A stretch of DNA of 64,000 nucleotides, from the NCBI GenBank assembly GCA_033763575.1, contig JANRKF010000013.1, positions 81,396-145,395 on the forward strand, read 5' to 3'. The translations under genes were made by a program, and so were the position numbers. The notes below the pieces were generated by a model. That model made no database searches and was not told where the DNA came from. It worked only from the letters and a program-made list of their open reading frames with translations. This stretch comes from Alphaproteobacteria bacterium (GTDB lineage Bacteria; Pseudomonadota; Alphaproteobacteria; Rickettsiales; SXRF01). How positions within the stretch are numbered: position 1 is the first letter of the stretch; the number at the start of each line of letters is the position of its first letter. Below, one piece after another: positions 1 through 64,000 of the stretch.

Positions 1-2628
1 GGCGGCACGCCGGACGATGCAAGCATCGTGCGCTTTGTCGAAGAAATTCGCTCGCGTGGCCTCAAGGTCGCGTTTTACCCGCTGCTGTTCATGGATATCA
101 TCGGCAAACCGTGGCGCGGGGAGCTGACCGGCAGCAGCGCCGATGTCGCAGACTTCTTCACCAAAGCGAACGGCTATAACGCCTTCATCAATCACTATGT
201 CGGCCTGCTTGCCGGCAAGGTCGACGCCTTCATCATAGGCTCGGAACTCAAAGGCCTCACCAGCGTTACAAGTACCCCCGGGGTGTATCCGGCGGTATCG
301 GCACTGGTAAGCCTTGCAGGCACGGTAAAAACCGCGCTCGGCGGCAGTGTCACCGTCACCTACGCCGCCGACTGGTCGGAATATCACCACACCGACGACG
401 GCTGGTATAACCTTGATCCGCTCTGGGCCTCTTCCAGCATCGACGTGGTCGGCATCGACGCCTATTTCCCCTTAAGCAACGTGCAGGCCAGCCTGTATGA
501 TATCGATGAAATCCGCGATGGCTGGACCTCCGGCGAGGGCTATGATTTTTATTATTCCGACCCGGAACGTACCACCGAAGTGGCGCTCGATCCGGAATTC
601 GCATGGAAAAATATCGCGTGGTTCTACAATAATACCCACGTCAATCCCGACATGTCCACCACCGGCTGGACCGCCGGCATGAAAAAAATCTGGTTTACCG
701 AGGTGGGGTATCCGAGCGTCGATGCCTGCACCAACCAGCCGAACGTGTTTTACGATCCGAGCAGCAGCGGCAGAGCCTTCCCTTATTTCTCCAAAGGCCG
801 CGTCGATATCCGCGCCCAGCGCGCCGCCCTCATGGCGACGCTTGAGGAATGGAAGGGTTCTTCCATCGTCGAACAGATATTCCTCTGGACCTGGGATGCG
901 CGGCCTTTCCCATACTGGCCCGACCTCACCAGCATCTGGAGCGACGGTGCGGCGTGGAAAACCGGCCACTGGGTGCAGGGCAAGCTCGGCATCTCGAATG
1001 TCTCGGCCATCGTTTCCGACCTCTGCGCCCGCGCCGGGCTGGACGAAACGCTCATCGACGTCGCCTCCGTCAATATACCCGTGGAGGGGTATGTGATCGG
1101 CCGCCAGCAGTCGCTCCGCAGCTGCATCGAAGCGCTGCAATCGGCATTCTTTTTCGATGCGGCGGAAAGCGATTACATCCTGAAATTCATCCCACGCGGC
1201 GGCGAGAGCATCCTCACCATCGAGGAGGATGATCTGGTGATGCAGGAACGCTCCGGCAGCAACAACAGCTTCACGCTCAGGCGCATGCAGGAGGTGGAGC
1301 TGCCCAAGCGGGTGAACGTCATGTATTTAAGCCGACTGACCGGCTACCAGACCGCTACTCAATATGGCGAGCGCCAGGTCACCGAATCGAAGGACATCAA
1401 CACGCTCGATTTGCCGCTGGTGATGAGCGACCAGACCGCCAAAAACATCGCCGATATTACGCTCTATACGGCGTGGCTTTCGCGGGTGTCGTTCGAGTTC
1501 ACGCTGCCGCCAAAATATGCGGCGCTGGAGCCGGCCGATGTGATTACCGTGAATGCGTCGGGCGTTGCCCACACCATGCGTATCCTCACCATGCGGCTGG
1601 TTTCCGGCGGCATCGAAGTGTCGGCGGTGGCGGAAGATATCGCGGCCTATGATTTTTATCAGATACCGGGGGAGGGTATCCTCGCCGATACCGATAATGC
1701 CACCCTGCCGGAGACGGAACTGGAATTGCTCGACATCCCGGCGCTGCCCGGCGACAATGAAACGCAGGCCTTCCTGCGTATTGCCGCCACCGGGAAATCG
1801 GCAGGCTGGAACGGGGCGGCCATTTACCGCTCCGACGATGATGGCGCGAATTACACGCGGCTGGTGGATGCCACCTCGGCCAGCGCCATCGGCACCGCCT
1901 CCACCGCGCTCCCCTCCGGCACCACCGCCGTCTTCGACGATGCGAACAGCGTCACCGTCCTGCTGATCGGCAACACCAGCCTGCAATCGGTGAGCGCACT
2001 CGCGGTGTTAAACGGCGCCAATGCAGCACTCCTCGGCAGCGAAATCATCCAGTTCAAAAATGCCACGCTGGTCGGCGATAACACTTACGAATTGTCGGGC
2101 TTGCTGCGCGGCAGGCTCGGCACGGAATGGGCGGTGGGCACGCATGCGGCAGGCGAACGCTTCGTGCTGCTGGATTCGACGCTCGCCAAGGTGTCGGGCA
2201 GCCAGCAGATCGTGGGCCTTGCACGCTCCTACAAGGCGGTGACGTATGGGGGCACGCTGGCCGCCGCACCCGCCGAGGATTATACCTATACCGGGCTGGG
2301 GTATAAACCCTACAGCCCGGTGCATCTCACCGGCACGCGTGACGGCGGCGGCAACCTGACGATCGGCTGGGTGCGCCGCACCCGCGTGGGCGGCGGGTGG
2401 ATGGACGGGGTGGACGCGCCGCTTTCCGAATCCTCCGAAGCCTACGAAATCGACATTATGGACGGCAGCGATGTGGTGCGAACCATTTCCACCGCCACCA
2501 CCACCGCCAGCTACTCTGCCGCCAGCCAGACCGCCGATTTCGGCAGCCCGCAGGCTTCCATCGATGTGCGCATCACCCAGCTCTCCGCCATAGTCGGGCG
2601 CGGCACGGCGGGCACGGCAACCATTTAA
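1..2628 (+). CDS. GTA/phage tail host-specificity protein (RcGTA ORFg15-like), 5' end cut by the window edge
   Basis: Frame 1 is open from nt 1 (GGTPDDASIVRFVEEIRSRGLKVAFYPLLFMD...) to TAA 2626-2628. The N-terminal part resembles the TIM-barrel-like glycoside-hydrolase domain and the rest the large tail domain of the last gene of alphaproteobacterial GTA clusters. Confidence 0.8.
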   Translation, partial: GGTPDDASIVRFVEEIRSRGLKVAFYPLLFMDIIGKPWRGELTGSSADVADFFTKANGYNAFINHYVGLLAGKVDAFIIGSELKGLTSVTSTPGVYPAVSALVSLAGTVKTALGGSVTVTYAADWSEYHHTDDGWYNLDPLWASSSIDVVGIDAYFPLSNVQASLYDIDEIRDGWTSGEGYDFYYSDPERTTEVALDPEFAWKNIAWFYNNTHVNPDMSTTGWTAGMKKIWFTEVGYPSVDACTNQPNVFYDPSSSGRAFPYFSKGRVDIRAQRAALMATLEEWKGSSIVEQIFLWTWDARPFPYWPDLTSIWSDGAAWKTGHWVQGKLGISNVSAIVSDLCARAGLDETLIDVASVNIPVEGYVIGRQQSLRSCIEALQSAFFFDAAESDYILKFIPRGGESILTIEEDDLVMQERSGSNNSFTLRRMQEVELPKRVNVMYLSRLTGYQTATQYGERQVTESKDINTLDLPLVMSDQTAKNIADITLYTAWLSRVSFEFTLPPKYAALEPADVITVNASGVAHTMRILTMRLVSGGIEVSAVAEDIAAYDFYQIPGEGILADTDNATLPETELELLDIPALPGDNETQAFLRIAATGKSAGWNGAAIYRSDDDGANYTRLVDATSASAIGTASTALPSGTTAVFDDANSVTVLLIGNTSLQSVSALAVLNGANAALLGSEIIQFKNATLVGDNTYELSGLLRGRLGTEWAVGTHAAGERFVLLDSTLAKVSGSQQIVGLARSYKAVTYGGTLAAAPAEDYTYTGLGYKPYSPVHLTGTRDGGGNLTIGWVRRTRVGGGWMDGVDAPLSESSEAYEIDIMDGSDVVRTISTATTTASYSAASQTADFGSPQASIDVRITQLSAIVGRGTAGTATI

Positions 2629-2645
2629 CCAGAAAGGACTTCACC

Positions 2646-3293
2646 ATGACCACCACCTCCCATATTGCCATCACGCTTGTCGAGCAATCGCAGGCGCAAA
2701 AAGAAGTGACCGTGAACGCGGCGCTCACCCGCATCGACGCGCTATTGAACACCGGCGCCAAAAGCCGCACCACCGCCACTCCGCCGGGCTCGCCGGGCGA
2801 AGGTGACCTTTATATTGTCGCGGCTTCCGCGACCGGCGCATGGGCCGGGCAGGACGACAAGCTGGCTTTTTACAACGCCGGCTGGAAATTCATCACGCCG
2901 GGGGAGGGGATACAGCTCTTCGTGCAGGATGAAGACGTGTTTTACCTCTATAACGGCAGCTCATGGTTCTCGCAGGCGATTTATATTTATACCGCGCTTG
3001 CCGGCACCGCGCACACGCTCGACAGCAGCTATGTGGGCAAAACCATCACCTTCACCAATGCCAGCGCCGTGGCGTTCACTTTGCCGAACGACCTCTATGT
3101 CGGTTTCAAATGCCGCGTAATTCAATACGGGGCGGGGCAGGTGACGTTCACCCCAGACTCCGGCGCCACCCGCCGCAACCGCAGCAGCCACACCAAAAGC
3201 GCTGGTCTTTATGCCGTATGCACGCTGGAAGTGGTGAGCAATTCCGGCGGCACGGCGGCGGAATATATCTTATCGGGGGACACGGCGGCATGA
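2646..3293 (+). CDS. DUF2793-domain protein (GTA/phage tail-fibre-associated)
   Basis: ATG 2646 follows an AAAGGA RBS, 17 nt after the g15 stop. MTTTSHIAITLVEQSQAQKEVTVNAALTRIDALLN...GDLYIV...AFYNAGWKFITPGEG matches the DUF2793 N-terminal signature that usually follows g15. The 5' part of track ORF 2397..3293 overlaps g15 and is not coding. Confidence 0.7.
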   Translation: MTTTSHIAITLVEQSQAQKEVTVNAALTRIDALLNTGAKSRTTATPPGSPGEGDLYIVAASATGAWAGQDDKLAFYNAGWKFITPGEGIQLFVQDEDVFYLYNGSSWFSQAIYIYTALAGTAHTLDSSYVGKTITFTNASAVAFTLPNDLYVGFKCRVIQYGAGQVTFTPDSGATRRNRSSHTKSAGLYAVCTLEVVSNSGGTAAEYILSGDTAA

Positions 3294-3469
3294 GTTACAT
3301 CATTCAGGAGCGCGGCTGGCGGCTCGACCGGCGCGTGCCGCTGGGCATGGTGCTGGCGATCGCGCTACAGCTCGGCGCGGCTCTCGTATGGGCGGCGCAG
3401 CTCGATACACGCGTCGCCCGGATCGAGAAGGATATCGATTACATGCGCACTAAAATGGAATTGTTATGA
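3290..3469 (+). CDS. Small single-pass membrane protein, putative holin or lysis accessory protein
   Basis: 59 aa, MSYIIQERGWRLDRRVPLGMVLAIALQLGAALVWAAQL + coiled-coil tail. ATGA overlaps both the upstream gene (3290-3293) and the lysozyme start (3466-3469), implying translational coupling. Function is inferred from position only. Confidence 0.45.
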   Translation: MSYIIQERGWRLDRRVPLGMVLAIALQLGAALVWAAQLDTRVARIEKDIDYMRTKMELL

Positions 3470-3897
3470 AAATATCCGAGAACGGCCTCCTCCTCATCAA
3501 GCGGTTCGAGGGGTTCTCGGCCACTCCTTATCTATGCCCGGCGGGGAAGCTGACCATCGGCTACGGGCATGTCCTAGCCCCGCATTTATTGCGGGGTCCG
3601 GTGACAATAAAAGAAGCCGAAAAACTTCTGCTTGCGGATCTGGCCCCCGTCGAGGCCGCCATCAACCGGCTGGTCGTGGCTCCGCTCACCCAGAACCAGT
3701 TCGATGCGCTATGCTCGCTCACCTATAATATAGGGGTGGGGGCGTTTGCAAAATCGACGTTGTTGCGCTTACTGAACACCACCAACCACCAACCATCAAC
3801 CACCAACCAATTTTCCCGCTGGGTCTATGGGGGTGGAAAACGCCTCGCCGGGCTGGAAAAACGCCGCCGCGCCGAAATGGAATTGTTTCAGCAATAA
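3466..3897 (+). CDS. GH24 phage-type lysozyme (endolysin)
   Basis: MKISENGLLLIKRFEGFSATPYLCPAGKLTIGYGH... has the canonical E-(8)-D/C-(5)-T lysozyme N-terminus. ...FDALCSLTYNIG...RWVYGGGKRLAGLEKRRRAE matches the family C-terminus. Confidence 0.85.
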   Translation: MKISENGLLLIKRFEGFSATPYLCPAGKLTIGYGHVLAPHLLRGPVTIKEAEKLLLADLAPVEAAINRLVVAPLTQNQFDALCSLTYNIGVGAFAKSTLLRLLNTTNHQPSTTNQFSRWVYGGGKRLAGLEKRRRAEMELFQQ

Positions 3898-4057
3898 CCC
3901 TCCCCCCTTGAGGGGGAGGGAAGGGTGGGGGGTGGCGGAATAAATGAGAAACTGAAATAGGTAGCAACCACCCCTCCCCCAACCCCTCCCTCAAGGGGAG
4001 GGGGATATCTATAAAATACAACAAGATAATTATAACACCCCCCACCCCCCCGCCACC
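3898..4057. repeat. Composite nested palindromic repeat (family 1, CCCTCCCC-N4-GGGGAGGG hairpins)
   Basis: Hairpins ccctccccccttgagggggaggg (3898-3920) and cccctccctcaaggggagggg (3983-4004). gggtggggggtggcgg (3923-3938) is inverted at 4038-4057. Internal segments resemble the elements at 21824-21958 and 38966-39126. Confidence 0.7.
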
Positions 4058-4080
4058 TTCACATAACCGACACGCAATCT

Positions 4081-4122
4081 TCATCAAACTGTAACACACA
4101 AACGCTATTATTTTGCTATATT
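4081..4122 (+). promoter_or_regulatory. Shared promoter-like block, copy A (AAAC-TGTAACACAC...TATTAT)
   Basis: tcatcaaactgtaacacacaaacgctattatt is about 85% identical to 6870-6903. A TATTAT box lies 16 nt after the TGT, about 100 nt upstream of ATG 4189. Confidence 0.45.
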
Positions 4123-4188
4123 GGATTTTAAGTAAGGCAGGAGCAACCACCCCCTGCAGGTAACAACACTAGAAACGAGGAGAACGTT

Positions 4189-5595
4189 ATGGCTATATCA
4201 GCAGAAGAACTTGCAGCCTTATTTGAAAAAGGGCTTGGCAAAAAATCATTCGCCAAAATTATGGAAGCGGCGGTGGAAAACTCCACGCTGCTCGATTCAC
4301 TGACCGGCGCCCAAGAAGCTGCACTCAAGAAATTTGCTTCTAAGAATCCCGCTGCCGCCGCTGAAGCCTTTGGCAAACTCGCCGAAAGCCAAGCACGTAC
4401 TGCACTTGCAGAAGAACTTGGCGTAGACCCCGCAGCCGCTAAAAAAGAGGTAGACTGGGATTTAACACGCAAACCACGTGAATTTGAAGAAGCCATGACC
4501 GAGAGATACAAACGCATGGGCATCAAGAATTTTGCCGATGACATGGGCTTTGACAAGGAGAGCTTCGACGAGTCGGTTGGAAAACACGTCCGTATCACCG
4601 AAGACAAATATGGTGATGCCAAGGTCGAGCTTCGTAGAAAATCTGCCTTGGATGACATCAAGGGTGAGATTGACAAGTTACATCGGGATAAAGAGCGCCT
4701 GCTGGAGCGCGATCCATCAAAAACCAAGGAAATTGGCGCAATTGACAAGAAGCTTGAGGTGCTCGGTAAAAAAGCGCAGCGGGAAATTTATGACGCTCGC
4801 GAAAGTATCGATAAATACGCAAAGGGCCTTGATGATGCTCATGCGAAAAAAATGTATAAATTGGAAGATCGCCAACGTGAGATCACCGATGCTCTCGACT
4901 CTATCGACCACAAAGGCAAAAGAGGCGCTCGTAAAATCATTCTGGATGAAGAGCTGAAAAAATCCCTGTTGATTGAAACCGACCATGGACAATATCGCAT
5001 CGATGAAGATGGGGTAAGTTTGGCGGGTAGAAATAAATCTGGCAAGGCGGTTGAAGTAAAGGATTTAAAAGAGGGTCAAATCAAAGGCATTCGAGAAAAA
5101 GCCATAGAGCGTGTTGAACAGCGCTATGACGCTATCAGAGATGCTGCAAAAGAACGGCATGAGGTCGTACAAAAACACCTGACCAGCGCCTCTGAACATA
5201 TAAACGGCGAGATAAAAACAGAAGTCAGCACCAAAACCGGTATGGGCGAATGGACGGGTAAAACCGCTTCCAAGGTCACTCCGGGTGGGGTGCAGGCCGC
5301 CTCCAAAGGCATCATGACCGAAGTAGAATACGAAAAACTCAGCCCCACCGAGAAATTTGGCGCCAAAACCAAGGCGGTATTCAAAAGCGGCCCGATGGGC
5401 ATGGTGCAGACTGGCCTGATGGCGCTCGGCGGTATCGACGGTTTCCGCCGCATCATCGAGGGCGGCAGCGACATCATGTCGGGTGATCCTGAACGCCAGA
5501 ATGGCTGGAGCAAAGTCTTCATCGGCGTGCCGGAAGTGGCCGTTGCCGGATGGATCGGCCAGATGGGCGGGCGCAACAAAGTGCTCGGCGTATAA
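4189..5595 (+). CDS. Hypothetical K/E-rich coiled-coil protein with Gly-rich hydrophobic C-terminus (orphan)
   Basis: 468-aa ORF with GAGGAGAACGTTATG initiation context. Long charged helical repeats, then a C-terminal GPMGMVQTGLMALGGIDG...VAVAGWIGQMGG hydrophobic segment. No family recognised. Confidence 0.6.
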   Translation: MAISAEELAALFEKGLGKKSFAKIMEAAVENSTLLDSLTGAQEAALKKFASKNPAAAAEAFGKLAESQARTALAEELGVDPAAAKKEVDWDLTRKPREFEEAMTERYKRMGIKNFADDMGFDKESFDESVGKHVRITEDKYGDAKVELRRKSALDDIKGEIDKLHRDKERLLERDPSKTKEIGAIDKKLEVLGKKAQREIYDARESIDKYAKGLDDAHAKKMYKLEDRQREITDALDSIDHKGKRGARKIILDEELKKSLLIETDHGQYRIDEDGVSLAGRNKSGKAVEVKDLKEGQIKGIREKAIERVEQRYDAIRDAAKERHEVVQKHLTSASEHINGEIKTEVSTKTGMGEWTGKTASKVTPGGVQAASKGIMTEVEYEKLSPTEKFGAKTKAVFKSGPMGMVQTGLMALGGIDGFRRIIEGGSDIMSGDPERQNGWSKVFIGVPEVAVAGWIGQMGGRNKVLGV

Positions 5596-5617
5596 ATACT
5601 CCTTTAAAGTTTTTCCC

Positions 5618-5655
5618 ACCCCCCGCTAAACCCATGGTTTGCGGGGGTTTTCTTT
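5618..5655 (+). terminator. Rho-independent terminator
   Basis: accccccgc-taaacccatggtt-tgcgggggt stem-loop followed by a TTTTCTTT run, 23 nt after the stop at 5595. Confidence 0.6.
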
Positions 5656-5904
5656 GCCTTTTCGCCCGCCGCGCTGGCGGGGCAGAAACCCGTTTACACA
5701 TGCATTTTAGAATGTTAGACTGGTAGTTCGTCTTTATGCAATTTCCTGTATATTTCCCGCTGCGGCGAGAAAAATGCAAGGAATGCCGGAGCAGAGAAAC
5801 GCAAATGTAGATGGGCTACATGCGGATTCGAGCACCGCCATGACGCGGCAGTTTTCCGCCGCAGACAGGGAAAGACCAGGAAATTCCGAAGGGGGGTTAC
5901 TGTT

Positions 5905-6108
5905 TTGGTTGAAGTTGTAGTTCGTGATAATAACGTTGATCAGGCTCTGCGCGCATTGAAAAAGAAAATGCAGCGCGAGGGGCTTTTCCGCGAGATGAAA
6001 ATGCGCCGTCACTATGAAAAACCTTCCGAAGCCCGCGTTCGCGAGGCGGCGGAATCACAGCGTCGTGCCCGCAAGCTCGCCCGCAAGAATACCGATAAGA
6101 ACGACTAA
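5905..6108 (+). CDS. rpsU: 30S ribosomal protein S21
   Basis: (TTG start) [46 protein letters not shown]... is the canonical S21 sequence. Confidence 0.9.
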
Positions 6109-6151
6109 AGCCCCGCACTTGTTGCGGGGTCTGGTCTTCTTATAAGGCATT

Positions 6152-6185
6152 AAAAAACCCACCGTATCGAACGGTGGGTTTTTTT
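6152..6185. terminator. Bidirectional rho-independent terminator between convergent rpsU and ssb
   Basis: aaaaaacccaccgt-atcga-acggtgggtttttt: a perfect 8-bp GC-rich stem flanked by an A-run and a T-run. Confidence 0.75.
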
Positions 6186-6218
6186 GTAGCCGGACCCCGC
6201 AATAAATGCGGGGCTTGG

Positions 6219-6686
6219 CTAAAAAGGAATCTCATCATCCATCAGTTCAGCGACCGGCTTCGAGGCAGGCGCAGCGGAAGGCGAGTTGTAGCTTTGGCTC
6301 GCGCCGTAATCGCCGCTGCTGCCGCTGTCATCGCGCTTGCCGTCGAGCATGGTGAGCACGCCGTTAAAGCCCTGCAGCACCACTTCCGTGGAATATTTCT
6401 CCGCGCCGTCTTTATCGGTATATTTGCGGGTCTGGAGCGCGCCTTCGAGATAGACTTTCGCGCCTTTTTTCAGGTAGTTTTTGACCACCTTCACCAGGTT
6501 ATCGTTGAAAATGACCACGCGGTGCCACTCGGTCTTTTCCTTGCGCTCGCCGGTATTTTTGTCCTTCCAGCTCTCCGAGGTGGCGATGTTGAGGTTGGCG
6601 ATCTCGCGGCCATCCTGCGTGCTGCGGATTTCGGGATCACGCCCCAGATTGCCAATTAAAATCACTTTATTCACGCTTCCGGCCAT
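6219..6686 (-). CDS. ssb: Single-stranded DNA-binding protein
   Basis: [43 protein letters not shown]...TEWHRVVIF... OB fold, with the acidic tail ending DDEIPF. The start is moved to the internal ATG (6686) that matches the family N-terminus. Confidence 0.92.
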
Positions 6687-6801
6687 AATGTTTCTCCCTG
6701 TTAAATCGGCCTGCATGGCAGCGCAGGAGGGCACCCATGTCAAGTCTTTTTACACCTCCGCCGCCGATTCCGCACGCCACCGGCGAAGGTTCTTTATAAA
6801 T

Positions 6802-6825
6802 AAGTTATTAATAAATTAATAACTT
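6802..6825. promoter_or_regulatory. 24-bp AT-rich palindrome in the ssb / 975-aa-gene divergent region
   Basis: aagttattaataaattaataactt is a near-perfect inverted repeat (one central mismatch). Function is unknown. Confidence 0.3.
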
Positions 6826-6869
6826 TAAATCATTTTATTTCCGAATGTCACAATTTTGTCGCACAGGAT

Positions 6870-6903
6870 TCACCGAACTGTAACACACGCCACGCTATAA
6901 TTG
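6870..6903 (+). promoter_or_regulatory. Shared promoter-like block, copy B (GAAC-TGTAACACAC...TATAAT)
   Basis: tcaccgaactgtaacacacgccacgctataatt. TATAAT at 6896-6901 lies 17 nt after the TGT. Extra tgtcacaa and tgtcgcaca boxes sit at 6846-6866. It is 55-80 nt upstream of ATG 6958. Confidence 0.5.
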
Positions 6904-6957
6904 GACTAGTATGAGGGTGAATAGAGAACCCGCAAATCGAATGAGCAGGAGAATGTT

Positions 6958-9885
6958 ATGAGCGAAGAACCAACCAACAATGACAGCATGGCAGCAGACG
7001 CGCTTACACCCGCAAATACGTCAGCAGACAAAAAGGACGACGCCCCGGCGGATGCGCGGGAGGAAGAAGACCGCGCCGCAAGAGCCCGCGAGGAAGAAGC
7101 GAAAGCAGCGGCTGAGGAATTGGCGCGGGCGAATGCAATCCGACTTGCTATTGCACAAGCAACAAACAGCTTGTATTCATCGCCTGAATCACCTCCCGCC
7201 GATGCACCGCCGCTGCAGACACCAAAAGGACCTGGCCCCGTGATCGAACCACCCGAGGCCGGCGAACCTATCTCCGCGCTCGGATCGATTGCAAATGCCG
7301 AAGGACAAAAAGGCCCGCCTGTGCCTGGGTCACCGAAAGCCCCAACTTCAACCTCTGTGGCAAGCGAAGCAAGTAACGCAAAAATGGATACGGGGGAAGA
7401 ACGAAAACAGCCCGTAGCAAATACAAAAGACGCCCAAGAAGCCGCCGCACAGCTTGAGGCACAAACAAAAACGGCAGGGGCCGCCATCATCACCGATGCC
7501 GCCACCCGCGCCCGCGAGGCCGTGGCAGGGTTTTTCAAAAAACCGTATGAATCGACCGTGCCATCTCCTACCAGAGAAGAGCTTGCGGACATCCAAGTAG
7601 ATATGGCGAGAAAACTGACAGCCGCTGCAGAACGTGCAGAAGGCCCGCCAGCACCGGCATTGCCGGAGCCGCTTACGCCCGCATTGCCCAAATTTGATGA
7701 ATTGAATAACGCAGAATTACTGGATGAGATGCCGAAGCTGGCCGCTCGCCTTAACAGCACACAGGCACAGCTCGAAAACAATAAAAACAACGTAAGGACA
7801 TCGCCACAGCTCCAAGCTGACCTGGATGCCGCCAACGCAGCCTTCGAAGCCGGTATGGCAGAAGTGACCAAACGCGCCGGCGTGCTCTCGGAAAATCAAC
7901 TGCCGATTGTGCAAACGTCCCAAGCGAAAACCGTACAGAGTACGGGCTTCCGCTATGCGCTCCTTACCAATGATGCCAGCGTAAAAGCGCATCAGGACAC
8001 ACTGCTTACCCAGATGACCGAGCATGAGCAGTCACAACAACCTGTCTCCGCGCTTGCCCCCGTAGAAATAGCCGCAAATAATGCGATGATACCGGATGGC
8101 ATTCCACCTTCATCTCCAGCGCCCAAGACTCCAGCGGCGGAAGAATTACCGCCATCTCCTTTGCCGCCGCTGGCTCCTAAGGGAATTGCAACCTCGATTA
8201 AACCGCAACCGGCTACCGTCACTGCCGCCCAAGCGGCAGGCATGGGATTCGCTCCCGCCGCCAATGCAGCCATGCCGCCTGCACCTGCAGTGGTGGTGCC
8301 AGTAGTAACCACACCAACTGCGGCGGCCGTACCCCCAGCCGAGGCTGCACCTGCAACTCCGGCGCCTGCGCTGATTACCAAAATCACGGATGAGAATATC
8401 GACAAAATCACCCGTGCCGATCTGGAGCGGATGGGTCTGGAAGCACCGGAAGGCATGCTGCCGAGCGAACTGGCCGATAAAGACCTTATCAAAGCCGCCC
8501 GCGAAAATCTCGTATCGCACCTGCAGGAGAATATCAGCGAGCAATTGCTGCAAAAAGAGCGCCTGAACAGCGAGCTGAAAGACCTGACGGAAAACAACGC
8601 CTCGATCAGCAAGGAAGAAGCTGCAAGGGTTGCGGCGATCCGCGAGGAAATCAAGGCAATCGACGGAAAGGCCGATGCCGTCAAGGAAGTCTCAGGCATC
8701 AAACTGGAAGCCAGAAAGGTGAACGATGTCGATGCCATTTCCTACGAACTAAAGACCCATGGTAAATTAACGGGCGCGCTGGAAGCAAAACTTACATCCA
8801 TCAAAGAGACGGATATGGATGAACGGCTCGCCGTGCTCTCCGAGCAAGATCGCACAAAACTCAAAGAAGTGATCAATAAGGCGATTACGGACGAGAAGGG
8901 GAAAACCGATGCCGAGGGCGCGCCGAGCGTCAACCAGACGCGCCTGCTCGAACTGCAGAAACTGCAAACCAAGGTGGGGGCTGGCAGCAACACCAGCGAT
9001 TCCACCCAGGCGCGTGACCTTGCCAAGGCCCTGAAAGCCATGAGCGATCAGGAATTACAGGAATACATGGATAGCAGAAGCGCCAAGGAAGTGGGCGAAA
9101 TCGCCCAGGCGCTGCAAAACGAAGTGGATGCCGCGAACGGCGACCGCGAGAAAGGTGGCCTCTACCAACGGCAGCTGGATCGTATGCGCGCCATCAACCC
9201 AGCACTGCAGGTTAGCAACGCCAAGAAAGCGTCCGACTCCATAAACACCAACGTGACCGGTGAAAATGATGATGGGCTGGAAAATGCAAAAATCATCGAT
9301 GCGACCGAACTTGGGGAAGCCATTACAGGATTCAATACGGAACTGGCCAAATTAGACGGCACAAGCGGAATCAGCTCCGCCGATCTCCAGCTTCTGCTGG
9401 CCGAAGGCACTCGCAAGAATGGCCGCTTCCAATTGTCGGAAAAGGCGGTGGATGATCTGAAAGAGATGATCCCGCAAATGCAGAAAAGGGAAGCCGAAGC
9501 CGCCGCCGCAGCAGCAAAATCAGAAGCAGCTCAAGCAGACCGCACGGAAGACATGCGGATGCAACGCGCGATGGACCAATGGGTTGGCAGAGGTTCTCGT
9601 GGTAATGAGGACCTAAAAAATGCGCTCAATGCATTACGGGCGGATATGGTCGATGGCCGTGTTGGCGCTCACCGCGACCTCAATCAGGATGGAGAATTCG
9701 ATTACGAGGATCTGAGAAAATTTCTGGATGAATTTGCAAAACGCAATAACTCGGCAGAAGCCTATCAGGGTTATAATCTCGCCGGCATACAGCGCATCAT
9801 GGACAACACCCAACCCGTAGTCGAAGCGCCATCCACTCCGAATGAGCGCGGGACTGGCAACAGCGGTCCTGCTCGCCCACGCTGA
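6958..9885 (+). CDS. Large hypothetical protein, Pro/Ala-rich and coiled-coil (orphan, effector-like)
   Basis: 975-aa ORF with CAGGAGAATGTTATG context. Acidic N-terminus, PxxP-rich tracts (PPSSPAPKTPAAEELPPSPLPPLAPKG), long coiled coils, and an EF-hand-like loop DLNQDGEFDYEDL (9676-9714). No family recognised. Confidence 0.7.
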   Translation: MSEEPTNNDSMAADALTPANTSADKKDDAPADAREEEDRAARAREEEAKAAAEELARANAIRLAIAQATNSLYSSPESPPADAPPLQTPKGPGPVIEPPEAGEPISALGSIANAEGQKGPPVPGSPKAPTSTSVASEASNAKMDTGEERKQPVANTKDAQEAAAQLEAQTKTAGAAIITDAATRAREAVAGFFKKPYESTVPSPTREELADIQVDMARKLTAAAERAEGPPAPALPEPLTPALPKFDELNNAELLDEMPKLAARLNSTQAQLENNKNNVRTSPQLQADLDAANAAFEAGMAEVTKRAGVLSENQLPIVQTSQAKTVQSTGFRYALLTNDASVKAHQDTLLTQMTEHEQSQQPVSALAPVEIAANNAMIPDGIPPSSPAPKTPAAEELPPSPLPPLAPKGIATSIKPQPATVTAAQAAGMGFAPAANAAMPPAPAVVVPVVTTPTAAAVPPAEAAPATPAPALITKITDENIDKITRADLERMGLEAPEGMLPSELADKDLIKAARENLVSHLQENISEQLLQKERLNSELKDLTENNASISKEEAARVAAIREEIKAIDGKADAVKEVSGIKLEARKVNDVDAISYELKTHGKLTGALEAKLTSIKETDMDERLAVLSEQDRTKLKEVINKAITDEKGKTDAEGAPSVNQTRLLELQKLQTKVGAGSNTSDSTQARDLAKALKAMSDQELQEYMDSRSAKEVGEIAQALQNEVDAANGDREKGGLYQRQLDRMRAINPALQVSNAKKASDSINTNVTGENDDGLENAKIIDATELGEAITGFNTELAKLDGTSGISSADLQLLLAEGTRKNGRFQLSEKAVDDLKEMIPQMQKREAEAAAAAAKSEAAQADRTEDMRMQRAMDQWVGRGSRGNEDLKNALNALRADMVDGRVGAHRDLNQDGEFDYEDLRKFLDEFAKRNNSAEAYQGYNLAGIQRIMDNTQPVVEAPSTPNERGTGNSGPARPR

Positions 9886-9916
9886 GGCTGACCGCTTTAA
9901 ACCCTTGTACATCATG

Positions 9917-9946
9917 AAAAGAGGGGCTAGTTTTAGCCCCTCTTTT
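9917..9946 (+). terminator. Rho-independent terminator
   Basis: aaaagaggggct-agtttt-agcccctctttt hairpin with a T-run, 30 nt after stop 9885. Confidence 0.7.
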
Positions 9947-9972
9947 CGTTTGTGAATGGCGGTTTGAACCTG

Positions 9973-10926
9973 ATGTCTGTTTTGTCTCTTTCCACCCCTC
10001 TGCGCGGCCATGCCGCCGTGGTGCTTTCCCAGCTTGAGCGCGAGATCGCGGCGGGCACGCTCGCTCACGGCATTTTGCTTTGCGGCCCGCAAGGTATCGG
10101 CAAGGCCACGCTCGCCTTCGCGCTTGCCCAAAAACTGCTGGGCGAGGGGGTGGGGGTGGAAGCCCGCATCCGGGCCGGATCGCACCCGGACCTGCTGGTG
10201 ATTTCCCGCCCTTACGACGAGAAAAAAGAGGAATTCGCCAAGGATATTCCGGTGGAGCAGACCCGCAAGATCGCCGAATTCCTGTCGCTCACCGCAGGCG
10301 AGGGCGCGTGGCGGGTGGTGATTATCGACGGCGCCGACGCGATGAATATGAGCGCCGCCAATTCCATCCTGAAAATTCTGGAGGAGCCGCCGCCCAACAG
10401 CGTGCTGATCCTGGTTGCCCATCAGGCCAGCCGCCTGCTGCCGACCATCCGCTCGCGCTGCCGCACCACCCGTGTGGCCCCGCTTTCCGAAGACGATTTT
10501 ACCGAGGTGATGCGCCATGCGCTGCCCGACCTCAGCCGCGAACATGGCCGGCGGCTCGGCGAACTCAGCGATTATGCCCCCGGCCTCGCGCTTACCCTCC
10601 ACGAGCAGGAAGCGCTCGACATGCAGGACCAGATGGAGCTGATTTTTGCCGGGTTGCCGCGCATCGCGCATGAGCGGGTGCTCGCCATGGCCGAACAGGT
10701 CGGCAGCGGCAAGCAGCACGCCAACTGGCAGCTTTTCTCGCGGCTGGCGCTCCACTGGATGGCAAGGCAGGCGCACATTACCGGCAGCAGCCATTGGGCG
10801 GAAGGCTGGCAACAGACCAGCCAGACATTCGCCACTTGCGAAGCGCGGCACCTTGACTATAAATCGGCGGTCATCAGTTTCTTCCACAGCCTGCCCAACC
10901 TCCAACCCACCGCACGTTCCGCATGA
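9973..10926 (+). CDS. holB: DNA polymerase III subunit delta'
   Basis: AAA+ clamp-loader motifs: HGILLCGPQGIGKATLAFALAQ (Walker A-like), VVIIDGADAMN, ANSILKILEEPP, TIRSRC. The start could be GTG 9952 or ATG 9973. Confidence 0.8.
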   Translation: MSVLSLSTPLRGHAAVVLSQLEREIAAGTLAHGILLCGPQGIGKATLAFALAQKLLGEGVGVEARIRAGSHPDLLVISRPYDEKKEEFAKDIPVEQTRKIAEFLSLTAGEGAWRVVIIDGADAMNMSAANSILKILEEPPPNSVLILVAHQASRLLPTIRSRCRTTRVAPLSEDDFTEVMRHALPDLSREHGRRLGELSDYAPGLALTLHEQEALDMQDQMELIFAGLPRIAHERVLAMAEQVGSGKQHANWQLFSRLALHWMARQAHITGSSHWAEGWQQTSQTFATCEARHLDYKSAVISFFHSLPNLQPTARSA

Positions 10927-12590
10927 GCCATTACTACATTACCACCCCGATTTATTATGTGAACGACCGCCCGCATATCGGCCATGCCTATACCTCGGTG
11001 GCGTGCGACGTGCTGGCCCGTTTCAAGCGCCTTTCCGGCGAAAACGTCCGATTTCTGACGGGTACGGACGAGCATGGGCAAAAGGTCGAAAAATCCGCAG
11101 CCGCACAGGGTATCTCCCCACAAGCCATGGCCGATGCGAACTCGCAACATTTCCGGGACATGGCGCAGCTCATGAATATCAGCAACGACGATTTCATCCG
11201 CACCACCGAGCCGCGCCATAAAAAAGCCGCGCAGGCATTATGGAAAAAAATGGCGGATCAAGGCTTCATCACGCTGGGTTCCTATGCCGGGTGGTATGCC
11301 GTGCGCGACGAAGCCTACTATGCCGAATCCGAATTGGTGAACGGCAAAGCCCCCACGGGCGCGGATGTCGAGTGGGTGGAGGAGCCGAGCTATTTCTTCA
11401 CGCTCTCGGAGTTTCAGGACAAGTTGCTGGCGTTTTACGAGGCCAACCCCGGCTTCATCCAGCCCGATTCCCGCCGCAACGAGATCATCAGCTTCGTGAA
11501 GGGAGGCCTTCGGGATTTATCCATCAGCCGCACCACCTTTAGCTGGGGTATTCCAGTGCCAATCACCTCCCCCAATAGGGGGGAGGGAGTACACATCATG
11601 TATGTCTGGCTGGATGCGCTCACCAACTATCTCTCGGCGCTCGGCTACCCCGAAAACACCCCGGAAATGGCCTTCTGGCCGGCCAGCCTGCACATGGTGG
11701 GGAAGGACATCATCCGCTTCCACGCGGTATACTGGCCGGCCTTCCTGATGGCCGCCGATTTGCCACTGCCGAAACAGGTCTTCGCGCATGGCTGGTGGAC
11801 GATCGAGGGCGAAAAAATGAGCAAATCGCTGGGAAATGCCATCGCGCCCGCCGATCTCGTCGCCGAATTCGGCCTCGACCAGACCCGCTGGTTCCTGATG
11901 CGCGAAGTGCCCTTCGGAAACGACGGCAATTTCAGCCGCGAGCGCATGATTACGGTCATTAACAGCGAGCTGGCCAACAATATCGGCAACCTCTGTCAGC
12001 GCACGCTGTCGATGATTGCCAAGAATTGTGATGGGAAAGTGCCAAATTGGAGTAAAAGTTGGGGCAGCAATCCAGACGACATAAAAAAAGCAGTGGAAAG
12101 AGCCTTAGCTCTTCCGCTCGGGGAATATGCTAAATTAACAAAAGAAGAGACTGCAAAACTTGAATCTTTAGCTCAGTTATATGATAGCGGCGGGGTATCT
12201 GCATCTGCTGTAGGAATCCGTGGTATTGATTTTGAAACAATTGCAGATCAAGTAAGCCACTGCCAATTTGATAAATATCTTGGAAATATAATTAAATGGT
12301 CATCTGAGGCAAATGAGTACATTGATAAATACGCGCCTTGGACATTTAAAAAAGAGAGTAAGCTAGAAGAGATGGAAGCTGTCCTTTTCTCCTTAGCTGA
12401 ATCTATTCGTAAAATAGCAATTTTACTTTGGCCAGTAATACCCACCTCTGCCGCTAAGATTCTTGATCAGTTGGCCGTGCCCCCTGCCGAGAGGGGGTTC
12501 AAGCATTTGAGTGCCGAATTCGCCCTGAAACCGGGCACGCCTCTCCCCCCCCCGAGTGGCGTATTCCCTCGCGTGGGGGGCGCGGTGTGA
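10923..12590 (+). CDS. metG: Methionine--tRNA ligase
   Basis: MSHYYITTPIYYVNDRPHIGHAYT (HIGH motif) ...KMSKSLGN (KMSKS motif). ATGA overlap with holB. Contains a short repeat-derived insertion (11563-11592) and an AT-rich 3' segment. Confidence 0.93.
   Translation: MSHYYITTPIYYVNDRPHIGHAYTSVACDVLARFKRLSGENVRFLTGTDEHGQKVEKSAAAQGISPQAMADANSQHFRDMAQLMNISNDDFIRTTEPRHKKAAQALWKKMADQGFITLGSYAGWYAVRDEAYYAESELVNGKAPTGADVEWVEEPSYFFTLSEFQDKLLAFYEANPGFIQPDSRRNEIISFVKGGLRDLSISRTTFSWGIPVPITSPNRGEGVHIMYVWLDALTNYLSALGYPENTPEMAFWPASLHMVGKDIIRFHAVYWPAFLMAADLPLPKQVFAHGWWTIEGEKMSKSLGNAIAPADLVAEFGLDQTRWFLMREVPFGNDGNFSRERMITVINSELANNIGNLCQRTLSMIAKNCDGKVPNWSKSWGSNPDDIKKAVERALALPLGEYAKLTKEETAKLESLAQLYDSGGVSASAVGIRGIDFETIADQVSHCQFDKYLGNIIKWSSEANEYIDKYAPWTFKKESKLEEMEAVLFSLAESIRKIAILLWPVIPTSAAKILDQLAVPPAERGFKHLSAEFALKPGTPLPPPSGVFPRVGGAV
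11563..11592. repeat. Family-1 hairpin (cctccccc-aata-ggggggagg) embedded in frame in metG
   Basis: cacctcccccaataggggggagggagtac encodes ITSPNRGEG between the conserved GIPVP and HIMYVWLDAL blocks. Confidence 0.6.
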
Positions 12591-13366
12591 TGCTGGTTGA
12601 CTCCCATTGCCACCTGAACTTCCCGGACTATAAAACCGACCTTCCGGACGTCATCAAACGGGCGAGGGAGGCGGGGGTTGGGGTCATGCAGACCATCTGC
12701 ACCGAAGTCGCCGAATTCGAGGAAGTTTACGCCATTGCCGAAGCAAACGAGGGAGTTTTTTGCTCCGTGGGAGTGCATCCGAATGATTCCGGTAAGGAAG
12801 AAATCGTTGATTCAAAATGGCTTATCGAGCAATGTTCACGCAAAAAAGTGATCGGCATCGGGGAGACGGGGCTGGATTACCACTACGAAACCACCGACCG
12901 CGAACACCAGAAAAAATCACTATATCAACATATTATAGCAGCTCGTGAAACCGGCGTTCCGCTAATACTCCACACCCGCGATGCCGATGACGATACGGCA
13001 GAGATATTATCCACAGAAATTCCAAAGGGAAATATACGCGGAGTCCTTCACTGCTTTACCTCTTCAAAACAACTTGCTGATAAAGCAGTGGAATTAGGAT
13101 TTTACATCTCCCTTTCCGGAATTATCTCTTTCAAGAACGCTGCCCCCCTGCATGAGGCTATCCGCGATGTTCCGCTGGATCGGCTGCTGGTGGAAACCGA
13201 TGCGCCGTTCCTCGCCCCCATCCCATTTCGCGGAAAACGCAACGAACCGGCCCATGTGGTCCATACCAACCGCATTCTGGCGGGCATTAAAGGCATTTCC
13301 GAGGAGGAGTGCGCCCGCATCACCACCGAGAACTTCTTCCGGCTATTTGACAGGGCGGCGGCATGA
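12587..13366 (+). CDS. tatD: TatD-family metal-dependent hydrolase (DNase)
   Basis: MLVDSHCHLNFPDY..., IGETGLDYHY, LHTRDA, LHCFT, VETDAPFL: all the conserved TatD metal-ligand blocks. GTGA overlap with metG. Confidence 0.88.
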   Translation: MMLVDSHCHLNFPDYKTDLPDVIKRAREAGVGVMQTICTEVAEFEEVYAIAEANEGVFCSVGVHPNDSGKEEIVDSKWLIEQCSRKKVIGIGETGLDYHYETTDREHQKKSLYQHIIAARETGVPLILHTRDADDDTAEILSTEIPKGNIRGVLHCFTSSKQLADKAVELGFYISLSGIISFKNAAPLHEAIRDVPLDRLLVETDAPFLAPIPFRGKRNEPAHVVHTNRILAGIKGISEEECARITTENFFRLFDRAAA

Positions 13367-13372
13367 AGACAC

Positions 13373-13464
13373 GTCATTGCGAGGAGGCAACGCCAACGAA
13401 GCAATCCATCTCTCAACAAGCGGGGGCATGGATTGCCGCGCTCCCGGTGGTCGCTCGCAATGAC
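13373..13464. repeat. Family-2 palindromic element (GTCATTGCGAG...CTCGCAATGAC)
   Basis: gtcattgcgaggaggcaacgccaacgaagcaatccat...atggattgccgcgctcccggtggtcgctcgcaatgac has terminal and internal inverted repeats. Related copies are at 48027-48105, 39212-39284, 24031-24114 and 32050-32114. Confidence 0.75.
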
Positions 13465-13481
13465 GAGAACGGAGCATTATA

Positions 13482-14261
13482 ATGACCCTTAGAGTGACCA
13501 TGCTAGGCTGTGGCAGCTCGGCGGGGGTGCCGTTCATCGGGTGCGATTGCCCGGTCTGCACTTCCAAAGACCCTAAAAACAACCGCACCCGCGTCTCGCT
13601 GTGGATAGAAATAAACGGCAAGAACCTGCTGATCGACAGCTCGCCGGACCTCCGCCAGCAGGCGCTCCGGGAAGGCATGACCAATCTCGATGCCGTGCTC
13701 TATACCCATGATCATGCCGATCACACCCACGGCCTCGATGATCTCCGCTCTTTCAACTACTTATCGGGAGGTCCTCTACCGATTTACGGCGATGCGAAAA
13801 CGCTGGAAATGCTGCAAAAACGCTTTTCTTACGCCTTTCAGGCCAAACCGGAAAACCTCTGGTACCGGCCATGCCTGATGCCGCACACGGTTGTGGATAA
13901 GGATGTGGGCAGTTTTCCGCTTTTTGATACCGAAATAGGGTTTTTCAGGCTGGGTCACGGCAAGTCGAAGACCTATGGCTATCGTATTGGAAATTTTGCT
14001 TATTCGACCGATTGCGATGCCATCGATGACGCCAGTTTTGACGCGCTTTCCGGCCTCGATGTCTGGATTGTAGATTGTCTGCGTCCCGAGCCGTCCTACA
14101 GCCATGCCCATCTGGAACTCACGCTTTCATGGATTGCGCGGGCCAAACCGAAGCGCGCCATCCTCACCCATATGAGCCATGATTTCGACTACGACACCCT
14201 AAAAGCATCATTGCCAGCAGGCGTCGAACCGGGCTATGATGGACTGACCATAAACTTATAG
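13482..14261 (+). CDS. MBL-fold metallo-hydrolase (PhnP-like)
   Basis: LGCGSSAGVP...CxxC...NRTRVSLWIE...LLIDSSPDLRQQ...LYTHDHADHTHGLDDLR (HxHxDH motif). The position after tatD is typical. Confidence 0.8.
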   Translation: MTLRVTMLGCGSSAGVPFIGCDCPVCTSKDPKNNRTRVSLWIEINGKNLLIDSSPDLRQQALREGMTNLDAVLYTHDHADHTHGLDDLRSFNYLSGGPLPIYGDAKTLEMLQKRFSYAFQAKPENLWYRPCLMPHTVVDKDVGSFPLFDTEIGFFRLGHGKSKTYGYRIGNFAYSTDCDAIDDASFDALSGLDVWIVDCLRPEPSYSHAHLELTLSWIARAKPKRAILTHMSHDFDYDTLKASLPAGVEPGYDGLTINL

Positions 14262-14283
14262 AAACTGGGCTGGAGAAGGATAT

Positions 14284-14691
14284 ATGGGATACGCGGAGTA
14301 CGCCGGACTGCCAGCAGCACTTAATAAGAGCGAATTTGCAGTATTTATGAGCGCCCTGAGAGCCGCAATTGAAGCTCACGAAGAACAAACGAAAGATGGC
14401 GACAATATAGGGACTTTAGTGCACCGGATACAATTCATCGGGAAGACTTGTTTTCTCAGGCAACTCGAGAAATTAGAACAGCCCAGTATGGTTAGAATGC
14501 AGGATATCAGCGATGCATTTGACCGTGCGTTTGATCTTTTTATAAGCAGCGCAAGACAAGACGCCAAAATTAGAAACTTATTAAGCGCAATTGATGACTC
14601 TGCTACCATGATGCCCATTCAAACCGAGTATGGCGAATATAAACAAGCGTGGATTAAAGATACATACGAAAAATGCTTGATAACGCCTTAG
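14284..14691 (+). CDS. Hypothetical protein (orphan, AT-richer)
   Basis: 135-aa ORF with GGAGAAGGATATATG context in a low-GC patch. No family recognised. Confidence 0.45.
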   Translation: MGYAEYAGLPAALNKSEFAVFMSALRAAIEAHEEQTKDGDNIGTLVHRIQFIGKTCFLRQLEKLEQPSMVRMQDISDAFDRAFDLFISSARQDAKIRNLLSAIDDSATMMPIQTEYGEYKQAWIKDTYEKCLITP

Positions 14692-14736
14692 ACACACCAT
14701 TATTTTCCATAATATATATTATACGATAAATAGAAC

Positions 14737-15492
14737 ATGACCGAAACCCTTGAATCACTTCTGAACATGCTGTGCAAAACGGTGGCCAGGAGCCAGCAGA
14801 ACGCCCAGCAAACCGTGTATACGCTCACCGACGGGAAAGACGCCAAGCTGGCCTACGATCTGCTGGTGGCGTGCAATGCCGACGTCAAATATTTCGCCGA
14901 TGCAAATGCCGGAAATAAGCTCTATGTGCAGAATGCCTCGCTTGCCGCCTGCGCCGATAAAATCGCCGCTATTCTTGGCTCCGCCACCCTGTTTAAGCAG
15001 ATCAAAAACCTGCTCGACAGCACTGAAAATGCCGGAAACTATAGCCTCTCCTTCATCAACACCGCGCATGGCCGCCAGCTGACGCTGCTGTTGCCGCCGG
15101 AGAAATCGACGGCAAGCAACGCTCCTGCAGCGAAATCCGCCGCGCCGGAAGCCACCCAATCCCCCGTCATGACCTCCCCTCGGCCAAAAACACCAGTACT
15201 GCCCAAAGATGAGGATGCCCTGCTCGCCGGCCCTACGGTCGCCCGCAAAGCCATCCCAAAAAGCTTTAAAGCCAGTGCCACCGAGGAAGACCCGCTGAGA
15301 ACGCGCATCATGCTCTACTTAAGCAGCCGCGTTTTCACCAGCACAGCCTGGACCATGTTCGCATTGCTGATCCTCGCCGTGATTTTCAGCATCATCATCA
15401 CCATACGCGGCTTCCTCTGCCCGGATATCGCAGGCGTGCAGAATGTTCCGGCTTATTGCCCCCGTAAAATCGCCCCACAACAACAGGAATAG
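14737..15492 (+). CDS. Hypothetical tail-anchored membrane protein (orphan)
   Basis: 251-aa ORF with a single C-terminal TM (WTMFALLILAVIFSIIITI). Its stop lies 1 nt before the aroA ATG. No family recognised. Confidence 0.5.
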   Translation: MTETLESLLNMLCKTVARSQQNAQQTVYTLTDGKDAKLAYDLLVACNADVKYFADANAGNKLYVQNASLAACADKIAAILGSATLFKQIKNLLDSTENAGNYSLSFINTAHGRQLTLLLPPEKSTASNAPAAKSAAPEATQSPVMTSPRPKTPVLPKDEDALLAGPTVARKAIPKSFKASATEEDPLRTRIMLYLSSRVFTSTAWTMFALLILAVIFSIIITIRGFLCPDIAGVQNVPAYCPRKIAPQQQE

Positions 15493-15493
15493 C

Positions 15494-17470
15494 ATGACCG
15501 CCACTTCTTCCGCCTCCCAGCCCCTTTGCGGCGACGTGCATGTCGCGGGCGACAAATCCATCTCGCACCGCGCGCTGATGCTGGCCTCGCAGGCGCTCGG
15601 GCTCACCACCATCTCCGGCCTGCTCGAAGGCGAAGACGTGATGAATACCGCCGCCGCGCTCAAAAGCATGGGAGTAAATATCGAGAAAAATGGTAGCCAG
15701 TGGCGCGTCGAAGGCGTGGGCATCGGCGGCCTGCAGGAACCGCAGGGCGTGCTGGATATGGGCAATTCCGGCACCAGCACCCGCCTGCTGATGGGCCTCG
15801 TCACCCCCTACCCGTTCACCAGCTTCTTCACCGGCGACGATTCGCTGCGTTCGCGGCCGATGGCCCGCGTCATCACCCCGCTGGAGCAGGTCGGCGCGCA
15901 AATCACCACCCATAGCGGCGGCAGGCTGCCGCTTTCGGTGAAGGGCACCGACACCCCCAACGCCATCAGCTACACGCTGCCGGTGGCCTCGGCACAGGTG
16001 AAATCGGCGATTATCCTCGCCGCGCTCAATACACCCGGCACCACCACCGTCATCGAACCGCATGCCACCCGTGACCACACCGAAAACATGTTGGAATATT
16101 TCGATATCCCCATCACGCGTGGGCAGACCAAAGACGGCACCAACATCACCCTGACCGGACGGCCAAAACAAACCGCAAAAAATCGCGACATCGAAGTGCC
16201 GGGCGATCCCTCCTCCGCTGCGTTCCTGCTGGTGGCGGCGCTGATCGTGCCCGGATCGAATGTCATCGTGCGCAATATCTGCATGAACCCGCTGCGCACC
16301 GGCCTGTTTACAACCTTAAAGGAAATGGGCGCGGATCTTTCCTACGAGAATGAACGCACGCTCGGCGGCGAAAAACTGGCGGATATCCGGGTGCGTTATA
16401 GCGCGCTGAAGGCGGTAAATGTGCCCGCCGAACGCGCGCCCTCCATGATCGATGAATACCCAATATTGGCGGTGGCGGCGGCCTTTGCCAAGGGCGAGAG
16501 CGTAATGCACGGGCTTTCCGAACTGCGGGTGAAGGAAAGCGACCGGCTGAATGCCATCACCGAAAGCCTCACCGGCTGCGGTGTTACCGCCCGCGCCGAG
16601 GGCGATACGCTTTATGTCACCGGCGGGGTGCCCAAGGGCGGCACCACCATCGCCACCCGCCTCGACCACCGCATCGCCATGTCATTCCTGGTGATGGGTA
16701 TGGCGAGCAAAGAACCCGTCATCATCGACGATGCCAGCGCCATCAACACCAGCTTCCCGAATTTCATATCGCTGATGAACGGGCTGGGCGCCTCGATTGC
16801 CACCGACCGAGTACCGAGTACCGAGTACCGGGTACCGCTAGTCATCACCATCGACGGCCCCGCCGCCTCCGGCAAAGGCACCCTCGCCCGCCGCCTCGCC
16901 GAGCATTTCGGCATGGCCTATCTCGATACCGGCAGCCTGTATCGCGCCGTCGGGCTGAAACTGGTCTATAGCGACAAGGACCCGAACGACAAGGAAGCCG
17001 CGCTCAAAGCCGCCCGCTCCATCGATACCAATGATTTAAGCAACCCCCGCCTGCGGCAGGAACGTATCGGGAAAGCGGCATCCATCGTTTCCGCCTTCCC
17101 GGAAGTGCGGCAGGCGCTGCTCGATTACCAGCGGGAATTTGCTAAGACCCCCAACGGCGCGGTGCTCGATGGCCGGGATATCGGCACGGTGGTCTGCCCC
17201 GACGCGCCGATCAAATTCTTCATCACCGCCACCTTGTTCGCCCGCGCCAAGCGCCGTCACCGGGAGCTTTCCGGCGAAGGAATAGAGGTGGTGTTCGATT
17301 CGGTGCTGGAAGACCTGCGCGAGCGTGACGAACGCGACCAGAACCGCGCAGCCGCGCCGTTAGTACCCGCCGACGATGCGATTATCATCGATTCCTCCGC
17401 CGCCGACGCCAGCGAGATTTTCCAGCGGGCGCGGGAAATCGTGGAACTCCGGAAAGTCAGCGCTTCTTAG
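15494..17470 (+). CDS. aroA: Fused 3-phosphoshikimate 1-carboxyvinyltransferase / cytidylate kinase
   Basis: N-terminal ~437 aa is EPSP synthase (GDKSISHRALMLA, LDMGNSGTSTRLL, KESDRL, DHRIAMSF). After the linker RVPSTEYRVP comes a full Cmk (ITIDGPAASGKGTLARRLA...DGRDIGTVV...RDERD). One uninterrupted frame. Confidence 0.85.
   Translation: MTATSSASQPLCGDVHVAGDKSISHRALMLASQALGLTTISGLLEGEDVMNTAAALKSMGVNIEKNGSQWRVEGVGIGGLQEPQGVLDMGNSGTSTRLLMGLVTPYPFTSFFTGDDSLRSRPMARVITPLEQVGAQITTHSGGRLPLSVKGTDTPNAISYTLPVASAQVKSAIILAALNTPGTTTVIEPHATRDHTENMLEYFDIPITRGQTKDGTNITLTGRPKQTAKNRDIEVPGDPSSAAFLLVAALIVPGSNVIVRNICMNPLRTGLFTTLKEMGADLSYENERTLGGEKLADIRVRYSALKAVNVPAERAPSMIDEYPILAVAAAFAKGESVMHGLSELRVKESDRLNAITESLTGCGVTARAEGDTLYVTGGVPKGGTTIATRLDHRIAMSFLVMGMASKEPVIIDDASAINTSFPNFISLMNGLGASIATDRVPSTEYRVPLVITIDGPAASGKGTLARRLAEHFGMAYLDTGSLYRAVGLKLVYSDKDPNDKEAALKAARSIDTNDLSNPRLRQERIGKAASIVSAFPEVRQALLDYQREFAKTPNGAVLDGRDIGTVVCPDAPIKFFITATLFARAKRRHRELSGEGIEVVFDSVLEDLRERDERDQNRAAAPLVPADDAIIIDSSAADASEIFQRAREIVELRKVSAS
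16807..16837 (+). repeat. Heptanucleotide tandem repeat (ccgagta x3, ccgggta, ccg) at the aroA-cmk junction
   Basis: ccgagtaccgagtaccgagtaccgggtaccg read directly. It encodes the linker PSTEYRVP. Confidence 0.85.
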
Positions 17471-18002
17471 TCGGTTTTTTGGCCGGGGCTTTTTTCGCAG
17501 GCGCTTTCTTGGCGGTTTTGGCAGAGGATTTCTTCGCGGGACGCTCGTCTTCATCCTCGTCCTCATCCTCTTCTTCTTCGTCTTCGTCGATGCTATCGAT
17601 CAGGACTTCGCCTTCTATTTCTTCTTCCTCATCATCATCGCCGCCCTCATCAAGCTCTTCGAGGCTTTCGAGCGTCTCCATTTCGTCTTCCTCGATCTCC
17701 TCGATATCGTCATCGCCGGCGATCGGCTCGATATCCTCGAACGCATCCAGATCGACGCCCTCAATCTCCTTGACCGGCTTTTTTGCCTTGGCCTGGCGCA
17801 GCTCCATCTTGGCTTTTTCCTTGAGCAGGGGATCGTCGGCATCCCCGGTGACCACCGCTTTTGCCCGCCCGCGCTTGCGATGGGCAATGGTGCTGTCGTT
17901 GATGGTGGCGCATTTCGGGCACTTGGCGGGATTCTTGCCTAAATCGTAAAACTTGGCTCCACACCCCACGCAAACCCGTTTATTTCCTAAATCAATGCTC
18001 AC
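17457..18002 (-). CDS. TIGR02300/FYDLN_acid family zinc-ribbon protein with poly-acidic and Lys/Ala-rich tail
   Basis: (GTG) SIDLGNKRVCVGCGAKFYDLGKNPAKCPKCAT, then a D/E-rich region and a KKAPAKKAPAKK tail. A GGGAG RBS lies 6 nt before GTG 18002. The 3' end overlaps cmk by 14 nt (convergent). Confidence 0.75.
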   Translation of the reverse strand: MSIDLGNKRVCVGCGAKFYDLGKNPAKCPKCATINDSTIAHRKRGRAKAVVTGDADDPLLKEKAKMELRQAKAKKPVKEIEGVDLDAFEDIEPIAGDDDIEEIEEDEMETLESLEELDEGGDDDEEEEIEGEVLIDSIDEDEEEEDEDEDEDERPAKKSSAKTAKKAPAKKAPAKKPTKKR

Positions 18003-18072
18003 ATGATACTCCCTATGAATTCGCGCCAATGAGGTTTGCTTAAACAGAAATGTTTTTTTTGCAACATAAATA

Positions 18073-18099
18073 TTGAAATTTTTGAATAACGTACCACAT
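18073..18099 (+). promoter_or_regulatory. Putative sigma-32 (RpoH) heat-shock promoter of grpE
   Basis: TTGAAA-N15-CCACAT resembles the CTTGAAA-N13-15-CCCCAT consensus and ends about 38 nt upstream of the grpE ATG. Confidence 0.45.
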
Positions 18100-18137
18100 T
18101 CCCTTAGCTAAATAATTTTCAACCGAAGAAAAGAGCC

Positions 18138-18725
18138 ATGACCAGGAATAATGAAAAACCGATAGCCGAAGACCCGCAGGAACCTGCAACCGAAACGCAG
18201 GATATTGCTGCCGAAGCCGCAACAGCCGCGCAGATCGCCGATCTGGAAGAAAAACTGGCCCAGATGAAAGACCAGTGGGTGCGCGCTGCCGCCGAAACCG
18301 AAAACATCCGCAAGCGTGCCGAGCGCGACCAGCAGGAAACTGCCCGCTACGCCGCTGCCAGCTTCGCCCGCGACATGGTGGGCGTGCTGGAAAATGTAAA
18401 ACGCGCCGCCGAAAGCATCACCCCTGAAAAACGCGCAGGCGACGAATTGCTGAAAACCGTTGGCGACGGGCTGGACATGACGGTCGCCGAACTGACCGGC
18501 ATTTTCGAGCGCCACGGCATCAAACGCATCAACCCGATGGGCGAAAAATTCGACCATAACCTGCATCAGGCGGTGGTGCAGGTGGAGCAGCCCGGCACCG
18601 AACCGAACACGGTGATCCAGGTGGTGCAGGCCGGATACATCATGCATGACCGCCTGCTGAAACCGGCCATGGTCGCCGTCACCAAGGCCGCCAGCGATGA
18701 AAAAAAGCTGGATACCAGCGCGTAG
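18138..18725 (+). CDS. grpE: Nucleotide exchange factor GrpE
   Basis: ...QMKDQWVRAAAETENIRKRAERD...FARDMVGVLENVKRA...HQAVVQVE...GYIMHDRLLKPAMVAV is canonical GrpE. Confidence 0.9.
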   Translation: MTRNNEKPIAEDPQEPATETQDIAAEAATAAQIADLEEKLAQMKDQWVRAAAETENIRKRAERDQQETARYAAASFARDMVGVLENVKRAAESITPEKRAGDELLKTVGDGLDMTVAELTGIFERHGIKRINPMGEKFDHNLHQAVVQVEQPGTEPNTVIQVVQAGYIMHDRLLKPAMVAVTKAASDEKKLDTSA

Positions 18726-18754
18726 CCTGTCATTACCGCGCAGCGCACCCAGAT

Positions 18755-19570
18755 TTATCCGGGTAACGGACCTGATGCCCTACTAGCAGCATCCATCAAG
18801 GCTTGATCCGCCAACCTGTCGTAGGATGGCATGGACTCATGTGGCGGCCACTCACCATATGTTTCGTACTCCATACCTAAAGCACCCATCAGTTTAACGA
18901 GCTTGCTTTCGTCCACGACATCCACAAAAACTTCCGCCCCTCGCGTTCTAGCAACAGCTCCCGGCACCTGATGTGTTACGATCGCATGGTTGATGCTTGC
19001 AGCCATTTCCGAGGCGGCATCCGCATCGCCGGTTTGAATTAAGGCCTGAAAAAAAGCGGGGCGCAACTTTTTTTCACCCCTGTATAATTCACTGATACGA
19101 GAAAAAACAAAGCGATCCTTGGCGGCTTTCAATATTTCTTCCCAATTCTCAGGAATTTCAGGCTTATCACCAAGCCTACCGTCCTCCGCCATTTTGCATA
19201 GGCGAGTATAGAAACCCTCACTCTTAACCACGGCCTCGGCATGTGGAACACCTGGAACGGCTCCCGGAATGACCGTGCTGAGCCTTAACTTTCCCCCATA
19301 AACATCTTGAACCGTGTCAAATCCGCGATCGACAAATTCTTTTTTTATTAATTCCGCAATCTCAGCGCTTCTAGCATTGGCTACCTTTAGTTTACTTGCT
19401 GGAAGAAAAGTATTCACCGTGTCGCCGACGCTGTCAATTTTCATATCTATGCGCGTACCAAAATTACTGTCAGACGTTCTAGGCCTAGGGACCATTACTG
19501 TGTCCACCGCAATATTAACAACCGCCCCTTTGAAATTGATAACAACCGTTTTATCATCTCTATTCGCCAT
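18755..19570 (-). CDS. Hypothetical protein (orphan, AT-richer)
   Basis: Start is moved to MANRDDK (ATG 19570), which has a GGGGGG RBS. 271 aa, no family recognised. Confidence 0.5.
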   Translation of the reverse strand: MANRDDKTVVINFKGAVVNIAVDTVMVPRPRTSDSNFGTRIDMKIDSVGDTVNTFLPASKLKVANARSAEIAELIKKEFVDRGFDTVQDVYGGKLRLSTVIPGAVPGVPHAEAVVKSEGFYTRLCKMAEDGRLGDKPEIPENWEEILKAAKDRFVFSRISELYRGEKKLRPAFFQALIQTGDADAASEMAASINHAIVTHQVPGAVARTRGAEVFVDVVDESKLVKLMGALGMEYETYGEWPPHESMPSYDRLADQALMDAASRASGPLPG

Positions 19571-19695
19571 ACGCTGCCCCCCTAAAAAAATCGATTTGAA
19601 TCCTCGCCGTTTATTTATCAATCTATATAAATTATAAATTTTAAAAATTCTTTAATAAAAAAACTTATGCTTGCAGTTAAAGTGAATTAAAAGGT

Positions 19696-19723
19696 TGCAA
19701 AAGGTTGCCTTTTGCAGTAGTAT
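19696..19723 (+). promoter_or_regulatory. Putative operator and -10 box of the parD-like/relE operon
   Basis: Perfect 9-bp inverted repeat tgcaaaagg-ttg-ccttttgca (19696-19716), preceded by a direct repeat aaaaggttgc x2 and followed by TAGTAT (19718-19723), 7 nt before the ATG. Confidence 0.4.
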
Positions 19724-19729
19724 GACTTT

Positions 19730-19954
19730 ATGACAACTATCAAACTTTCCGATGATCTGGTGAACGATGCCAAGCGCTATGCAGCGGTGTTCAGCCGCTC
19801 CGTGCCCAAACAAATCGAATATTGGTCGCGCATTGGAAAAATCGTCGAGGAAAATCCGGATTTGCCCTACGAATTCATTCAGGAGCTTTTGCTTGCATTA
19901 GAGGATGACGACATTACTCCATTTGAATTTTCTAAACCAAAACGCAAAAAATGA
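19730..19954 (+). CDS. ParD-like type II antitoxin
   Basis: MTTIKLSDDLVNDAKRYAAVFSRSVPKQIEYWSRIGKIVEENPDLPYEFI resembles the ParD_like family. ATGA overlap with the downstream toxin. Confidence 0.7.
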   Translation: MTTIKLSDDLVNDAKRYAAVFSRSVPKQIEYWSRIGKIVEENPDLPYEFIQELLLALEDDDITPFEFSKPKRKK

Positions 19955-20229
19955 TCCTCGAACAAACTTCTTATTTTGCCAAAGCAATGAAGAAGTTGCG
20001 CGCCAATCAACGTGCATACGCTGAAAAGGCAATTCAGGACATAATGCATAATCCTTCGATAGGCGTAGCAAAGAAAGGAGACCTTGACGGGGTACGAGTC
20101 TATAAATTTTATATGTTAAAACAGCTAACCTTATTATCATACACTTATACCCATGAGCGCCTTACATTGCGTTTAATTTCACTGGGCAGCCATGAGAATT
20201 TTTACCGCGACCTGAAAAAATCCCACTGA
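19951..20229 (+). CDS. RelE/ParE-family type II toxin
   Basis: 92 aa, ...KKGDLDGVRVYKFYMLKQLTLLSYTY...LISLGSHENFYRDLK. Size, pattern and coupling to the antitoxin fit the RelE/ParE superfamily. Confidence 0.7.
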   Translation: MILEQTSYFAKAMKKLRANQRAYAEKAIQDIMHNPSIGVAKKGDLDGVRVYKFYMLKQLTLLSYTYTHERLTLRLISLGSHENFYRDLKKSH

Positions 20230-20323
20230 ATCTCGTGAATTATCGCAAGACTGGCTCGCGCTACTACGCTCTCATCACAAATAATGATTTGATACGTATC
20301 ATGAATCGGATAATACTTGCTCC

Positions 20324-21193
20324 ATGAAATCCGATTTCACCTTCGCCAAAGACGACGCCCACCGCTTCCTGCCATGGCATATCGGCATCATGGTGGCGCT
20401 CGCCACCTTCCTGCTGTCGCTGGTGCTGGCGCTCGGCGGCTGGGTCGGCGACCACCGCGAGGATTACACCGCGAATATTTCGGTCATCCTGCCCGGCGCG
20501 CTCGAAAATCTCGATGATAAAACCGCCAGGGTCAAAGCCGTCCTCGGCAAGGAAAAATCCATCGCCGAGGTGAAGCAGGTGAGCGAAAGCAACCTGCGCG
20601 AGCTGCTGGTGCCATGGATCGGCAACGGCGACGCGCTGCTCGATATGGCGCTGCCGGTGGTGCTTGACGTCACCCTGAAAGAAGACGCCGCGCCGCTGGA
20701 TGAAAAATCGCTGCAAAAAGCCCTTTCCGACATCGAACCGACCATCGAACTCGATACCCATAATAGCTGGGCGGAGGTATTCGCCACCTTCATCCGCATC
20801 CTGCAAGGGCTGGCGGTGACGCTGGTGGCGACCATTCTGGGCGCGATGACGCTGATGATCGTGTTTTCCGCCCGCGCCTCGCTGCACCTGCACCAGCGCA
20901 CGGTGGACCTGCTGCATGCCATGGGCGCGGAAGACGGCTATATCGCCCGCCAGTTCCAGCATGAGCATTTCAAGATCGGCCTGAGGGCCGCGGCCATCGG
21001 TACGGCGGCGGCGGCATTCGCCTATTGGGGCCTCGGCCTCTGCGTTGCCGCCATCAAGGCGCCAGTGCTGCCAAGCTTCGCTTTTTCCCAGCCGCATATC
21101 GCGCTGGTGCTGCTGATGCCGCTCGGCTGCGCGCTGGTCGTGCGTTATACCACGCGGGTTTCGGTGCTGGGCCAGCTAAGGGAAATCCTCTGA
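20324..21193 (+). CDS. ftsX: Cell-division ABC transporter permease FtsX
   Basis: One N-terminal TM, a periplasmic loop and three C-terminal TMs, with the conserved LHAMGAEDGYIARQF block. No ftsE lies upstream in this window. Confidence 0.75.
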   Translation: MKSDFTFAKDDAHRFLPWHIGIMVALATFLLSLVLALGGWVGDHREDYTANISVILPGALENLDDKTARVKAVLGKEKSIAEVKQVSESNLRELLVPWIGNGDALLDMALPVVLDVTLKEDAAPLDEKSLQKALSDIEPTIELDTHNSWAEVFATFIRILQGLAVTLVATILGAMTLMIVFSARASLHLHQRTVDLLHAMGAEDGYIARQFQHEHFKIGLRAAAIGTAAAAFAYWGLGLCVAAIKAPVLPSFAFSQPHIALVLLMPLGCALVVRYTTRVSVLGQLREIL

Positions 21194-21810
21194 TGCTCAC
21201 AATGTTCCGCACGCTGTTCTGCACCCTGATGCTGGTGGCGGTGTGGGCGCTCGCGGTCGCCGGGTTCGCTTTCTACATCAACCAGTATGCGCTGGAAGAA
21301 AATGCCCGCGCCGATGGCATCGTGGTGCTGACCGGCGGCGGCGGACGCATCGAATATGGCCTCGAATTATTCGGACAAAATCGCGGCAGGCTGCTCTTCA
21401 TCAGCGGCGTCGGCAAGCAGGTGCCGCTTGCCGACCTGCTGGTCAAGGCTCCCGATGCCGCGCAGGCGATATTAAACGGCAATACGCTGGGCCGCATCAC
21501 GCTGGGCCGCGAGGCGGCCAACACCATCGGCAACGCCAGGGAAAGCACCGACTGGATCAAAAAACACCACCTGAAATCGGTGCTGCTGGTCACCGCCGAT
21601 TACCATATGCCACGGGCGCTGATGGAGTTTTCCACCGAGCTTCCCGGCAATGTCATCCTCATCCCGGCCCCGGTCAAAACCCAAAACTACATTGATTTTA
21701 CATGGATCAGAGATGCCGAGATCCGCAATATCGTGCTCGCCGAATTCCACAAGCTGATCGCCGCGCAAATCCGGCATTATGTCATCAGCACAAGCGATGA
21801 AGCCGCATGA
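21193..21810 (+). CDS. YdcF/DUF218 family protein
   Basis: N-terminal TM, then GIVVLTGGGGRIEYGLELF, LLFISGV, VTADYHMPRA (DUF218 blocks). ATGA overlap with ftsX. Confidence 0.7.
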   Translation: MLTMFRTLFCTLMLVAVWALAVAGFAFYINQYALEENARADGIVVLTGGGGRIEYGLELFGQNRGRLLFISGVGKQVPLADLLVKAPDAAQAILNGNTLGRITLGREAANTIGNARESTDWIKKHHLKSVLLVTADYHMPRALMEFSTELPGNVILIPAPVKTQNYIDFTWIRDAEIRNIVLAEFHKLIAAQIRHYVISTSDEAA

Positions 21811-21823
21811 TTCTCCTGCGCTC

Positions 21824-21958
21824 ATATTCCTCCCCCAGTAGGGGGGAGGCCAGGAGGGGGGCATTATTTATTCCGCCTCCCGTGGATGCCCCCACCCCCC
21901 TACGCCCAGTGGCTTCGGGGGACGCAGCCCCAACCCTCCCCCTAATGGGGAGGGCGCA
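21824..21958 (+). mobile_element. Family-1 palindromic element (about 135 bp, MITE/RPE-like) flanked by a 17-bp direct duplication
   Basis: atattcctcccccagtaggggggagg...ccctccccctaatggggagggcgca. Flanks are atgattctcctgcgctc (21807-21823) and atgattttcctgcgctc (21959-21975). Its reverse complement is about 85% identical to 38966-39126. Confidence 0.8.
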
Positions 21959-22657
21959 ATGATTTTCCTGCGCTCGCTGCTGTTCAATATTCTGTTTACC
22001 GCCTGGGCGTTCGTTACCTCGGTATTGTTTGCGCCGCTCTTCCTGATATCGCCGAAAAGCGCGGGCAAGCCGTGGGCGCGGGGGGCATTGTGGCTGGCGA
22101 AAACCATACTCGGCATCACCCACGAAGTGCGTGGCCGCGAGCACCTCACCAACCAGCCGGTGATCTATGCCTCCAAGCATCAATCGGCGTGGGATACGAT
22201 TATTTTTTTGGTGCTGCTCGACGCGCCGTGCTATGTGCTGAAACGTGAGCTGCTGCGCATTCCCGGCTGGGGTTGGTATCTGTGGCGGATGGGCATGATC
22301 GCCATCGACCGCTCCGGCAGCGCCAGCGCCATGAAACAGATGCTGCGCGACGCGAAGGCACGCATCAGCGAGGGCCGCACCATCGTGATTTTCCCCGAAG
22401 GCACCCGCAAAAAACCCGGCGACGCGCCGGACTACCACCCGGGCGTGATCGCGCTCTATAGCCAGCTCGGCGTGCCGACCATCCCGGTCGCGCTCAATTC
22501 CGGCCTGTGCTGGGGTAAGGATGCGTTTTTCAAAACACCCGGGAAAATCATCATCAGCTTCCTGCCGCCCATCCCGCCGGGTTTGCCCAAAAAAGAATTC
22601 ATGGAGACACTGCAGCCACAGATAGAAACAGAGAGCAGCGCACTCGCCGGCCTTTAA
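21959..22657 (+). CDS. plsC: 1-acyl-sn-glycerol-3-phosphate acyltransferase
   Basis: HQSAWD (HX4D) and FPEGTR acyltransferase motifs, with an N-terminal TM. Confidence 0.85.
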   Translation: MIFLRSLLFNILFTAWAFVTSVLFAPLFLISPKSAGKPWARGALWLAKTILGITHEVRGREHLTNQPVIYASKHQSAWDTIIFLVLLDAPCYVLKRELLRIPGWGWYLWRMGMIAIDRSGSASAMKQMLRDAKARISEGRTIVIFPEGTRKKPGDAPDYHPGVIALYSQLGVPTIPVALNSGLCWGKDAFFKTPGKIIISFLPPIPPGLPKKEFMETLQPQIETESSALAGL

Positions 22658-23163
22658 CCGCCCATGGGAGGAGTGCCGGGCGTTTTGAATTTCTTCGCCC
22701 AATCATCGAGGGAATCGGTGGTTGCGTTGATAACTGATTGCAAATGCATTTCGGTTAATTTTCTATCAAAATTCTGACCGATTGCCACCATTTCGATTTC
22801 ACCTCCTACTGCAGGCTTACGGATATTAGTATTTGCGGCAATGATGGGGGCTAAAATGGCGCTATTCACATCTCCTACTTGCGAAAAGTCGAGCACCACG
22901 AGAGGTGGCGTGCCCTCTTTTTGTATTTTTTCCACTGCGCTTGCAGACGGCTCTGTAATAGCCAGCATCGCTGCCAGAGCTTCATTAAGTTGTCCGCCAA
23001 AATGTTCGGCGTCCTCTTGCAACAGAGGAAGTTTTCCTGCCGGCAGATAATCCATGAGCTTGCGCGGAATTATTTTCAACACCAGCACATTCGCGGGTAA
23101 ATCGTCCCGTTTTATTACTTGAATAAATTGATGCTTATCAGCTTTGTCCACTGGCGCAATCAT
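22654..23163 (-). CDS. Hypothetical protein with a possible STAS-like C-terminal half (orphan, AT-richer)
   Basis: 169 aa. PPLVVLDFSQVGDVNSAILAPII...IEMVAIGQNFDRKLTEMHL loosely fits the STAS pattern. Low certainty. Confidence 0.4.
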   Translation of the reverse strand: MIAPVDKADKHQFIQVIKRDDLPANVLVLKIIPRKLMDYLPAGKLPLLQEDAEHFGGQLNEALAAMLAITEPSASAVEKIQKEGTPPLVVLDFSQVGDVNSAILAPIIAANTNIRKPAVGGEIEMVAIGQNFDRKLTEMHLQSVINATTDSLDDWAKKFKTPGTPPMGG

Positions 23164-23302
23164 ACGTCCCCCATAATAAACCGATGGAGCCAGTCTAATG
23201 TACTATGTATTAATATCCAGTAAATAAATTATCATTGATTTGCAATTGACTCTCGCGCCAACTCGCCTAGCCTGCGGCCATATTGCAAAAAAGGAAAAAA
23301 TC

Positions 23303-24019
<717 letters not shown>

Positions 24020-24030
24020 GTGTCTCATTT

Positions 24031-24114
24031 GTCATTCCCGCGAAGGCGGGAATCCACTCGCAAAGAATAAATTGTTTTTATAAGCGAATCGACTCCCGCC
24101 TACGCGGGAGTGAC
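24031..24114. repeat. Family-2 variant palindromic element (GTCATTCCCGCGAAGGCGGGAATCC...CCCGCCTACGCGGGAGTGAC)
   Basis: Two internal hairpins (cccgcgaaggcggg, cccgcctacgcggg) with GTCAT/GTGAC termini, between rph and rdgB. Confidence 0.7.
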
Positions 24115-24125
24115 AGAATATATTT

Positions 24126-24728
24126 ATGATTCGTGAACTGGTCATCGCCACCCACAACGCCGGGAAGCTCCGCGAGTTTGAATCACTGCTGGCGCCGCTG
24201 GGCATCGCGGTGAAATCCGCCGGGCAGCTTGGCATTCCCGAGCCGGAAGAAACGGGCGCGACCTTTGCCGAAAACGCCGAACTCAAAGCGCGATATTCCA
24301 TGCTTGCGTCCGGCCTGCCTGCCCTTGCCGATGATTCCGGCCTGGTGATCCCGGCCTTGGGCGGTGCGCCGGGCATTTACTCCGCACGCTGGGCCGGGCC
24401 GGATAAAAACTTCAATACGGCATTTGATCGCATCGAAAAAGAGCTGGACGCTGCCGGTGCGCCAGCCTCCAGCCCGGCCTATTTCGCCTGCGCGCTGGCA
24501 CTTGCCTTTCCCGGCGGCGAATGCATCCATTTCGAAGGACGCGCCCACGGCACCCTCACCTTCCCCCCACGCGGCAAAAACGGCTTCGGTTACGATCCTG
24601 TTTTCATTCCGGAAGGATATGATGTAACCTTCGCCGAGCTGGAGGCGAATACAAAACAGGCGATCAGCCACCGCGCCCGGGCTTTTAGTGAATTTTTAAT
24701 TTATATGGAGCAACGTGCCGCTTCCTGA
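24126..24728 (+). CDS. rdgB: dITP/XTP pyrophosphatase (Ham1/RdgB)
   Basis: MIRELVIATHNAGKLREFESLL...DDSGLVIPALGGAPGIYSARWAG...GFGYDPVF...ISHRARAF. Confidence 0.9.
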   Translation: MIRELVIATHNAGKLREFESLLAPLGIAVKSAGQLGIPEPEETGATFAENAELKARYSMLASGLPALADDSGLVIPALGGAPGIYSARWAGPDKNFNTAFDRIEKELDAAGAPASSPAYFACALALAFPGGECIHFEGRAHGTLTFPPRGKNGFGYDPVFIPEGYDVTFAELEANTKQAISHRARAFSEFLIYMEQRAAS

Positions 24729-24749
24729 TACCATACAGCTGAGGTAGTT

Positions 24750-26807
24750 ATGCGTTTACTGGCCGTGTTATTTTCGCTTTTCCTGACATCGAGCGCTGCG
24801 TTCGCCGAGCAGCTATCGGTGCATAACGACAACACCGATGCCACGATCCTGGTTTCGCACGAGGCGGTGAAGCCCGGCGATGAAATTATAGTTGGCCTGC
24901 TGCTGCAACCGAAGGCGGGATGGCATACCTACTGGCAGAATCCGGGCGATGCCGGCATTCCCACCACCCTCACCTGGACCCTGCCGGAAGATACCAACCA
25001 TAGCGGCATCCTGTGGCCGTTGCCCAGCCGCATCCCCGAGGATACGCTCGCCGTCTACGGCTATAAAGGCGATGTGCTGCTGCCGACCAAAATCCGCGTG
25101 CCGGATATTTACAAGGGAGAAGAATTCCCGATCAAAGTGAAGGCCGAGTGGCTGGTATGCGAGAAAATCTGCGTGCCGGAGAGTGCGGAATTTTCGCTCA
25201 CCCTTCCTGTCGCCAAGGAAAGCAAGCAAAGCCAGTATCACGAGGACCTCGAAAAAGAACTAAGAGCCATTCCCAAAAAACTGGATATTCCGCTGCCGAC
25301 CAAGGTCGCGCCCGACGGGCTTGAGATCATGCTGCCGGAGGAAATCGCTGCCGATGGCCACATCTATTTCTTCCCGCGTGAACAGAACCATGTGGCGTAT
25401 GCTGCGCCCCAGCAGATGAAAGGCCATGTACTGTTCGTGCCGCTCAATGGGGAAGCGACCGCACCCGCCACCCTCACCGGCTATCTTGAAAGCAAGACCG
25501 GCATGTATGATGTCGAGCTGGCGATCGATAAATTCACGTCTTTTGCACCGACTGCCCTTCCCGTGGCCAGCGATGCCCAGACGGCCAGCGCGCCACCTCC
25601 TGCCCCGCCCGCGAAAGGCTTCTTCGGGCTGATTTTATTCGCCATCATCGGCGGGCTGATTTTAAACCTGATGCCATGCGTGCTGCCGGTGCTCTCGCTC
25701 AAGGCCCTCGCCATCGCCAAGAAATCAGGGCATAACCGCCGCGTGGTGGTGAAGCAGGCACTCGCCTATACGTTCGGCGTGCTGGCATCATTTGCAATCA
25801 TCGCCGCGATCCTCATCAGCCTGCAAATGGCCGGGCAATCGATCGGCTGGGGATTCCAGATGCAGTCGGCGCCGTTTGTCGGATTCCTCTGCATCCTCCT
25901 GTTTGTCGTCGGGCTGAATTTCGCGGGCATGTTCGACCTGCCGGTGCTGTTCGGTAGTGCGCTTTCCGATACGCCGCAACACGGTTTACGCGGCAGCTTC
26001 GCAACCGGCGTGCTCGCCACTGCGGTTGCCACCCCCTGCACCGCCCCCTTCATGGCCACCGCGGTCGGCGCAACCCTCACACTCGCGCCGTGGATGTCGA
26101 TGATTATTTTCCTGTCCATCGGGCTGGGGCTGGCCTTGCCGTTCCTGTTGATCGCCATTCACCCGAGGCTGGTCGCCTATCTTCCAAAACCCGGCGCGTG
26201 GATGGAGAGCTTCAAGCAATTCATGGCATTTCCGATGTTCGCAAGCGTCATCTGGCTGCTCTGGGTCATTGTGCAGCAGGCCGGCTCGAAAGGCCTGCTC
26301 ATCACGCTGGTGACGATACTCGCCATCAGCTTCATCATCTGGCTCAAGGGACGCTGCCGCGATGCCTCGCCCCTGTGCCGCATCTCCATCCTGCTGTTGC
26401 TGGCCGCCGCGCTTTATAATGGTGTCAATGCGCTGGCGATGGTGCAGAATGCGCCGCCGCCACTTAATCACATGGATTTTTCCGAAGAGCGATTGCAGGC
26501 GCTGCGCGATACCGGCCAGCCGGTATTCGTCGATGTCACCGCCGCATGGTGCCTGACCTGCCAGGTGAATGCGCGCACGGCGATTATGACTCCCGCCGCA
26601 CAAGCCGCCTTCGCTGAAACCAACACCGCGCTGATGGTCGCCGACTGGACCAACCGCAACGACGCCATCACCCAGTTCCTCAAAAGATTTGGCTATAACG
26701 GCGTTCCGCTCTATGTTTATTTCCCGCCTTCCGGTGAGCCGGTGGTGCTGCCGCAAATCCTCACCGAATCACTTGTCATCGATACTGTAAAAGGAGAAAC
26801 ACCATGA
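24750..26807 (+). CDS. dsbD: DsbD-family protein-disulfide reductase
   Basis: Signal peptide, a periplasmic N-domain, a multi-TM core with LMPCVLPVLSLK and TPCTAPF motifs, and a C-terminal thioredoxin domain with a WCLTC motif. Confidence 0.8.
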   Translation: MRLLAVLFSLFLTSSAAFAEQLSVHNDNTDATILVSHEAVKPGDEIIVGLLLQPKAGWHTYWQNPGDAGIPTTLTWTLPEDTNHSGILWPLPSRIPEDTLAVYGYKGDVLLPTKIRVPDIYKGEEFPIKVKAEWLVCEKICVPESAEFSLTLPVAKESKQSQYHEDLEKELRAIPKKLDIPLPTKVAPDGLEIMLPEEIAADGHIYFFPREQNHVAYAAPQQMKGHVLFVPLNGEATAPATLTGYLESKTGMYDVELAIDKFTSFAPTALPVASDAQTASAPPPAPPAKGFFGLILFAIIGGLILNLMPCVLPVLSLKALAIAKKSGHNRRVVVKQALAYTFGVLASFAIIAAILISLQMAGQSIGWGFQMQSAPFVGFLCILLFVVGLNFAGMFDLPVLFGSALSDTPQHGLRGSFATGVLATAVATPCTAPFMATAVGATLTLAPWMSMIIFLSIGLGLALPFLLIAIHPRLVAYLPKPGAWMESFKQFMAFPMFASVIWLLWVIVQQAGSKGLLITLVTILAISFIIWLKGRCRDASPLCRISILLLLAAALYNGVNALAMVQNAPPPLNHMDFSEERLQALRDTGQPVFVDVTAAWCLTCQVNARTAIMTPAAQAAFAETNTALMVADWTNRNDAITQFLKRFGYNGVPLYVYFPPSGEPVVLPQILTESLVIDTVKGETP

Positions 26808-27400
26808 TAAAATATGCCCTCACACTGATTGCATTCTTTGCTGCCCACAATGCCTTCGCCGCCGCGCAGGTCGGCAGCGCTGCGCCGGATTTCACCGCCA
26901 CCACCGCCTCCGGGAAAAGCGTGAAACTTTCCGATTACAAAGACAAGATCGTGGTGCTGGAATGGACCAATCCGGGCTGCCCGTTCGTGAAAAAATTCTA
27001 TGGCGCGGGCGCTATGCAGAAACTTCAGGCCGAGACCAAAGCCAAGGATGTTGTGTGGCTTTCGGTGAATTCGGGTGCGGAGGGTAATCAGGGCTATGTC
27101 GATGCCGGAAGCGCCAAAACCCTCATCGCCGAACAGAAAGCCGTGCCGAGCGAGTACCTGCTCGATGCCAAGGGTGAAATCGGTCATCTTTATGCAGCCA
27201 AAACCACGCCGCATATGTTCGTAGTCGATAAAAAGGGCATCCTCGCCTATGCCGGTGCCATCGATGATAAAGCGACCCCGAACCCCGAGGATATCGCCGG
27301 CGCGAATAACTACGTCGTCGCGGCGGTGGATGCTCTCGTGGCCGGGAAAACCCCTGAAACCACCTCCACCCAATCCTATGGTTGCAGCGTGAAATATTGA
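26804..27400 (+). CDS. Periplasmic thioredoxin-fold (redoxin-like) protein
   Basis: Signal peptide, then VVLEWTNPGCPFVKKFY, typical of thioredoxin-like proteins. Start overlaps the dsbD stop by 4 nt (ATG 26804, TGA 26805-26807). Confidence 0.7.
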   Translation: MIKYALTLIAFFAAHNAFAAAQVGSAAPDFTATTASGKSVKLSDYKDKIVVLEWTNPGCPFVKKFYGAGAMQKLQAETKAKDVVWLSVNSGAEGNQGYVDAGSAKTLIAEQKAVPSEYLLDAKGEIGHLYAAKTTPHMFVVDKKGILAYAGAIDDKATPNPEDIAGANNYVVAAVDALVAGKTPETTSTQSYGCSVKY

Positions 27401-27487
27401 TCTTCATCACCAATAAAGCTCTTGAAGAATAAAGATTTTGTAGTATAATGGCAAGATAGGTTTGGTGCCGAAAAAACATATAGGTGA

Positions 27488-28354
27488 ATGTATAAATTCT
27501 TAGCAGTTGCAGGGATGGGTGGTGCTTGTGGGAACCAGCGCAGGCACGGCTTCAGCTTGTTGGAGTTGTCGATTGTGCTCACCATCATCGGCCTGCTGAT
27601 CGGTGGCGTCGTAGTGGGCCAGACGCTGGTCAAGCAAGCGCAGTTACGCAGCGTGCTCACCGATATCGACATGTTCCAGTCCGCCATCCTCACCTTCAAA
27701 GTGAAATATAACGCCATTCCCGGCGATATGACCAACGCCACCGACTTCTGGGGCACCAATCCCGGCTGCGCCGCCGGCACCGTCGGCACCGGCACCGAAA
27801 CCTGCAATGGCAATGGTGATTCGGCCATCAATCTTGGCGGCCCAAGCCAGGTGCCGCCGCGGGAACAATTTTATGCCTGGCAGCACCTTGTCAATGCCGA
27901 GTTGATTCGTGGCGCCTATACCGGCGTTGCCGACGATTATGCTACCTGCGTCATTGGAGAAAACTGCCCCGCTGGCCGCATCAGCCCGGCCCAGGCATAT
28001 TTCATCTCCACCGCTATTCCCACCCCTCCGGTCAACTGGTGGCCCAACTCTTTGGCAACCGCCATCAATATCGGGGTCATCGATCCCGAAAGGATCGGAG
28101 CTTCCTACCCCGCCTGGCCGATCTTGACGCCGCAGGAGGCGCTTGGCCTCGACCGCAAGGCTGACGACGGCAAGCCGGGCAGCGGTTTCTGGAAAACGTT
28201 CGGACCAAAGAGTTATTCCCTGGGCTGCGCAGTCGACGGCACCACTTTCGCCGCTATCGTCGACGCGGAAGCGGAGCAGGACACCGCCGTTTACAACCCC
28301 AACAGCACGGACATTTTATGTTCGCTGCTGATTTACTTGAGGACAATACAATAG
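27488..28354 (+). CDS. Prepilin-type N-terminal cleavage/methylation-domain protein (pilin/pseudopilin-like, orphan)
   Basis: ...RRHG|FSLLELSIVLTIIGLLIGGVVVG is a class III signal with Glu at +5, followed by a ~260-aa Cys-containing globular domain. The start may be ATG 27515. No pilus or T2SS genes are nearby. Confidence 0.65.
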   Translation: MYKFLAVAGMGGACGNQRRHGFSLLELSIVLTIIGLLIGGVVVGQTLVKQAQLRSVLTDIDMFQSAILTFKVKYNAIPGDMTNATDFWGTNPGCAAGTVGTGTETCNGNGDSAINLGGPSQVPPREQFYAWQHLVNAELIRGAYTGVADDYATCVIGENCPAGRISPAQAYFISTAIPTPPVNWWPNSLATAINIGVIDPERIGASYPAWPILTPQEALGLDRKADDGKPGSGFWKTFGPKSYSLGCAVDGTTFAAIVDAEAEQDTAVYNPNSTDILCSLLIYLRTIQ

Positions 28355-28355
28355 T

Positions 28356-28808
28356 TCAACGGTAAGTGACGATCCGCAGGAAACGCATGCCGCCGAACAC
28401 GGCCTGCACCGCGCCGCCGTCACCAAGCGGCAGCAGCACCTGGCGGAATTTGAAGTGGTCGCCATGCGGGTTGGTGATCTCGCCCTCGCTGACCAGCGGC
28501 TTACGGGTGCTGATGACCTGCTTATAGCCATTGGCGAGGCTGTCCATGTCGGGAAAAAGGGAGTCTTCCATCTGCTCCATTCCCTCGCGATAGACATCTT
28601 CAATCGCCTTGCCGAGATAGGAAAAGTGATACCCCTCCTTACCGATGTCTTTCACATGCGCGATGAAGCAGTAGGGCCACAGATCCGCAATATCCGCCGG
28701 GCTCATCTCTGCCTCGGACGGCATCCCACGCGTGCCGCGCCTTTTCTCCCAATAGGAGAGAAGCCGGAGGGTGATGCGCCGTTCTTCGGGTGAGTGGGTT
28801 GCGTCCAT
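28356..28808 (-). CDS. PAS_5 (DUF1457)-type PAS domain protein
   Basis: LRLLSYWEKRRGTRGMPSEAEMSPADIADLWPYCFIAHV...FSYLGKAI...FRQVLLPLGDGG matches the small alphaproteobacterial PAS_5 family pattern. Confidence 0.65.
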   Translation of the reverse strand: MDATHSPEERRITLRLLSYWEKRRGTRGMPSEAEMSPADIADLWPYCFIAHVKDIGKEGYHFSYLGKAIEDVYREGMEQMEDSLFPDMDSLANGYKQVISTRKPLVSEGEITNPHGDHFKFRQVLLPLGDGGAVQAVFGGMRFLRIVTYR

Positions 28809-28892
28809 AGGATTTCATTCTACCGACAAGCTACTAACTTAATGTAAATTATAGATACAATTTTATACGTTTCTGCGGCGGCCTGCCGTGCC

Positions 28893-29912
28893 TTAGAACG
28901 CCCGCGCCTGTGCCAGATTGAGATTGTGCGAAGTTTGCGCCATACTGCTCTGCCGCTTGCTCGCAAGCTCGGCGAACGTGCGGTCAAGCATATTGATCAT
29001 CATATCGTCGCGAACCGTGCCGCTGGGACCACCCATGATGACCGCAACGATATTATAGCCGCTCTTTTTCACCGACGTCACCAGGTTGAAACCCGACGCC
29101 CGGATATAGCCGGTTTTAATGCCGTCGGCCCCGTTATAGCGAAGCATTACGCGGTTGTGGGTCGTGTATGTCACCCCACGAAAATCGAAGCGCTCGGTCT
29201 TGAAATAAGGGTAATATTCCGGAAAATCGCGGCGGAGCGCAATACCCAGCCGCGCCATATCGAACGCGTTGGTATATTGCCCGTTATCCGGCAGGCCGTT
29301 GGGATTGCGGAACACCGTATCGCGCATGCCGAGCTCGCGGGCCTTCTGCGTCATCATCTGCGCGAAGCTCCAGACCGTGCCGCCCAGCTTCTCCGCCAGA
29401 ACCACCGACGCATCGTTACCGGAACGCACCACCAGCGCCTCAATCGCCTCTTCCACGGTCAGCCAGTCTCCCTCGCTGAGGTTGATATTGGTCTGTGGCT
29501 GCCCCGCCGCCTTGGCCGAAACGGGCAATTTCTGGTTCAGCCTGAGCTTGCCGCGTTTCAGGGCATCGAACGTAAGATACAGGGTCATCATTTTGGTAAG
29601 CGAGGCCGGGTAACGCAAATCACCCGCATTCTTTTCGTAGAGCACCTGCCCGGTCGAGGCATCCACCACGACGGCCGCGAATTTATCGGCGCTGGGAGCG
29701 GATGGGCGAGCGCCGTAGCGTTTTTTGAGGCGCTTCTTAGTGGAAGAAGTTTTCTTTTTGCTGCTCGATTTTGCCTTGGCTTTTGTGGATTTCCCGGAGG
29801 AGGTCGCGCTGCTGGTGGCGTTGCTTTTAGCGTGGGCGTCTATCACCGAAACAGGCGCAGCAAAGGCCAATAAAAACACGCATAACGCCACCCCCAGACC
29901 CCGCAAACGCAT
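28893..29912 (-). CDS. D-alanyl-D-alanine carboxypeptidase (S11, PBP5/6-like)
   Basis: Signal peptide plus SxxK (ASLTKMM), SxN (SGND) and KTG (IKTGYI) motifs. Confidence 0.85.
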   Translation of the reverse strand: MRLRGLGVALCVFLLAFAAPVSVIDAHAKSNATSSATSSGKSTKAKAKSSSKKKTSSTKKRLKKRYGARPSAPSADKFAAVVVDASTGQVLYEKNAGDLRYPASLTKMMTLYLTFDALKRGKLRLNQKLPVSAKAAGQPQTNINLSEGDWLTVEEAIEALVVRSGNDASVVLAEKLGGTVWSFAQMMTQKARELGMRDTVFRNPNGLPDNGQYTNAFDMARLGIALRRDFPEYYPYFKTERFDFRGVTYTTHNRVMLRYNGADGIKTGYIRASGFNLVTSVKKSGYNIVAVIMGGPSGTVRDDMMINMLDRTFAELASKRQSSMAQTSHNLNLAQARAF

Positions 29913-30142
29913 CTCACCCCCATCCTTTTTTGTTCAATAACCACACCATCCATAGTAGTTGCATAGGGCAGCACCATCAAGATAATGTTTTACCATGGCG
30001 CTGTAAACCTGTTTTGTCGCGGGCGTGTATTTTTTCTTATTCTTTCAATTGATAAAATCTTGACTTTTTACCCGCGAGGAACTACATAGTTTCCGTTGCT
30101 GCATTGCAATATAAATAACACACAGACTTCATGGAGAATGTC

Positions 30143-30754
30143 ATGACTCAAGCAAAGAAAACATCGAGCACCGCCGCTAAACTCGCTTCCAGCGCAGCTA
30201 ATAAAGCGGCAAAGAGCACTTATTCCGCAGTGGAATCCACCCGCAGCTCGGCGGAGAATGTAGTGAAAATCGGCAGCCGCGCTGCCAAGGATTTCCTGAG
30301 CCAGAGCGCCGGGGAAGCACAAAAAGCACAGGATAAAATCCTCGCCATGAGCCGCGACGGCGCGCAGCAGCTCGCCAAATCCGCCGACGCCGTGACCAAG
30401 GCGCTGTATGAAACCATCAGTACCTCGCGTGATAACCTCGAAGCTGCCGTGGAATGCGGCAACGTGGCCGCCGCGCTGGCGAAAGACGTGAGCAGCGAGA
30501 TGATGGAATACGCCAACAAAACCTTCACCGACAATGTCGAAATGTCGAAAGAACTTTTCGCATGCCGCACCATCAACGATATGATGGAACTGCAGAACCG
30601 CATGCTGAAAAAAGCCATGGACAGCGGCTTCGCGCAGACTTCCCGCCTGTCGAACCTGTTCTTCGAATATTCCAGCGAAGCGCTGGAGCCGATCAATGAG
30701 CGCGTGGCCCAGGCCTCCGAGCAACTCAGCAAAACGCTGAAGACGGTTGCCTAG
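30143..30754 (+). CDS. Phasin-family (PHA-granule-associated) protein
   Basis: All-helical, Ala/Ser/Lys-rich, about 200 aa, with TINDMMELQNRMLKKAMDSGFAQTSRLSNLFFE typical of Phasin_2. The start is set at the ATG with a GGAGA RBS. Confidence 0.6.
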   Translation: MTQAKKTSSTAAKLASSAANKAAKSTYSAVESTRSSAENVVKIGSRAAKDFLSQSAGEAQKAQDKILAMSRDGAQQLAKSADAVTKALYETISTSRDNLEAAVECGNVAAALAKDVSSEMMEYANKTFTDNVEMSKELFACRTINDMMELQNRMLKKAMDSGFAQTSRLSNLFFEYSSEALEPINERVAQASEQLSKTLKTVA

Positions 30755-30791
30755 TGCCGCTCTAACGCATTTCATTTTTGGTTAGATGAGT

Positions 30792-30827
30792 AAAAAACCC
30801 TGCCGCCACCACGCGGCGGGGTTTTTT
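30792..30827 (+). terminator. Rho-independent terminator
   Basis: aaaaaaccctgccgcc-accac-gcggcggggtttttt. Confidence 0.7.
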
Positions 30828-30914
30828 ATAGGCTCCTGACACAACTTGTTGTTGAAAAACCGATAAAAATCATGCAATAATGTATCATTGTTAAACAATA
30901 GAAAAAGGGTGCGC

Positions 30915-31391
30915 ATGGCAGACCCCGAACAGATTACGACGCTTGGTGAATTGGCCGCCGCGCTGAATGAATATGCTGCACAAGATTCAAATTTTCCGAT
31001 TGTGGGGGTAAATCTTGGAAGGGCCGGGCTTAGAACATTAGAAATCACTCCACGCACAGACAATCATACAGCAATTATTTTGGATTCTTTCGCGAGCATT
31101 CACATTCAGACAACTATGTCAACCAACCCTTCTACAGCCTCTACCATCATAGTGTTCGACCGCAGCCTCGATACTCACGGCTACCAGAACATTTTTAATC
31201 AACTGATACAAATGTCGAGAATGCCAGGGGTGGAACAACCTATAATCTCGACAGAGCCTGATAAACGCCCTTTAGAAAAAGGCCATCGTATTAAAGTAGA
31301 AGACCGTCGACGTATTGCAAAAGCGGGTGCTTTAGCTGAAATGCTAACAGAAGACGGCGGCTTCCCCACCGCATTTTTTCCTTCGCACTAA
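30915..31391 (+). CDS. Hypothetical protein (orphan, AT-richer)
   Basis: 158-aa ORF starting MADPEQITTLGELAAAL. No family recognised. Confidence 0.4.
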   Translation: MADPEQITTLGELAAALNEYAAQDSNFPIVGVNLGRAGLRTLEITPRTDNHTAIILDSFASIHIQTTMSTNPSTASTIIVFDRSLDTHGYQNIFNQLIQMSRMPGVEQPIISTEPDKRPLEKGHRIKVEDRRRIAKAGALAEMLTEDGGFPTAFFPSH

Positions 31392-31502
31392 TCCCATAAA
31401 ACCCCTTGATTTTTGCTTGGTAATCAACCATACAGGCAGCCCGAATATTTTTTAAAAACAACTTCTGGAGGACCGTTTGAACTATCTGGTACACGCTCGT
31501 TT

Positions 31503-32015
31503 ATGAGCAAAGCTGACGAACCGCGCATCAACCGCCAAATTCATGCCCCGTCGGTAAGGTTGGTGGATCACAATGGCAACATGGTAGGCGTTGTCGCCGT
31601 CCCCGAAGCGCTGCGCATGGCCGAGGCCGCAGGGCTGGACCTGGTGGAAGTATCGCCGAACGCGAACCCACCCGTATGCAAAATCCTCGATTACGGCAAA
31701 TATAAATACGAAGTGCAGAAAAAAGCGCACGAGGCCCGCCGCAAGCAGAAGGTAATCCAGGTCAAGGAAATCAAGCTGCGCCCGACCATCGACAAGCACG
31801 ATCTCGAGATCAAAATGCGCCATGTGGTGGAATTCCTCGAAGATGGCGACAAGGTGCGTATTTCCATGCGTTTCCGTGGCCGCGAGATGGATCACATGAA
31901 CATCGGTTACCAGCTGCTCGACCGCGTGCAGGAACAGCTCGCCGAGATCGCCAAAATCGAACAGGCCCCGAAAAGCGAAGGCAAGCAGATTGTCATGCTT
32001 GTGGGGCCAAAGTGA
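31503..32015 (+). CDS. infC: Translation initiation factor IF-3
   Basis: MSKADEPRINRQIHAPSVRLVDHNGNMVGVV...GLDLVEVSPNANPPVCKILDYGKYKYE...KEIKLRP.ID.HD is canonical IF-3. Confidence 0.9.
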   Translation: MSKADEPRINRQIHAPSVRLVDHNGNMVGVVAVPEALRMAEAAGLDLVEVSPNANPPVCKILDYGKYKYEVQKKAHEARRKQKVIQVKEIKLRPTIDKHDLEIKMRHVVEFLEDGDKVRISMRFRGREMDHMNIGYQLLDRVQEQLAEIAKIEQAPKSEGKQIVMLVGPK

Positions 32016-32049
32016 CAGCCATCTTGGCAGCTTGCTGCCTTAGATGCCT

Positions 32050-32114
32050 GTCATCCCTGAATTTGGTTTTCTCTGTGAATGAAATGAGCAGTAAGAAAAC
32101 CTAATATCAGGGAT
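32050..32114. repeat. Family-2 variant palindromic element (GTCATCCCTGA...TCAGGGAT)
   Basis: gtcatccctgaatttggttttctc...gagcagtaagaaaacctaatatcagggat, with terminal inverted repeats. Confidence 0.55.
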
Positions 32115-32231
32115 CTCGTGCCACATACTGAATAACCCTAGCCCCCGCAACAAGTGCGGGGTGACAAAAGAAAGAAACGACCACCATTTTTTATCAACCA
32201 TTTTCCCCAAGAAAAAGTAAGGAGAATCACT

Positions 32232-33812
32232 ATGCCTAAAGTCCTCATCGCCGACAAACTATCCTCGCAAGCCATCGACGTCTTCAAGAAAAAAGGCGTC
32301 GAGACCGATGTAAAAACCGGCCTCGCCCCGGAAGAGCTATTGAAAATAGCCGGTGATTACGAAGGCATCGCGGTGCGCTCTGCCACCAAAATCACCAAAG
32401 AGGTGCTCGCCGTGGCGAAGAAGCTCAAAGTGGTGGGCCGCGCCGGTATCGGCGTCGATAACGTGGACGTTCCGGCGGCGACCGCTGCCGGTGTGGTGGT
32501 GATGAACACGCCCTTCGGCAATTCGGTGACGACCGCCGAACATGCGATCGCGCTGATGATGTCGCTCGCCCGCCAGATCCCCGAAGCGAACGCCAGCACC
32601 CACGCGGGAAAATGGGAGAAAAATAAATTCATGGGTGTCGAGCTTTCGGGTAAAACGCTCGGCCTCATCGGCTGCGGCAATATCGGCGGCATCGTCGCCG
32701 ACCGCGCACAAGGCCTGAAAATGAAAGTGATCGCCTATGACCCGTTCCTCTCCAAAGAACGCGCCGAAGCGATGAACCTGGAAAAGGTCGAGCTCGATAC
32801 GCTGCTGGAACGCGCCGATTTCATCACGCTGCACACGCCGCTGACCGAAACCACCAAAAATATTTTGAATAAAAACACGCTGGCCATGTGCAAAAAAGGC
32901 GTGCGCATCATCAATTGCGCGCGCGGCGGGCTGGTTAATGAAGCCGACCTGAAAGAGGCGCTGGAATCCGGCCAGGTGGCCGGCGTGGCGCTCGACGTGT
33001 TCGAGGAAGAGCCGGCAAAATCGAACGCGTTGTTTGGCATGGCGAACGTGGTCTGCACGCCGCATCTCGGCGCCTCCACCAACGAAGCGCAGGAGAATGT
33101 CGCGGTGCAGGTCGCCGAACAAATGGCCGACTACCTTACCAGCGGCGCCATCACCAACGCGCTCAACATTCCGTCCATGTCGGCGGAAGATGCGAAAGCG
33201 CTTGCCCCCTATATCACGCTGGCCGACCAGCTTGGCGGTTTCGCCGGACAGCTCACCGAGCACGGCCTGAAAAAAATCGAAATCGAATATGACGGCAAGG
33301 CCAGCCTGCTCAACACCAAACCGCTGACCGCCGTGCTGCTGAAAGGCCTGCTGTCGCCGCTCATCGAAGGGGTGAATATGGTGAACGCGCCGATCATCGC
33401 CAAAGAACGCGGCGTCGAGGTTTCCACCACCAGCCACGAACGCGCCGGCGATTATTCGACGCTGGTGCGCGTCACCGTTACCACCGACAAGCGCACGCGC
33501 ACCGTAGCGGGCACGCTGTTTGCCGGGCATCCGCGCATCGTCGAAGTGAACGGCATCAAGCTCGAAGCGGGCCTCGGCACGCGCATGCTGTATGTGAATA
33601 ACGACGATAAACCGGGCTTCATCGGCACACTCGGCTCGCTCCTCGGCAAGTCGAATATCAACATCGCCTACTTCCATCTTGGCCGCAACGAGGCGGGCAC
33701 CGAAGCCATCGCACTGGTCGAGGTCGATCAGGATATTTCAGTGGACCTCCTCGCCGAGATCACTAAAATCCCCAGCGTGATACAGGCGAAACTACTTCGC
33801 TTCCCCGCATAA
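32232..33812 (+). CDS. serA: D-3-phosphoglycerate dehydrogenase
   Basis: MPKVLIADKLS...VGRAGIGVDNVDV...GLIGCGNIGG (NAD-binding site)...CTPHLGAST, plus a C-terminal ACT domain. GGAGAATCACTATG RBS context. Confidence 0.92.
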   Translation: MPKVLIADKLSSQAIDVFKKKGVETDVKTGLAPEELLKIAGDYEGIAVRSATKITKEVLAVAKKLKVVGRAGIGVDNVDVPAATAAGVVVMNTPFGNSVTTAEHAIALMMSLARQIPEANASTHAGKWEKNKFMGVELSGKTLGLIGCGNIGGIVADRAQGLKMKVIAYDPFLSKERAEAMNLEKVELDTLLERADFITLHTPLTETTKNILNKNTLAMCKKGVRIINCARGGLVNEADLKEALESGQVAGVALDVFEEEPAKSNALFGMANVVCTPHLGASTNEAQENVAVQVAEQMADYLTSGAITNALNIPSMSAEDAKALAPYITLADQLGGFAGQLTEHGLKKIEIEYDGKASLLNTKPLTAVLLKGLLSPLIEGVNMVNAPIIAKERGVEVSTTSHERAGDYSTLVRVTVTTDKRTRTVAGTLFAGHPRIVEVNGIKLEAGLGTRMLYVNNDDKPGFIGTLGSLLGKSNINIAYFHLGRNEAGTEAIALVEVDQDISVDLLAEITKIPSVIQAKLLRFPA

Positions 33813-33857
33813 GCAAGAGCACGTTGCGGGGGCTGGTCAACTGGAAGGAAATCGCTG

Positions 33858-34493
33858 ATGTCTAATACAGATAAGCCTGACTCCGCCATACGGCGGAGCT
33901 TGTACTACTCCCCCAATTCCCCCTATGCGCGCAAATGCCGCATCATTATCGCTGAAAAGAAATTGGAGGGCATCGAGCAGATCGAAGTGAATGCCATGGA
34001 AAACCCGCCGGAGCTGCTCGCGGTGAACCCGCTCGGCACGGTGCCGGCGCTGGTGACGGACGACGGGCTGCATCTGTGCGACAGCCAGCTCATCTGCGAA
34101 TATCTGGACGGCCTACCCTCAGCCGCGCCGAAACTCCTCACCGACGATAGCGGGGCGCGGCTCTGCATCATGGCGCTTGCGGAAATGGCCCACGGCATGA
34201 TGGATGCGGCGGTGATGTGCGTCATCGAAGGCCGCCGCCCGCCGGAGAAACAATTAGAGAGCGTGACCCAGCGCAAGGAAAAGGCGCTGCTGCGCACCAT
34301 CGAAAAAATTTCTTCGGCGAATCTCGATTTCACCACACCGCTCACACTCGGCACGCTAAACCTCGCCATCGCATTGCTTTATGTCGATTTCCGCCTGCCG
34401 CATCTCGGCTGGCGCAGCAAACATGCCGCGCTGGCACAGTGGGCGGATGAAATGAAAATGCGCCCATCTTTCGCCGCGACGGCACCGAAATAA
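33858..34493 (+). CDS. Glutathione S-transferase
   Basis: LYYSPNSPYARKCRIIIAEKKL...NPLGTVPALVTDDG is a thioredoxin-like GST N-domain, followed by a helical C-domain. Confidence 0.8.
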   Translation: MSNTDKPDSAIRRSLYYSPNSPYARKCRIIIAEKKLEGIEQIEVNAMENPPELLAVNPLGTVPALVTDDGLHLCDSQLICEYLDGLPSAAPKLLTDDSGARLCIMALAEMAHGMMDAAVMCVIEGRRPPEKQLESVTQRKEKALLRTIEKISSANLDFTTPLTLGTLNLAIALLYVDFRLPHLGWRSKHAALAQWADEMKMRPSFAATAPK

Positions 34494-34609
34494 AGCGATT
34501 GCATTAATATAAAATTAGCAGTCTTATTTTAGGACAAAGGAAAGAGCGTCACCCACGAAGGTGCGCCGCACGCAGGACATCACGAACAAACAGTTGAGGG
34601 CGAGATGTT

Positions 34610-35635
34610 ATGAATGACGTAAGCATAGCGACGATTATCAATAATATCCAAAACCGGATTGAAAAATTCGCGAAGACCAGCGAGACCATCGCCGGGCAGA
34701 CAAACCTGCTGGCGCTCAACGCCACCATCGAAGCCGCACGCGCGGGTGAAGCGGGCAAAGGCTTTGCCGTGGTCGCCGGCGAGGTAAAAAGCCTCGCCAC
34801 ACAGGCCGCAAGCAATTCCAAAGAACTGCGCACGCTGGTCATCAAGGAAATTCAGGCGCAGACGAGCGTGCTGCAAAAACAATTTGACGACAAGGAATAT
34901 AGCCGCCTGTCGGAAATGTCGCAAACGCTGGTGCAGCTGATCGTGCGTAATTTATATGAGCGCACGGCGGATGTGCGCTGGTGGGCGACCGACGATGCGC
35001 TCTACCGCTGCCTCGAATCGCTCGACCCCAAGGATGTTGACCACGCCACCTACCGACTCGGCCTCATCAATCGTTTTTATTCCGTCTATATGAACCTCGT
35101 GCTGGTAGGCACCGACGGTAAGGCGATCGCCTGCTCGCAGCCGGATATTTATGGCAAAGTCATCGGCACCGATATGTCGAATGTGAATTGGGTGAAGCGT
35201 GCGCTGGCCACCAGCAGCGGCGATGAATATATCGTCGACGATATTTTCCGCGACCCGATGCATAATAATAAGCTGGTTGCGGTCTATGCCACGGCTGTGC
35301 GTGAAGGCGGCAAAGTGGATGGCAAAGCGGTGGGCGCGCTCGGCGTGTTCTTCGACTGGGAGGAACAAGCCCGCGTCATCGTCGAAAGCGAGCCTAACCT
35401 AAGCAGCGAGGAGTGGACGCGTTCCCGCGTCATGCTGCTCGATCATAACCTGCGCATTATTGCCGCTTCTGACCATGAGGGGCTGCTTACCCCCTTCCCG
35501 CTCAAAGCCGGTGGGCAGCAAAAAGGATTTTATTTCGACGATAACAAATCGCTGGTCGCCTTCGCCAAGACCATCGGTTACCAGGAATATGACGGGCTGG
35601 GCTGGTATTCCGTCATTGTGCAAAAGCCTAAGTAA
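34610..35635 (+). CDS. Soluble protein with an MCP signalling-tip fragment fused to a C-terminal Cache/PAS-like sensor domain
   Basis: N-terminal ~90 aa contains the invariant chemoreceptor hairpin tip [34 protein letters not shown]. The rest ([14 protein letters not shown]...) looks like a ligand-binding domain. No TM or HAMP. Confidence 0.65.
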
Positions 35636-35638
35636 TCA

Positions 35639-35776
35639 TCACACCTGATTAGCCGGAGCGCGACGGTCGCACGGGGAGCCTTCGCCGCCGACGCACGGGC
35701 TTTTCAGCTCCGGCGGCGCGTTGCTGCAAGAGGCGAGTAATACACCAGAGAGCAATACAAGAGCAATTATTTTCAT
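35639..35776 (-). CDS. Small lipoprotein (45 aa)
   Basis: Not in the ORF track (under 60 aa). ATG 35776 has a GGAGG RBS 5 nt upstream. MKIIALVLLSGVLLASC|SNAPPELKSPCVGGEGSPCDRRAPANQV has a lipobox LLASC. Confidence 0.55.
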   Translation of the reverse strand: MKIIALVLLSGVLLASCSNAPPELKSPCVGGEGSPCDRRAPANQV

Positions 35777-35939
35777 CGGTGCCTCCATTTTTTGTGAAGT
35801 CACTATATAAAAAATCCTTTGAAAACACCAGCCTTTTTCTATTTGTCCCGAACAAAGACAGAAAATGCGTTTTCTGTTTATTTCATTTTAAACGAAGCGA
35901 GGTAGAAACATCTGGTCGTCCACCCATCATGGAGTCTTT

Positions 35940-36572
35940 ATGAAATTACCGTATCTTCTTGGCCTGCTGCTTGTGACCGCTATCAATACATCCTCCGCTT
36001 GCGCCACCGAGGCCGGAGACTGGGTCGTCCGCGCCCGCGCCGTCGGCGTGTTGCCTCAGGAGGATGCGGACATCACCGGCGCCGTCACCGGCAGCTCGAT
36101 CGATATCGAGAACTCTCTCGTGCCGGAAGTCGATATCAGCTATTTTATTACGCCCAACATCGCGATGGAGCTGGTCCTCGCCACCACCCCGCACGATGTC
36201 AGCGCGCAAAATACCAGCTCTGGAAATCTTGATCTCGGTAATGCATGGCTGCTGCCGCCGACGCTCACCGCGCAATATCACTTCACCGATTTCGGGGCGT
36301 GGAAGCCATATGTCGGCGCGGGTGCAAACTACACTATTTTTTACAAGGAAAAAGCGGCAGGCTCCTCCATCGCCGATATCGAGTATGACAACAGCTTCGG
36401 CCCGGCTCTGCAAGTCGGCATGGATTACATGATCGACGAACGCTGGATGCTCAATATCGATATCAAAAAGATATGGATCAATTCCGACGTGAAGATCAAC
36501 GGCGGTGCCGTTCGCGCCGATGTTGACATCAACCCATGGCTGGTCGGCGTCGGCGTGGGCTACCGTTTTTAG
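35940..36572 (+). CDS. ompW: OmpW-family outer-membrane protein
   Basis: Signal peptide plus W.VR.R...V.P...beta-strand pattern, LLPPTLTAQYHF..FGAWKPYVGAGANY, and a terminal GVGVGYRF. Confidence 0.85.
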   Translation: MKLPYLLGLLLVTAINTSSACATEAGDWVVRARAVGVLPQEDADITGAVTGSSIDIENSLVPEVDISYFITPNIAMELVLATTPHDVSAQNTSSGNLDLGNAWLLPPTLTAQYHFTDFGAWKPYVGAGANYTIFYKEKAAGSSIADIEYDNSFGPALQVGMDYMIDERWMLNIDIKKIWINSDVKINGGAVRADVDINPWLVGVGVGYRF

Positions 36573-36669
36573 GTACAAGCTATTATTCGGTCGGTGATGA
36601 GAGCGCAGCAGGCGCGAACCAGCCATGAGCAAGCTTCATGCGATTTGCAGGAGCAAATCGCGGAAGCAG

Positions 36670-37812
36670 CTATAAAAGCTCCTCATACACCGCCAGCGTT
36701 TTCTCACACATGGTATCGAGTGAAAAACGCTCCGCCTGCTTGCGCGCATCGCGGGCGATGTGCTGCTGCATCGTTTCATCCAGCCCCATCACGTTCTCGA
36801 TCGCGGCGGCGAGCGCCCCCACATCACCCGGCGGCACCAGAAGACCTGTTTCCCCGTGAATCACCGTTTCCTGAGGCCCGCCGTGGCTGGTGGCGATCAC
36901 CGGCTTGCCCATCGCCTGCGCTTCCAGCACCACGCGGCCAAACGCCTCCGGCTCAATCGATGTGGCAACCACCACCCGCGCCAGCATATAGGCCTCGGTG
37001 ATATGCTGCGTATGCTCGGCAAAGCGCACATGCTCCTCCAGCCCCAGCTCGGTGATGAGCGACTCCAGCTCGCCGCGATAGCTCCCGCCTTTTTTATCGT
37101 CGCCTAAAATCACCGCGAAGAAATGACGGTGCGGCAGCGCGGCGAGTGCGCGCAGGAACACGTCCTGCCCTTTCCAGCGGGTGATGCGGCCGGGAAATAA
37201 AATCACCGGCAGCTCCATCGGCAGCCGCCATTCCTTGATCAGCGCGTCCATCCGCTGGTGCGAAAATAAATCGGGGGTGAATAAATTCAGATCCACCCCG
37301 CGATGGATGATGCGGATATTGGCCGGATCGACCGCATAATTCGCCTTGATATGCTCGGCGATGAAATTGGAAATGGCGATCACCCGCTCGCCCTTCACCA
37401 TCACGCTGTTATAGCGGTGCTTGAAACGGTTCTGGATGCCGTAGGTGCCATGGAAGGTGGTGACGAAACGGCAGCCGGTCTTATAAGCCGCAAGCCACGC
37501 GCACCATGCCGGCGCACGGCTTCTGGCATGCACGATATCCACCCCATGCTCGCGGATGATGCCCACCAGCGCACGCGCATTGCGCCACACGGTGAAGGGG
37601 TTTTTGCTATCGAGCGGCAGGGTGATATGCTCGGCGCCAAGGCGAAACAGCTGATACATCATCTTGCCGCCGCTGGAGGCGACCAGCGCCCGTCCGCCCG
37701 CCTGCTGGATGGCACGGGCGATTTCCACCGTACCGCGCTCTACCCCGCCGCTGGAAAGAGCGGGCAGCACTTGCAGAATGACAGGGGGCTTTTTATCGTG
37801 CATGGGGTACAT
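36670..37812 (-). CDS. Glycosyltransferase family 4
   Basis: ILQVLPALSSGGVERGTVEIA... and a C-terminal EX7E region EPEAFGRVVLEAQAMGKPVIATSHGGPQETV. The start is set at the ATG with a GGAGG RBS. Confidence 0.8.
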   Translation of the reverse strand: MYPMHDKKPPVILQVLPALSSGGVERGTVEIARAIQQAGGRALVASSGGKMMYQLFRLGAEHITLPLDSKNPFTVWRNARALVGIIREHGVDIVHARSRAPAWCAWLAAYKTGCRFVTTFHGTYGIQNRFKHRYNSVMVKGERVIAISNFIAEHIKANYAVDPANIRIIHRGVDLNLFTPDLFSHQRMDALIKEWRLPMELPVILFPGRITRWKGQDVFLRALAALPHRHFFAVILGDDKKGGSYRGELESLITELGLEEHVRFAEHTQHITEAYMLARVVVATSIEPEAFGRVVLEAQAMGKPVIATSHGGPQETVIHGETGLLVPPGDVGALAAAIENVMGLDETMQQHIARDARKQAERFSLDTMCEKTLAVYEELL

Positions 37813-37854
37813 ATACACCTCCCCCCATCAAGTGCAAGAGGGGCATGGATAGGC

Positions 37855-37901
37855 TTGACATGCATTATTAACGTACGTATAATGGTACAAATAATTGTAC
37901 A
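37855..37901 (+). promoter_or_regulatory. Consensus sigma-70 promoter plus TGTACA-type operator of yefM-yoeB
   Basis: TTGACA (37855-37860), a 17-nt spacer, TATAAT (37878-37883), immediately followed by GGTACA (37884-37889) and TGTACA (37896-37901). Confidence 0.6.
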
Positions 37902-37914
37902 TATTGGAGATGCT

Positions 37915-38172
37915 ATGGAAGTGGTCAACTACACGGAAGCGCGTGCGAATTTGAAGCAACTCATGGATAAAACCTATGACGATTCGACGCCGATCATCAT
38001 CACCCGCCAGCGCGGCGCAAAGCCTGTGGTGATGATGTCGCTCGACAGCTATAATTCCATGGAGGAGACGATGTATCTGTTGCGAAGCCCCGCGAATGCA
38101 AAATTCCTGCGTGCGGCGGTGGAAGACGTGCGCAAGGGAAAATACAAGAAGCATAAATTATTGCCTGCATGA
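37915..38172 (+). CDS. yefM: Phd/YefM-family antitoxin
   Basis: MEVVNYTEARANLKQLMDKTYDDSTPIIITRQRGAKPVVMMSLDSYNSMEETMYLLRSPANA is canonical YefM. Confidence 0.88.
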   Translation: MEVVNYTEARANLKQLMDKTYDDSTPIIITRQRGAKPVVMMSLDSYNSMEETMYLLRSPANAKFLRAAVEDVRKGKYKKHKLLPA

Positions 38173-38429
38173 ATGTCTGCTTCCATCCCAAGGCGTGGCA
38201 GCAATATGTCGAATGGCAGGTTTATGACAAGCAGGTGCTCAAAAAAATCAACCACCTCCTCAAAGACATCCAGCGCTCCCCATTCGAGGGTATCGGCAAG
38301 CCCGAACCCCTCGCCTATGAGTTTTCCGGTTTCTGGTCGCGGCGCATCACCGATGAGCACAGGCTGGTTTATACTATCGATGACGGCAACATTATCATCG
38401 TGCAATGCCGTTATCATTATGATGGCTGA
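38169..38429 (+). CDS. yoeB: Txe/YoeB-family toxin
   Basis: ...AWQQYVEWQVYDKQVLKKINHLLKDIQRSPFEGIGKPEPL...GFWSRRITDEHRLVYTIDDGNIIIVQCRYHY(DG). ATGA overlap with yefM. Confidence 0.9.
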   Translation: MNVCFHPKAWQQYVEWQVYDKQVLKKINHLLKDIQRSPFEGIGKPEPLAYEFSGFWSRRITDEHRLVYTIDDGNIIIVQCRYHYDG

Positions 38430-39386
38430 ATGATGGCTGAATTTCTTGAAACCCCCGCCCATCCGCTCGCCTACCGCACACAGGAAGGCAGCGGCCCCAC
38501 GGTGATGTTCTGCACCGGCTTCATGTCGGACATGGCGGGCACCAAGGCCGAAACGCTTTCCACCCATTGCGCCGCACGCGGGCAATCCTTCATCCGCTTC
38601 GATTATTCCGGCCATGGCCAGTCCGGCGGCGATTTCATGGACGGCACCATCGGCCAGTGGAAACGCGATACGCTGGCGGTGCTGGACGAACTAACCGAAG
38701 GGCCGGTGGTGCTGGTGGGCTCCAGCATGGGCGCATGGCTGGCCCTGCTCGCGGCGATGGAAAGGCCCGAACGCATCAAAGCCCTCATCGGCATTTCCGC
38801 CGCGCCGGATTTCACCGAACGGCTGATCTGGCAGAAGCTCGCCGCCGCCCAGCAGCAGGAATTGCTGGAAAAGGGGGTGTTTTACGCGCCATCCTGCTAT
38901 GGTGAAGCGCCCTACCCCATCACCCGCAGGCTGATTGAGGAGGCGCGGTCGCACCTGCTTATTACTCCCTCCCCATCCGCCTGCGCGCAAGCGCTGCGGC
39001 GGGACAAGTTAGGGGGAGGGTCGGGGCTGCGCCCCCCGAAGCCACTGGACATAGGGGGGTGGAGGCATCCACGCTCGGATGGAGAAAATAATGCCCCCCT
39101 CCTAACCTCCCCCCTACAGGGGGAGGATATTCCCATCCACCTGCTACACGGCACAAGGGATGAGGATGTGCCGGTGGAAATCGCCCATTTGCTGGTTGAA
39201 AGGTTAAAATCGTCATCCTGCGGCCCACAACGTGGGAGCACAGTATCCATGGATTCTGCGCAGCCTTCCGGCTCGCAGAATGACAATACAAGAATACAAC
39301 TCGCCCTGATTGAGGGCGGCAACCACCGCTTAAGCGAACCCGAAGATTTGCGCTTGCTTTGCCGTACCGTTTGTGATATTAGTTAA
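38430..39386 (+). CDS. Alpha/beta-fold hydrolase carrying two in-frame repeat-element insertions
   Basis: GSSMGAW nucleophile elbow, HGTRDEDVP (Asp) and GGNHRLS (His). The frame stays open across elements at 38966-39126 and 39212-39284. Confidence 0.75.
   Translation: MMAEFLETPAHPLAYRTQEGSGPTVMFCTGFMSDMAGTKAETLSTHCAARGQSFIRFDYSGHGQSGGDFMDGTIGQWKRDTLAVLDELTEGPVVLVGSSMGAWLALLAAMERPERIKALIGISAAPDFTERLIWQKLAAAQQQELLEKGVFYAPSCYGEAPYPITRRLIEEARSHLLITPSPSACAQALRRDKLGGGSGLRPPKPLDIGGWRHPRSDGENNAPLLTSPLQGEDIPIHLLHGTRDEDVPVEIAHLLVERLKSSSCGPQRGSTVSMDSAQPSGSQNDNTRIQLALIEGGNHRLSEPEDLRLLCRTVCDIS
38966..39126 (-). mobile_element. Family-1 palindromic element inside the hydrolase CDS (inverted relative to 21824-21958)
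   Basis: Its reverse complement aligns by eye with 21829-21954 at about 85% identity. The terminal hairpin loop holds an extra ~33-bp palindrome (ccgcctgcgcgcaagcgctgcggcgg). Confidence 0.8.
39212..39284. repeat. Family-2 variant element inside the hydrolase CDS (GTCATCCTGCG...CTCGCAGAATGAC)
   Basis: gtcatcctgcggcccacaacgtgggagcacagtatccatggattctgcgcagccttccggctcgcagaatgac. It has the same termini and central atccatggat core as 13373-13464. Confidence 0.7.
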
Positions 39387-39411
39387 CAATATTTTAATAT
39401 TGTGAGTTTTT

Positions 39412-39873
39412 ATGATAAAAAATATGTCCAATACCGATACGGTGCTTGATGATGGAGAACTGACGATACTCCACCGACTGGCTAAAATGAATACACCCGA
39501 TCAAATCATTGGTGATGTGTATTGTTATAACATCGGTAACAACGAAGAGGAAGCAAAGCGCTACCAAACGCTTTTTGATACGTTAATCGCGGCTGAAATA
39601 ATTACGGACGTTTTTAAAGCAGGAGTTTATGCTGATGATCCGGAGGTAAAAGACGCGCCTCCTGATCACTATGAAATTCACGTTACAGAACATCAACTAC
39701 AACAAATTGCACACTACATAAAAACATTAGAACTCACTCGTAGCGACCGAACAAATCCGGGCAGGAGAGCAGCTGAAAAGGTCCAGCTTGCAGAACAGAG
39801 TGGGCACTATCAACGCATCATCGAAAGAAGAGCAGAACAGAACGGTGAGCCATTGCAACCATCTGTGAGTTGA
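39412..39873 (+). CDS. Hypothetical protein (orphan, AT-rich)
   Basis: 153-aa ORF in a clearly AT-rich patch. No family recognised. Confidence 0.4.
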   Translation: MIKNMSNTDTVLDDGELTILHRLAKMNTPDQIIGDVYCYNIGNNEEEAKRYQTLFDTLIAAEIITDVFKAGVYADDPEVKDAPPDHYEIHVTEHQLQQIAHYIKTLELTRSDRTNPGRRAAEKVQLAEQSGHYQRIIERRAEQNGEPLQPSVS

Positions 39874-39934
39874 CAATCCGTGGCTAGCAGCTAAAAGTGG
39901 CGGCAATTTCAACCGCTAACCAATGGCCTGCCTC

Positions 39935-41116
39935 ATGAAACCTACTACCAAACCCAATAATCCCTGTTTTTCCTCCGGCCCATGCGCCAAGCGTCCCGGC
40001 TGGAGCGTCGATGCGCTGAAAGACGCCGCGCTTGGCCGCTCGCACCGCGCTAAAATCGGGAAAAACAAACTCGCCGCAGTCATCGACCAGAGCAAAGCCA
40101 TCCTCGGCATGCCGGAAGATTGGGTGCTGGGCATCGTCCCCGCCTCCGACACCGGCGCGATTGAGATGGCCATGTGGTCGCTGCTGGGCAGCCGCGGGGT
40201 GGATGTATTCGCGTGGGAAAGCTTCGGTTCCACCTGGGCATCCGACTGCAAAAAACAACTGAAACTCACCGACCTCAATATTTACGAGGCGGGCTACGGC
40301 AAGCTGCCCGACCTCGGCAAATACAATAAATCGCGTGATGCGATCTTCACCTGGAACGGCACCACCAGCGGCGTGCGCGTGCCCAATGCCGATTGGATTG
40401 CCGACGACCGCGAAGGCCTCGTCATCTGCGATGCCACCAGCGCCGTCTTCGCCATGAACATCGCATGGAACAAGCTCGACGTGGTGACATGGAGCTGGCA
40501 GAAAGTATTGGGTGGTGAAGGCGCGCACGGCATGATCGCGCTTTCCCCACGCGCCGTAAAACGCCTGGAGGAATACACCCCGGCATGGCCGATGCCCAAA
40601 ATCTTCCAACTGACCAAACCTAATAAGGAAGGTGGGGGCGGTAAACTCATCGAGGGTATTTTCAAGGGCGAAACCATCAACACCCCGTCCATGCTCTGCG
40701 TGGAAGATGCGCTGGATGGCCTGAGCTGGGCGGCCTCGGCAGGCGGCATCAGCGGGCTGGTGAAACGCTCGGAAGCCAACCTTGCCGCACTCGCCGCATG
40801 GGTGGAGAAAACCGCGTGGGTGGATTTCCTGGCCGAAGATAAAGCCACCCGCAGCTGCACTTCCATCTGCCTGAAAATCGTCGACCCGGCCTATCAGAAA
40901 CTCGCACCCGACGCGCAAGCCGAGCTTGCCAAGAAACTGGCCTCGCTGCTGGAAAAAGAAGGCGTGGCCTATGATATCGGCGCCTATCGAGACGCACCGG
41001 CGGGCCTGCGTATCTGGGGCGGCGCTACGGTGGAAACCAAGGACATCGAAACCCTCACCCCATGGCTCGACTGGGCATGGGCCGAGGCAAGCGCCGGACT
41101 GAGCAAGGCAGCGTAG
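39935..41116 (+). CDS. serC: Phosphoserine aminotransferase (alphaproteobacterial long type)
   Basis: [24 protein letters not shown]...GRSHR...[19 protein letters not shown]...[10 protein letters not shown]. Confidence 0.88.
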
Positions 41117-41119
41117 ACC

Positions 41120-41401
41120 ATGGGCGCAGATATTCATTCTTATGAATTTATCATGCGCCTGAAGTCGTTACCATGCGTTGAGTCGCTTTATCTGTTTGGT
41201 TCGCGTGCCCGCACCGACCACCGGGAACGTTCGGATATTGACATTGCGGTGAAATTACGCGCCAATACTGCGGAGGATTGGCGCAAGGTCATGGATATCA
41301 TTGAGACTGCGGATACATTGCTTGAGATTGACTGCGTGAATCTGGACGAAGCGGAGGAAGCGCTTCGTCAAAAAATCGAAACGCAGGGAACATCGTTATG
41401 A
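41120..41401 (+). CDS. MNT-type nucleotidyltransferase (HI0073-like antitoxin)
   Basis: LYLFGSRARTDHRERSDIDIAV is the GSx10DxD minimal nucleotidyltransferase motif. It starts 3 nt after the serC stop. Confidence 0.8.
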   Translation: MGADIHSYEFIMRLKSLPCVESLYLFGSRARTDHRERSDIDIAVKLRANTAEDWRKVMDIIETADTLLEIDCVNLDEAEEALRQKIETQGTSL

Positions 41402-41799
41402 ATGAAATGCTGGCGGCTGCTTTTGAGAATGCAGGCAGTGCTATCGCCCGGTTGGGCGAGGCTCTGGAGCAATCGGCGGGCGCTCCGAGCGGCTCGCTGA
41501 TGATTGACGGCACTATCCAGCGATTTGAATTTTCCATTGAAACGACGTGGAAGCTGCTGCGAAAAATCCTGCAAACGGAAAAAGTGGAGGATACTCTCAC
41601 CCCGAAGCAGATTATGGTGAAGGCCTATGGCTATGGGCTGATTGATGAGGAGGATGTCTGGCTGGCAATGCTGGATGACCGCAACCTGACATCGCATACC
41701 TATCGGCAGAAGCTCGCCAACGAAATATATGCGCGTATCCAAAAATATCATATTGTCATGCAGTCGACGTTCGACAAGCTGCAAAAAAAATATGGGTGA
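41398..41799 (+). CDS. HEPN-domain protein, HI0074-family nucleotidyltransferase substrate-binding subunit (toxin)
   Basis: TIQRFEFSIETTWKLLRKIL...MLDDRNLTSHTY (Rx4-6H HEPN motif). ATGA overlap with the MNT gene. Confidence 0.8.
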   Translation: MNEMLAAAFENAGSAIARLGEALEQSAGAPSGSLMIDGTIQRFEFSIETTWKLLRKILQTEKVEDTLTPKQIMVKAYGYGLIDEEDVWLAMLDDRNLTSHTYRQKLANEIYARIQKYHIVMQSTFDKLQKKYG

Positions 41800-41820
41800 T
41801 TAGTAAAGGGGCGTAATCCA

Positions 41821-42579
41821 ATGGTCGATTGGCAGCAACGGCATCTTGAAGAAGTCATGTCTGCGGATGATTTTCCGGCCCGTGTGCGTAAATATTTTCT
41901 GGAGGCCATGCTATACACGCTTCGGGAAATGCCCAAAGATGTGCATGAGCAGCGCAGGGTGATGCTGGAGCAAGACGATGGACACTTTCCGGACGGACGG
42001 CCAACAAACTACCGCACCGCAAAGTTTGCAAATTTACTGGAGCCAGGCTTTGTCAGCTTTCCACGCAGGGCGGAATTCTCCACCTCAACCACCCATCAAT
42101 GCGGATATCCGGAAGGGGGGGTAAGTTATGCAAGTGCCGCTACAATGCATCTCCTCGCTGAACCAGCCGAAAACTATCTTAATGATAGAGGTGGCGGAAT
42201 CATTAATCTTGGTATACGCCTGTCAGGTGATTGGTTGGGAGAGGCAGATTCCGAAAAGCCGGAATATTCCAAGCTCATTGCAAGTTTGCGGCTCGAAAAA
42301 TTCCTGCGGCACATAGCAGAAACCGCGGGTTTTATTGAAAAATCCCATAACGTCGTGCCAAGAGGTGAATTTGGGATAGATAGTTTTTATCAGGGCGATG
42401 ACTGTCATTGCTCGCTGCAGTTCCATACGAATGATTATGCAAAGCTTGAAGATACGCTAAAAAAAATGATCGCTGAGGTGCAGCCGAAAGTAGAGGCGGA
42501 GGCGGCACAGGACCCCACCCAGCAGGTGCTCTTTAAGCTGGGGATAACCCCGAAGGATGGCGGCCTCAAAATGGAGTAG
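41821..42579 (+). CDS. Hypothetical protein (orphan)
   Basis: 252-aa ORF, 21 nt after the HEPN gene. No family recognised. Confidence 0.45.
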   Translation: MVDWQQRHLEEVMSADDFPARVRKYFLEAMLYTLREMPKDVHEQRRVMLEQDDGHFPDGRPTNYRTAKFANLLEPGFVSFPRRAEFSTSTTHQCGYPEGGVSYASAATMHLLAEPAENYLNDRGGGIINLGIRLSGDWLGEADSEKPEYSKLIASLRLEKFLRHIAETAGFIEKSHNVVPRGEFGIDSFYQGDDCHCSLQFHTNDYAKLEDTLKKMIAEVQPKVEAEAAQDPTQQVLFKLGITPKDGGLKME

Positions 42580-42655
42580 CTGCAAATTTCTGCTTGCCAT
42601 TGCCCATAAAGCGTTTCTACATAGGCTCCCCCAATTATCGAACGGAGTAACAACC

Positions 42656-42934
42656 ATGAGCAAGAAACCTAATCGCGTTGGCGGCGTCGCTGTCGATCAA
42701 CTGAAATCCATCATCGGCCGCGTCGAGCGCCTCGAAGAAGAAAAAACCGGCATCAGCGCCGATATCCGCGATGTGTTCGCCGAAGCCAAGGGCAGCGGCT
42801 TCGATGTGAAAGCCATCCGCCAGATCATCAAGCTGCGCAAACTTGATGCCAGCGAGCTGGAAGAGCAGGAAACCATTCTCGATACCTACCGCCGGGCGCT
42901 CGGCATGCTGCCGGAACTCGACGAAGCCGCTTAA
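42656..42934 (+). CDS. gapR: DUF2312 / GapR-type nucleoid-associated DNA-binding protein
   Basis: MSKKPNRVGGVAVDQLKSIIGRVERLEEEKTGISADIRDVFAEAKGSGFDVKAIRQIIKLRK is the canonical DUF2312 sequence. Confidence 0.8.
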   Translation: MSKKPNRVGGVAVDQLKSIIGRVERLEEEKTGISADIRDVFAEAKGSGFDVKAIRQIIKLRKLDASELEEQETILDTYRRALGMLPELDEAA

Positions 42935-43692
42935 CGCGACGATTCCAGATATTTCGCAACACGGAGGAAACGCCCGAAGGCATAGACCACCGAATAGGCG
43001 AAGCCCCGCCAGCCGCGCATAGCGTAGCCGCGAAAGCAGTATATTTTCACGAAGGCCAGCGGCAATTCGATAAGCAGGCGCAGATGCGGGAGAAGCATTT
43101 TTTTGTGCTGCATGGCCGCCGCCTGTGCGCTGCTGTAGCTGTTGATTTTCTCCACCATATGCGCGAGCGAACGGAAGGAACGGTGCAGCACCGGAAACTC
43201 TAATATTTGCGTGCCACCCTCTTCCACGATCACCGAATCATGCACCGGGCTATCGGAGAAACGCGCCCATCGCTTGTCATAAAGCCGCAAGCACAGGTTG
43301 GTGTAGGAAAAATGCGATAGCGATTCCTCACCCGGCAGCAAGTCGCGCACCTTCAGGTGAAATCCGGCAAGCGAGGGTGCATCGCCGCTAAAAAGCGCCG
43401 CGATCTCGCTCGCCAGCGCCGGCGTCACCTCCTCATCGGCATCCAGGTTGAGCAACCAATTATTCCTGCACTGCTCCTCGCCAAAGCGTTTTTGCAGGCC
43501 ATAGCCGGGCCATGCGTGAAAAATCACCCGCGCACCCAGCCGCTCGCACACCGCCACCGTATCGTCGCTGCTACCGCTATCGATCACGATGATTTCATCG
43601 ACCCAGCCCGCCACGCTGCCGATGGTGCGCGCAATCCGGTCGCCTTCATTCCGGGCGATGATAAAACAGGAAATCGGAAGGGATTTAGACAT
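42931..43692 (-). CDS. Glycosyltransferase family 2
   Basis: ISCFIIARNEGDRIARTI...DEIIVIDSGSSDDT...NLDADEE (DxD). Confidence 0.8.
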   Translation of the reverse strand: MSKSLPISCFIIARNEGDRIARTIGSVAGWVDEIIVIDSGSSDDTVAVCERLGARVIFHAWPGYGLQKRFGEEQCRNNWLLNLDADEEVTPALASEIAALFSGDAPSLAGFHLKVRDLLPGEESLSHFSYTNLCLRLYDKRWARFSDSPVHDSVIVEEGGTQILEFPVLHRSFRSLAHMVEKINSYSSAQAAAMQHKKMLLPHLRLLIELPLAFVKIYCFRGYAMRGWRGFAYSVVYAFGRFLRVAKYLESSR

Positions 43693-45025
43693 GACTCACC
43701 TCTTTTTGGGCGCGTGTGATGGCAATGGACCAGGCGATCGATTGCCATGCCAGCAGCGCCGGCCAATTAGAGAAGAAACTTTGCGTCGGCACAAGCGGGA
43801 AAAAATTGATAAGCAGCCCGGCGGCGGCAAAAAAAGTAAGGATACAGCGCTCGCGGGGCGGCGGCATATTGGACTTCACGACCGCCATCACCAAGCTCGT
43901 CACCAGCAATAGCATCAACAGCAGCCCGATGCCCCCATATTCCGAGAGCATTTCCAGATAAATATTATGCGAGTGGGTGCTGCAGAAAATCACCCTCCCT
44001 TCATCCAGCAATGTCGGGCAGGCAAGGCGGAAATTCATCATCCCGACACCGATAATGGGGTGCTCCTGCCATAAAAGAAACGAGGCTTTCCATAACTGGC
44101 CGTAATCGCTCTGTGAAAATTCCTGCAGGACGAATTCCGTCTCCTGCACACGTTTTTGCACCGACGGCAGCGACTGGTAGGAAACCGCGATCAATGCGGC
44201 GAACGCCACCAGCGACAGTGTGAAGGCCAGCCGCGCCTGCCGGAAGGAAAAGGCCACTCCACCGCCCACCAACACTATGCCAAGGGCCAGGGTGAAGGTC
44301 GCCGTGCGCTCGTTACTCAAAAGCACGACACCGAAACAATAAACCAGCGCCAGCGCCAGAAATGCCAGTCGCTTTTTCTGATGCGCCTTCCACGCACTGT
44401 ACAATAAAATGCCAAACACCGGCATCGCCAGCTTCGCCAAATAGATGCCGATCACGACTTTTTTGAAAGGCCCGGTGAGCCTGTCCTGCTCATAAGGCAC
44501 CCCGGCGAGCGAAAATCCCGTGCAATACTGGTAAAGCGCATCGGCACCGGCAAGCAGCAATATACCCAACATGACCGCCGCAATCTTGCGCAGCTCCTCG
44601 TGATAGCTCGAAAGCCAATAGGCAATCGCGGCGAAAAGCAGGATAAAACGAATCCACCCGGCGCGGGCAAAAGAAACGCCCGGATCGAGGGCAAACGGCG
44701 AAACTACCAGCACCGAATAAGCCCATAAGATAAGCGCAATTACCACCGGCGGTTCACGCAACCACGACCAGTTGCGCGCACGAAAGCTCCACACCAGCAA
44801 CAGCACGCCAAGCCCAACCCCGATAATATCCGCCGCCACCCGCGAATAGATCATCGCGAGCGGCAAAAGCAGCAATAGATAAAGCGCCGCAAACACCAGC
44901 CGCGCCTGAAATTTATCGGTTGCAAGAAGTTGTTGGCAGGCTGACGATTTCCCTAGAAGCATAGGCTGTGCATACGCTATAAGCATAAAAAACGCTACAA
45001 CAGATTTGGATGCAGATTGATGCAT
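43685..45025 (-). CDS. O-antigen ligase (Wzy_C)-family membrane protein
   Basis: About 10-12 TM segments with a central periplasmic loop, between two glycosyltransferase genes. The start is uncertain (alternatives at 44986 and 44962). Confidence 0.65.
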   Translation of the reverse strand: MHQSASKSVVAFFMLIAYAQPMLLGKSSACQQLLATDKFQARLVFAALYLLLLLPLAMIYSRVAADIIGVGLGVLLLVWSFRARNWSWLREPPVVIALILWAYSVLVVSPFALDPGVSFARAGWIRFILLFAAIAYWLSSYHEELRKIAAVMLGILLLAGADALYQYCTGFSLAGVPYEQDRLTGPFKKVVIGIYLAKLAMPVFGILLYSAWKAHQKKRLAFLALALVYCFGVVLLSNERTATFTLALGIVLVGGGVAFSFRQARLAFTLSLVAFAALIAVSYQSLPSVQKRVQETEFVLQEFSQSDYGQLWKASFLLWQEHPIIGVGMMNFRLACPTLLDEGRVIFCSTHSHNIYLEMLSEYGGIGLLLMLLLVTSLVMAVVKSNMPPPRERCILTFFAAAGLLINFFPLVPTQSFFSNWPALLAWQSIAWSIAITRAQKEVSHV

Positions 45026-46081
45026 ATCGTCAACATCATGTTAGCAAAAACCGGCGGCGGCATCGAACAGGCGGCGGTCGATTATTGCGAAGGTCTGCGC
45101 GACATCGGCCACCGCGTCACCGCCATCGTCTACCCCGGCGGCTGGACGGAAACGCAGATGCGCGCGCGCGGCATTACCACCGAGCCGCTTTTCAATGTGA
45201 GCGAATATGACATGGTGGCGTGGTGGCGCCTTCGCCGCCTGATTAAAAAACTCGCGCCCGACGCGGTGATTGCGCATGCCAACCGCGCCATGGGGATGAG
45301 CAGCTTCGCACTTAAGAACCGCAGCTTCCCGCTGGCCGGTGTGGTGAATAACTATTCCACCCGCCGCTATAACCGGGCCGATGCCGCCTTCACCACCACC
45401 TATGATTTAATGGACACGCTGGCCGCACAAGGCATCCCACGGGAAAAGATCTTCCATATCCCCAACATGGTGAGGGTGAGCGAATTGCCGCAGCGCCACC
45501 GCCGCAACACCCCACCCATCATCGGCACGATGGGACGGTTTGTGAAGAAAAAAGGCTTCGATGTCTATATCGAGGCGCTGGCGATATTGAAATCACGCGG
45601 CATCCCCTTCAAAGCGTTGCTGGGCGGCAGCGGCGAAGAAGAATCGGCGCTCCGCCGGCTCGCGACAGGAAAAGGGCTGGAGGATGTGTTGGAATTTATC
45701 GGCTGGGTCGAAGACCGCCGGGCATTTTACGGCAGCATCGATGTGTTCTGCCTGCCGTCGCTGCACGAACCGTTCGGCATCGTGCTGCTGGAAGCATTTG
45801 CCCACGGCGCGCCGATTATTTCCAGCAACAGCGAAGGCCCGAAGGACATCATTACTCCGAATTACGATGCGCTGATTGTTGAAAAAGGCAACGCCGAACA
45901 ACTCGCCGACGCGATGGAAAAATTGCTGAAAGACCCGGTGCTGTGTGAAAAACTGGCGGCAAACGGCTTCGCCAAGGTCAAAACCCGCTACAGCCAGGAG
46001 GTGGTCTCGGAGAGCATCACCGCCGCGCTCAAGGAAATGATAAGCCAAGGCATTCACGCCGCCGCTAGGCGCATGGAATGA
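45020..46081 (+). CDS. Glycosyltransferase family 4
   Basis: MHIVNIMLAKTGGGIEQAAVDY...LPSLHEPFGIVLLEAFAHGAPIISSNSEGPKDII (EX7E). Confidence 0.8.
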   Translation: MHIVNIMLAKTGGGIEQAAVDYCEGLRDIGHRVTAIVYPGGWTETQMRARGITTEPLFNVSEYDMVAWWRLRRLIKKLAPDAVIAHANRAMGMSSFALKNRSFPLAGVVNNYSTRRYNRADAAFTTTYDLMDTLAAQGIPREKIFHIPNMVRVSELPQRHRRNTPPIIGTMGRFVKKKGFDVYIEALAILKSRGIPFKALLGGSGEEESALRRLATGKGLEDVLEFIGWVEDRRAFYGSIDVFCLPSLHEPFGIVLLEAFAHGAPIISSNSEGPKDIITPNYDALIVEKGNAEQLADAMEKLLKDPVLCEKLAANGFAKVKTRYSQEVVSESITAALKEMISQGIHAAARRME

Positions 46082-46246
46082 TACAGGGCCGCCCTGCGCC
46101 ATGCTATTTACGGCGGATAGTTCCATGCAGCGATTGGCACCATTCTGGTATGGTTGTTGCCTTCCCTTGCCCATCCCCGGCGCTGAAAGAGCGCTTTCTG
46201 GAGCAGGTGGAGAATATGGGTGTAATGACTGTGGGGATGGGTAAGG

Positions 46247-46323
46247 TGGCGTGCCCGGAGGGATTCGAACCCCCGACCTGCAGCTTAGAAGGCTGCCGCT
46301 CTATCCAACTGAGCTACGGGCAC
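46247..46323 (-). tRNA. tRNA-Arg (anticodon TCT)
   Basis: Reverse complement gtgcccgtagctcagttggatagagcggcagccttctaagctgcaggtcgggggttcgaatccctccgggcacgcca folds as a cloverleaf. Anticodon loop is cTTCTaa, CCA is encoded. Confidence 0.9.
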
Positions 46324-46410
46324 TTAACAGTTATCGGTTGACAGTCTGCGCCTATCTACACTAACAACCATCCACCAACAACTGGTTAATACGTTGTTTT
46401 TTGGTGAGTG

Positions 46411-46438
46411 AATATAAACGGGCGGTTAGCTCAGCTGG
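46411..46438 (+). pseudogene. Duplicated 5' fragment of tRNA-Val plus its upstream 9 nt
   Basis: aatataaacgggcggttagctcagctgg is identical to 46494-46521. It is followed by an inverted copy of the D-arm (cgctctaaccagc, about 46465-46477). Confidence 0.7.
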
Positions 46439-46502
46439 CCAGCCCTGCGGCGCTTGAGCGGAAACGCTCTAACCAGCATGCGCTGTGGCAGGAAATATAA
46501 AC

Positions 46503-46579
<77 letters not shown>

Positions 46580-46709
46580 CGCTTCGCCCTGACGGGCTAC
46601 GCGTGGCGCAGCCACGTGGAGGCCGACATCTTGGGCGAAGCAGTGCCCGGCGTAGCTCGTAGAGCGTAGACGGGCTGGTCGATACTTGCTGTAACAACCA
46701 TATCTCTTA

Positions 46710-47210
46710 TCAGGCTGATTTTCTTTGGGTGACCGCAGCCTCCAGCGCAAGCAGCCATTCCTTGCGTTTTAGGCCGCCGCCATAGCCGACCAGCGCGCCG
46801 GTGCTGCCGATCACACGGTGGCAGGGGATGATGATGGAAATGGGGTTGCGGTTATTGGCCATGCCCACGGCGCGGGCTTTCTTCACGTCACCCATGCTGG
46901 CTGCCTGCTCGCCGTAGGAGCGCGTTTCGCCGTGCGGAATCTTTTGCAGGGCCCGCCATGCATTAATTTGGAAGACGGTGCCTTTCAGCTCCAGCGGCAG
47001 GTCGAATGCGCTGCGTTTCCCGGCGAAATATTCAGCCAGCTGTTTTTCCGCCCGCACCAGCATGATGTGCGTTTCGGAAGGTTCTGCCTCGCCATCCAGC
47101 GCCGCATATTTACCATCCGCCCCTTCAAATCCGACATAGCGCAACCCCTTGTCGGATGCGACAATACGAAGCGTGCCCACCGGTGAATCGATATGTTTTT
47201 CGTAGAGCAT
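46710..47210 (-). CDS. ogt: Methylated-DNA--protein-cysteine methyltransferase
   Basis: ...SYGEQA...ARAVGMANNRNPISIIIPCHRVIGSTGALVGYGGGLKRKEWLL (PCHR active site). The start is set at MLYEKHIDSPVGTL. Confidence 0.85.
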   Translation of the reverse strand: MLYEKHIDSPVGTLRIVASDKGLRYVGFEGADGKYAALDGEAEPSETHIMLVRAEKQLAEYFAGKRSAFDLPLELKGTVFQINAWRALQKIPHGETRSYGEQAASMGDVKKARAVGMANNRNPISIIIPCHRVIGSTGALVGYGGGLKRKEWLLALEAAVTQRKSA

Positions 47211-47314
47211 ATAAACCTCCGCACCTGAACCGTTATGTGAGCGCAGCAGCGCGAACCAGCCTTGAGCCAGCTTCATGCGAAAGTCAGCAGACTTTCGCGG
47301 AAGCCTCCTTAAAG

Positions 47315-48118
47315 TTAAACCGTCCCGAAGCTCTTAATAAGGCTCCCCGCCAGCATATACCAGCCGTCGATCAGCACAAAGAAAATAATCTTGAACGGCA
47401 GCGAGATCACCACCGGCGGCAGCATCATCATCCCCATCGCCATCAGGATGGAGGCCACCAGCATATCGATGATGATGAACGGGATAAACAGCAGGAAACC
47501 GATCTCGAAAGCGCGTTTCAGCTCACTAATCATGAAGCCGGGAATGAGCACGCGGTAGGGCGTATCGGCAGGCGTTTCGATGGTGAGGCCCGGCGACATA
47601 TCGACAAACAGTTTCAAATCCTGCGCCCGCACATGCGCCAGCATGAAGGCATGAAACGGCGCGCCGATTTTTTCCAGCGCCTCTTTCTCGTCAATGCGCT
47701 CTTCCAGCAACGGCTGCACGCCCTGCTCATACGACGCCTGAAACACCGGCGCCATGATGAACAAAGTAAGGAACAGCGCCAACGAAATGAGCACCTGGTT
47801 GGGCGGCGTCTGTTGCAGGCCGAGCGCGCTTCGCAGCATGGAGAGCACGATGATGATACGCATGAACGAGGTCATCATCACCAGGATCGAAGGCGCAAGG
47901 CTGATGACCGTCATCACGATAATGAGCTGGATCAGCCGCCCGGTCGCGCCGCCGCTGGTGGTGTTCCCGAGGTCGATATTCATCGACTGGGCAAAGGCAT
48001 TATCAGTGTGCATAAACAAGGTTATCGTCATTGCGAGGAGGCATAGCCGACGAAGCAACCCAATTTTCTGATGGCTGGATTGCTTCGCCTGCGGCTCGCA
48101 ATGACGTACATTAAACAT
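47315..48118 (-). CDS. fliP: Flagellar type III export protein FliP
   Basis: ...LIQLIIVMTVISLAPSILVMMTSFMRIIIVLSMLRSALGLQQTPPNQVLISLALFLT is canonical. ATG 48118 overlaps the fliO stop. Residues 5-31 are encoded by a family-2 element. Confidence 0.85.
   Translation of the reverse strand: MFNVRHCEPQAKQSSHQKIGLLRRLCLLAMTITLFMHTDNAFAQSMNIDLGNTTSGGATGRLIQLIIVMTVISLAPSILVMMTSFMRIIIVLSMLRSALGLQQTPPNQVLISLALFLTLFIMAPVFQASYEQGVQPLLEERIDEKEALEKIGAPFHAFMLAHVRAQDLKLFVDMSPGLTIETPADTPYRVLIPGFMISELKRAFEIGFLLFIPFIIIDMLVASILMAMGMMMLPPVVISLPFKIIFFVLIDGWYMLAGSLIKSFGTV
48027..48105. repeat. Family-2 palindromic element inside the 5' end of fliP
   Basis: gtcattgcgaggaggcatagccgacgaagcaacccaattttctgatggctggattgcttcgcctgcggctcgcaatgac. 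Confidence 0.8.
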
Positions 48119-48383
48119 TTTTTTTCTCCACCCGCTCAATCAGTAATTCACTCTGCGGCGAGAGCAGCAGCAAATGTTCCTGTTCGTCGCGCTTGATAAG
48201 CACCAGCCTGCGCCGTGCATCGATCATTTTCGACTCGATAATTTGCAATCTGCCGCCGCCCTTGTGCAGCGCCCAGCCAGGATTGCGCCGCAGCACAAAA
48301 CGCATGGCCAGCGCCGAAAGCCCAATGAGGGCGACCACCAGCACAAAAGACAGCAGCACACGGATAGGATCGACGATGTCCAT
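48111..48383 (-). CDS. fliO: Flagellar biosynthesis protein FliO
   Basis: 90 aa, one TM (LLSFVLVVALIGLSALAM), then ...LQIIESKMIDARRRLVLIKRDEQEHLLLL, and position directly upstream of fliP. Confidence 0.7.
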   Translation of the reverse strand: MDIVDPIRVLLSFVLVVALIGLSALAMRFVLRRNPGWALHKGGGRLQIIESKMIDARRRLVLIKRDEQEHLLLLSPQSELLIERVEKKNV

Positions 48384-48709
48384 TATTCTTTATCCCGCTT
48401 GCCGAAATTATCCCGCGAATCGGCGGTCTGGTAGGCAACGCTGGCATTGCGGTGCTTAGGAATTTCAGCCACATTCCCTGATTGCTCGCGCATTTCATTG
48501 CCGAGCGCATTGAGGTTGGAAAGCAGCTCCTGCAGGCGGCTTTCATAGGTCCGGCGGTCATCATTCGAGAGCGCCTCTATCATGTCGCAAAGCTGGCCGA
48601 TGCGTTCATCCAGTTTATGCATCTCCAGCTCCTCACCGGCGGCCACCGTGGCGCGGCTGGCGGCGATATACTGCTCCATCTCGGTAAAAAGCGGGGCGAT
48701 TTCTGTCAT
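48383..48709 (-). CDS. Hypothetical helical protein in the flagellar export operon
   Basis: 108 aa, start/stop-coupled to fliO and to the FlhB-like gene. No family recognised. Confidence 0.4.
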   Translation of the reverse strand: MTEIAPLFTEMEQYIAASRATVAAGEELEMHKLDERIGQLCDMIEALSNDDRRTYESRLQELLSNLNALGNEMREQSGNVAEIPKHRNASVAYQTADSRDNFGKRDKE

Positions 48710-48990
48710 GAATGCTTCCTTTTGAGGCTGTCGTTCGCACGATACACATAGGCGAGAATTTCCGCAACCGCCGCATAGGCCTCCAGCGGAATCGGCGTGT
48801 CGATGTCGAGTTTTTCCAGCATATGCACGAGGTCGCGGTCCTGGCGGATTTCGATATTATAGCGCTTGGCCAGCTCGATGATCTGCTGCGCCATATAGCC
48901 CTTGCCCTTGGCGGCGATCACCGGCGCGCTCTGCTTCTCACGCTCATATTTAAGCGCCACCGCCAGCTTGTCCCTGTCGAACCCGGCCAT
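48706..48990 (-). CDS. FlhB C-terminal-domain-like protein (EscU/YscU/HrcU-family small paralogue)
   Basis: APVIAAKGKGYMAQQIIELAKRYNIEIRQDRDLVHMLEKLDIDTPIPLEAYAAVAEILAYVY matches the FlhB C-domain lacking the NPTH cleavage segment. Confidence 0.8.
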   Translation of the reverse strand: MAGFDRDKLAVALKYEREKQSAPVIAAKGKGYMAQQIIELAKRYNIEIRQDRDLVHMLEKLDIDTPIPLEAYAAVAEILAYVYRANDSLKRKHS

Positions 48991-49247
48991 TACTTGCGGT
49001 CCGGCTTGACGCCCAGCCCATCCAGATCCAGATCGAAATCGACATCGCCGAAATCAACATCGCCCGAGGTGGCCGCCGCAATATTCTGCTCCATGATTTT
49101 TTCGTGCAGCTCTTTGCGCAGGATGCTTGCCTCCTTGGGAAACACGAACCCGAGTTTCACTGATTTTCCGCGCACTTCCATCACGGTCAGCTCGATATTA
49201 TTATTGATGATGATCGACTCACCGATCTTGCGGCTTAAATATAACAT
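48990..49247 (-). CDS. csrA: Carbon storage regulator CsrA with an acidic C-terminal extension
   Basis: MLYLSRKIGESIIINNNIELTVMEVRGKSVKLGFVFPKEASILRKELHEKI is canonical CsrA. The start is set at the internal ATG. Confidence 0.85.
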   Translation of the reverse strand: MLYLSRKIGESIIINNNIELTVMEVRGKSVKLGFVFPKEASILRKELHEKIMEQNIAAATSGDVDFGDVDFDLDLDGLGVKPDRK

Positions 49248-49413
49248 TCTCTGCGGATCCTCATGATGCGCTATGTTGGCACAAGTTTTGAATACATCTT
49301 TATCAGATAAAAGCAAATTTTGTCTGGAAGTGGAACAAAAATTATGCTAATGTGGGAAAATAATTCCTACTTATAAATAATTAAAAAAATCGGCCCAAGG
49401 ATAGGATATTACA

Positions 49414-49830
49414 GTGGATTTTACCGGCATTCCCCTCTTTAACATGATGCAAAGCAAGCTGAAATACCATGCGGCCAACCAGTCGGTGCTGGCGCGGAAC
49501 GTCGCCAATGCCGATACGCCGGGCTACCGGGCGCAGGCCATGGCGGCGCCGGATTTCGCATCAATGATGGGAAAAACAGGCTCCGCCTCTTCGATGAGCG
49601 TAACCAGTCCGATGCATATGCGCCCCGGCATGGGCAAAGGCGGCATGAGCGGCAACATCCGCAACCGCGAAAACACCTACGAGCTGAACCCCATCGGCAA
49701 CAACGTGGTGATCGAGGAAGAGGTGATGCGCGTGGCGGAAAACCAGGCGGAATATCAGAAGACGCTGGGAATTTATAAAAAATCGATGGAGCTGTTCCGG
49801 ATTGCGATCGGCAAATCGAGTGGCGGATAA
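49414..49830 (+). CDS. flgB: Flagellar basal-body rod protein FlgB
   Basis: GTG start; ...QSVLARNVANADTPGYRA... rod-protein N-terminal motif. Confidence 0.88.
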   Translation: MDFTGIPLFNMMQSKLKYHAANQSVLARNVANADTPGYRAQAMAAPDFASMMGKTGSASSMSVTSPMHMRPGMGKGGMSGNIRNRENTYELNPIGNNVVIEEEVMRVAENQAEYQKTLGIYKKSMELFRIAIGKSSGG

Positions 49831-49840
49831 GGAGTAGAGA

Positions 49841-50248
49841 ATGCAACTGACCGATTCACTTAAAATAGCCGCCGCCGGCATGCGCGCCCAGGGAGATCGC
49901 CTGCGCGTCGTCGCGGAAAATATCGCCAACGCCGATTCCACGGCAACCACGCCCGGGGGCGAGCCTTATCGCCGCAAGACCGTGGTATTCCAGAATGTGC
50001 TGGATAAGGAGCTGGGTATTGAAACGGTGCGGGTCGCCAAGCGCGGCACCGATAACTCTGATTTCAATAAAAAATTCGAGCCCTACCACCCCGCCGCCGA
50101 TGCGGAAGGGTATGTGCTCTATCCCAACGTCAACACCATCATCGAAACAATCGATATGAAAGAGGCGCGGCGCGCCTATGAAGCCAATCTCGGCGTGGTC
50201 GAGGTTTCCAAGGCAATGGTGGCGCGCACGCTTGATCTCTTACGGTAA
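49841..50248 (+). CDS. flgC: Flagellar basal-body rod protein FlgC
   Basis: SLKIAAAGMRAQGDRLRVVAENIANADST...PYRRK.V.F...GYVLYPNVN...EMVDM.EA.RAYEAN. Confidence 0.9.
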   Translation: MQLTDSLKIAAAGMRAQGDRLRVVAENIANADSTATTPGGEPYRRKTVVFQNVLDKELGIETVRVAKRGTDNSDFNKKFEPYHPAADAEGYVLYPNVNTIIETIDMKEARRAYEANLGVVEVSKAMVARTLDLLR

Positions 50249-50273
50249 TAGCAGGGGAAATTAGGGGAAGATT

Positions 50274-50588
50274 ATGGTCAATATGTTATCCGCACTGAAC
50301 GCCTACAACAACCAGCTCAAGCTCGGCAGTGGCGGCGGGGCGATGGAAAGCACCGAGAATCCCACCGGCGGCCCCAGCTTTTCGCAGCTGCTCGAAAGCC
50401 AGCTCGACGATGTCGTGAATACCCAGAAAAGCGCCGAGGGCGCGAAGATGGAGGCACTCACCGGCAAGGGCGACATCACCGATCTCGTCACCGCCATCGC
50501 CAATGCAGAAATGGCGCTCAACACCATCGTCACCATCCGCGATCGCGCCATCTCCGCCTATCAGGACATCATCCGCATGCCGATATAA
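50274..50588 (+). CDS. fliE: Flagellar hook-basal body complex protein FliE
   Basis: ...FSQLLESQLDDVVNTQKSAE...DLVTAIANAEMALNTIVTIRDRAISAYQDIIRMPI. Confidence 0.85.
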   Translation: MVNMLSALNAYNNQLKLGSGGGAMESTENPTGGPSFSQLLESQLDDVVNTQKSAEGAKMEALTGKGDITDLVTAIANAEMALNTIVTIRDRAISAYQDIIRMPI

Positions 50589-50636
50589 ATGCTCGACTAG
50601 CGCTCGAAAATATGGCATCATGGCCCTAGAGGTTTT

Positions 50637-50900
50637 ATGCATACACGCGATACTATTTTGCAGCAAGCCATGGCTTTGACGCCGGCCGATCAGGCTTATC
50701 TGGTGCTTGCGCTGGAAGATCACCTTGCGGACCAAATTCCTGCGGCAGTGGACGCGGGGAACGGTATAAGCGGCGCGGCTTTTCTCGCGGAACTTGAACG
50801 GCGCTCGCACGCCTATAAAGCGGGAAAGATGGATGCACACCCGGCGGGGGACGTCATGGCCGAATTACGCACACGTCAGGCGACTGAGAACGTGCAGTGA
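50637..50900 (+). CDS. Putative addiction-module antitoxin (Unstab_antitox-like)
   Basis: 87 aa, ...ILQQAMALTPADQAYLVLALEDHL...AFLAELERRSHAYKAGKMDAHPAGDVMAELR resembles the 'putative addiction module component' family. GTGA overlap with the toxin. Confidence 0.65.
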   Translation: MHTRDTILQQAMALTPADQAYLVLALEDHLADQIPAAVDAGNGISGAAFLAELERRSHAYKAGKMDAHPAGDVMAELRTRQATENVQ

Positions 50901-51205
50901 TTCGCATCGTTGCGGATGCCACCGCCGAAATTGAATCAGCCCGGCACTATCTCAACCGGCATTCCCGTCTTCTCGGCCACCGCTTTCTCGAGGATCTGGA
51001 ATTCACCTTATCGGCAATTGCCGAGATGCCCCTTGCCTACCCTGCGATTGAAATTTTTGAGTCATATGTTCCATTTCGCAGGGCATTGCTGCGAACTTTT
51101 CGCTATGCTGTGATCTTTGAGGTGCTTGCCGATGAGATTCTTGTCGTCGCGGTTGCACATACAAGCCGCGCCCCTGATTACTGGCTGGAACGCTCTAAGC
51201 TATAG
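50897..51205 (+). CDS. ParE/RelE-family type II toxin
   Basis: 102 aa, ...AEIESARHYLNRHSRLLGHRFLEDLEFTLSAIAEMPLAYP...RRALLRTFRYAVIFEVLADEILVVAVAHTSRAPDYW is the typical ParE-like pattern. Confidence 0.7.
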   Translation: MIRIVADATAEIESARHYLNRHSRLLGHRFLEDLEFTLSAIAEMPLAYPAIEIFESYVPFRRALLRTFRYAVIFEVLADEILVVAVAHTSRAPDYWLERSKL

Positions 51206-51279
51206 TTGATAGTTGTTGGTTGTTGGAAAAATAAAACCCTGCTACACCACCAACTATCAACCACCAACCATCAACCGCC
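51205..51279. repeat. Family-3 heptamer-built palindromic element
   Basis: Left arm gttgata-gttgttg-gttgttg, loop aaaaataaaaccctgctaca, right arm caccaac-tatcaac-caccaac-catcaac. Confidence 0.7.
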
Positions 51280-51546
51280 ATGGAACCCACCGAAATCATC
51301 GATATTGGCCGTGACGCCATTTATGTGCTGATCGTGATCGCCTCACCGGTGATGCTGACATCGCTGATCGTGGGCCTGATCGTTTCGCTCTTTCAGGCCC
51401 TCACCCAGATTCAGGAACAAACGCTCACCTTCGTTCCAAAAATCCTCACCATGCTGGTCGTGCTCGGCTTCACCATGCCCTTCATGCTGCAGCACCTCAC
51501 CGATTTCACCCACCGCCTCACCGAAAAAATCGTGCATATTGAATAA
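51280..51546 (+). CDS. fliQ: Flagellar type III export protein FliQ
   Basis: ...IGRDAIYVLIVIASPVMLTSLIVGLIVSLFQALTQIQEQTLTFVPKIL is canonical FliQ. Confidence 0.9.
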   Translation: MEPTEIIDIGRDAIYVLIVIASPVMLTSLIVGLIVSLFQALTQIQEQTLTFVPKILTMLVVLGFTMPFMLQHLTDFTHRLTEKIVHIE

Positions 51547-51640
51547 AATGGTTGCCAGGTTTCTGGGTTGCTAGGTTTCTTGGTAAGGATTACATTGCTA
51601 CACCTAGCAACCTAGAAACTCAGCAACCCAGCAACCACCT
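51547..51640. repeat. Family-3 palindromic element (ggttgc/aggtttc arms)
   Basis: ggttgccaggtttctgggttgctaggtttcttggt - loop - acctagcaacctagaaactcagcaacccagcaacc (imperfect ~35-bp arms). Confidence 0.7.
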
Positions 51641-51644
51641 TCCG

Positions 51645-52409
51645 ATGACCCTCAATGATTTCCTTGTCTCCGAAATATTCACCTTCCTGCTGATTTTCTG
51701 CCGGGTGGGCACGGCGTTGATGATTCTTCCCGGTTTCGGCGAAGCATTTGTGAGTGCGCGTGTGCGGCTGCTGCTGGCGCTGATGTTTAGCCTGGTGCTC
51801 ACCCCGGCGCTGCCCGATTTCCCCGCCCCGCCCAGCCACGTATTCACGCTGATGACCATCATGATGGCGGAAATTCTCACCGGTATTTTCTTCGGGATGC
51901 TGGGCCGCCTGATGCTGGCTGCGATCAGCACCGCCGGTATGATCATCGCCTACCAGGCCGGGCTGGCCTCGGCGCTGGTGCAGGACGTAACGATTGCCGG
52001 CGGCCAGGCCTCCAGCCTCGGCAACCTGCTCGGCATCACCGCGATGGCGCTGCTGTTCGCCACCAACATGCATCATCTGATGTTGCAGGCGCTGATGGAC
52101 AGCTACCAGATTTTCCCGGTCGGGCAGTTTCCGAATGTCGAGGATTTCACCTGGCAGGCGGCGAAGATCGTGAACAGCTCGTTCCTGATTTCGCTGCAGA
52201 TCGCCGCCCCCCATATCGTCATTGGGCTGGTGGTCTATCTCGCGGGCGGTATCACCGGGCGGCTGATGCCGAGCCTGCAGGTGTTTTTCATCCTGCTGCC
52301 GCCGCAGCTAATACTCAGCTTTTTCGTGCTGATGGTGGCGTGGAGCAGCATTATGATGTGGTATATGGATTATTTCCGCGACGGCATCTCACAGTTTGTG
52401 GGGCAGTAA
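51645..52409 (+). CDS. fliR: Flagellar type III export protein FliR
   Basis: MTLNDFLVSEIFTFLLIFCRVGTALMILPGFGE... with multiple TMs. The upstream part of the track ORF is repeat sequence. Confidence 0.85.
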   Translation: MTLNDFLVSEIFTFLLIFCRVGTALMILPGFGEAFVSARVRLLLALMFSLVLTPALPDFPAPPSHVFTLMTIMMAEILTGIFFGMLGRLMLAAISTAGMIIAYQAGLASALVQDVTIAGGQASSLGNLLGITAMALLFATNMHHLMLQALMDSYQIFPVGQFPNVEDFTWQAAKIVNSSFLISLQIAAPHIVIGLVVYLAGGITGRLMPSLQVFFILLPPQLILSFFVLMVAWSSIMMWYMDYFRDGISQFVGQ

Positions 52410-52411
52410 AG

Positions 52412-52500
52412 GAGTCTTGGTTGCTAGGTTGCTTAGTCTCTTGGTAAGCAATCAGAAACCAGGTAACATAGAGACCAAGTAACCTAGAGACCTAGAAACC
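52412..52500. repeat. Family-3 palindromic element
   Basis: gtcttggttgctaggttgcttagtctcttggt - loop - accaggtaacatagagaccaagtaacctagagacctagaaac. Confidence 0.65.
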
Positions 52501-52509
52501 GAGATATAC

Positions 52510-53586
52510 ATGGCTGAGGGCGGAGATCAGGATAAGGACCAGAAGACCGAAGAACCAACCTCCAAGAAATTGCAGGAGGCGTTCGAGAAAGGTAATGTGC
52601 CGTTCTCGCGGGAGCTGGGGCACTTCCTCATGCTGTTTCTGCTGGCCTTAATCATCGCGAATTATTCACCCGGCATATTGCGCGACACCCGCAACCTGCT
52701 CGAACATTACATTCTCAATGTCGACACCATCGCCGTCGATAAAACCGGGGTGAGCATCATCTTGCGCGATCTGGCCTTCGGCGGGATCATGGTGTTGGCG
52801 GTGCCGCTGATCGGCTCGGTGATCGTGGCGCTCGCCGCCGGATTCTTGCAAAACGGCATCGTGATTTCCGCCGAAAGCATCAAGCCGAAATTCAGCAAAA
52901 TATCGCCGGTGGCGGGGCTTAAAAAGATTTTCTCGATGCGCACCCTGGTCGAGTTTATCAAAAATATCGTCAAGATCAGCATCGTGAGCATCGTCGCCTT
53001 CATGGCGGTGTACCCGGAGCTTTCGCACCTGAGAGAACTCTCCAACCACAGCGCCGAAGGTATTCTGCTGTTCCTCGCCAAGCTCGCCACGCAGGTGGCA
53101 ACGGGTGTGGCCATCGCCATGTTTTTCATCGCGCTGTTCGATCTGGTCTATCAACGATTGCACCACATGAAATCGCTGCGCATGACCAAGCAGGAAATCA
53201 AAGACGAATATAAGCAGAGCGAGGGCGATCCGATCATCAAGCAACGGCTGCGGGCGCTCCGGCAGGAAAAAGCCAAGCAGCGCATGATGGGACAGGTGCC
53301 GAAATCCGATGTGGTGATTACCAACCCGACCCACTTCGCCATCGCGCTTTCCTATCGGCCCAAGGAGCATAAAGCGCCGGTGGTGGTGGCCAAGGGGCAG
53401 GATCTGATAGCGCTGAAAATCAAGGAAGTGGCGGAGGAACATGATATACCGGTGATACAGAATCCGCCGCTCGCCCGTGCGCTATTCGCATCCGCCGAGC
53501 TGGAGGAGGAAATCCCGCTCGTCCACTATGAAGCAGTGGCGAAAATCATCTCCTACGTCTATAAGCTGAAGGGTCGGCGGATGTAG
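52510..53586 (+). CDS. flhB: Flagellar type III export protein FlhB
   Basis: ...DKDQKTEEPTSKKLQEAFEKGNVPFSRELG..., 4 TMs, ...VVITNPTHFAIAL (NPTH autocleavage site). Confidence 0.9.
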   Translation: MAEGGDQDKDQKTEEPTSKKLQEAFEKGNVPFSRELGHFLMLFLLALIIANYSPGILRDTRNLLEHYILNVDTIAVDKTGVSIILRDLAFGGIMVLAVPLIGSVIVALAAGFLQNGIVISAESIKPKFSKISPVAGLKKIFSMRTLVEFIKNIVKISIVSIVAFMAVYPELSHLRELSNHSAEGILLFLAKLATQVATGVAIAMFFIALFDLVYQRLHHMKSLRMTKQEIKDEYKQSEGDPIIKQRLRALRQEKAKQRMMGQVPKSDVVITNPTHFAIALSYRPKEHKAPVVVAKGQDLIALKIKEVAEEHDIPVIQNPPLARALFASAELEEEIPLVHYEAVAKIISYVYKLKGRRM

Positions 53587-53589
53587 TGG

Positions 53590-55044
53590 TTAGCTAAGGA
53601 AACGTCCGCCATTATCCATGGGAATGCCCGGCACTTGAACGCCATCCGGGTTCGTATCCATCTTTGTTGCACCCTGCCCCTTAAAATTCACGGCGTTGGC
53701 CGCCAGTGCTTTCACATCCGTGTCCAGGGGGTCATTGGAAGCGGTGAACTGTTCATATTTTATCTGAGCAAAATGATCTTGCAGCGCCCTCTGGCTATTA
53801 TCACCGGGATATATAACCCTTTTGTTCATTCTCTCTATCTGCGCATCCGACAACTGCATACCCTCCGGCAATTGCATGGAGAAGCGCCCCGGATATTCCT
53901 CCACCGGCCTTAATTTATTGCTGACTTTACCAACATGCACCAGCGGCTTGCCATTAATCACCGGCGCACCCAGCACTACCGTACGAGTTGCTTCATCCCA
54001 GCCGACGATGTGCAGCTTCGGTGGCGGAGCAAAGAACGGGCTGTTAAGTGCAGTGCCGGTATTCGTCATCACATCAGGATTTTCAAGCGCTTCGCTGGCA
54101 GCCTGATAAGATGCATGATGACGCTGTGTGACCGAATGCATCGCATGCTCGTAACGCGCCGCGCGGTCTGCCGGCGCAAGGGGGCTGCTAAAACCCGCCC
54201 CCGAATCCTGGTAGCTGGTCATGCCCATACGGTCGCGCTGGTTAAGTATCTCCATTTTTCTTGCACGTTCCAACCACACATTGCCGCCGGGATTGCTGCG
54301 CGCCCAACCACGGAGTTTTTCCTGTTCCAAATCTTCACGCAACCCCGGCAGCGTATCGTGATTGGTTAGTCGCGCCATTACCCGTGGATCATGGATATCA
54401 TGTCCGTGATACTGCGTGCCGGTCAGGTGCGAAGTGCTGGCGCGCAGGGCGACATTACGTTCCATTTCCTCAAGCCTAAGTTCCGATTCGATATTTTGCC
54501 GGAAACCACTGACGGCACGATTGATTCGGACGCGATCAGGATTTTCCTCTCTCGTGGCGGGGAAATTTCCGCCTTGCGCAACGGCATCCAGCTCCGGCTC
54601 AGTGATGGCATTTTTTTCCACCACTTGCAAAAGCTTGCCCCAGCAAGCTGCGCGTTGCATGCCGTGATCCGCCGCCGCCGTGTGCTCGGCGTCAAGATAT
54701 TGCGAGCGCTCACGACGCATTGGATTGAAATCGGCAAAAATATTTTCTTCCGGCAATTGCGGCATGGCGCCTTTTTCACGCGTCGCCCACTGCTCCTCCG
54801 CCTGCTGCGCGCCCTGCATATCCGCCATTAATTTATTGAACGCCGCCTGCGACATCATGCTGATTTTCTGCTCCTGCTCGGCGTCCTCAAAACGACGTGT
54901 TTCTTTGGAATCCGGGGAATAAACGGCGGGGAACACTGTGGCATAGCGTAGCGCCCCGCCCTGTTTCATATCCATAGCGAATTTATGCACGGTGACGTCA
55001 CCGTCATCTCCCGCGACCGCAATGTTGAACATCACTTCATTCAT
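53590..55044 (-). CDS. Hypothetical 484-aa protein (orphan, effector-like)
   Basis: Long ORF with GGAGAGGTTATG context and the shared promoter-like block upstream. No TM or signal peptide, and no family recognised. Confidence 0.6.
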   Translation of the reverse strand: MNEVMFNIAVAGDDGDVTVHKFAMDMKQGGALRYATVFPAVYSPDSKETRRFEDAEQEQKISMMSQAAFNKLMADMQGAQQAEEQWATREKGAMPQLPEENIFADFNPMRRERSQYLDAEHTAAADHGMQRAACWGKLLQVVEKNAITEPELDAVAQGGNFPATREENPDRVRINRAVSGFRQNIESELRLEEMERNVALRASTSHLTGTQYHGHDIHDPRVMARLTNHDTLPGLREDLEQEKLRGWARSNPGGNVWLERARKMEILNQRDRMGMTSYQDSGAGFSSPLAPADRAARYEHAMHSVTQRHHASYQAASEALENPDVMTNTGTALNSPFFAPPPKLHIVGWDEATRTVVLGAPVINGKPLVHVGKVSNKLRPVEEYPGRFSMQLPEGMQLSDAQIERMNKRVIYPGDNSQRALQDHFAQIKYEQFTASNDPLDTDVKALAANAVNFKGQGATKMDTNPDGVQVPGIPMDNGGRFLS

Positions 55045-55097
55045 AACCTCTCCGCTCGATGCGTCGTGTTTTACTTACAGGGTCATTATAACCCATT

Positions 55098-55129
55098 TAT
55101 ATAAAGTAATTATGTGACAGTTTTATGAA
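55098..55129 (-). promoter_or_regulatory. Shared promoter-like block, copy C (AAAC-TGTCACATA...TATATA)
   Basis: The minus strand reads ttcataaaactgtcacataattactttatata. The first 18 nt match copies A and B, with the same 16-nt spacing to a TATATA box. TTATAAT lies further downstream, about 55-85 nt before the ATG. Confidence 0.45.
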
Positions 55130-55264
55130 TATTGTGTGATGACCCGCCACATTCCGGGCGGAATTAGAGAAAAAACAGAGAATTCAGCCGGTTGTTAATA
55201 TATTTTCTGCGCAGAAACCAAAAAACCAGTTGTATCCGGGGCGTGATTTCCTTAAAGATTAGGC

Positions 55265-56281
55265 ATGGCAACACGTTACATTGACATGGGGTTGGATGCG
55301 ACGGGGGCGCGGGATTTCGTCGTCCGCAGCCGCGTGCCAAGCTTCACCCAGATCCTCATCATCTTTGCCAGCGCCTTTTTGATTGCCGTCAGCATCACCG
55401 TATCGGTGCATGACGTGGTGCAGCTCATCGTCACGCTGCTCGCCCTTTTCGCCATCCTTGGCTGGTATATCATCATCCAGCTCATGCGCAGCCGCGACAT
55501 GCTGCTGGTCACCGAATTCCAGAACGCGCTCTTTGCCTCGGCGATGGGGCTGCACAACAAATTCTGCCTCATCATCAAGCGCGACGGCTTCATCGTCTAT
55601 CTCGACCGCTCGTTCCAGCGCCTGTTTCCGGAGATCGTCCAAAGCTCCACCCGCACGGTGGATATGCTGCTGCGCCACGGGAAAGTGGACCAGATAGACT
55701 GCGACCGCGTGCTTTCCGCGCTGGATAAAGGCACCTACGAAAAAGTTATTTTCGACATCACCGACGCGCAGGGCGTTGTGCATCACATCGTCCTTTCGGT
55801 AGAGCCGATCATGCGGCCCGCCGGGTTCACCATGCTGCGCGGGCGGGAATATATCGAAGACCGTAATAGCAATTTTGCCGGAGGCGGCGGCGCGGGCATG
55901 TTCAGCAAATCGTCGGTTACGTTGTTTTCGCACGTGATGGAAAGCATGAAAATGGGCGTCTATATCAGCTCGCCCAACGGCAGCCTGGTCTATTGCAATC
56001 CGCTGTTGGAAGAATGGCTGGGCTATGGCGAAGGCGAGGTCATCACCCGCAACCTGAACGTCGATCACCTCATCCCGGCGGGGCGCAATCCCGGCATGTC
56101 CGCCGAACCGGCCGATTTCGAGGGCACGGTGCAGCTCGAGAAAAAAGTCGGCGGATTCCTCAAGGCCTTCCTCAACCAGCGTGCGATTCATAACGAGTCC
56201 GGGCAGCTGATGGGCTGCACCGCCGTGGTGCATCTCTACAACGACGATAATCCGCTGGACGAGACGCCGAAGGGGTTCTAG
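55265..56281 (+). CDS. CckA-like N-terminal module (2 TM + PAS-like region), ended by an in-frame TAG
   Basis: TMs FTQILIIFASAFLIAVSITVSV and LIVTLLALFAILGWYIIIQLM, then PAS-like segments. It is in the same reading frame as 56291..57847, separated only by TAG plus 3 codons. Confidence 0.6.
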   Translation: MATRYIDMGLDATGARDFVVRSRVPSFTQILIIFASAFLIAVSITVSVHDVVQLIVTLLALFAILGWYIIIQLMRSRDMLLVTEFQNALFASAMGLHNKFCLIIKRDGFIVYLDRSFQRLFPEIVQSSTRTVDMLLRHGKVDQIDCDRVLSALDKGTYEKVIFDITDAQGVVHHIVLSVEPIMRPAGFTMLRGREYIEDRNSNFAGGGGAGMFSKSSVTLFSHVMESMKMGVYISSPNGSLVYCNPLLEEWLGYGEGEVITRNLNVDHLIPAGRNPGMSAEPADFEGTVQLEKKVGGFLKAFLNQRAIHNESGQLMGCTAVVHLYNDDNPLDETPKGF

Positions 56282-56290
56282 CAAGGTATC

Positions 56291-57847
56291 ATGACACAAC
56301 CGACCGATAATATTCTCGACCAGTTCATCGCCCGTTCGCCGATCCCGATGACACTCATCGACCGCGCAGGCGCGCTGCTTTTCGGCAACGAGGCGTTCCA
56401 CATCCTGACCCAGCAAACGCTCGCGGGCAGCCTGCCGGTCTATATGGAAACGCTCTTCACCAAAGAGAAAATGGCGGAGGCGAAGCAGCAGCTCACACAG
56501 TTCATCACCGGGCAGATGTCCGAGGAGCCAGTGGTGTTCGAACTGCACCTGCCGAACAATGTCGAGATGATCGTGTCCTGTTATGCCAGCCCGTTCAGCG
56601 ATGAGCATATATTGCTGCACCTCATCAACATTACCGAGCAGAAACAGCTGGAGCTGCGCTTCGCCCACTCACAGAAAATGCAGGCGGTGGGCCAGCTTGC
56701 GGGCGGCGTCGCGCATGATTTCAACAACCTGCTCACAGCCATGATCGGCTTTTGCGACCTGCTGCTGATGCGTCACCCGGCGGGCGACCAGTCGTTCGCC
56801 GACATCATGCAGATCAAGCAGAATGCCAACCGTGCAGCGAACCTCGTGCGGCAGCTGCTCGCCTTCTCGCGCCGGCAGACCTTGCAGCCGAAAATTCTTG
56901 AGTTGACCGATGTGCTGGCCGAGCTTTCAAACCTCGTGCGGCGGCTCATCGGTGAGAATATCGAGCTGAAAATGTTCTATGGTCGCGACATCAGCAACAT
57001 CCGCGCCGACCAGGGGCAGCTCGAGCAGGTGCTCATCAACCTCGCGGTGAATGCGCGTGACGCGATGAAGGGCGGTGGCACGCTCACCATCCGCACCTCG
57101 CAGGTCACCATCGGCAAAGACCATGTCCTGCCCGCCAATGTCATCGCCCCGTCCGACGAGGACACCAAATTACCGGCAGGCGAATATGTGCTGGTCGAGG
57201 TGATTGATACCGGCACCGGCATACCGAGACATATTATCCAAAAAATCTTCGAGCCGTTCTTTTCCACCAAGGAAGTCGGCTCCGGCACCGGCCTTGGGCT
57301 CTCCACCGTTTACGGCATCATCAAGCAGAGCGGCGGCTATGTATTTGTCGAAAGCACCGAAGATGTCGGCACTAATTTCCAGCTTTATTTCCCCGCCGTA
57401 AGCGCCGAGGAAGAAGCTGCCGCCAAAGCGCAGGAACAGGAAGTGGTGCAGAAGGAAACGCATCAGGATTTAACCGGCGACTGCACGATCCTGCTGGTGG
57501 AAGACGAGATGCCGGTACGCACATTCGCGGCGCGGGCGCTTTCCAACAAAGGCTATAAAATTATCGAGGCCGATTGCGCGGAAACCGCACTGGAACTCAT
57601 GGAAGAGCATGGAGGCAAGGTCGAGCTGATCGTCACCGACGTCATCATGCCCGGCATGACCGGCCCATCGATGATCGAAAAAATCATGCCGAAATTCCCG
57701 AACGTGAAAGTGATTTTCATGTCCGGCTACGCCGAAGAGGCCTTCGTCGATAATTACGGCGTGCAGCGCGATTTCAATTTCCTCGCCAAACCGTTCACGC
57801 TCAAGCAACTCGCGAGCAAGGTGAAAGACGTGGCGGGCGGCGGATGA
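56291..57847 (+). CDS. cckA: CckA-type hybrid histidine kinase (PAS-DHp-CA-REC)
   Basis: [32 protein letters not shown]...[12 protein letters not shown]...[22 protein letters not shown]...[18 protein letters not shown], plus a receiver domain (ILLVEDE...DVIMPGM...KPF). This is a close match to the CckA H-box region. Confidence 0.8.
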
Positions 57848-58500
57848 GCTGGCTGGAACCCATCGATATTTATTGCGAGCGGATGGACGCCTCGTTCTTC
57901 GCCGAGCCGCTGAACGCGATTTCCAACGCCGCATTTTTTATCGCCGCCTGGTGCGCCTACTGCCTCTACCGCAAGAGCGGATGCCGGGAAAAAATCCTGC
58001 TGCTGCCGATCATACTCATCGCGCTGGTCGGCACCGGCAGCACGCTGTTTCACACCTTCGCCAACCGCATCACCGAAATGGCGGATGTCATCCCCATCGT
58101 CACCTTCGTGCTGGTCGCCCTGTGGATGCTGCTGCGCCGCCTGCTCGCGTTCACTCTGGCGCAAACCCTGCTGGCGCTCGGTATTTTCGTGCTACTTGCC
58201 TCGCAGACCGGACAAGTGCCGGGTCCGTTCCGCCTGAACGGCTCGATCATGTATGTGCCGTGCCTGCTGATGCTGCTGTTCATCTGGGCGAAGCTGCAAC
58301 TTCGCGCCCACCCCGCCGCCGGCGCCATCCTGCGCGCCGCCGGGATATTCGTCGTGTCGCTCACCTTCCGCAGCGTCGACATGGCGGTGTGCGACGCCCT
58401 GCCCATCGGCACCCACATATTGTGGCACCTGTTAAACGGCGTCGTGCTCTACCTCATCGCCAAAAGTTTGCTGGTTGCAAAAGCACCAAACAACATTTAA
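57844..58500 (+). CDS. Ceramidase-family (alkaline phytoceramidase-like) integral membrane protein
   Basis: About 7 TMs. N-terminus IDIYCERMDASFFAEPLNAISNAAFFIAA resembles bacterial ceramidase-domain proteins. ATGA overlap with cckA. Confidence 0.55.
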   Translation: MSWLEPIDIYCERMDASFFAEPLNAISNAAFFIAAWCAYCLYRKSGCREKILLLPIILIALVGTGSTLFHTFANRITEMADVIPIVTFVLVALWMLLRRLLAFTLAQTLLALGIFVLLASQTGQVPGPFRLNGSIMYVPCLLMLLFIWAKLQLRAHPAAGAILRAAGIFVVSLTFRSVDMAVCDALPIGTHILWHLLNGVVLYLIAKSLLVAKAPNNI

Positions 58501-59012
58501 CGAGAACTACCGCGACCCTGAGAACTATTGCGACCCTGTTCGGTATCCGTGAACTGCGCCCTAAATTCTGTCATAAAATCCATCGGATTTTCTACCGTTT
58601 TATAAAGTGTAATCGTAATAGGAGCGGATCCGCTACCAACAGCAGTGCCGCGTTGTTCTTCCGCGCTATCAAACTTAAATTTGCCGGCGCTGGCACTCAT
58701 TAAATACTCCGCCACAGCCTCAACCTGCCTCCTCGAGACCCCAGTGTTATTCGAACTTAATCTAACGACCACCACCCCACTCGTGCCATCTGCATCTCCA
58801 TCTCCACCAACCTTTGCTGGTTGACTTGTATCGTCAGCGCGGCTGAAAACACCGCTAAAATCATTAACGGGGGTCACGCCATCCTGCGATATCTCTATCC
58901 CTTTGCCTTTGCTAAGCATAGTGCTCAATATTTCGACCGCAGGGACCCAATCAGGATTCCCCTCTTTCCAGTTTTCAGCGCTTTTACCTGGAAATTTATC
59001 AGCAAATGCCAT
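58497..59012 (-). CDS. Hypothetical protein (orphan, AT-richer)
   Basis: Start is set at MAFADKF (ATG 59012) with an AAGGAGAAAAATATG RBS. 171 aa, no family recognised. Confidence 0.45.
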   Translation of the reverse strand: MAFADKFPGKSAENWKEGNPDWVPAVEILSTMLSKGKGIEISQDGVTPVNDFSGVFSRADDTSQPAKVGGDGDADGTSGVVVVRLSSNNTGVSRRQVEAVAEYLMSASAGKFKFDSAEEQRGTAVGSGSAPITITLYKTVENPMDFMTEFRAQFTDTEQGRNSSQGRGSSR

Positions 59013-59208
59013 ATTTTTCTCCTTTGTTTGTAAAATATGAGTCGGCGTAACCCTATCAGAATAGCAACCAAAGATCAATAAGATTTATTTATATTAAAAA
59101 TTATTAATAAAACATTGAGCATTTCAGCACAACAAAGAACCGCTTGAAACTGCGGTGAAGTTATCTTAGCCTGCGCGGGAAGCGCTCACCCCTCACCCTG
59201 TCGGTTTT

Positions 59209-59505
59209 ATGCCCCTCGCCCGTATTTATCTTCCCACGAAAAACGCCATGCAATCAGGCGGGGCCAAGGATGAATGGCTGCTGGAATTTGTGCCGGAAAC
59301 GCCGTATTTCACCGATAATCTGATGGGCTGGACGGGCATGGAAGGCACCGTGCGCGAAATCCGCATGCAGTTTCCCAGCTCCGAGGCAGCCATCGCCTAC
59401 GCCAAAAAGCACGGCATTTCCTATGATCTGGAGCTGCCCAACCCCACCGGGCAGGTCAAAAAGGCCTATGCCGATAATTTTGGCTTTAAGAAGATAAAAG
59501 CATAA
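59209..59505 (+). CDS. ETC complex I subunit conserved-region protein (NDUFS4/18-kDa-like)
   Basis: ARIY.P.KNAMQSG.....W.LEF.P........LMGWTG......V...F.S.E.AI.YA...G. The pattern is fully matched. Confidence 0.8.
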   Translation: MPLARIYLPTKNAMQSGGAKDEWLLEFVPETPYFTDNLMGWTGMEGTVREIRMQFPSSEAAIAYAKKHGISYDLELPNPTGQVKKAYADNFGFKKIKA

Positions 59506-59591
59506 TAATATCAACGCCCTAGCCACATACGTGACCGAGCCGAGGAGGCTCCATCGCAAGCAGGTTTGCAGCGGGAGTAGAATGAAGCCGG

Positions 59592-59616
59592 GTGTCACAC
59601 AAACGTCACAATAAAT
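59592..59616 (+). promoter_or_regulatory. Shared promoter-like block, copy D (TGTCACACAAACG)
   Basis: gtgtcacacaaacgtcacaataaat. The core is identical to copy A apart from a 2-nt deletion. It lies about 55-80 nt upstream of ATG 59672. Confidence 0.35.
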
Positions 59617-59671
59617 CGGTAACATTTTCCTGCTAATATGCTATGCTGTAACCATAAAACTGGAGCATACG

Positions 59672-59959
59672 ATGAAACGTTTTACCATTCCCTGTGATTT
59701 CAGCGGCACCAAATATCCGTTCCATGTCTATGTCGGGGAGCCGCACCCGGCGCGGCATCCGCTGCAGAACCAGGCGTGGTGGCTCTCGTCGATCCGCGGC
59801 GGCACCATCCCGCAGGACGTGATGGACAGTTTCGAGCGCCTCCACAAAATCGCCATTGAGAATAACGTATCGTTCGAGGATCTGTGTGTCTATGCGCTGG
59901 GCACGGCGGCGGCGGAAGAAGGCAAAAAAGTCGAAGTGCAGGACAACGCGACCAGCTAA
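59672..59959 (+). CDS. DUF2610-like small protein
   Basis: MKRFTIPCDFSGTKYPFHVYVGEPHPARHPLQNQAWWLSSIRGGTIPQDVMDSFERLHKIAIENNVSFEDLCVYALG. From memory this matches the Rickettsiales-type DUF2610 pattern; not verified. Confidence 0.5.
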   Translation: MKRFTIPCDFSGTKYPFHVYVGEPHPARHPLQNQAWWLSSIRGGTIPQDVMDSFERLHKIAIENNVSFEDLCVYALGTAAAEEGKKVEVQDNATS

Positions 59960-59973
59960 CATGATGGCACCTT

Positions 59974-64000: not shown

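Follow-up and report, generated by a model that had tools for sequence, protein, structure and literature searches.

The promoters described here have their closest known counterpart in the Pho box of the PhoB regulon, studied in Escherichia coli (pstS, phoA and phoB), Caulobacter and Sinorhizobium, with which they share at least two CTGTCAT-like repeats, an A/T-rich spacer of 4 nt and an array that takes the place of the –35 element and stops 10 nt short of the –10 box. The Pho box is defined as two 11-nt units (PMC4415409), and the consensus for PhoB of E. coli is CTGTCAT-A(AT)A(TA)-CTGT(CA)A(CT) (PMC3465305). Sites bound by E. coli PhoB in ChIP experiments include GATTCACAAATCTGTCAC and TTTTCATAAATCTGTCAT, and variants reading TGCAAC and TGAAAC are bound as well (PMC3465305). 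In Caulobacter, the PhoB motif obtained by ChIP-seq consists of YGTCAYR, an A-rich N4 and again YGTCAYR (bioRxiv 10.1101/741363). The regulator also switches on secretion or virulence genes inside vacuoles, as for SPI-2 of Salmonella and pldA of uropathogenic E. coli (PMC11276888). Among the Rickettsiales, PhoR-PhoB is found in some members (Ca. Aquarickettsia) and not in Rickettsia or Ehrlichia (PMC6863919, PMC11276888). Vacuolar pathogens use phosphate limitation, via PhoR/PhoB, as a cue, whereas the link that we describe is purely sequence-based and concerns uncultured alphaproteobacteria.

Response regulators of this kind also govern type IV secretion. In Legionella and Coxiella, the OmpR-family regulator PmrA, whose tandem repeat adjoins the –10 box, controls type IV secretion together with lineage-specific effectors, and in Agrobacterium the PhoB-like response regulator VirG activates the virB type IV secretion operon and effector operons. 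The PmrA regulon was reportedly described by Zusman et al. in 2007 and in later work on Coxiella, and its motif is said to have been used for the prediction of effectors.

The window, the whole 64-kb stretch of DNA that was analysed, is alphaproteobacterial in its gene content, with gene-transfer-agent tail genes, an aroA-cmk fusion, flagellar export genes and GapR (Pfam). A first-pass annotation of the window had drawn attention to a block shared by four upstream sites, A to D, and had taken it as the mark of a candidate regulon. All four strings that it quoted are present at their positions, where they start 108, 88, 85 and 80 nt ahead of their respective ATGs, and the TGT of the block lies 16 nt (A and C) or 17 nt (B) upstream of TATTAT, TATATA and TATAAT, respectively, in full agreement with the distances given. 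Sites A and B do resemble each other, at about 81% identity over 32 aligned positions by our own count and not at about 85% over 33 nt. The features of the four sites and of the genes that they serve are collected in Table 1.

Table 1. Coordinates of the putative Pho boxes, of the –10 boxes and of the genes served in the 64-kb window. The foreign matrix is explained in the text.
Feature	Position	Strand	Sequence and remarks
Site A	4056-4095	+	Pho box TCTTCATcaaaCTGTAAC; four 7-mers: CCTTCAC 4056, CCGACAC 4067, TCTTCAT 4078, CTGTAAC 4089
Site A, proximal Pho box	4078-4095	+	
Site A, –10 box	4106-4111	+	TATTAT; 10 nt past the box; predicted start ~4118
Site B	6845-6884	+	Pho box GATTCACcgaaCTGTAAC, second box further upstream; two adjacent boxes: ATGTCAC 6845, TTGTCGC 6856, GATTCAC 6867, CTGTAAC 6878
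Site B, –10 box	6896-6901	+	TATAAT; 11 nt past the proximal box; predicted start ~6908
Site C	55114-55142	-	Pho box TATTCATaaaaCTGTCAC; TCATCAC 55142-55136, TATTCAT 55131-55125, CTGTCAC 55120-55114
Site C, proximal box	55131-55114	-	
Site C, –10-like box	55098-55103	-	TATATA; 10 nt past the box; final T lacking (ends in A); predicted start ~55091
Site D	59592-59623	+	Box GTGTCACacaaACGTCAC, with a third half-site CGGTAAC in addition; GTGTCAC 59592, acaa, ACGTCAC 59603, 7 nt, CGGTAAC 59617
Site D, extended –10 box	59631-59639	+	TGc TAATAT; 10 nt past CGGTAAC; predicted start ~59646
Doubtful fifth match	19639-19671	+	TTTTAAAaattCTTTAAT, 9 nt, TATGCT; 17.5 bits (foreign matrix)
468-aa protein	4189-5595	+	Served by site A; SFX19_03950; charged, Lys/Glu-rich
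975-aa protein	6958-9885	+	Served by site B; low-complexity, Ala/Pro/Glu-rich
484-aa protein	53590-55044	-	Served by site C; SFX19_04270
Site D operon	59672-63409	+	DUF2610, 810-aa partner, 333/360-aa protein
DUF2610 gene	59672-59959	+	Pfam, 1.9e-35
810-aa partner	59974-62406	+	Homologue of the gene that follows DUF2610 in most or nearly all related loci
333/360-aa protein	62408 or 62327 to 63409	+	Gln_deamidase_2 (Pfam, 5e-9)

When the four upstream regions were aligned and then read by hand, the block turned out not to be a complete unit: in A, B and C it is only the promoter-proximal (3') part of a longer array of 7-nt direct repeats, CTGTCAT-like and arranged in an exact 11-nt period. Each of the window promoters carries two to four repeats, and in each of them the array ends 10–11 nt upstream of a sigma-70 –10 box, for none of which a –35 partner was found by a scan with the sigma-70 consensus. 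The four promoters thus possess a direct-repeat array of the response-regulator type in place of the –35 element, and one of the two readings offered by the first-pass annotation, a transcription-factor site that overlaps the promoter at the –35 position, agrees with this arrangement. Since repeats of 11-nt period that replace the –35 element and end 10 nt from the –10 box are the anatomy of a Pho box, the block shared by A to D is, judged by its sequence, a set of Pho-box-type sites, putatively for a PhoB-like response regulator.

Site D had originally been aligned in the wrong register. In fact, TGTCACACA belongs to the upstream box (59592-59609), and the half-site that stands 10 nt from the –10 hexamer (TAATAT, 59634-59639) is CGGTAAC (59617-59623); its extended –10 fits the TGn-TAnnnT consensus of the clade. 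Further –10-like hexamers lie close to two of the sites, namely TATATT near site A (4117-4122) and TATAAT 7 nt downstream of the TATATA of site C.

Compared with the E. coli consensus, site A and, by our own count, site C match at 11 of 14 positions and sites B and D at 10 of 14, the 10/14 of site B referring to its proximal box with the –10 in place. The 11-nt period holds exactly over three to four units in A, B and C, the distance to the sigma-70 –10 box is about 10 nt, and relatives of the window genome reach 14/14. Furthermore, individual sites nearly coincide with E. coli PhoB sites verified by ChIP: near the two bound sequences named above are site B (GATTCACCGAACTGTAAC) and site C (TATTCATAAAACTGTCAC), and tandem boxes like those seen here occur at E. 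coli pstS. By sequence and position the element is an ordinary Pho box, and membership in a PhoB regulon is putative. What differs from the described PhoB regulons is that in the window genome TTCAY stands in the distal half-sites of A, B and C, without the G that is nearly invariant in its relatives, and that both the regulator and the dependence on phosphate are putative here.

The orthologous promoters of related species provide independent support for this assignment. DUF2610 loci from 80 different species, most of them labelled Rickettsiales bacterium or Alphaproteobacteria bacterium, were collected, and 79 upstream regions were scored in a control test that used only the published E. coli consensus, together with 1454 random pieces from the same loci. 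A match of at least 11/14 was present in 73% of the 79 DUF2610 upstream regions, versus 1.3% for the opposite strand and 1.3% for the random pieces, and a match of at least 12/14 in 48%, versus 1.3% and 0%, respectively. In most of these regions a canonical Pho box is followed after exactly 10 nt by a –10 box, as in the perfect box of one relative, CTGTCATcaatCTGTCAT-aatctgcgcg-TATAGT. Positions that lay outside the selection of the sites are conserved as well, in particular the A after the box (94%), the final T of the –10 (92%) and a TGn ahead of the –10, while by reading of the upstream regions the flanking intergenic sequence is not conserved. The closest relative (L011), of comparable G+C, keeps the three-half-site layout of site D (TTGTCATaaaaCCGTCATaataaatCAGTAAC, 10 nt, TAGTAT), and its homologue of the 810-aa protein is 66% identical. 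Judged by this conservation, strong purifying selection acts on the element at orthologous promoters throughout a large clade. The comparison with orthologous regions, which had been recommended at the outset, shows the element kept upstream of DUF2610, and the core of the original proposal, that a shared cis-element defines a regulon, gains support from the repeat anatomy, from the fixed distance to the –10 box, from the lack of a –35 element and from conservation in about 80 related species.

A position weight matrix trained on 52 DUF2610 sites of other species, none of them from the window and hence called foreign here, gives site A 24.4 bits, site C 20.1 bits and site D, in its proximal register, 17.3 bits. 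Each of the three outscores all of 100 simulated windows, the best scores of which averaged 5.4 and reached at most 16.5 (95th percentile, 13.4). With the combined matrix site B falls short, because its proximal box starts with GAT; its proximal half-site and –10 are perfect, and its distal box reaches 16.1 bits when the box only is scored.

The genes downstream of the four sites fall short of the description as four unrelated orphan loci in one respect: the description fits A, B and C and does not fit the DUF2610/810-aa operon served by site D, which is conserved across the clade. In searches that covered 5.8 billion proteins or a set of 1.84 billion representatives, the sole match of the 468-aa and of the 484-aa protein was the protein itself, the former recorded as 'MAG: hypothetical protein SFX19_03950 [Alphaproteobacteria bacterium]', and for the 975-aa protein only itself was found among the 1.84 billion representatives. 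None of the three has a Pfam family and no signal peptide was seen, by reading, in the 468-aa protein. They are strict orphans, and pairwise BLAST detected no similarity among them or with other orphans of the window, as the first reading of the DNA had held. The 810-aa protein, also listed there as an orphan, follows DUF2610 in nearly every related genome, the partner being 500–800 aa long. DUF2610 itself has hundreds of homologues at 65–95% identity, the best among species representatives at 94%, whereas the deamidase-like protein of 333/360 aa has no counterpart in the fetched related loci and is species-specific. A sequence search of solved structures gave no match to any of these three proteins of the operon; the AlphaFold model of DUF2610, of fair quality (pLDDT 79.5), has two strands and three helices and gave no significant fold match, and no literature on the function of DUF2610 was found.

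Scanning 1.19 Mb of related loci with the foreign matrix yielded about 65 sites upstream of DUF2610 and a few others. Two of these others precede virB3 (L085 and L062), at loci where virB3, virB4 and three virB6 paralogues stand in a row (Pfam), in the order typical of the vir-homologue type IV secretion system of Rickettsiales, and in both the virB3 operon converges on the DUF2610 operon. Elsewhere, three tandem DUF2610 genes adjoin a gene for a VirD4-like coupling protein (L003/L021), and the other matrix hits in relatives, too, mostly precede charged proteins without family assignment. As only two of the six usable virB3 upstream regions in the genome loci have the site, 49 metagenomic virB3 loci were fetched. 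The full architecture, consisting of two 7-mers at 11-nt period, a trailing A, 8–10 nt and TAnnnT, was present in 21 of 47 metagenomic virB3 upstream regions, versus none of 47 when the opposite strand was read and none of 771 control pieces. The resulting consensus, YTG(T/C)(C/A)A(C/A)-AAAA-CTG(C/A/T)AA(C/T)-A...TGc-TAnnnT, agrees with the DUF2610 sites in its frame and in its invariant G and A positions but tolerates other bases at the T, which does not vary in the DUF2610 sites. Strict matches in about 1.58 Mb of sequence stand almost without exception ahead of DUF2610 or virB3; the exceptions, about five, are found before genes for a small secreted protein, a glycosyltransferase and orphans. 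By the placement of its predicted sites, the element marks a coherent gene set.

No type IV secretion genes occur in the window. As members of a common regulon with the type IV secretion operon, its orphans would be candidates for secreted or host-interaction proteins, and on the evidence of their promoters they are probably co-regulated host-interaction genes. In function, the nearest analogue would be the PmrA regulon: there a response-regulator repeat adjoins the –10 box of secretion and effector genes, and here the repeat architecture occurs at a part of the virB3 operons (the 21/47 given above) and at orphans that would be candidate effectors. The two differ in the repeat, since that of PmrA, cTTAATatT-N2-cTTAATatT, is not the CTGTCAT-N4-CTGTMAY found here, and in the secretion system, which is the Dot/Icm type IVB system of gammaproteobacteria for PmrA and a vir-homologue type IVA system of Rickettsiales in our case. 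We found no paper on the control of type IV secretion by PhoB in Rickettsiales.

From these data we infer the identity of the regulator, its inducing signal and the function of its targets. By analogy with PhoB of E. coli and Caulobacter, phosphorylated dimers of the OmpR/PhoB family would bind the repeats head-to-tail and, placed at the –35 position, bring in RNA polymerase; since the regulator would be needed for this recruitment, the genes would be silent until it is phosphorylated. The likeliest regulator would be a PhoB orthologue, turned on by phosphate limitation via PhoR and the Pst transporter. In the clade, its regulon would include the DUF2610/810-aa operon, lineage-specific orphan proteins and, in many members, the virB3-virB4-virB6 operon, and the share of the window in these orphan targets would be the 468-, 975- and 484-aa proteins and the deamidase-like protein.

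A PhoB orthologue with phosphate limitation as its signal is, in our estimate, reasonably probable, and several observations keep it from being rated higher and leave some room for a paralogue. First, a search of the window and of 138 fetched loci revealed neither phoB, phoR, pstSCAB nor phoU (Pfam and tblastn, the latter with approximate sequences of E. coli PhoB, PstB and PhoU as queries); tblastn returned only receiver domains and one fragment of the OmpR family (L099), and there is no complete OmpR-family regulator in the window or the fetched loci. Second, there are no classical phosphate-scavenging genes among the targets, which, unlike those of the described PhoB regulons, comprise a type IV secretion operon, a conserved operon and strict orphans and none for phosphate transport or scavenging. 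Third, the occurrence of PhoB in Rickettsiales is patchy. The TTCAY half-sites of A, B and C, the low combined score of site B, the –10 of site C with its final A, the variable T of the virB3 sites and their presence at only two of six virB3 genes in the genome loci count against it as well.

The principal alternative is a dedicated OmpR/PhoB-family paralogue with PhoB-like specificity, which would respond to a host or envelope cue and act as the master switch of type IV secretion and its substrates, in function much like PmrA of Legionella and Coxiella or VirG of Agrobacterium. It would suit the kind of targets, which are the type IV secretion operon, the conserved operon that neighbours it in some genomes, and effector-like orphans, as well as the absence of PhoB from several Rickettsiales and the OmpR-family fragment, which lies 5.5 kb from virB3. 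Moreover, the virB3 half-sites (CTGCAAC, CTGAAAC) deviate from the PhoB core at the T, so that two related regulators are conceivable, but the same TGCAAC and TGAAAC variants are bound by E. coli PhoB too. Against the paralogue speak also the best sites, which are perfect Pho boxes followed after 10 nt by a –10 box such as TATAGT, the agreement with the PhoB motifs of E. coli and of Caulobacter, which extends to the A-rich spacer and the purine behind the repeat, and the fact that no such paralogue was seen in the window or the fetched loci. The motifs of other alphaproteobacterial OmpR-family regulators are different: ChvI recognizes GCC repeats 11 nt apart and CenR TGA-N8-TGA, and neither these boxes nor that of CtrA (TTAA-N7-TTAAC), whose sole match in the window, at 39382, lies outside the four promoters, fits any of the four. 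The vir box of Agrobacterium (TNCAATTGAAAY) is likewise a different element; none of the four promoters contains it, and with 26 hits in the window versus 35.8 expected it shows no enrichment. By its sequence the motif is closer to that of PhoB than to that of any other family checked, and we consider the paralogue rather unlikely.

Taking up again the reading that we prefer, control by a PhoB orthologue, the element is known in kind, and what is new is the target set, namely DUF2610 with its partner, a vir-homologue operon and strict orphans, and the clade in which it is found. The window alone offers only four ordinary activator-dependent promoters. More tentatively, the Pho-box regulon may be the master switch of vir-homologue type IV secretion in a large Rickettsiales-like clade, with phosphate limitation or a PhoB-derived signal as the cue and with the DUF2610/810-aa pair as a component or substrate of the system. 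If this were true, the box could serve as a sequence tag for the prediction of effectors, strict orphans included, in the way in which PmrA boxes are said to have been used in Legionella and Coxiella. A real regulon would join DUF2610 and its partner of 500–800 aa, a type IV operon of the Rickettsiales type and species-specific orphans, and would give the latter a regulatory context that is otherwise hard to obtain in a genome known only from metagenomes. It would also touch on a question raised for Ehrlichia, that is, how phosphate depletion is sensed and coupled to type IV secretion (PMC11276888).

In the window, AACTGTMACAYA with at most one mismatch occurs three times versus 0.26 expected (0/100 shuffles), and TGTNACA occurs seven times in the 64 kb, six of them in the intergenic 13.7%; the block is real and non-random. 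TGTAACA and TGTCACA are 7-bp palindromes, and their intergenic bias would suit an operator of a dimeric regulator of another family, CRP/FNR- or LuxR-like. We regard this as very improbable: relatives read CTGTCAT-A or CGGTAAT-A at the same place, which are non-palindromic, conservation tracks the direct repeats of 11-nt period, and TGTNACA results from CTGT(A/C)AC together with the conserved A (purine) behind it. The copy at 46690 (TGTAACA), in addition, is flanked by a tRNA and by the 3' end of a gene; it has neither a gene start that it could serve nor a partner repeat, and was discarded as a site.

A similarly small chance is left for the view that there is no shared regulator, and that the likeness of the sites stems from copied promoter DNA in A and B and from accident in AT-rich promoters. 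The two sites do share, along with their overall identity, bases that are uninformative for the element (ACAC after the box, CGC before the –10), and matches to the E. coli consensus combined with a –10 number three in the window versus 1.8 expected by simulation. Yet all hits are correctly oriented and lie 80–110 nt upstream of start codons, the foreign matrix places A, C and D above every simulation, and the element is kept at orthologous promoters in about 80 species while the flanks are not.

Least probable of all is the other reading offered by the first-pass annotation, in which the block is the –35/–10 pair of an alternative (e.g. ECF-type) sigma factor: a conserved sequence does replace the –35, and the 'AAC' before TGT recalls an ECF –35, but the –10 is an ordinary sigma-70 TAnnnT, commonly extended by TGn, the upstream element is a tandem repeat of two to four units with an 11-nt period, '(A/G)AAC' is merely the A-rich spacer plus the C of CTGT, and in eight related species the box stands 21–23 nt and not 10 nt from the –10, a shift by one helical turn that is possible for an activator site and not for a –35 element.

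Some additional matches in the window were considered and set aside. The one at 19639, upstream of a small two-gene module (19730-20229), is probably not a real site, as it lies in AT-rich DNA and both of its half-sites are without the nearly invariant G. A box-only match on the minus strand at 38213-38230 falls inside an 86-aa ORF of the opposite strand, read as YoeB-like. Finally, phosphate-starvation lipid remodelling (PMC4796936) was considered for the GT4 glycosyltransferase at 36670-37818, and this gene was rejected as a Pho-box target, the nearby match being intragenic.

The gene order in which an NDUS4-like gene is followed by the DUF2610 gene and this by a gene for a 500–800-aa protein without known family is conserved in about 80 species, among which DUF2610, a 95-aa protein of unknown function, is 65–95% identical, an unusually high value for such a protein. 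The model predicted for DUF2610 consists of two strands and three helices, and comparison of this model with solved folds gave no match. Upstream of DUF2610 a second class of promoters can be distinguished, in which the distance between the Pho box and the –10 element is 21–23 nt versus the usual 10 nt, the extra distance corresponding to about one helical turn.

In two species, a type IV secretion operon of the order virB3-virB4-virB6 (x3) and the DUF2610 operon converge tail-to-tail, and in a further locus (L003) a 1084-aa VirD4-like coupling protein adjoins three tandem copies of DUF2610. The contig with the tandem copies carries the label Schlesneria, which may result from faulty binning or from gene transfer.

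At the edge of one metagenomic virB3 locus (L099), 5.5 kb upstream of the box-bearing virB3, an OmpR-family response regulator is represented by its C-terminal winged-helix part, a fragment truncated by the end of the locus. In the window, the 484-aa orphan is divergent from the genes of a PAS-domain protein and of a hybrid histidine kinase that itself contains a receiver domain, and a 220-nt intergenic region is common to both sides; no DNA-binding regulator is present near these two genes.

The third-position G+C of the orphans served by boxes is 0.52–0.59, lower than that of the housekeeping genes of the window (0.7–0.8), as would be expected of genes that were acquired recently or evolve fast. 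A box is lacking at many other ORFs of the window without family assignment (examples in the table).

Coordinates of the features described (aa, amino acids)
Feature	Sequence	Position
NDUS4-like/DUF2610/500–800-aa gene order	window; L001–L089	59209–62406 (window)
Second-class DUF2610 promoters	L014, L016, L017, L020, L028, L030, L040, L041	upstream of position 10001 or DUF2610 start
Type IV secretion and DUF2610 operons	L085	12568–19662
Type IV secretion and DUF2610 operons	L062	11907–19146
VirD4-like gene and DUF2610 copies	L003	9244–13609
OmpR-family fragment	L099	213–479
PAS-domain protein and hybrid kinase	window	55265–57847
Box-served orphans	window	4189–9885; 53590–55044
ORFs without family or box	window	18755–19621; 39884–41137; 41821–42579
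Inverted repeats	window	3894–4061
Palindromic units	window	24036–24051; 24094–24109
Toxin-antitoxin-like, 74+92-aa pair	window	19730–20229
Toxin-antitoxin-like, 86-aa ORF, read as YoeB-like	window	38173–38433
Toxin-antitoxin-like, ParE-family toxin	window	50897–51205
aroA-cmk fusion	window	15443–17470

The stretch between the lysozyme gene and the promoter of the 468-aa orphan holds G/C-rich imperfect inverted repeats, with arms of 38 nt (74% complementary) and of 26 nt, which consist of CCCCTCCC/GGGAGGGG runs and may represent a terminator or else a REP-like element. In the 107 nt that separate the RNase PH gene from a Ham1-family gene, the palindromic unit TCCCGCG(A/T)AGGCGGGA occurs twice, and the pair looks like a small repeated extragenic palindrome.

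The window also holds three small toxin-antitoxin-like modules; a Pfam search with the 86-aa ORF gave no match, and a weak, AT-rich match (at 19639) to the matrix built from 52 DUF2610-upstream sites of other species precedes the 74+92-aa pair. Finally, EPSP synthase (aroA) and cytidylate kinase (cmk) are fused in a single 675-aa ORF.

Follow-up and report, generated by a model that had tools for sequence, protein, structure and literature searches.

A 975-residue singleton protein with an EF-hand-like loop and a predicted Pho-box-type promoter in common with the type IV secretion operons of a Rickettsiales-labelled bacterium

[quoted passage not shown] 2007; PMC2701608). In these regulons a response-regulator site near the -10 element is common to the secretion genes and to many lineage-specific genes, some of the substrates contain ankyrin or coiled-coil parts, and the site has itself been used for effector discovery, co-regulation predicting effectors with moderate success (71% correct in Legionella; PMC2701608). 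The rvh effectors and candidates of the Rickettsiales are modular and fast-evolving, with eukaryote-like pieces and without a characterised secretion route, and belong to a lineage in which VirB4 is duplicated; for environmental, early-branching Rickettsiales-like bacteria it is debated whether type IV secretion acts on eukaryotic hosts or on rival bacteria, and the presence of a candidate does not imply that it is secreted (PMC11077975). The gene described here encodes a 975-residue protein, P0001, and lies in a window of 64,000 nucleotides, the whole stretch of contig JANRKF010000013.1 that was analysed. It resembles both systems: the lineage is labelled Rickettsiales, the genome has two VirB4 paralogues and one VirD4, the latter at C22:21963-23291, and a response-regulator-type site close to the -10 is common to secretion genes and many lineage-specific ones. 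It also differs from both. Icm/Dot is a type IVB system with another regulator motif and proven translocation, whereas the system here is a predicted one of VirB/rvh type with a Pho-box-like motif, and P0001 has no sequence similarity to any rvh effector.

The gene for P0001 is genuine, forms a transcription unit by itself and is known only from its own lineage (Table 1). The original prediction had the feature run from 6870 to 9885; its 975-residue frame is a real gene and its end stands, but position 6870 is too early and includes promoter sequence, upstream of the true ATG. Scored with the genome's codon usage, this frame has the top log-likelihood in 18 of 18 sliding 300-nt windows. The whole ORF falls at the 23rd percentile of the genome's long genes, codon adaptation being weaker across the N-terminal half and best in the C-terminal half (0.47–0.58, compared with a genome mean of 0.37). 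A recent origin from foreign DNA was rejected because GC content (56%, compared with 55.6% for the genome) and codon usage are native, and an ORF built from repeats or derived from a mobile element was rejected because no part of P0001 has a second copy in the genome; the protein has no significant tandem repeats. Its initiation context is nearly identical to that of a neighbouring 468-aa orphan. The hairpin 3′ of the gene folds at -37.2 kcal/mol (z = -6.6; a stability reached by 0 of 200 shuffles), and the gene is therefore monocistronic.

Table 1. Features of the P0001 gene and its product, in window coordinates
Feature	Position	Strand	Details
Direct heptamers	6846..6885	+	four, exact 11-bp spacing; two tandem Pho-box-type sites at the -35 place
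Individual heptamers	6846..6885	+	TGTCACA 6846, TGTCGCA 6857, ATTCACC 6868, TGTAACA 6879
-10 hexamer	6896..6901	+	TATAAT, 10 bp past last heptamer
Ribosome-binding site	6947..6951	+	AGGAG, ATG 6 nt downstream
Coding sequence	6958..9885	+	975 aa; ATG 6958, TGA 9885
N-terminal half, residues 1-478	6958..8391	+	acidic, predicted mostly disordered, three Pro-rich tracts (AlphaFold2 pLDDT mostly <50; composition windows)
C-terminal half, residues 481-955	8398..9822	+	predicted all-alpha, ~20 helices (AlphaFold2)
EF-hand-like 12-residue loop, D907-D918	9676..9711	+	DxNxDGxFDxxD, then helix 916-929
Unstructured C-terminal tail	9823..9882	+	end ...NERGTGNSGPARPR; net charge +3, acidic residues 0 in last 12
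Terminator hairpin	9914..9949	+	16-bp stem, 4-nt loop, U-rich 3′ side

The protein had been called an orphan, and is one more emphatically than its sequence alone allowed, being a singleton in every database searched. No homologue was found among 5.8 billion clustered proteins by a word-indexed search, no match among 1.84 billion representatives by exhaustive phmmer, and none in Pfam, NCBIfam, PHROGs or PDB sequences, in scans of genome and metagenome contigs, or by exact look-up. Six-frame searches of 40 related genomes, two of them congeneric, with the whole protein and the C-terminal half (E up to 1) did not find it; their single weak match falls in a trpG/trpD region and was rejected as spurious. 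That P0001 is a paralogue of its 468-aa neighbour or of the other box-driven orphans was likewise rejected, there being no similarity. The original prediction had held that absence from close relatives would tell against it, and absence is in part what is seen: the gene was not found in the two congeneric genomes, which are 94% and 100% complete, so that its function is dispensable or very recent at the genus level.

Is P0001 simply a young or fast-diverging gene of no settled function, tolerated at a rearrangement junction because it is cheap? Its singleton status is consistent with this, as is its position at a break in synteny, since in the closest relative uvrA adjoins ssb at this exact spot and uvrA now lies 45 kb away. 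The other orphans of the group diverge between congeners almost past detection, and the N-terminal half of P0001 is disordered and weakly codon-adapted. Yet the frame is intact over 975 codons, the C-terminal half has above-average codon adaptation, the promoter and ribosome-binding site are complete, the terminator is strong and the GC content matches that of the genome, and we regard this explanation as distinctly unlikely.

The upstream region has the layout of a Pho-box promoter, with 7-bp direct repeats at 11-bp spacing that end 10 bp before the -10 and replace the -35. In E. coli the Pho box takes the place of the -35 and ends ∼10 bp short of the -10. Tandem Pho-box promoters of E. coli likewise have 7-bp direct repeats, the same spacing and an array of four heptamers (PMC3465305). 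The perfect TATAAT claimed behind the shared block is indeed there, and no sigma-70 -35/-10 pair was found upstream of P0001 on the + strand. With the -35 absent and four PhoB/OmpR-type heptamers in its place, transcription should therefore need a winged-helix response regulator. The region scores 16.1–20.1 bits with the position weight matrix (PWM), at the 99th percentile among upstream regions, and the block AACTGTAACACAC has just two copies in the genome, one ahead of P0001 and one ahead of the 468-aa orphan. Inheritance of the promoter from an old ssb-uvrA spacer was rejected, since the relative's spacer has no heptamers.

[quoted passage not shown] A strict motif scan returned 14 sites, compared with 2 for a reversed-motif control, and the PWM scan returned 82, compared with 27. 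The predicted regulon includes orphans of 417–1833 aa without a Pfam match. The same kind of promoter also stands before a set of genes for large, acidic proteins that lack a signal peptide and contain next to no cysteine; among them are one gene encoding ankyrin repeats together with an EF-hand and another, at C24:59734-61008, encoding four EF-hand loops.

A member of this regulon could also stay in the cytoplasm, P0001 being a scaffold, stress or phosphate-starvation protein that is never exported and that forms a disordered acidic polymer or acts as a helical organiser while the regulator is active. The heptamers fit the phosphate-regulator consensus, given for E. coli as CTGTCAT-A(AT)A(TA)-CTGT(CA)A(CT) (PMC3465305), the genome encodes a true PhoB orthologue at C26:128548-129219 (333 bits; cut-off 296.2) beside six further full-length PhoB/OmpR-type matches, and several of the genes with high-scoring boxes may have ordinary cellular roles. 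A cytoplasmic role would also suit P0001 in that it lacks a signal peptide, a membrane segment and any recognised secretion domain. In contrast to the E. coli Pho regulon, however, the array here precedes orphan and secretion genes, and pstS, the canonical Pho target, has no clear box in this genome. Absence from the congeners is moreover a poor fit for a housekeeping or stress role, and we judge this alternative somewhat unlikely.

P0001 is rich in Ala (16.8%), Glu (9.3%) and Pro (7.2%), has no Cys and is acidic, with a net charge of -43. As originally stated, it has no signal peptide or membrane segment (top 19-residue Kyte-Doolittle mean 1.27, acidic N-terminus). AlphaFold2 places only isolated helices in the N-terminal half (33-70, 158-191, 206-224 and 258-307), and the C-terminal half, where 10-residue blocks have a mean pLDDT of ∼43–78, is modelled as helices only. 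Mean pLDDT is low, at 47 for the full-length model and 50 for a model of the C-terminal 100 residues, and a fold search with the latter model gave no match below E = 8. P0001 is thus without a confident fold or family match, and no fold is claimed from these models. A coiled-coil character, also proposed, holds in a weak form: hydrophobic occupancy of the a/d positions beats shuffles in three of the seven predicted long helices (258-307, 552-579 and 828-898, with P < 0.001, 0.019 and 0.019), but not in the other four, and there is no long coiled-coil rod.

From the proline content, contacts with SH3, WW or profilin modules of a host had been proposed. The PxxP-dense stretch noted at 8090–8350 corresponds to the last of three Pro-rich tracts (residues ∼63-128, 215-245 and 360-478), which together hold 18 PxxP. 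None of these, however, makes a class I or II SH3 motif ([RK]xxPxxP or PxxPx[RK]; zero in P0001, where block shuffles average 1.27), and the protein lacks PPxY as well as any stretch of three or more prolines. Similar Pro/Ala/Thr tracts serve as linkers in other modular proteins of the same genome, and those of P0001 look like ordinary linkers of this kind; docking onto host modules, already disfavoured, is hardly credible.

The EF-hand-like loop near the C-terminus, DLNQDGEFDYED(L), is present as described (residues 907-919, 9676-9714), with putative oxygen ligands D907, N909, D911, D915 and D918 at positions 1, 3, 5, 9 and 12 and G912 at position 6. It has in common with EF-hand and DxDxDG loops (PF00036, PF13499, PF00404) the Asp/Asn at 1, 3, 5 and 9, the Gly at 6, a hydrophobic residue at 8, an acid at 12 and a following helix; a loose EF-loop pattern arises by chance in 45 of 20,000 shuffles of P0001. 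It falls short of the EF-hand profile cut-offs, scoring 12.0 bits with EF-hand_1 (cut-off 25.4) and 9.3 bits with EF-hand_7 (cut-off 30). Dockerins comprise two duplicated ∼22-residue Ca-binding segments, whereas the loop here is single and scores below the dockerin cut-off too (dockerin_GC 13.7 bits, compared with 29). The Asp at position 12 is dockerin-like, yet is found in the genome's true EF-hand proteins too.

Other features set the loop apart from both families. It has no recognisable partner, and its modelled entering helix ends at residue 898, 8 residues ahead of it, in a low-confidence model. It is preceded by R906 rather than by a hydrophobic residue, compared with L or M in 8 of 8 compared loops of the genome's other EF-loop proteins without a signal peptide. 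Residues 867-892 align weakly to a true hand of L026 (E = 0.07), and the loop itself is most like DFDGDGEFDESD, which is loop 2 of a bona fide EF-hand protein encoded in the same genome. A 945-aa EF-hand protein (C33:28810-31650), with relatives in two congeners, is like P0001 in its size, acidic N-terminus, Ala/Glu/Lys helices, Pro/Ala tract, C-terminal EF-type loop or loops and near-identical promoter block. Its family differs in that the loops are canonical (DTNKDG) and that a membrane-like segment rich in Gly is present, and pairwise similarity between the two proteins is undetectable.

A Ca-loop near the C-terminus of an acidic, cysteine-free protein could also indicate a surface or extracellular protein that leaves by another Sec-independent route, such as the flagellar export apparatus or type I secretion, a system described as conserved in Rickettsiales (PMC11077975); C-terminal Ca2+ binding would then drive folding outside the cell, in RTX-like fashion. 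RTX repeats are, however, absent from P0001, the best match to PrtD-type ABC exporters, at 229 bits, falls short of the family cut-off of 510, and the last 50 residues are Pro-rich. A Pro-rich end is unlike type I secretion signals, and export by these routes seems quite improbable.

We tentatively favour the view that P0001 is a fast-evolving candidate cargo co-regulated with the type IV secretion system, a view that is plausible rather than probable. We do so because a Pho-box-type promoter is common to P0001 and both VirB4 operons, because P0001 is acidic, has a disordered tail and lacks a Sec signal, membrane segment or cysteine, and because there is a precedent, shared response-regulator sites having revealed Icm/Dot effectors in Legionella (PMC2701608). 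P0001 would be made together with the secretion machine and be among its fast-evolving substrates. Its N-terminal half, disordered and rich in Pro and Ala, would be a flexible linker and the helical C-terminal half would carry the activity, while the EF-hand-like loop could form a Ca2+-dependent switch and the unstructured, Arg-ended tail may act as a candidate export signal. The last 12 residues end in R-x8-R-x-R, although the net charge of the last 30 is only +1. Vergunst and colleagues reportedly described, in 2005, Arg-rich tails in VirB/D4 substrates, which the tail of P0001 weakly resembles. Several points count against a cargo role: the gene was not found in the two congeners, co-regulation identifies effectors with moderate success, the putative C-terminal signal is weak, the gene is unlinked to either secretion locus, the EF-hand is under every profile cut-off and the models are of low confidence, and P0001 is without a homologue for comparison of conservation, selection or context. 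The secreted effector of the original prediction thus keeps an indirect basis, in a promoter type common to secretion operons and EF-hand genes, and loses the host-module motifs and the EF-hand profile.

The new points are the membership of the P0001 gene in the Pho-box-type regulon and the link to EF-hands. Large and well defined, lacking a signal peptide and encoded behind a textbook promoter of the regulator-dependent kind, P0001 matters more as a member of this class than alone, where it is one more orphan. The EF-loop pattern occurs in nine proteins of the genome, five of them, including P0001, without a signal peptide. Upstream box scores are at or above the 98th percentile for all five, compared with the 6th to 60th percentile for the remaining four, and P0001 helps show that the EF-hand-type genes of this genome are concentrated in the predicted regulon of the secretion machine. 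That P0001 is one cargo protein among others, in a subset whose EF-hand-type Ca2+ switches fire on arrival in the target cell, is a doubtful further reading; if it holds, promoter and EF-hand together would allow substrates of early-branching Rickettsiales secretion systems to be traced by sequence. Upstream of one of the EF-hand genes without a signal peptide, ATTCACnnAAnTGTAACACA, a close match to the P0001 block, is kept in three congeneric genomes.

The 975-aa orphan is a real gene. When codon log-likelihood is modelled from 676 long ORFs of the source genome (1.94 Mb, 35 contigs, completeness 92%), its annotated frame ranks top in 18 of 18 sliding windows, with scores of 0.47-0.58 for windows beginning at residues 451-751 (genome mean 0.37). 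The score is weak across the N-terminal half and for the entire gene stands at the 23rd percentile among long genes. The GC content is 56% (genome 55.6%), GC3 is at the 8th percentile, and the gene looks native, without any sign of recent transfer. It is preceded by a ribosome-binding site and followed by a terminator hairpin, which therefore makes it a lone transcription unit between its flanking genes. The listed GTG start of holB (9952) is only 3 nt past the end of this hairpin; holB would thus either have an unusual true start or promoter, or need read-through for its expression.

Features of the orphan locus (window positions) and of related loci (contig:position)
Feature	Position	Strand	Details
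ssb	6219-6743	minus	flank on one side
Heptamers TGTCACA, TGTCGCA, ATTCACC, TGTAACA	6846-6885		upstream of the orphan; exact 11-bp spacing
-10 hexamer TATAAT	6896-6901		ten bp past the last heptamer
Ribosome-binding site AGGAG	6 nt upstream of ATG	+	
Orphan coding sequence (P0001)	6958-9885	+	ATG to TGA; 975 aa
Terminator hairpin	9914-9949		16-bp stem, U-rich 3' side, z = -6.6
holB-metG-tatD			other flank
VirB4	C22:14235 and C33:68400		
VirD4	C22:21963		
EF-loop companions without signal peptide: four-loop EF-hand (30 bits); 281-aa; ankyrin-plus-EF-hand (EF-hand_1 25.6 bits); 945-aa	C24:59734-61008, C15:22490-23335, C15:23448-25172, C33:28810-31650		loci L025, L040, L026, L027

In Pho-type promoters the box stands in for a -35 element, roughly 10 bp ahead of the -10 hexamer. 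No -35 element was found in the promoter of the orphan, and its heptamers and their spacing match the tandem Pho-box consensus (PMC3465305). A strict scan of the source genome for two heptamers plus a -10 gave 14 sites, against 2 with the reversed motif, and a PWM derived from the strict-scan sites gave 82 against 27 in the control. Each of the two VirB4 operons of the type IV secretion system has a top PWM site immediately ahead of it (C22:12684 and C33:69343), and further top sites precede the 468-aa neighbour (4189-5595), the 975-aa orphan itself and orphans of 417-1833 aa without a Pfam match. The best box of the 975-aa orphan stands at the 99th percentile among the upstream regions of 1,302 long ORFs. 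The genome encodes a true PhoB (C26:128548-129219) and six other full-length matches to PhoB/OmpR-type regulators; no clear Pho box was found upstream of its only PstS-type gene, pstS (C13:154700-155020).

The same box marks a subset of EF-loop genes. When plausible ORFs of 80 aa or more in the source genome are considered, the EF-loop pattern occurs in nine proteins. With a PWM built without any of these genes, all five that lack a signal peptide, the orphan included, reach the 98th percentile or higher for their upstream box; the remaining four, three of them with a signal peptide, score at the 6th-60th percentile. The EF-loop proteins that bear signal peptides have no box. One companion, the ankyrin-plus-EF-hand protein, also has a Pro/Thr/Ala tract. 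Three congeners keep the promoter block of the 945-aa family, which closely matches that of the orphan; the upstream block ATTCACnnAAnTGTAACACAAA is identical across the 945-aa protein and its counterparts of 956 aa in G002 (L049:824-3694) and 728 aa in G001 (L050:1823-4009). These three proteins share an N-terminal domain, Ala/Glu/Lys helices, a low-complexity tract and a Gly-rich membrane-like segment, and the C-terminal EF loop is canonical in the 956-aa protein and merely EF-loop-like in the 728-aa protein.

Does the orphan itself bind Ca2+? The EF-hand-like loop that had been proposed, D907-D918, satisfies positions 1, 3, 5, 6, 8, 9 and 12, and in an AlphaFold2 model made without an alignment a helix begins at position 10. 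Its nearest look-alike is the second loop, DFDGDGEFDESD, in the four-hand protein, and both have Asp at position 12. The loop positions and the box-gene context speak for the proposal. Against it, profile scores are under the cut-offs, the residue just before the loop is Arg and not the Leu or Met that every true hand in this genome carries there, and a small-domain model around the loop was unreliable and gave no match in a fold search. Judged on these features, the loop may be a real Ca2+ site, with the chances about even.

The protein is rich in Ala (16.8%), Glu (9.3%) and Pro (7.2%), has no Cys, and carries 153 D+E against 110 K+R. The AlphaFold2 model (pTM 0.25, mean pLDDT 47) is largely unstructured with few helices over residues 1-480, all-alpha over residues 481-955 (mean pLDDT per 10-residue block about 43-78) and unstructured in the final 20 residues. 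To call the protein a coiled coil was an overstatement, since heptad occupancy exceeds that of shuffles in three of its seven long helices but not in the other four. The three Pro-rich tracts contain 18 PxxP; SH3 motifs (class I and class II), PPxY and three-proline runs are all absent from them, and local shuffles give more. The tracts are read as probable linkers, and docking to SH3, WW or profilin modules is disfavoured.

All homology searches, of protein databases, related genomes and contig collections, returned the query alone, which bears out its orphan status; protein families and PDB sequences gave no significant match, and no second copy of any portion was found across the source genome. 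The gene lies exactly on a synteny breakpoint (window 6219-9951, compared with the ssb/uvrA locus of the closest congener, L013:5431-8877, and with uvrA of the source genome, C13:40739-43618). In that congener (holB 72% identical) ssb and uvrA are divergent, with a 90-bp spacer, and holB is on a different contig behind a 345-aa ORF; in a second congener a DD-carboxypeptidase-like gene is immediately upstream of holB. In the source genome this usual ssb/uvrA pair is broken up: uvrA is found 45 kb further upstream in the contig, and the orphan is now followed by holB-metG-tatD. The congener's spacer contains no heptamer array, and inheritance of the promoter from it was therefore rejected.

How fast box-driven genes diverge can be gauged from the 468-aa orphan, which has 21% identity (pairwise E = 0.004) to its 386-aa positional counterpart in the closest congener (L013:9422-10582), in an alignment extending to the Gly-rich hydrophobic C-terminus. 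Likewise, congener relatives of the 945-aa protein are recognisable only by their membrane-like and EF-hand segments. By these comparisons the orphans of this group diverge very fast, so the lack of a detectable homologue could mean that the 975-aa orphan is either a gain in this lineage or the product of runaway divergence after relocation. The same evidence speaks for a less probable rival reading, that it is a fast-evolving gene without settled function.

We conclude that a native-looking monocistronic gene has a regulator-type promoter in common with secretion system, EF-hand and ankyrin genes, and that its product has neither the usual export signals (no signal peptide or membrane segment was found in its sequence) nor detectable relatives. 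Effectors of Legionella were discovered through shared PmrA/CpxR sites, a feature that alone gave 71% correct classification (PMC2701608), and the orphan resembles them in sharing a regulator site with the secretion system. By this analogy it might be a cargo of the type IV system, an assignment we hold tentatively and at somewhat under even chances. Candidate effectors are not to be presumed secreted, and early-branching lineages may direct the type IV system at other bacteria (PMC11077975); the orphan could belong to the same regulon yet stay inside the cell. Export by another route is a further, less likely alternative, but a search for a PrtD-type exporter gave none at the cut-off. The orphan is thus a lineage-specific effector candidate, identified through the shared regulator site; the observation in the original prediction is confirmed and its interpretation supported in part, host-module docking apart. 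The gene helps to expose a link between EF-hand genes, a Pho-box promoter and the type IV system, and this link outweighs the lone gene.

Two further features lie between ssb and the orphan. Because TGTCACA nearly equals its own reverse complement, the heptamer array also yields a minus-strand score of 19.5 bits, in the direction of ssb and at 8 bp from a TAAAAT; ssb may be under the same regulator, or the match may be a by-product of motif symmetry. Upstream of the array, the AT-rich spacer contains a perfect 11-bp inverted repeat, AAGTTATTAAT-AA-ATTAATAACTT (6802-6825), which could be an operator or bending site for divergent promoters.

Follow-up and report, generated by a model that had tools for sequence, protein, structure and literature searches.

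The aroA-cmk gene of an uncultured alphaproteobacterium is very probably an old fused gene whose linker later received a copy of a dispersed heptamer repeat, which has been tolerated as a passive spacer. The fusion is to be regarded as a normal trait of the clade and the repeat as a tolerated passenger; it did not give rise to the fusion and is unlikely to act as a switch. Of greater interest than the fused gene itself is the heptamer system found across the genome. The source was a metagenome-assembled genome (MAG) of roughly 2 Mb (35 contigs, 92% complete), and all positions refer to the window, which is the whole analysed stretch of 64,000 nucleotides.

Structure of the fused gene

According to the ORF list, the fused aroA-cmk gene occupied positions 15494..17470 of the plus strand and encoded 658 aa plus stop. 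The first in-frame ATG upstream was located at 15443, resulting in an alternative 675-aa form (15443..17470, plus strand), and the NCBI nr record of the protein corresponded to the 658-aa form starting at ATG 15494. The EPSP synthase (AroA) domain was determined at 15515..16771 of the plus strand with Pfam PF00275 EPSP_synthase (residues 25-443 of the 675-aa frame, profile 4-415 of 417, E 7e-108) and with NCBIfam TIGR01356 aroA (411 bits vs a cutoff of 287). The cytidylate kinase (Cmk) domain at 16844..17440 of the same strand was detected with PF02224 Cytidylate_kin (residues 468-666 of the 675-aa frame, profile 1-208 of 211, E 2.5e-56) and TIGR00017 cmk (173 bits vs a cutoff of 136). The Cmk P-loop, GPAASGKG, started 6 residues past the linker. 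The placement of aroA and cmk in a single 658-aa frame, proposed in a first-pass annotation, was confirmed by the ORF list together with both Pfam domains.

The start-codon scan from 16775 to the P-loop gave no ATG, GTG or TTG in the cmk frame, i.e. no canonical start of cmk's own. The genome held only one aroA and one cmk, both being the fused gene. The AlphaFold model of the 658-aa protein consisted of two folded domains with a mean pLDDT of 87.8, and the gene product is predicted from its domains to be a bifunctional AroA-Cmk polypeptide. The Rfam scan of positions 15000-18500 gave zero matches, and the convergent downstream ORF on the minus strand (17460-18029) matched none of the NCBIfam families at E 1e-10 or better. 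The literature search on the aroA-cmk fusion resulted in nothing relevant.

The same order, with EPSP synthase N-terminal and Cmk C-terminal, is found in NCBIfam NF008816 (PRK11860), the bifunctional 3-phosphoshikimate 1-carboxyvinyltransferase/cytidylate kinase. The alignment with this family spanned residues 29-661 and scored 331.2 bits, which is below the cutoff of 943, and therefore the protein lies outside of the NF008816 equivalog. The two are probably independent fusions in different clades.

Age and distribution of the fusion

Fused and adjacent genes were told apart by tblastn and direct inspection for in-frame stops. The aroA-cmk frame was stop-free in all 24 full-length genomes found of the same family, in one genome of each of four sister families (G031, G032, G034, G036) and at 16 MAG loci. 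Both Pfam domains were present in 120 of the 120 best database matches, the closest metagenomic homologues, and the database name of the MAG homologues was simply '3-phosphoshikimate 1-carboxyvinyltransferase'. The protein was the sole member of its own 90% cluster, the closest database proteins being 82-85% identical. Judging by these comparisons, the fusion is an old, inherited, clade-wide trait of the family, which is labelled 'Rickettsiales' in NCBI, and of several sister families. Further carriers were suspected in Magnetospirillum, Kiloniella, Tateyamaria and Azospirillum and rejected, as their tblastn matches crossed 1-3 in-frame stops and represented adjacent genes in the same frame.

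Neither the ACCGAGT array nor the PSTEYRV linker was detected in the family and sister-family genomes or in the 120 closest homologues. The array-free fused relatives included G001 and G002 of the same genus and the metagenomic proteins of 82-85% identity. The linkers of the relatives were hypervariable, with lengths of 12-38 aa and a median of about 19-20 in 28 genomes and 120 proteins. Since the fused relatives all lack the repeat and their linkers are hypervariable, the comparison of orthologues showed that the fusion is the older of the two. The array copies differed by 0-2 substitutions and the host genes by 15-30%, and therefore the fusion is by far older than the array.

These results bear directly on the first-pass annotation, in which the fusion state was taken to depend on the repeat copy number; with 24 genomes, four sister families and 120 homologues fused without the repeat, this dependence was not upheld. 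A widespread, repeat-independent fusion with an identical linker had been named there as evidence against the idea, and the junctions of the relatives were indeed fused widely and independently of the repeat, with linkers that were variable, not identical. It had also been suggested that the tract is the remnant of a heptamer element whose insertion erased the aroA stop. The position of the array exactly between the domains agrees with such an origin of the fusion, as does the junction stop codon, which is kept in many other alphaproteobacteria (Magnetospirillum, Kiloniella, Tateyamaria). However, the insertion-made fusion is refuted by the fused relatives and homologues that lack ACCGAGT, is also at odds with the far younger age of the array, and must be considered extremely unlikely. 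Of the suggestion, the element itself stood, as a dispersed family of about 32 bp, whereas the erasure of the stop did not.

The linker and the consequences of unit changes

The interdomain linker was assigned to 16772..16843 of the plus strand from the aligned sequences of 28 genomes and 120 proteins and from the AlphaFold model. Its length of 19 aa is comparable with the family median. The solitary heptamer array was located at 16806..16837 of the plus strand, where TRF determined a period of 7, 4.6 copies and 96% matches. It consists of three ACCGAGT units, one ACCGGGT unit with a single substitution and a terminal ACCG. The translation, (D)RVPSTEYRVP, and the TRF period agree with the earlier reading that the linker peptide RVPSTEYRVP arises from 7-bp tandem units. 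The two-unit 14-mer occurred 3 times in the window vs 0.11 times expected from shuffles. The bases immediately 5' of the array, CCACCG (16800-16805), already include ACCG. The array encodes approximately residues 438-448 of the 658-aa protein, and the only internal segment with a pLDDT below 50, residues 439-446, lies inside it, so the array-coded peptide is predicted by the model to be a disordered loop in the linker.

With one unit removed in silico, the protein was terminated after 463 aa by a latent +1-frame TAG (16839..16841, plus strand). The loss of one unit or the gain of two would bring this codon into frame, and AroA would then end right behind the array. The addition of one unit gave 511 aa with the tail out of frame, and three-unit changes kept the frame. 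One- or two-unit changes thus truncate the protein ahead of Cmk, and the arithmetic of the first-pass annotation, by which a single unit gained or lost shifts the frame, holds in silico.

The tract had further been proposed as a slippage-prone switch, i.e. a contingency (phase-variation) locus where slipped-strand mispairing toggles Cmk or the fused state. The unit of 7 bp is not divisible by 3 and lies in the reading frame, so that changes of one or two units remove Cmk. Heptamer SSRs that drive phase variation are described for Haemophilus HMW1A (PMC8262952), which also speaks for a switch. However, the array has just 3 perfect units and 1 variant unit and no long perfect tract, and the OFF state would abolish an enzyme of nucleotide metabolism because the fused gene is the sole cmk (and aroA) of the genome. 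Against a switch are also the ten genomic copies of fixed length and boundaries, all in frame and in single-copy housekeeping genes, not in genes of the surface, restriction-modification or virulence type, as well as the copy in carA, which was equal in length across two species. Among the arrays of the genome, 51 were located deep in a frame vs only 6 'frameshift-like' candidates, at least one of which was a mere gene junction. Phase variation is therefore very unlikely. The search for length variants in metagenome contigs, using a flank-anchored pattern with a gap of 18-48 nt, gave no match, and the database searches yielded no conspecific protein.

An assembly artefact, with a different real copy number and separate genes, was considered as well, as the source is metagenome-assembled and repeats can be mis-assembled. 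The 32-bp array is shorter than the read length, and the assembled copy number yields the intact frame that was seen in every relative. If the assembly were off by one or two units, the conserved fused gene would be disrupted, and a separate cmk has no start codon. An artefact is hardly conceivable.

The dispersed ACCGAGT family

Ten near-identical ACCGAGT arrays of about 32 bp (range 30-35 bp; 4.3-5 units) were detected in the genome. They shared the phase and the boundaries, (T)ACCGAGT...GAGTACC(G), and each of the ten was in the sense orientation, in frame and inside the ORF of a housekeeping gene, encoding the cyclic peptide PSTEYRV. The nine hosts besides aroA-cmk included lipB, thiD, carA, xerD and sucB, and the LipB, ThiD, CarA, XerD and SucB proteins all scored above the NCBIfam cutoffs. 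The hosts were single-copy genes, and the arrays were located in unrelated loops. In the orthologues of G001, G002 and G021, the array was missing at 8 of 9 sites, where variable loops were present. Several arrays (carA, xerD, an ABC ATPase, a GltD-like protein) replaced existing residues in a length-neutral manner, which simple insertion fails to explain. The array has been placed in frame in loops and, on the basis of these copies, is one member of a dispersed repeat and no product of local slippage.

Under a local de novo origin, slippage would have multiplied a 7-mer of the linker in situ, with no relation to the other arrays. The ACCG within the preceding CCACCG could seed such slippage. 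In contrast, ten unrelated loci and four genera share the same unit, phase and length of 4.3-5 units, and in-frame growth at this site would need frameshifted intermediates of the sole cmk. Hence, a local origin is highly improbable.

The preferred reading, an old fusion with a later dispersed-repeat insertion, would comprise the following steps. Most likely, the stop between the adjacent aroA and cmk was lost, which would have left a short, unconstrained and disordered linker. An element of about 32 bp (4.6 ACCGAGT units) would then have entered the linker after the split from the nearest sampled relatives. The encoded peptide, P-S-T-E-Y-R-V, is stop-free and hydrophilic in every frame, and any insertion or replacement that leaves the total length divisible by three would therefore be read through as a harmless loop. 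The array in the linker would act as a passive disordered spacer, and we infer its neutrality and a stable copy number.

Heptamer arrays in the genome and in relatives

About 141 period-7 arrays were found in the genome, mostly of 4.3-5 units and with lengths that peaked at 30-33 bp. When only exact arrays with 3 or more copies were counted, there were 23 at period 7 vs 3-4 at periods 5, 6 and 8. The majority, 105 of the 141, fell within open frames of 200 aa or more, and 38 were arranged in inverted pairs with loops of 8-68 nt. Because 7 equals 1 modulo 3, a heptamer array gives an identical cyclic heptapeptide in all three frames. For 32 of 42 arrays (p about 0.001), the sense strand gave the more hydrophilic reading. 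One genome of roughly 2 Mb thus carries about 140 heptamer arrays of fixed length, most of them translated in genes, many of which are essential.

Of the 44 family genomes, 9 contained the ACCGAGT unit, while the reversed control gave 0 matches, and the unit recurred with the same phase and length of 4.3-5 units in four genera. In G059, the ACCGAGT arrays formed gene-less hairpins, and some arrays of other genomes were antisense or intergenic; therefore, the sense orientation of all ten copies here is specific to the lineage. With 100-kb samples from four genomes of the family, the array density was 7-12 per 100 kb in some genomes and zero in others, among them a genome of the same genus. Such a distribution among close relatives looks like infection.

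A function of the array at its site, either as a DNA or RNA motif bound by a protein or as a translational pause aiding co-translational folding, was weighed against these data. The strong sense bias (10 of 10) and the genome-wide fixed length of about 4.5 units, which is comparable with the observations of Rehm et al. on Xanthomonas and Nostoc (PMC4692102), speak for a function, as does the RNA fold of the array region, which was modestly better than that of shuffles (z = -2.3). However, Rfam gave no match, the array is missing from every orthologous linker, the hosts and positions are unrelated loops, and the element also occurs antisense and intergenically in other genomes. The sense bias is explained by the hydrophilicity of the encoded peptide. 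A site-specific function is thus quite improbable.

As a candidate mobiliser, a Y1 (HUH) transposase of the RAYT/IS200 type was rejected, since PF01797 had no match in this 92%-complete genome; controls matched in 6 of 14 genomes. In G046 and G043, inverted ACCGAGT arms flanked a PF05635 four-helix-bundle gene, forming small cassettes, and in the present genome, two PF05635 genes lay between inverted heptamer arrays built from other units. The PF05635 gene count was dismissed as a predictor of the heptamer density, as no correlation was observed in the five genomes sampled; G002 had 2 PF05635 genes yet 0 arrays in the 100 kb sampled. No literature linking PF05635 genes with heptamer repeats was found. 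The family is not known to have a mobilising activity.

It can be speculated that the heptamer arrays were left behind by an undescribed copy-in mechanism operating without a recognisable transposase. The PF05635 cassettes with inverted arms of about 4.5 heptamers would be the sources, and single arms of about 32 bp would be written into or over variable surface loops of roughly 30 bp in housekeeping genes, often in a length-neutral way, the 7-bp period being frame-proof. This proposal is tentative and, in our estimation, rather unlikely. If true, it would represent a new kind of repeat that colonises coding sequences and would give an account of the 'four-unit' rule in Xanthomonas and Nostoc that does not involve G-quadruplexes.

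Comparison with known repeat systems

The heptamers of Xanthomonas (GGGAATC) and Nostoc and the cyanobacterial STRR heptamers are dispersed over hundreds of loci, with about four units preferred and frequent convergent inverted pairs capable of forming stem-loops (Rehm et al. 2015, PMC4692102). The unit of this type is G-rich, G-quadruplex-capable and under-represented in coding regions (PMC4692102). The present genome resembles these systems in the 7-bp unit, the 141 dispersed arrays, the peak at 30-33 bp and the inverted pairs (38 of 141). Inverted pairs of ACCGAGT itself occur in G059, G046 and G043, whereas the aroA-cmk copy is solitary. In contrast to the Xanthomonas and Nostoc units, ACCGAGT has no G-tracts, and most arrays (105 of 141) are found within open frames of 200 aa or longer. 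The four-unit preference here is not explicable by G-quadruplexes. A copying mechanism, if found, would bear on the preference for about four units among dispersed bacterial heptamers.

Rickettsia palindromic elements (RPE) are small, non-autonomous palindromes of about 100-150 bp with conserved family sequences, located in frame in unrelated genes and translated as an extra peptide compatible with the fold (PMC10969869). Similarly, the ten in-frame ACCGAGT copies occur in unrelated conserved genes of an alphaproteobacterium with a small genome and are missing from orthologues. By description, the aroA-cmk copy differs from RPE in being a solitary 32-bp tandem array without a partner arm. As the same peptide is encoded in all three frames, a heptamer array is a naturally frame-proof insert, and its copying mechanism, if found, would extend the RPE idea of repeat-driven evolution of protein loops.

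The cassettes of PF05635 (23S rRNA intervening-sequence protein, bAvd-like) in G046 and G043 have arms of the same unit as the aroA-cmk array. Unlike these cassettes, the aroA-cmk array is gene-less and lacks a second arm nearby.

The fused aroA-cmk gene and its array

The aroA-cmk open frame (15443..17470, + strand) encodes 675 aa in full, and the protein from the ATG at 15494 has 658 aa, the form recorded in NCBI nr. The Pfam domains EPSP_synthase and Cytidylate_kin were located at residues 25-443 and 468-666 of the 675-aa frame, respectively, with both profiles covered nearly end to end. The frame also passed the NCBIfam cutoffs for aroA (411 bits vs 287) and cmk (173 bits vs 136). Between the domains, Tandem Repeats Finder determined an ACCGAGT array of 4.6 units with one substitution (16806..16837, +), which translates to RVPSTEYRVP. 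The first-pass annotation's description of EPSP synthase and cytidylate kinase in one 658-aa frame, with a linker encoded by a 7-bp tandem repeat, was thereby confirmed. A counterpart at the architecture level already exists as NCBIfam NF008816, against which this protein scored 331 bits, below the cutoff of 943. The 14-mer of two ACCGAGT units occurred three times in the window, compared with 0.11 expected by chance. The array region had no Rfam match, and the local RNA fold was only modest (z = -2.3).

The fusion in relatives

The fusion state had been read as dependent on the repeat copy number. In a six-frame search of 40 relatives, followed by re-translation of the loci, a single stop-free match across both domains was found in 24 genomes of the same family and in one genome each from four further families of the order. 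In the remaining families aroA and cmk are separate, being adjacent, overlapping or unlinked. The linkers of the relatives, 12 to 38 aa, have no common sequence; G002, of the same genus, has AHGGVQPHIP, and G001, also of the same genus, has a long insert rich in Asn/Gly. None of the relatives' linkers, including these two, contained ACCGAGT repeats, yet the genes are fused. A 5.8-billion-protein collection was also searched with the aroA-cmk protein. All of the best 120 matches carried both Pfam domains, annotated merely as 3-phosphoshikimate 1-carboxyvinyltransferase, and none, including those at 82-85% identity, had the PSTEYRV peptide. Their median linker was 20 aa, that of this genome 19 aa.

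The dependence of the fusion on the repeat is contradicted by these relatives. The fusion predates the repeat and was not created by it; for this clade, a fused gene of this kind is ordinary. The proposed origin of the tract from a heptamer element agrees with the dispersed arrays described below, but the erasure of the aroA stop by its insertion does not hold, since the relatives are already fused without the array.

Apparent fusions in Magnetospirillum, Kiloniella, Tateyamaria and others, obtained from a contig scan, were rejected because the matches cross 1-3 in-frame stop codons. In many named alphaproteobacteria (loci L047-L062) aroA and cmk share a frame, with a short spacer and 1-3 stop codons between them, and they therefore look falsely fused in tblastn and matched-residue summaries. 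Only 16 loci of the scan were truly stop-free, all in MAGs of uncultured 'Rickettsiales/Alphaproteobacteria', which makes the fusion a trait of this clade.

Consequences of unit gain or loss

ACCGAGT units were added to or removed from the aroA-cmk frame in silico. With -1 or +2 units the protein stopped at a latent TAG (16839-16841) right behind the array, with +1 or -2 units it continued out of frame for about 36 residues, and with +3 or -3 units the frame was kept. No canonical start codon was found in the cmk frame from 16775 to the P-loop, and neither aroA nor cmk has a further copy in the genome. Gain or loss of a single unit would therefore eliminate Cmk altogether. The predicted frameshift and truncation were thus reproduced in silico, but not the uncoupling of the two enzymes, as Cmk would be removed instead; a programmed switch at this array is unlikely.

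An AlphaFold2 model was computed from 17 fused sequences; its mean pLDDT is 87.8, and both domains are folded. The sole internal stretch with pLDDT <50, residues 439-446, lies inside the array-coded peptide (~438-448).

The ten ACCGAGT copies and their landing sites

The exact unit ACCGAGT forms ten arrays in this genome, which agree in phase and in their boundaries, (T)ACCGAGT...GAGTACC(G). Each lies on the sense strand of an open frame and reads as some phase of the cyclic peptide P-S-T-E-Y-R-V; since 7 = 1 mod 3, the cyclic heptapeptide of any heptamer array does not depend on the frame. The nine other hosts are housekeeping genes. LipB, ThiD, CarA, XerD and SucB exceeded the NCBIfam cutoffs; the remaining four encode a NifS/IscS-like cysteine desulfurase, a FabK-like reductase, a YejF-like ABC ATPase and a GltD-like fusion protein. 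The aroA-cmk repeat belongs to this dispersed heptamer element; it is a copy that entered a disordered linker recently and is tolerated there.

Segments of these nine hosts were joined as one probe against the genomes G001, G002 and G021, and the orthologues were aligned. The array was in a variable loop or linker every time. Compared with the orthologues, it makes the FabK-like protein longer by a clean 11 aa, LipB by about 15 aa and ThiD by 4 aa; the lengths of CarA, XerD, the GltD-like protein and the ABC ATPase are unchanged. At the exact array site of the ABC ATPase, G001 has another translated heptamer array, RTTNHDL-RTTNYEL-RTTNYDL (L141, G001:C27), so this loop was colonised independently by different heptamer units. 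The aroA-cmk linker of G003, from another genus, holds a complete heptamer hairpin translated in frame (L007:2786-2868), consisting of AGTGGCG x4, a 15-nt loop and ACTCGCC x4, with 34-nt arms 88% complementary. Variable linkers thus serve repeatedly as landing sites.

The carA array was the only one common to this genome and G002. The patch containing it, 0.9-1.2 kb (contig C24, about 36,900-37,820, outside the window; compared with L131, G002:C18), has 96-100% DNA identity with G002, and its flanks 82-88%. This points to a recent recombination between species that took the array with it.

Heptamer arrays across the genome and in relatives

After merging, 141 period-7 arrays were determined across the whole genome (1.94 Mb, 55.6% G+C), nearly all of 4.3-5 units (30-35 bp). 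Counting only exact arrays with three or more copies gave 23 for period 7 and 3-4 for periods 5, 6 and 8. Stop-to-stop frames of 200 aa or more enclose 105 of the 141 arrays, 51 are bordered on either side by 100 or more open codons in the same frame, and 38 form tight inverted pairs with loops of 8-68 nt. Where arrays were stop-free on both strands (n = 42, genome-wide), the read strand gave the more hydrophilic peptide in 32 (p about 0.001), with mean GRAVY of -1.04 vs +0.16, which fits selection keeping only loop-compatible readings. Two more period-7 arrays of the window, with the unit ACCACCA, are at 3778-3809 and 51246-51280 (4.6 and 5 units, respectively).

Nine of the 44 family genomes, from 4 of 19 genera, contained ACCGAGT x3 (at most 1 mismatch); a reversed-unit control resulted in zero matches in the same search. 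Outside this genome the element is found on the antisense strand and close to gene starts as well, and in G059 it forms hairpins in intergenic DNA with loops of 11 nt or 83 nt. This genome had 7.4 and G003 12 arrays per 100 kb; 100-kb samples of G002, G007 and G036 had 0 arrays (L164-L183 for the four relatives). In such samples the density is all-or-none among close relatives.

In two genera, a gene of PF05635 (23S-rRNA-IVS protein, bAvd-like four-helix bundle) lies between inverted ACCGAGT arrays directly upstream of accC (L114, G046:C80:1493-1988; L120, G043:C9:16627-17055). At the same site G059, of a third genus, has both arms with just 83 nt between them (L161, G059:C4), and the present genome is empty (C6:260-662). 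The arrangement resembles a cassette and a derivative of it that lacks the gene, both at one orthologous position. This genome has two PF05635 genes, at C2:32064-32486 and C21:39385-39849, beyond the window. Inverted arrays of units other than ACCGAGT flank each of them (TGGTCAT/CAAAGAC and GTTGGTT/CCAACAA), and the C-terminal codons of one gene are formed by its 3' array. PF05635 copy number did not track heptamer density, and no Y1/RAYT transposase was found in this genome.

The nearest DNA-level parallel is the dispersed heptameric SSRs of Xanthomonas and Nostoc (Rehm et al. 2015, PMC4692102), which share the four-unit preference and the frequent convergent inverted pairs. In behaviour, the nearest are the Rickettsia palindromic elements, which enter unrelated metabolic genes in frame but are palindromes of about 100-150 bp (PMC10969869). 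The present case joins both parallels, as its elements are built of heptamers and reside mostly within genes. It is this genome-wide system that deserves pursuit.

Neighbouring open frame

A 190-aa ORF convergent to aroA-cmk (17457-18029, - strand) overlaps its final 14 nt and had no NCBIfam match with an E-value of 1e-10 or lower. Its N-terminus bears a zinc-ribbon-like motif, CxxC...CxxC, and its tail is very acidic and rich in repeats; tandem repeats of 6-24 bp crowd 17475-17740.

Follow-up and report, generated by a model that had tools for sequence, protein, structure and literature searches.

A 135-bp palindromic mosaic element lies at the ydcF/plsC junction of an alphaproteobacterial metagenome-assembled genome (MAG). 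Sequence comparison with related genomes provides good support for a genuine insertion with target duplication, confined to this MAG's lineage. The repeat family to which the element belongs is apparently widespread and undescribed. Its members normally leave no target duplication, a small stretch of target is at times lost, and the insertions are usually in frame within genes; the family matters more than the single junction event. Features are listed in Table 1. The window is the whole 64-kb stretch of DNA that was analysed.

Table 1. Features of the ydcF/plsC junction and other family members in the window
Feature	Position	Strand	Evidence or remark
Weak, diverged intergenic family member	3899..4002	+	nhmmer 24.5 bits over the full length of the model
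Singlet in metG, in frame; hairpin unit CCTCCCCC-aata-GGGGGGAGG	11566..11586	+	
ydcF-like gene (DUF218)	21193..21810	+	ORF list; Pfam DUF218, E = 1.9e-16; stop TGA 21808-21810
Left 17-mer ATGATTCTCCTGCGCTC, old coupled plsC start, now start of putative relay ORF	21807..21823	+	
Relay ORF, 51 codons (MILLRS...MGRAQ), old ATG through element	21807..21962	+	ORF list
Inserted palindromic mosaic element, 135 bp	21824..21958	+	Absent in relatives; nhmmer family match
Hairpin A, CCTCCCCC-agta-GGGGGGAGG, left terminal inverted-repeat unit	21829..21849	+	8-bp stem, -17.2 kcal/mol
Nested ~33-nt hairpin insert CCCCCCTACGCCCAGTGGCTTCGGGGGACGCAG	21895..21927	+	Folds at -14.6 kcal/mol
Hairpin C, CCCTCCCC-cuaau-GGGGAGGG, right terminal inverted-repeat unit	21934..21954	+	-17.2 kcal/mol, 85% of ensemble
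Right 17-mer ATGATTTTCCTGCGCTC, current plsC start	21959..21975	+	Identical to L002 empty site
plsC (1-acyl-sn-glycerol-3-phosphate acyltransferase), 232 aa	21959..22657	+	ORF list; PF01553 in identical protein
Second copy, same subfamily	38967..39126	-	In frame in alpha/beta-hydrolase gene 38430..39386

The ydcF/plsC junction and its empty sites

The original prediction described two near-identical 17-mers bracketing a 135-bp element. Their coordinates were reproduced, as was the match at 16 of 17 positions; exactly 135 bp lie between them. A search of the whole 64 kb with up to three mismatches found the two junction copies, one chance match with three mismatches, and nothing else. The flanking-repeat score of the junction copy is 14.5; the maximum among 548 mismatched flank pairs is 11. 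The sole difference between the 17-mers is a T>C change at 21813, which by comparison with the outgroup sits in the left copy. The left copy preserves the ancestral context on the ydcF side, its ATG overlapping the ydcF stop as ATGA (21807-21810), and the right copy preserves the ancestral plsC sequence. Two possible extensions were considered too weak to build on: stretching of the duplication to 20-21 bp via CGC(A), and a recurrence of ATATT at 21987-21991, downstream of the right copy.

plsC is an essential gene and is probably coupled with ydcF. Its product is 100% identical to a 232-aa NCBI MAG protein with PF01553. The ydcF start was deduced from protein length in relatives (194-204 aa). 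An exact PlsC look-up returned one 1.2-kb Logan contig, which breaks inside the element; an exact YdcF look-up returned no match.

The gene order ftsX-DUF218-plsC-rph is common to the window and its relatives. Present data already point to element-bearing genomes nested within element-free ones. Relatives L002, L003 and L005/L006 have an element-free site with a ydcF stop/plsC start overlap of either ATGA or TGATG. PlsC from these relatives is 79-82% identical to that of the window and also begins with MIFLRS. The junction of the closest relative, L002, is ggcATGATTTTCCTGCGCTCg; at its ATGA the right-hand 17-mer is present without a mismatch. Removal of the element and one 17-mer from the window restores the L002 junction almost base for base, and the window sequence upstream of the left 17-mer aligns with the 3' end of ydcF in L002. 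Insertion with target duplication in this lineage is well supported because of these empty sites and the exact 17-mer in L002. The same comparison bears out the earlier proposals that an ATGA-coupled empty site should be found in related genomes and that the left ATG is the ancestral coupled plsC start; the right copy is, as suggested, the current start, and the plsC ORF begins there. Approximately 45 kb of sequence from the relatives contains no hairpin units, compared to seven in the window, which indicates a lineage-specific gain.

Structure and distribution of the repeat family

The element consists, in order, of ATATT, hairpin A, the 5' half of stem B (AGGAGGGGGGC), a variable centre, GCCCCCA, the nested 33-nt hairpin, CCCCAA, hairpin C and CGCA. 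Its plan is that of two inverted G/C-tract hairpin units, CCTCCCCC-nnTA-GGGGGGAGG, around a GGAGGGGGGC...GCCCCCACC stem. Hairpins A and C can be recognised as inverted copies from the asymmetry of their loops (nnTA versus TAnn). The hairpin A unit is also found on the reverse strand at 39106-39126 and as the metG singlet. The terminal inverted repeats are imperfect; the left 35 nt match the reverse complement of the right at 25/35 positions in a canonical member and at 23/36 in the junction copy. The family model matches the element over its full length (21829-21954, nhmmer 65.8 bits), and the element ends are conserved across the alignment of family members. The right end of the junction copy, CGCA, is atypical; the family usually has A at +1. 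Gaps of 5 nt (ATATT) on the left and 4 nt on the right separate the hairpins from the 17-mers, and the origin of this sequence is unexplained. It is thus uncertain where exactly the inserted DNA begins and ends, given the atypical right junction and the unplaced ATATT on the left. No promoter-like or terminator-like site was found in a scan of the element. Rfam returned no family, either for the whole window at the gathering threshold or in a permissive search of 21700-22100 (best 20.6 bits, cut-off 42).

The 135-bp subfamily is defined by the nested ~33-nt hairpin, whose boundaries can be placed only to within 4 nt because of a CCCC repeat. This hairpin is present in both window copies and in none of the 11 metagenome seed members in the family alignment. 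In the second copy, a further 33-nt hairpin (38976-39008) is inserted into the loop of hairpin C; with a nested 33-nt insert removed, this copy is 88% identical to the junction copy. Since the two window copies share the derived 33-nt insert and are this similar, the subfamily must have multiplied after gaining it.

The family model finds 24 full-length members: 22 in metagenome loci and two full copies in the window, which also contains singlets. Members are composed of two inverted G/C-tract hairpins bracketing a variable centre. The hairpin loop is often GTAG; TTAG, CTAG and ATAG are also common (the search pattern fixed only TA). Members are stop-free in two to four of the six frames, and 15 of the 24 are located within ORFs that are open for at least 60 codons on either side. 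All 14 of the metagenome host genes belong to conserved Pfam families, and the domain match mostly spans the insert. Host genes of in-frame members include those for ClpB, Acs, TGT, ArgRS, TrmD and an ABC transporter. The weak intergenic member in the window is located downstream of a phage-type lysozyme gene. Related hairpin modules are found in contigs of 26-74% G+C; one of these adjoins sul4 in class 1 integrons.

Other searches returned little. The element core AGGAGGGGGGCATTATTT, scanned against genome contigs of GTDB representatives (the source species is not among them), gave 10 chance matches, none related. The segment GTGGCTTCGGGGGNCGCAGCCCC, specific to the subfamily, had no match in a metagenome scan. 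With six-frame translations of both copies as protein queries, the sole match was the hydrolase of the window itself, so no other called protein shows the 135-bp subfamily. Nothing relevant to the hairpin sequence was found in the literature.

Origin of the duplication and translation of plsC

A survey of the other 23 full-length members for flanking duplications found none above the null, leaving the junction copy as the one member of 24 with a long flanking direct repeat. In this survey, target duplications of 5 nt or less are indistinguishable from chance, and the metagenome members may be old. The empty site of the second copy is known: there is zero target duplication, and approximately 24-27 bp of target are gone, including the codons of an xKPIPLxC loop. 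An 8-bp repeat, AGCAGGTG, surrounds this copy and was rejected as a target duplication; both occurrences are ancestral HLL codons in all homologues. At the metG singlet, ITSPNRGEGV is found in place of GDEK of Brucella MetRS, so that about four codons have been replaced by 10, again with no duplication. With one case in 24 members, and none at the second copy or the metG singlet, the 17-bp duplication is specific to the event and is not a hallmark of the family. The original prediction treated this duplication as direct evidence that a transposition-like mechanism was at work; an insertion did take place, but its duplication is no family trait. The 135-bp subfamily may nevertheless be prone to long duplications as a habit of its own, the sample from the source genome being two full copies.

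The explanation considered probable is an insertion process which normally leaves no duplication and which, in a rare outcome, duplicated its target here; the outcome was kept because it regenerated the start of the essential plsC gene. A non-autonomous palindromic mosaic repeat would have entered 17 nt into plsC, at the ancestral ATGA junction. Insertion and duplication of the 17 target bases (ATGATTTTCCTGCGCTC) would have occurred in a single event, either by fill-in of a staggered break or by a template switch re-entering the target 17 nt upstream of the exit. The left copy would then still close ydcF and keep the old ATG, and the right copy would leave the plsC start intact. Insertion without duplication would have destroyed an essential gene, which would account for the retention of the duplicating one.

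Three other histories can be considered. The element could be a MITE that is moved regularly by a transposase encoded elsewhere, with staggered cuts of 17 bp or of variable long spacing each time; the duplication would then be a hallmark. In its favour, the element is directly bordered by a clean 16/17 direct repeat and has imperfect terminal inverted repeats of 35 nt, and YPAL/RU-2 of Yersinia provides a precedent, with variable duplications of 3-26 bp (PMC2229807). However, regular transposition is unlikely given the lack of flanking repeats in the other 23 members and the loss of target, with no duplication, at the second copy, a member of the same subfamily within this genome. It also does not account for the short gaps (5 nt and 4 nt) that separate the hairpins from the 17-mers. 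In agreement with the original prediction of no transposase in the window, Pfam scans of about 60 window ORFs (some of which have no Pfam match) found no transposase, integrase or RAYT family.

A history in two steps is less likely again. Here a 17-bp tandem duplication came first, and the element was later inserted between the copies with no duplication of its own, as is otherwise usual in the family. The intermediate would have been nearly neutral; two ATGATTTTCCTGCGCTC units in tandem read ATG ATT TTC CTG CGC TCA TGA, a 6-codon mini-ORF which ends once more in ATGA and keeps the coupling. This requires two rare events at one site and a landing exactly on the boundary between the copies (approximately one chance in 17), and the intermediate is present in none of the relatives. 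The last history is very improbable: the element would be ancestral at the junction and the relatives would have lost it. Precise deletion between 17-bp direct repeats is possible, and it would leave empty sites that look no different. Against this, three separate relatives have no element, their ~45 kb contain no hairpin units, and the nested 33-nt insert is the mark of a young subfamily that was seen nowhere else; the original insertion would, moreover, still need a duplication. Single-step insertion with a rare duplication remains the preferred reading. A broader proposal, which is held tentatively and at less than even confidence, is that the repeats form an undescribed, widely distributed class of G/C-tract palindromic mosaics which insert in frame in housekeeping genes without duplication; the 17-bp repeat would then be the rare trace of an intermediate (staggered break or template switch), kept because selection acted on the coupled start codon of an essential gene.

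The insertion also affects how plsC may be translated. An ORF of 51 codons begins at the old ATG and ends on the new one, as had been predicted and as the ORF list confirms. Its TGA (21960-21962) overlaps the plsC ATG at 21959, so that ATGA overlaps are found both between ydcF and the relay ORF (21807-21810) and between the relay ORF and plsC (21959-21962). The stop/start relay proposed from ydcF through the element ORF to plsC is therefore present at the sequence level. The open frame is unsurprising in view of the number of stop-free frames in family members. The element cannot be an in-frame N-terminal extension of PlsC, since the added 17 + 135 = 152 nt leave a remainder of 2 on division by 3. 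The 3' arm of hairpin C holds GGAGG (21949-21953), 5 nt upstream of the plsC ATG; the hairpin C fold (-17.2 kcal/mol) sequesters this motif at -10 to -6 of the ATG. No other family member was found with hairpin C just upstream of a real gene start, so donation of a Shine-Dalgarno (SD) sequence appears to be unique to the junction copy.

A functional relay ORF and an element-supplied SD are plausible on these grounds. Ribosomes ending ydcF would reinitiate at the old ATG and translate the relay ORF, melting hairpin C en route; on reaching the TGA that overlaps the new ATG, they would terminate and then reinitiate at plsC, aided by the GGAGG. A possible alternative, though not the one favoured, is that the relay ORF is incidental and that plsC initiates directly at the element-borne GGAGG, uncoupled from ydcF. 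The motif is ideally spaced, and with members open in two to four of six frames a 51-codon open frame would arise by chance in about one case in two to three. However, the GGAGG is buried in a G/C stem of 8 bp, and opening of the stem would need either an upstream translating ribosome or breathing. The old ATG retains the ancestral reinitiation context, and the end of the relay ORF coincides exactly with ATGA. Under the coupled relay, the junction would be a natural example of an essential, translationally coupled gene pair absorbing a selfish insertion; coupling would have been rebuilt jointly by the duplicated start region, the open frame through the element and the SD that the element supplied. 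Copies with known empty sites offer a way into the mechanism of insertion, which does not involve regular target duplication.

Comparison with known repeat systems

Classical bacterial MITEs (Correia, ERIC and RUP) are AT-rich, with TA termini and a fixed short duplication. The present element resembles them in being short (135 bp, <300 bp), non-coding and multi-copy, with terminal inverted repeats; MITEs can also lend expression signals to neighbouring genes, as this element may do. They differ from the present G/C-tract family, which has no consistent duplication: a target duplication of characteristic length at each copy is expected of a MITE, whereas one is found in one of 24 members here and is absent from the second copy. 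Among small repeats, YPAL/RU-2 provides the best precedent for a duplication of 17 bp; it is a palindromic element that is not AT-rich and is reported to make its variable duplications beside regions of dyad symmetry (PMC2229807). It differs in that duplication is found at one of 24 copies here and in that the host phylum and class are different; the likeness is one of description.

Some of the general properties of REP doublets and REPINs (RAYT, IS200-like Y1) compared here are common background. The present family has similar 21-nt imperfect palindromic units, which are either single (metG) or form inverted doublets around a spacer. The mosaic nesting of small hairpins is also alike, as is the lack of target duplication at most copies. 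REP units are imperfect palindromes of 20-40 nt, mobilised by a RAYT whose gene they flank, and bear a conserved GTAG or CGTC tag at their head. GTAG is often read in the loops of the present family; however, the tetranucleotide here is in the loop and is variable. REP sequences are extragenic, whereas 15 of the 24 members here are inside ORFs, and Pfam scans found no RAYT gene within the 64-kb window. General properties of REP sequences and REPINs are described elsewhere (PMC3733652).

Rickettsia palindromic elements (RPEs) are palindromic, approximately 100-150 bp long, have terminal inverted repeats, are open in several frames and are found in frame in housekeeping genes (PMC10969869, PMC2229807). 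Their target duplication is listed as '?' (PMC2229807, PMC10969869). The present family is like them in size, palindromy, terminal inverted repeats and several stop-free frames, and also in its in-frame sites within conserved genes (15 of 24 members; the second copy in the window). The junction copy differs, as it is out of frame at a gene junction and not intragenic. The present family has G/C tracts, and the likeness drawn here is one of properties. The host also differs, being an uncultured alphaproteobacterial MAG and not Rickettsia; membership of the RPE-1 to RPE-10 group is unlikely because the host is a 56% G+C 'Alphaproteobacteria bacterium' MAG. Colonisation of conserved genes by in-frame palindromic repeats is regarded as a speciality of Rickettsia. 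A second, unrelated-looking family which does likewise in uncultured Alphaproteobacteria, with 14 metagenome hosts confirmed by Pfam, widens this phenomenon.

An insertion at the ydcF/plsC junction

The 135-bp palindromic element is flanked exactly by two 17-mers which are identical at 16 of 17 positions, as originally predicted. A search of the window allowing up to three mismatches returned one further match, attributable to chance. The left copy carries the ATG overlapped by the TGA stop of ydcF (DUF218 by Pfam), and the right copy carries the present plsC start: PlsC read from the ATG at 21959 has 232 aa, is the same protein that NCBI annotates in the source MAG, and begins with MIFLRS, which is common to relatives. 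The predicted 51-codon open frame from the old ATG (the relay ORF) is also present; its TGA (21960-21962) overlaps the plsC ATG. As 17 + 135 = 152 nt is 2 modulo 3, the old frame reaches the TGA of the right-hand ATGA, and an in-frame extension of PlsC by the element is ruled out.

Contigs were traced for PlsC homologues with identities of 82%, 80% and 79%. The neighbourhood (grpE ... ftsX-DUF218-plsC-rph-ham1-dsbD) is the same in all of these relatives; the element is absent from the junction in every contig traced, and about 45 kb of their DNA contains no hairpin units. ydcF and plsC overlap by a 4-nt ATGA at loci L002 and L005/L006 and by 1 nt at L003. The L002 junction reads ...gcgcggcATGATTTTCCTGCGCTCgttgctgttcaatat; the window junction, minus the element and one repeat, reads ...gaagccgcATGATTTTCCTGCGCTCgctgctgttcaatat. 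The right 17-mer is the outgroup sequence, and the sole difference between the 17-mers (T>C, Phe>Leu) lies in the left copy, which is no longer PlsC-coding. The proposed empty-site comparison therefore does not refute the prediction. The insertion is lineage-specific and is accompanied by a 17-bp target duplication, a reading which is well supported.

AATATTC recurs 11 nt 3' of the right 17-mer, and the left junction of the element is ATATTC. The recurrence may be coincidental (about 3% by chance); alternatively, it may hint at an initially longer duplication whose left copy has since lost 11 nt.

Coordinates of repeats, hairpins and neighbouring features in the window
Feature	Position	Sequence or remark
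Left 17-mer	21807-21823	ATGATTCTCCTGCGCTC
Hairpin A, element start		CCTCCCCC-agta-GGGGGGAGG; -17.2 kcal/mol
Hairpin C, element end		CCCTCCCC-cuaau-GGGGAGGG; -17.2 kcal/mol
GGAGG	21949-21953	from hairpin C 3' arm
Right 17-mer	21959-21975	ATGATTTTCCTGCGCTC
AATATTC	21986-21992	
Copy 2	38967-39126 (-)	inverted; 88% identical once extra 33-nt hairpin removed
Nested hairpin (about 33 nt), both copies	21895-21927; 39027-39059	between GCCCCCA and CCCCAA
Extra 33-nt hairpin, copy 2 only	38976-39008	in loop of hairpin C
Single hairpin unit, metG (10923..12590)	11566-11586	in frame
Single hairpin unit, diverged	3899-4002	
Second hydrolase insert	39210-39293 (+)	SSSCGPQRGSTVSMDSAQPSGSQNDNTR; CGTCATCCTGCG...ATCCATGGAT...CGCAGAATGACA; -31 kcal/mol
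Same family as second insert	13372-13465; 48026-48062	CGTCATTGCGAGG...CTCGCAATGACG
65-nt repeat	36612-36676; 47249-47313	77% identical; internal hairpin CATGCGATTTGCAGGAGCAAATCGCG / CATGCGAAAGTCAGCAGACTTTCGCG
CCCCGCAAyAAryGCGGGG	3573-3612; 6111-6141; 6179-6218; 32131-32161	terminator-like hairpins, conserved flanks
ACCAACC / GGTTGCTAGGTT-type periodic repeats	3776-3808; 51244-51276; 51549-51628; 52410-52445	short; both orientations; around flagellar export genes fliR/flhB (51552..53586) and in lysozyme gene 3' end
Gene-transfer-agent-type tail genes	28-3897	GTA_TIM, Phage-tail_3, Rcc01698_C; then phage-type lysozyme
ParE-like toxin gene	19951-20229	immediately upstream of ftsX

Target duplication and mode of insertion

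The duplication had been taken as direct evidence of a transposition-like mechanism, but treating it as a transposition hallmark of these elements in general is not supported. Among the matches listed, 23-24 members have complete flanks, and the best direct repeat between their 40-nt flanks has 3-7 matches, with the same distribution as mismatched flank pairs. The ydcF/plsC copy is the sole exception (16/17; score 14.5, where the 548 null pairs reach at most 11); the rest lie within the null. Copy 2, a second element of the same subfamily, lies inside an alpha/beta-hydrolase gene (38430..39386). The closest relative, L017 (JGI 3300050207), has an empty site there, CAC CTG CTG CTG GAG AAA CCC ATC CCC CTT CAC TGC CCC ATC CAC; the window reads CAC CTG CTT ATT ACT [element] AT ATT CCC ATC CAC. 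Compared with this site, copy 2 has no target duplication, and the loop codons xKPIPLxC are missing though present in 8/8 aligned homologues. A nearby 8-bp repeat, AGCAGGTG, was rejected as a target duplication; it is the ancestral HLL...HLL. In metG, ten residues (ITSPNRGEGV) replace four (GDEK) of Brucella MetRS directly before the conserved HxMYVWxDAL. Family flanks show a weak inverted-repeat extension (yT left, A[G/A] right), not a direct repeat, and the right junction of the ydcF/plsC copy, CGCA, deviates from this pattern. A long duplication is thus not a family trait.

Insertion in this family would usually leave no duplication and sometimes remove target bases. Such a pattern is more easily explained by break repair, template switching or a single-strand (HUH/RAYT-like) route than by a staggered cut of the DDE type. 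The 17-bp duplication is then probably a rare junction outcome, and one which presumably passed selection: plsC is essential, its start overlapped the ydcF stop, and any other outcome there would have been lethal. Alternatively, the family may generate duplications regularly but of variable length, for which YPAL/RU-2, a small palindromic element with variable duplications of 3-26 bp, is a precedent (PMC2229807). It is also possible that a tandem duplication came first and that the element later landed, without duplicating anything, precisely between the two copies; this route would take two rare events as well as an exact placement. We infer that insertion and duplication arose in one event.

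Element structure and plsC expression

The nested hairpin common to both window copies is flanked by a CCCC repeat and sets them apart from all other members, which indicates a young local subfamily. Scans of GTDB representative genomes and JGI metagenomes with the subfamily-specific parts found nothing related; a six-frame peptide search matched only the window's own hydrolase, Rfam holds no matching family, and a literature search for the hairpin sequence found nothing.

The ancestral reinitiation context is retained at the old ATG, and the relay ORF passes through both hairpins to end on the new ATGA. GGAGG lies 5 nt upstream of the plsC ATG, within an 8-bp G/C stem. Judged from sequence, it is coherent that a ribosome translating the relay would open this SD and bring itself to the plsC start. 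By chance, roughly one frame in two or three would be open in this family, and the phase would be correct in one of three. No promoter-like or terminator-like sites were found in the element.

The hydrolase gene contains two unrelated repeat families, both in frame. The second insert is a different palindromic repeat; the relative P0122/L017 also has an insert at this position, so this insertion looks older than the G/C-tract element. The stem of the 65-nt repeat is maintained by compensatory changes, and the CCCCGCAAyAAryGCGGGG hairpins are another small repeat family.

A wider family of palindromic elements

When only the hairpin (CCTCCCCCNNTAGGGGGGAGG) was scanned against metagenomes, at least 120 loci matched. 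About 20 loci among the matches listed, mostly at 46-62% G+C, have the same modular element of about 92-110 bp: hairpin A, nn, AGGAGGGGGGC, 25-45 variable nt, GCCCCCACCCyAA and hairpin C, with 35-nt imperfect inverted repeats as ends. With 13 seeds, an nhmmer model recovered 24 full-length members from the window and metagenomes among the matches listed; 15 of these 24 lie in frames that run without a stop for at least 60 codons to either side. Each member has 2-4 stop-free frames of six. In-frame metagenome loci (L021, L030, L037, L041, L048, L053, L063, L069, L078, L081, L105, L110, L125) are from uncultured bacteria of roughly 46-62% G+C. All 14 metagenome host genes belong to conserved Pfam families: exonuclease III family, PD-(D/E)XK nuclease, TGT, alpha/beta hydrolase, acetolactate-synthase-type TPP enzyme, ABC exporter, AMP-binding enzyme, ClpB, acetyl-CoA synthetase (Acs, twice), TilS-type PP-loop protein, TrmD, ArgRS and coproporphyrinogen oxidase. 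In most, the domain match spans the insert.

Hairpin variants (L024, L035, L040, L045, L047, L085, L096 and others) occur as full doublets and apparent half units. Those preceded by CCCCCACCCC(g/a)(g/a)C are found in 55-70% G+C contigs too, and those followed by GTTGGGGTGGGGGT in contigs at 26-50% G+C, which suggests a superfamily across very different hosts. In class 1 integron contexts on Sphingobium yanoikuyae plasmid pF1 (L138; NZ_CP033227.1 331903-331940) and on two Aeromonas plasmids, a right half-module, CCCCCACCCTAACCCTCCCCCtaaaatGGGGAGGG, has a truncated folK on one side and sul4 on the other; after the half-module comes a similar CTCCCTCTCCC/GGGAGAGGG hairpin. Mobile resistance DNA therefore carries related hairpin modules with it.

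The family brought to light is more interesting than the element itself, which is of moderate interest and adds a new member to the known class of small palindromic repeats. The mosaic nesting of small hairpins inside the window elements is like that of BIME-type repeats. In architecture the element resembles a REPIN; in behaviour (in-frame insertion in conserved genes, open frames) its family matches the Rickettsia palindromic elements as described (PMC10969869, PMC2229807).
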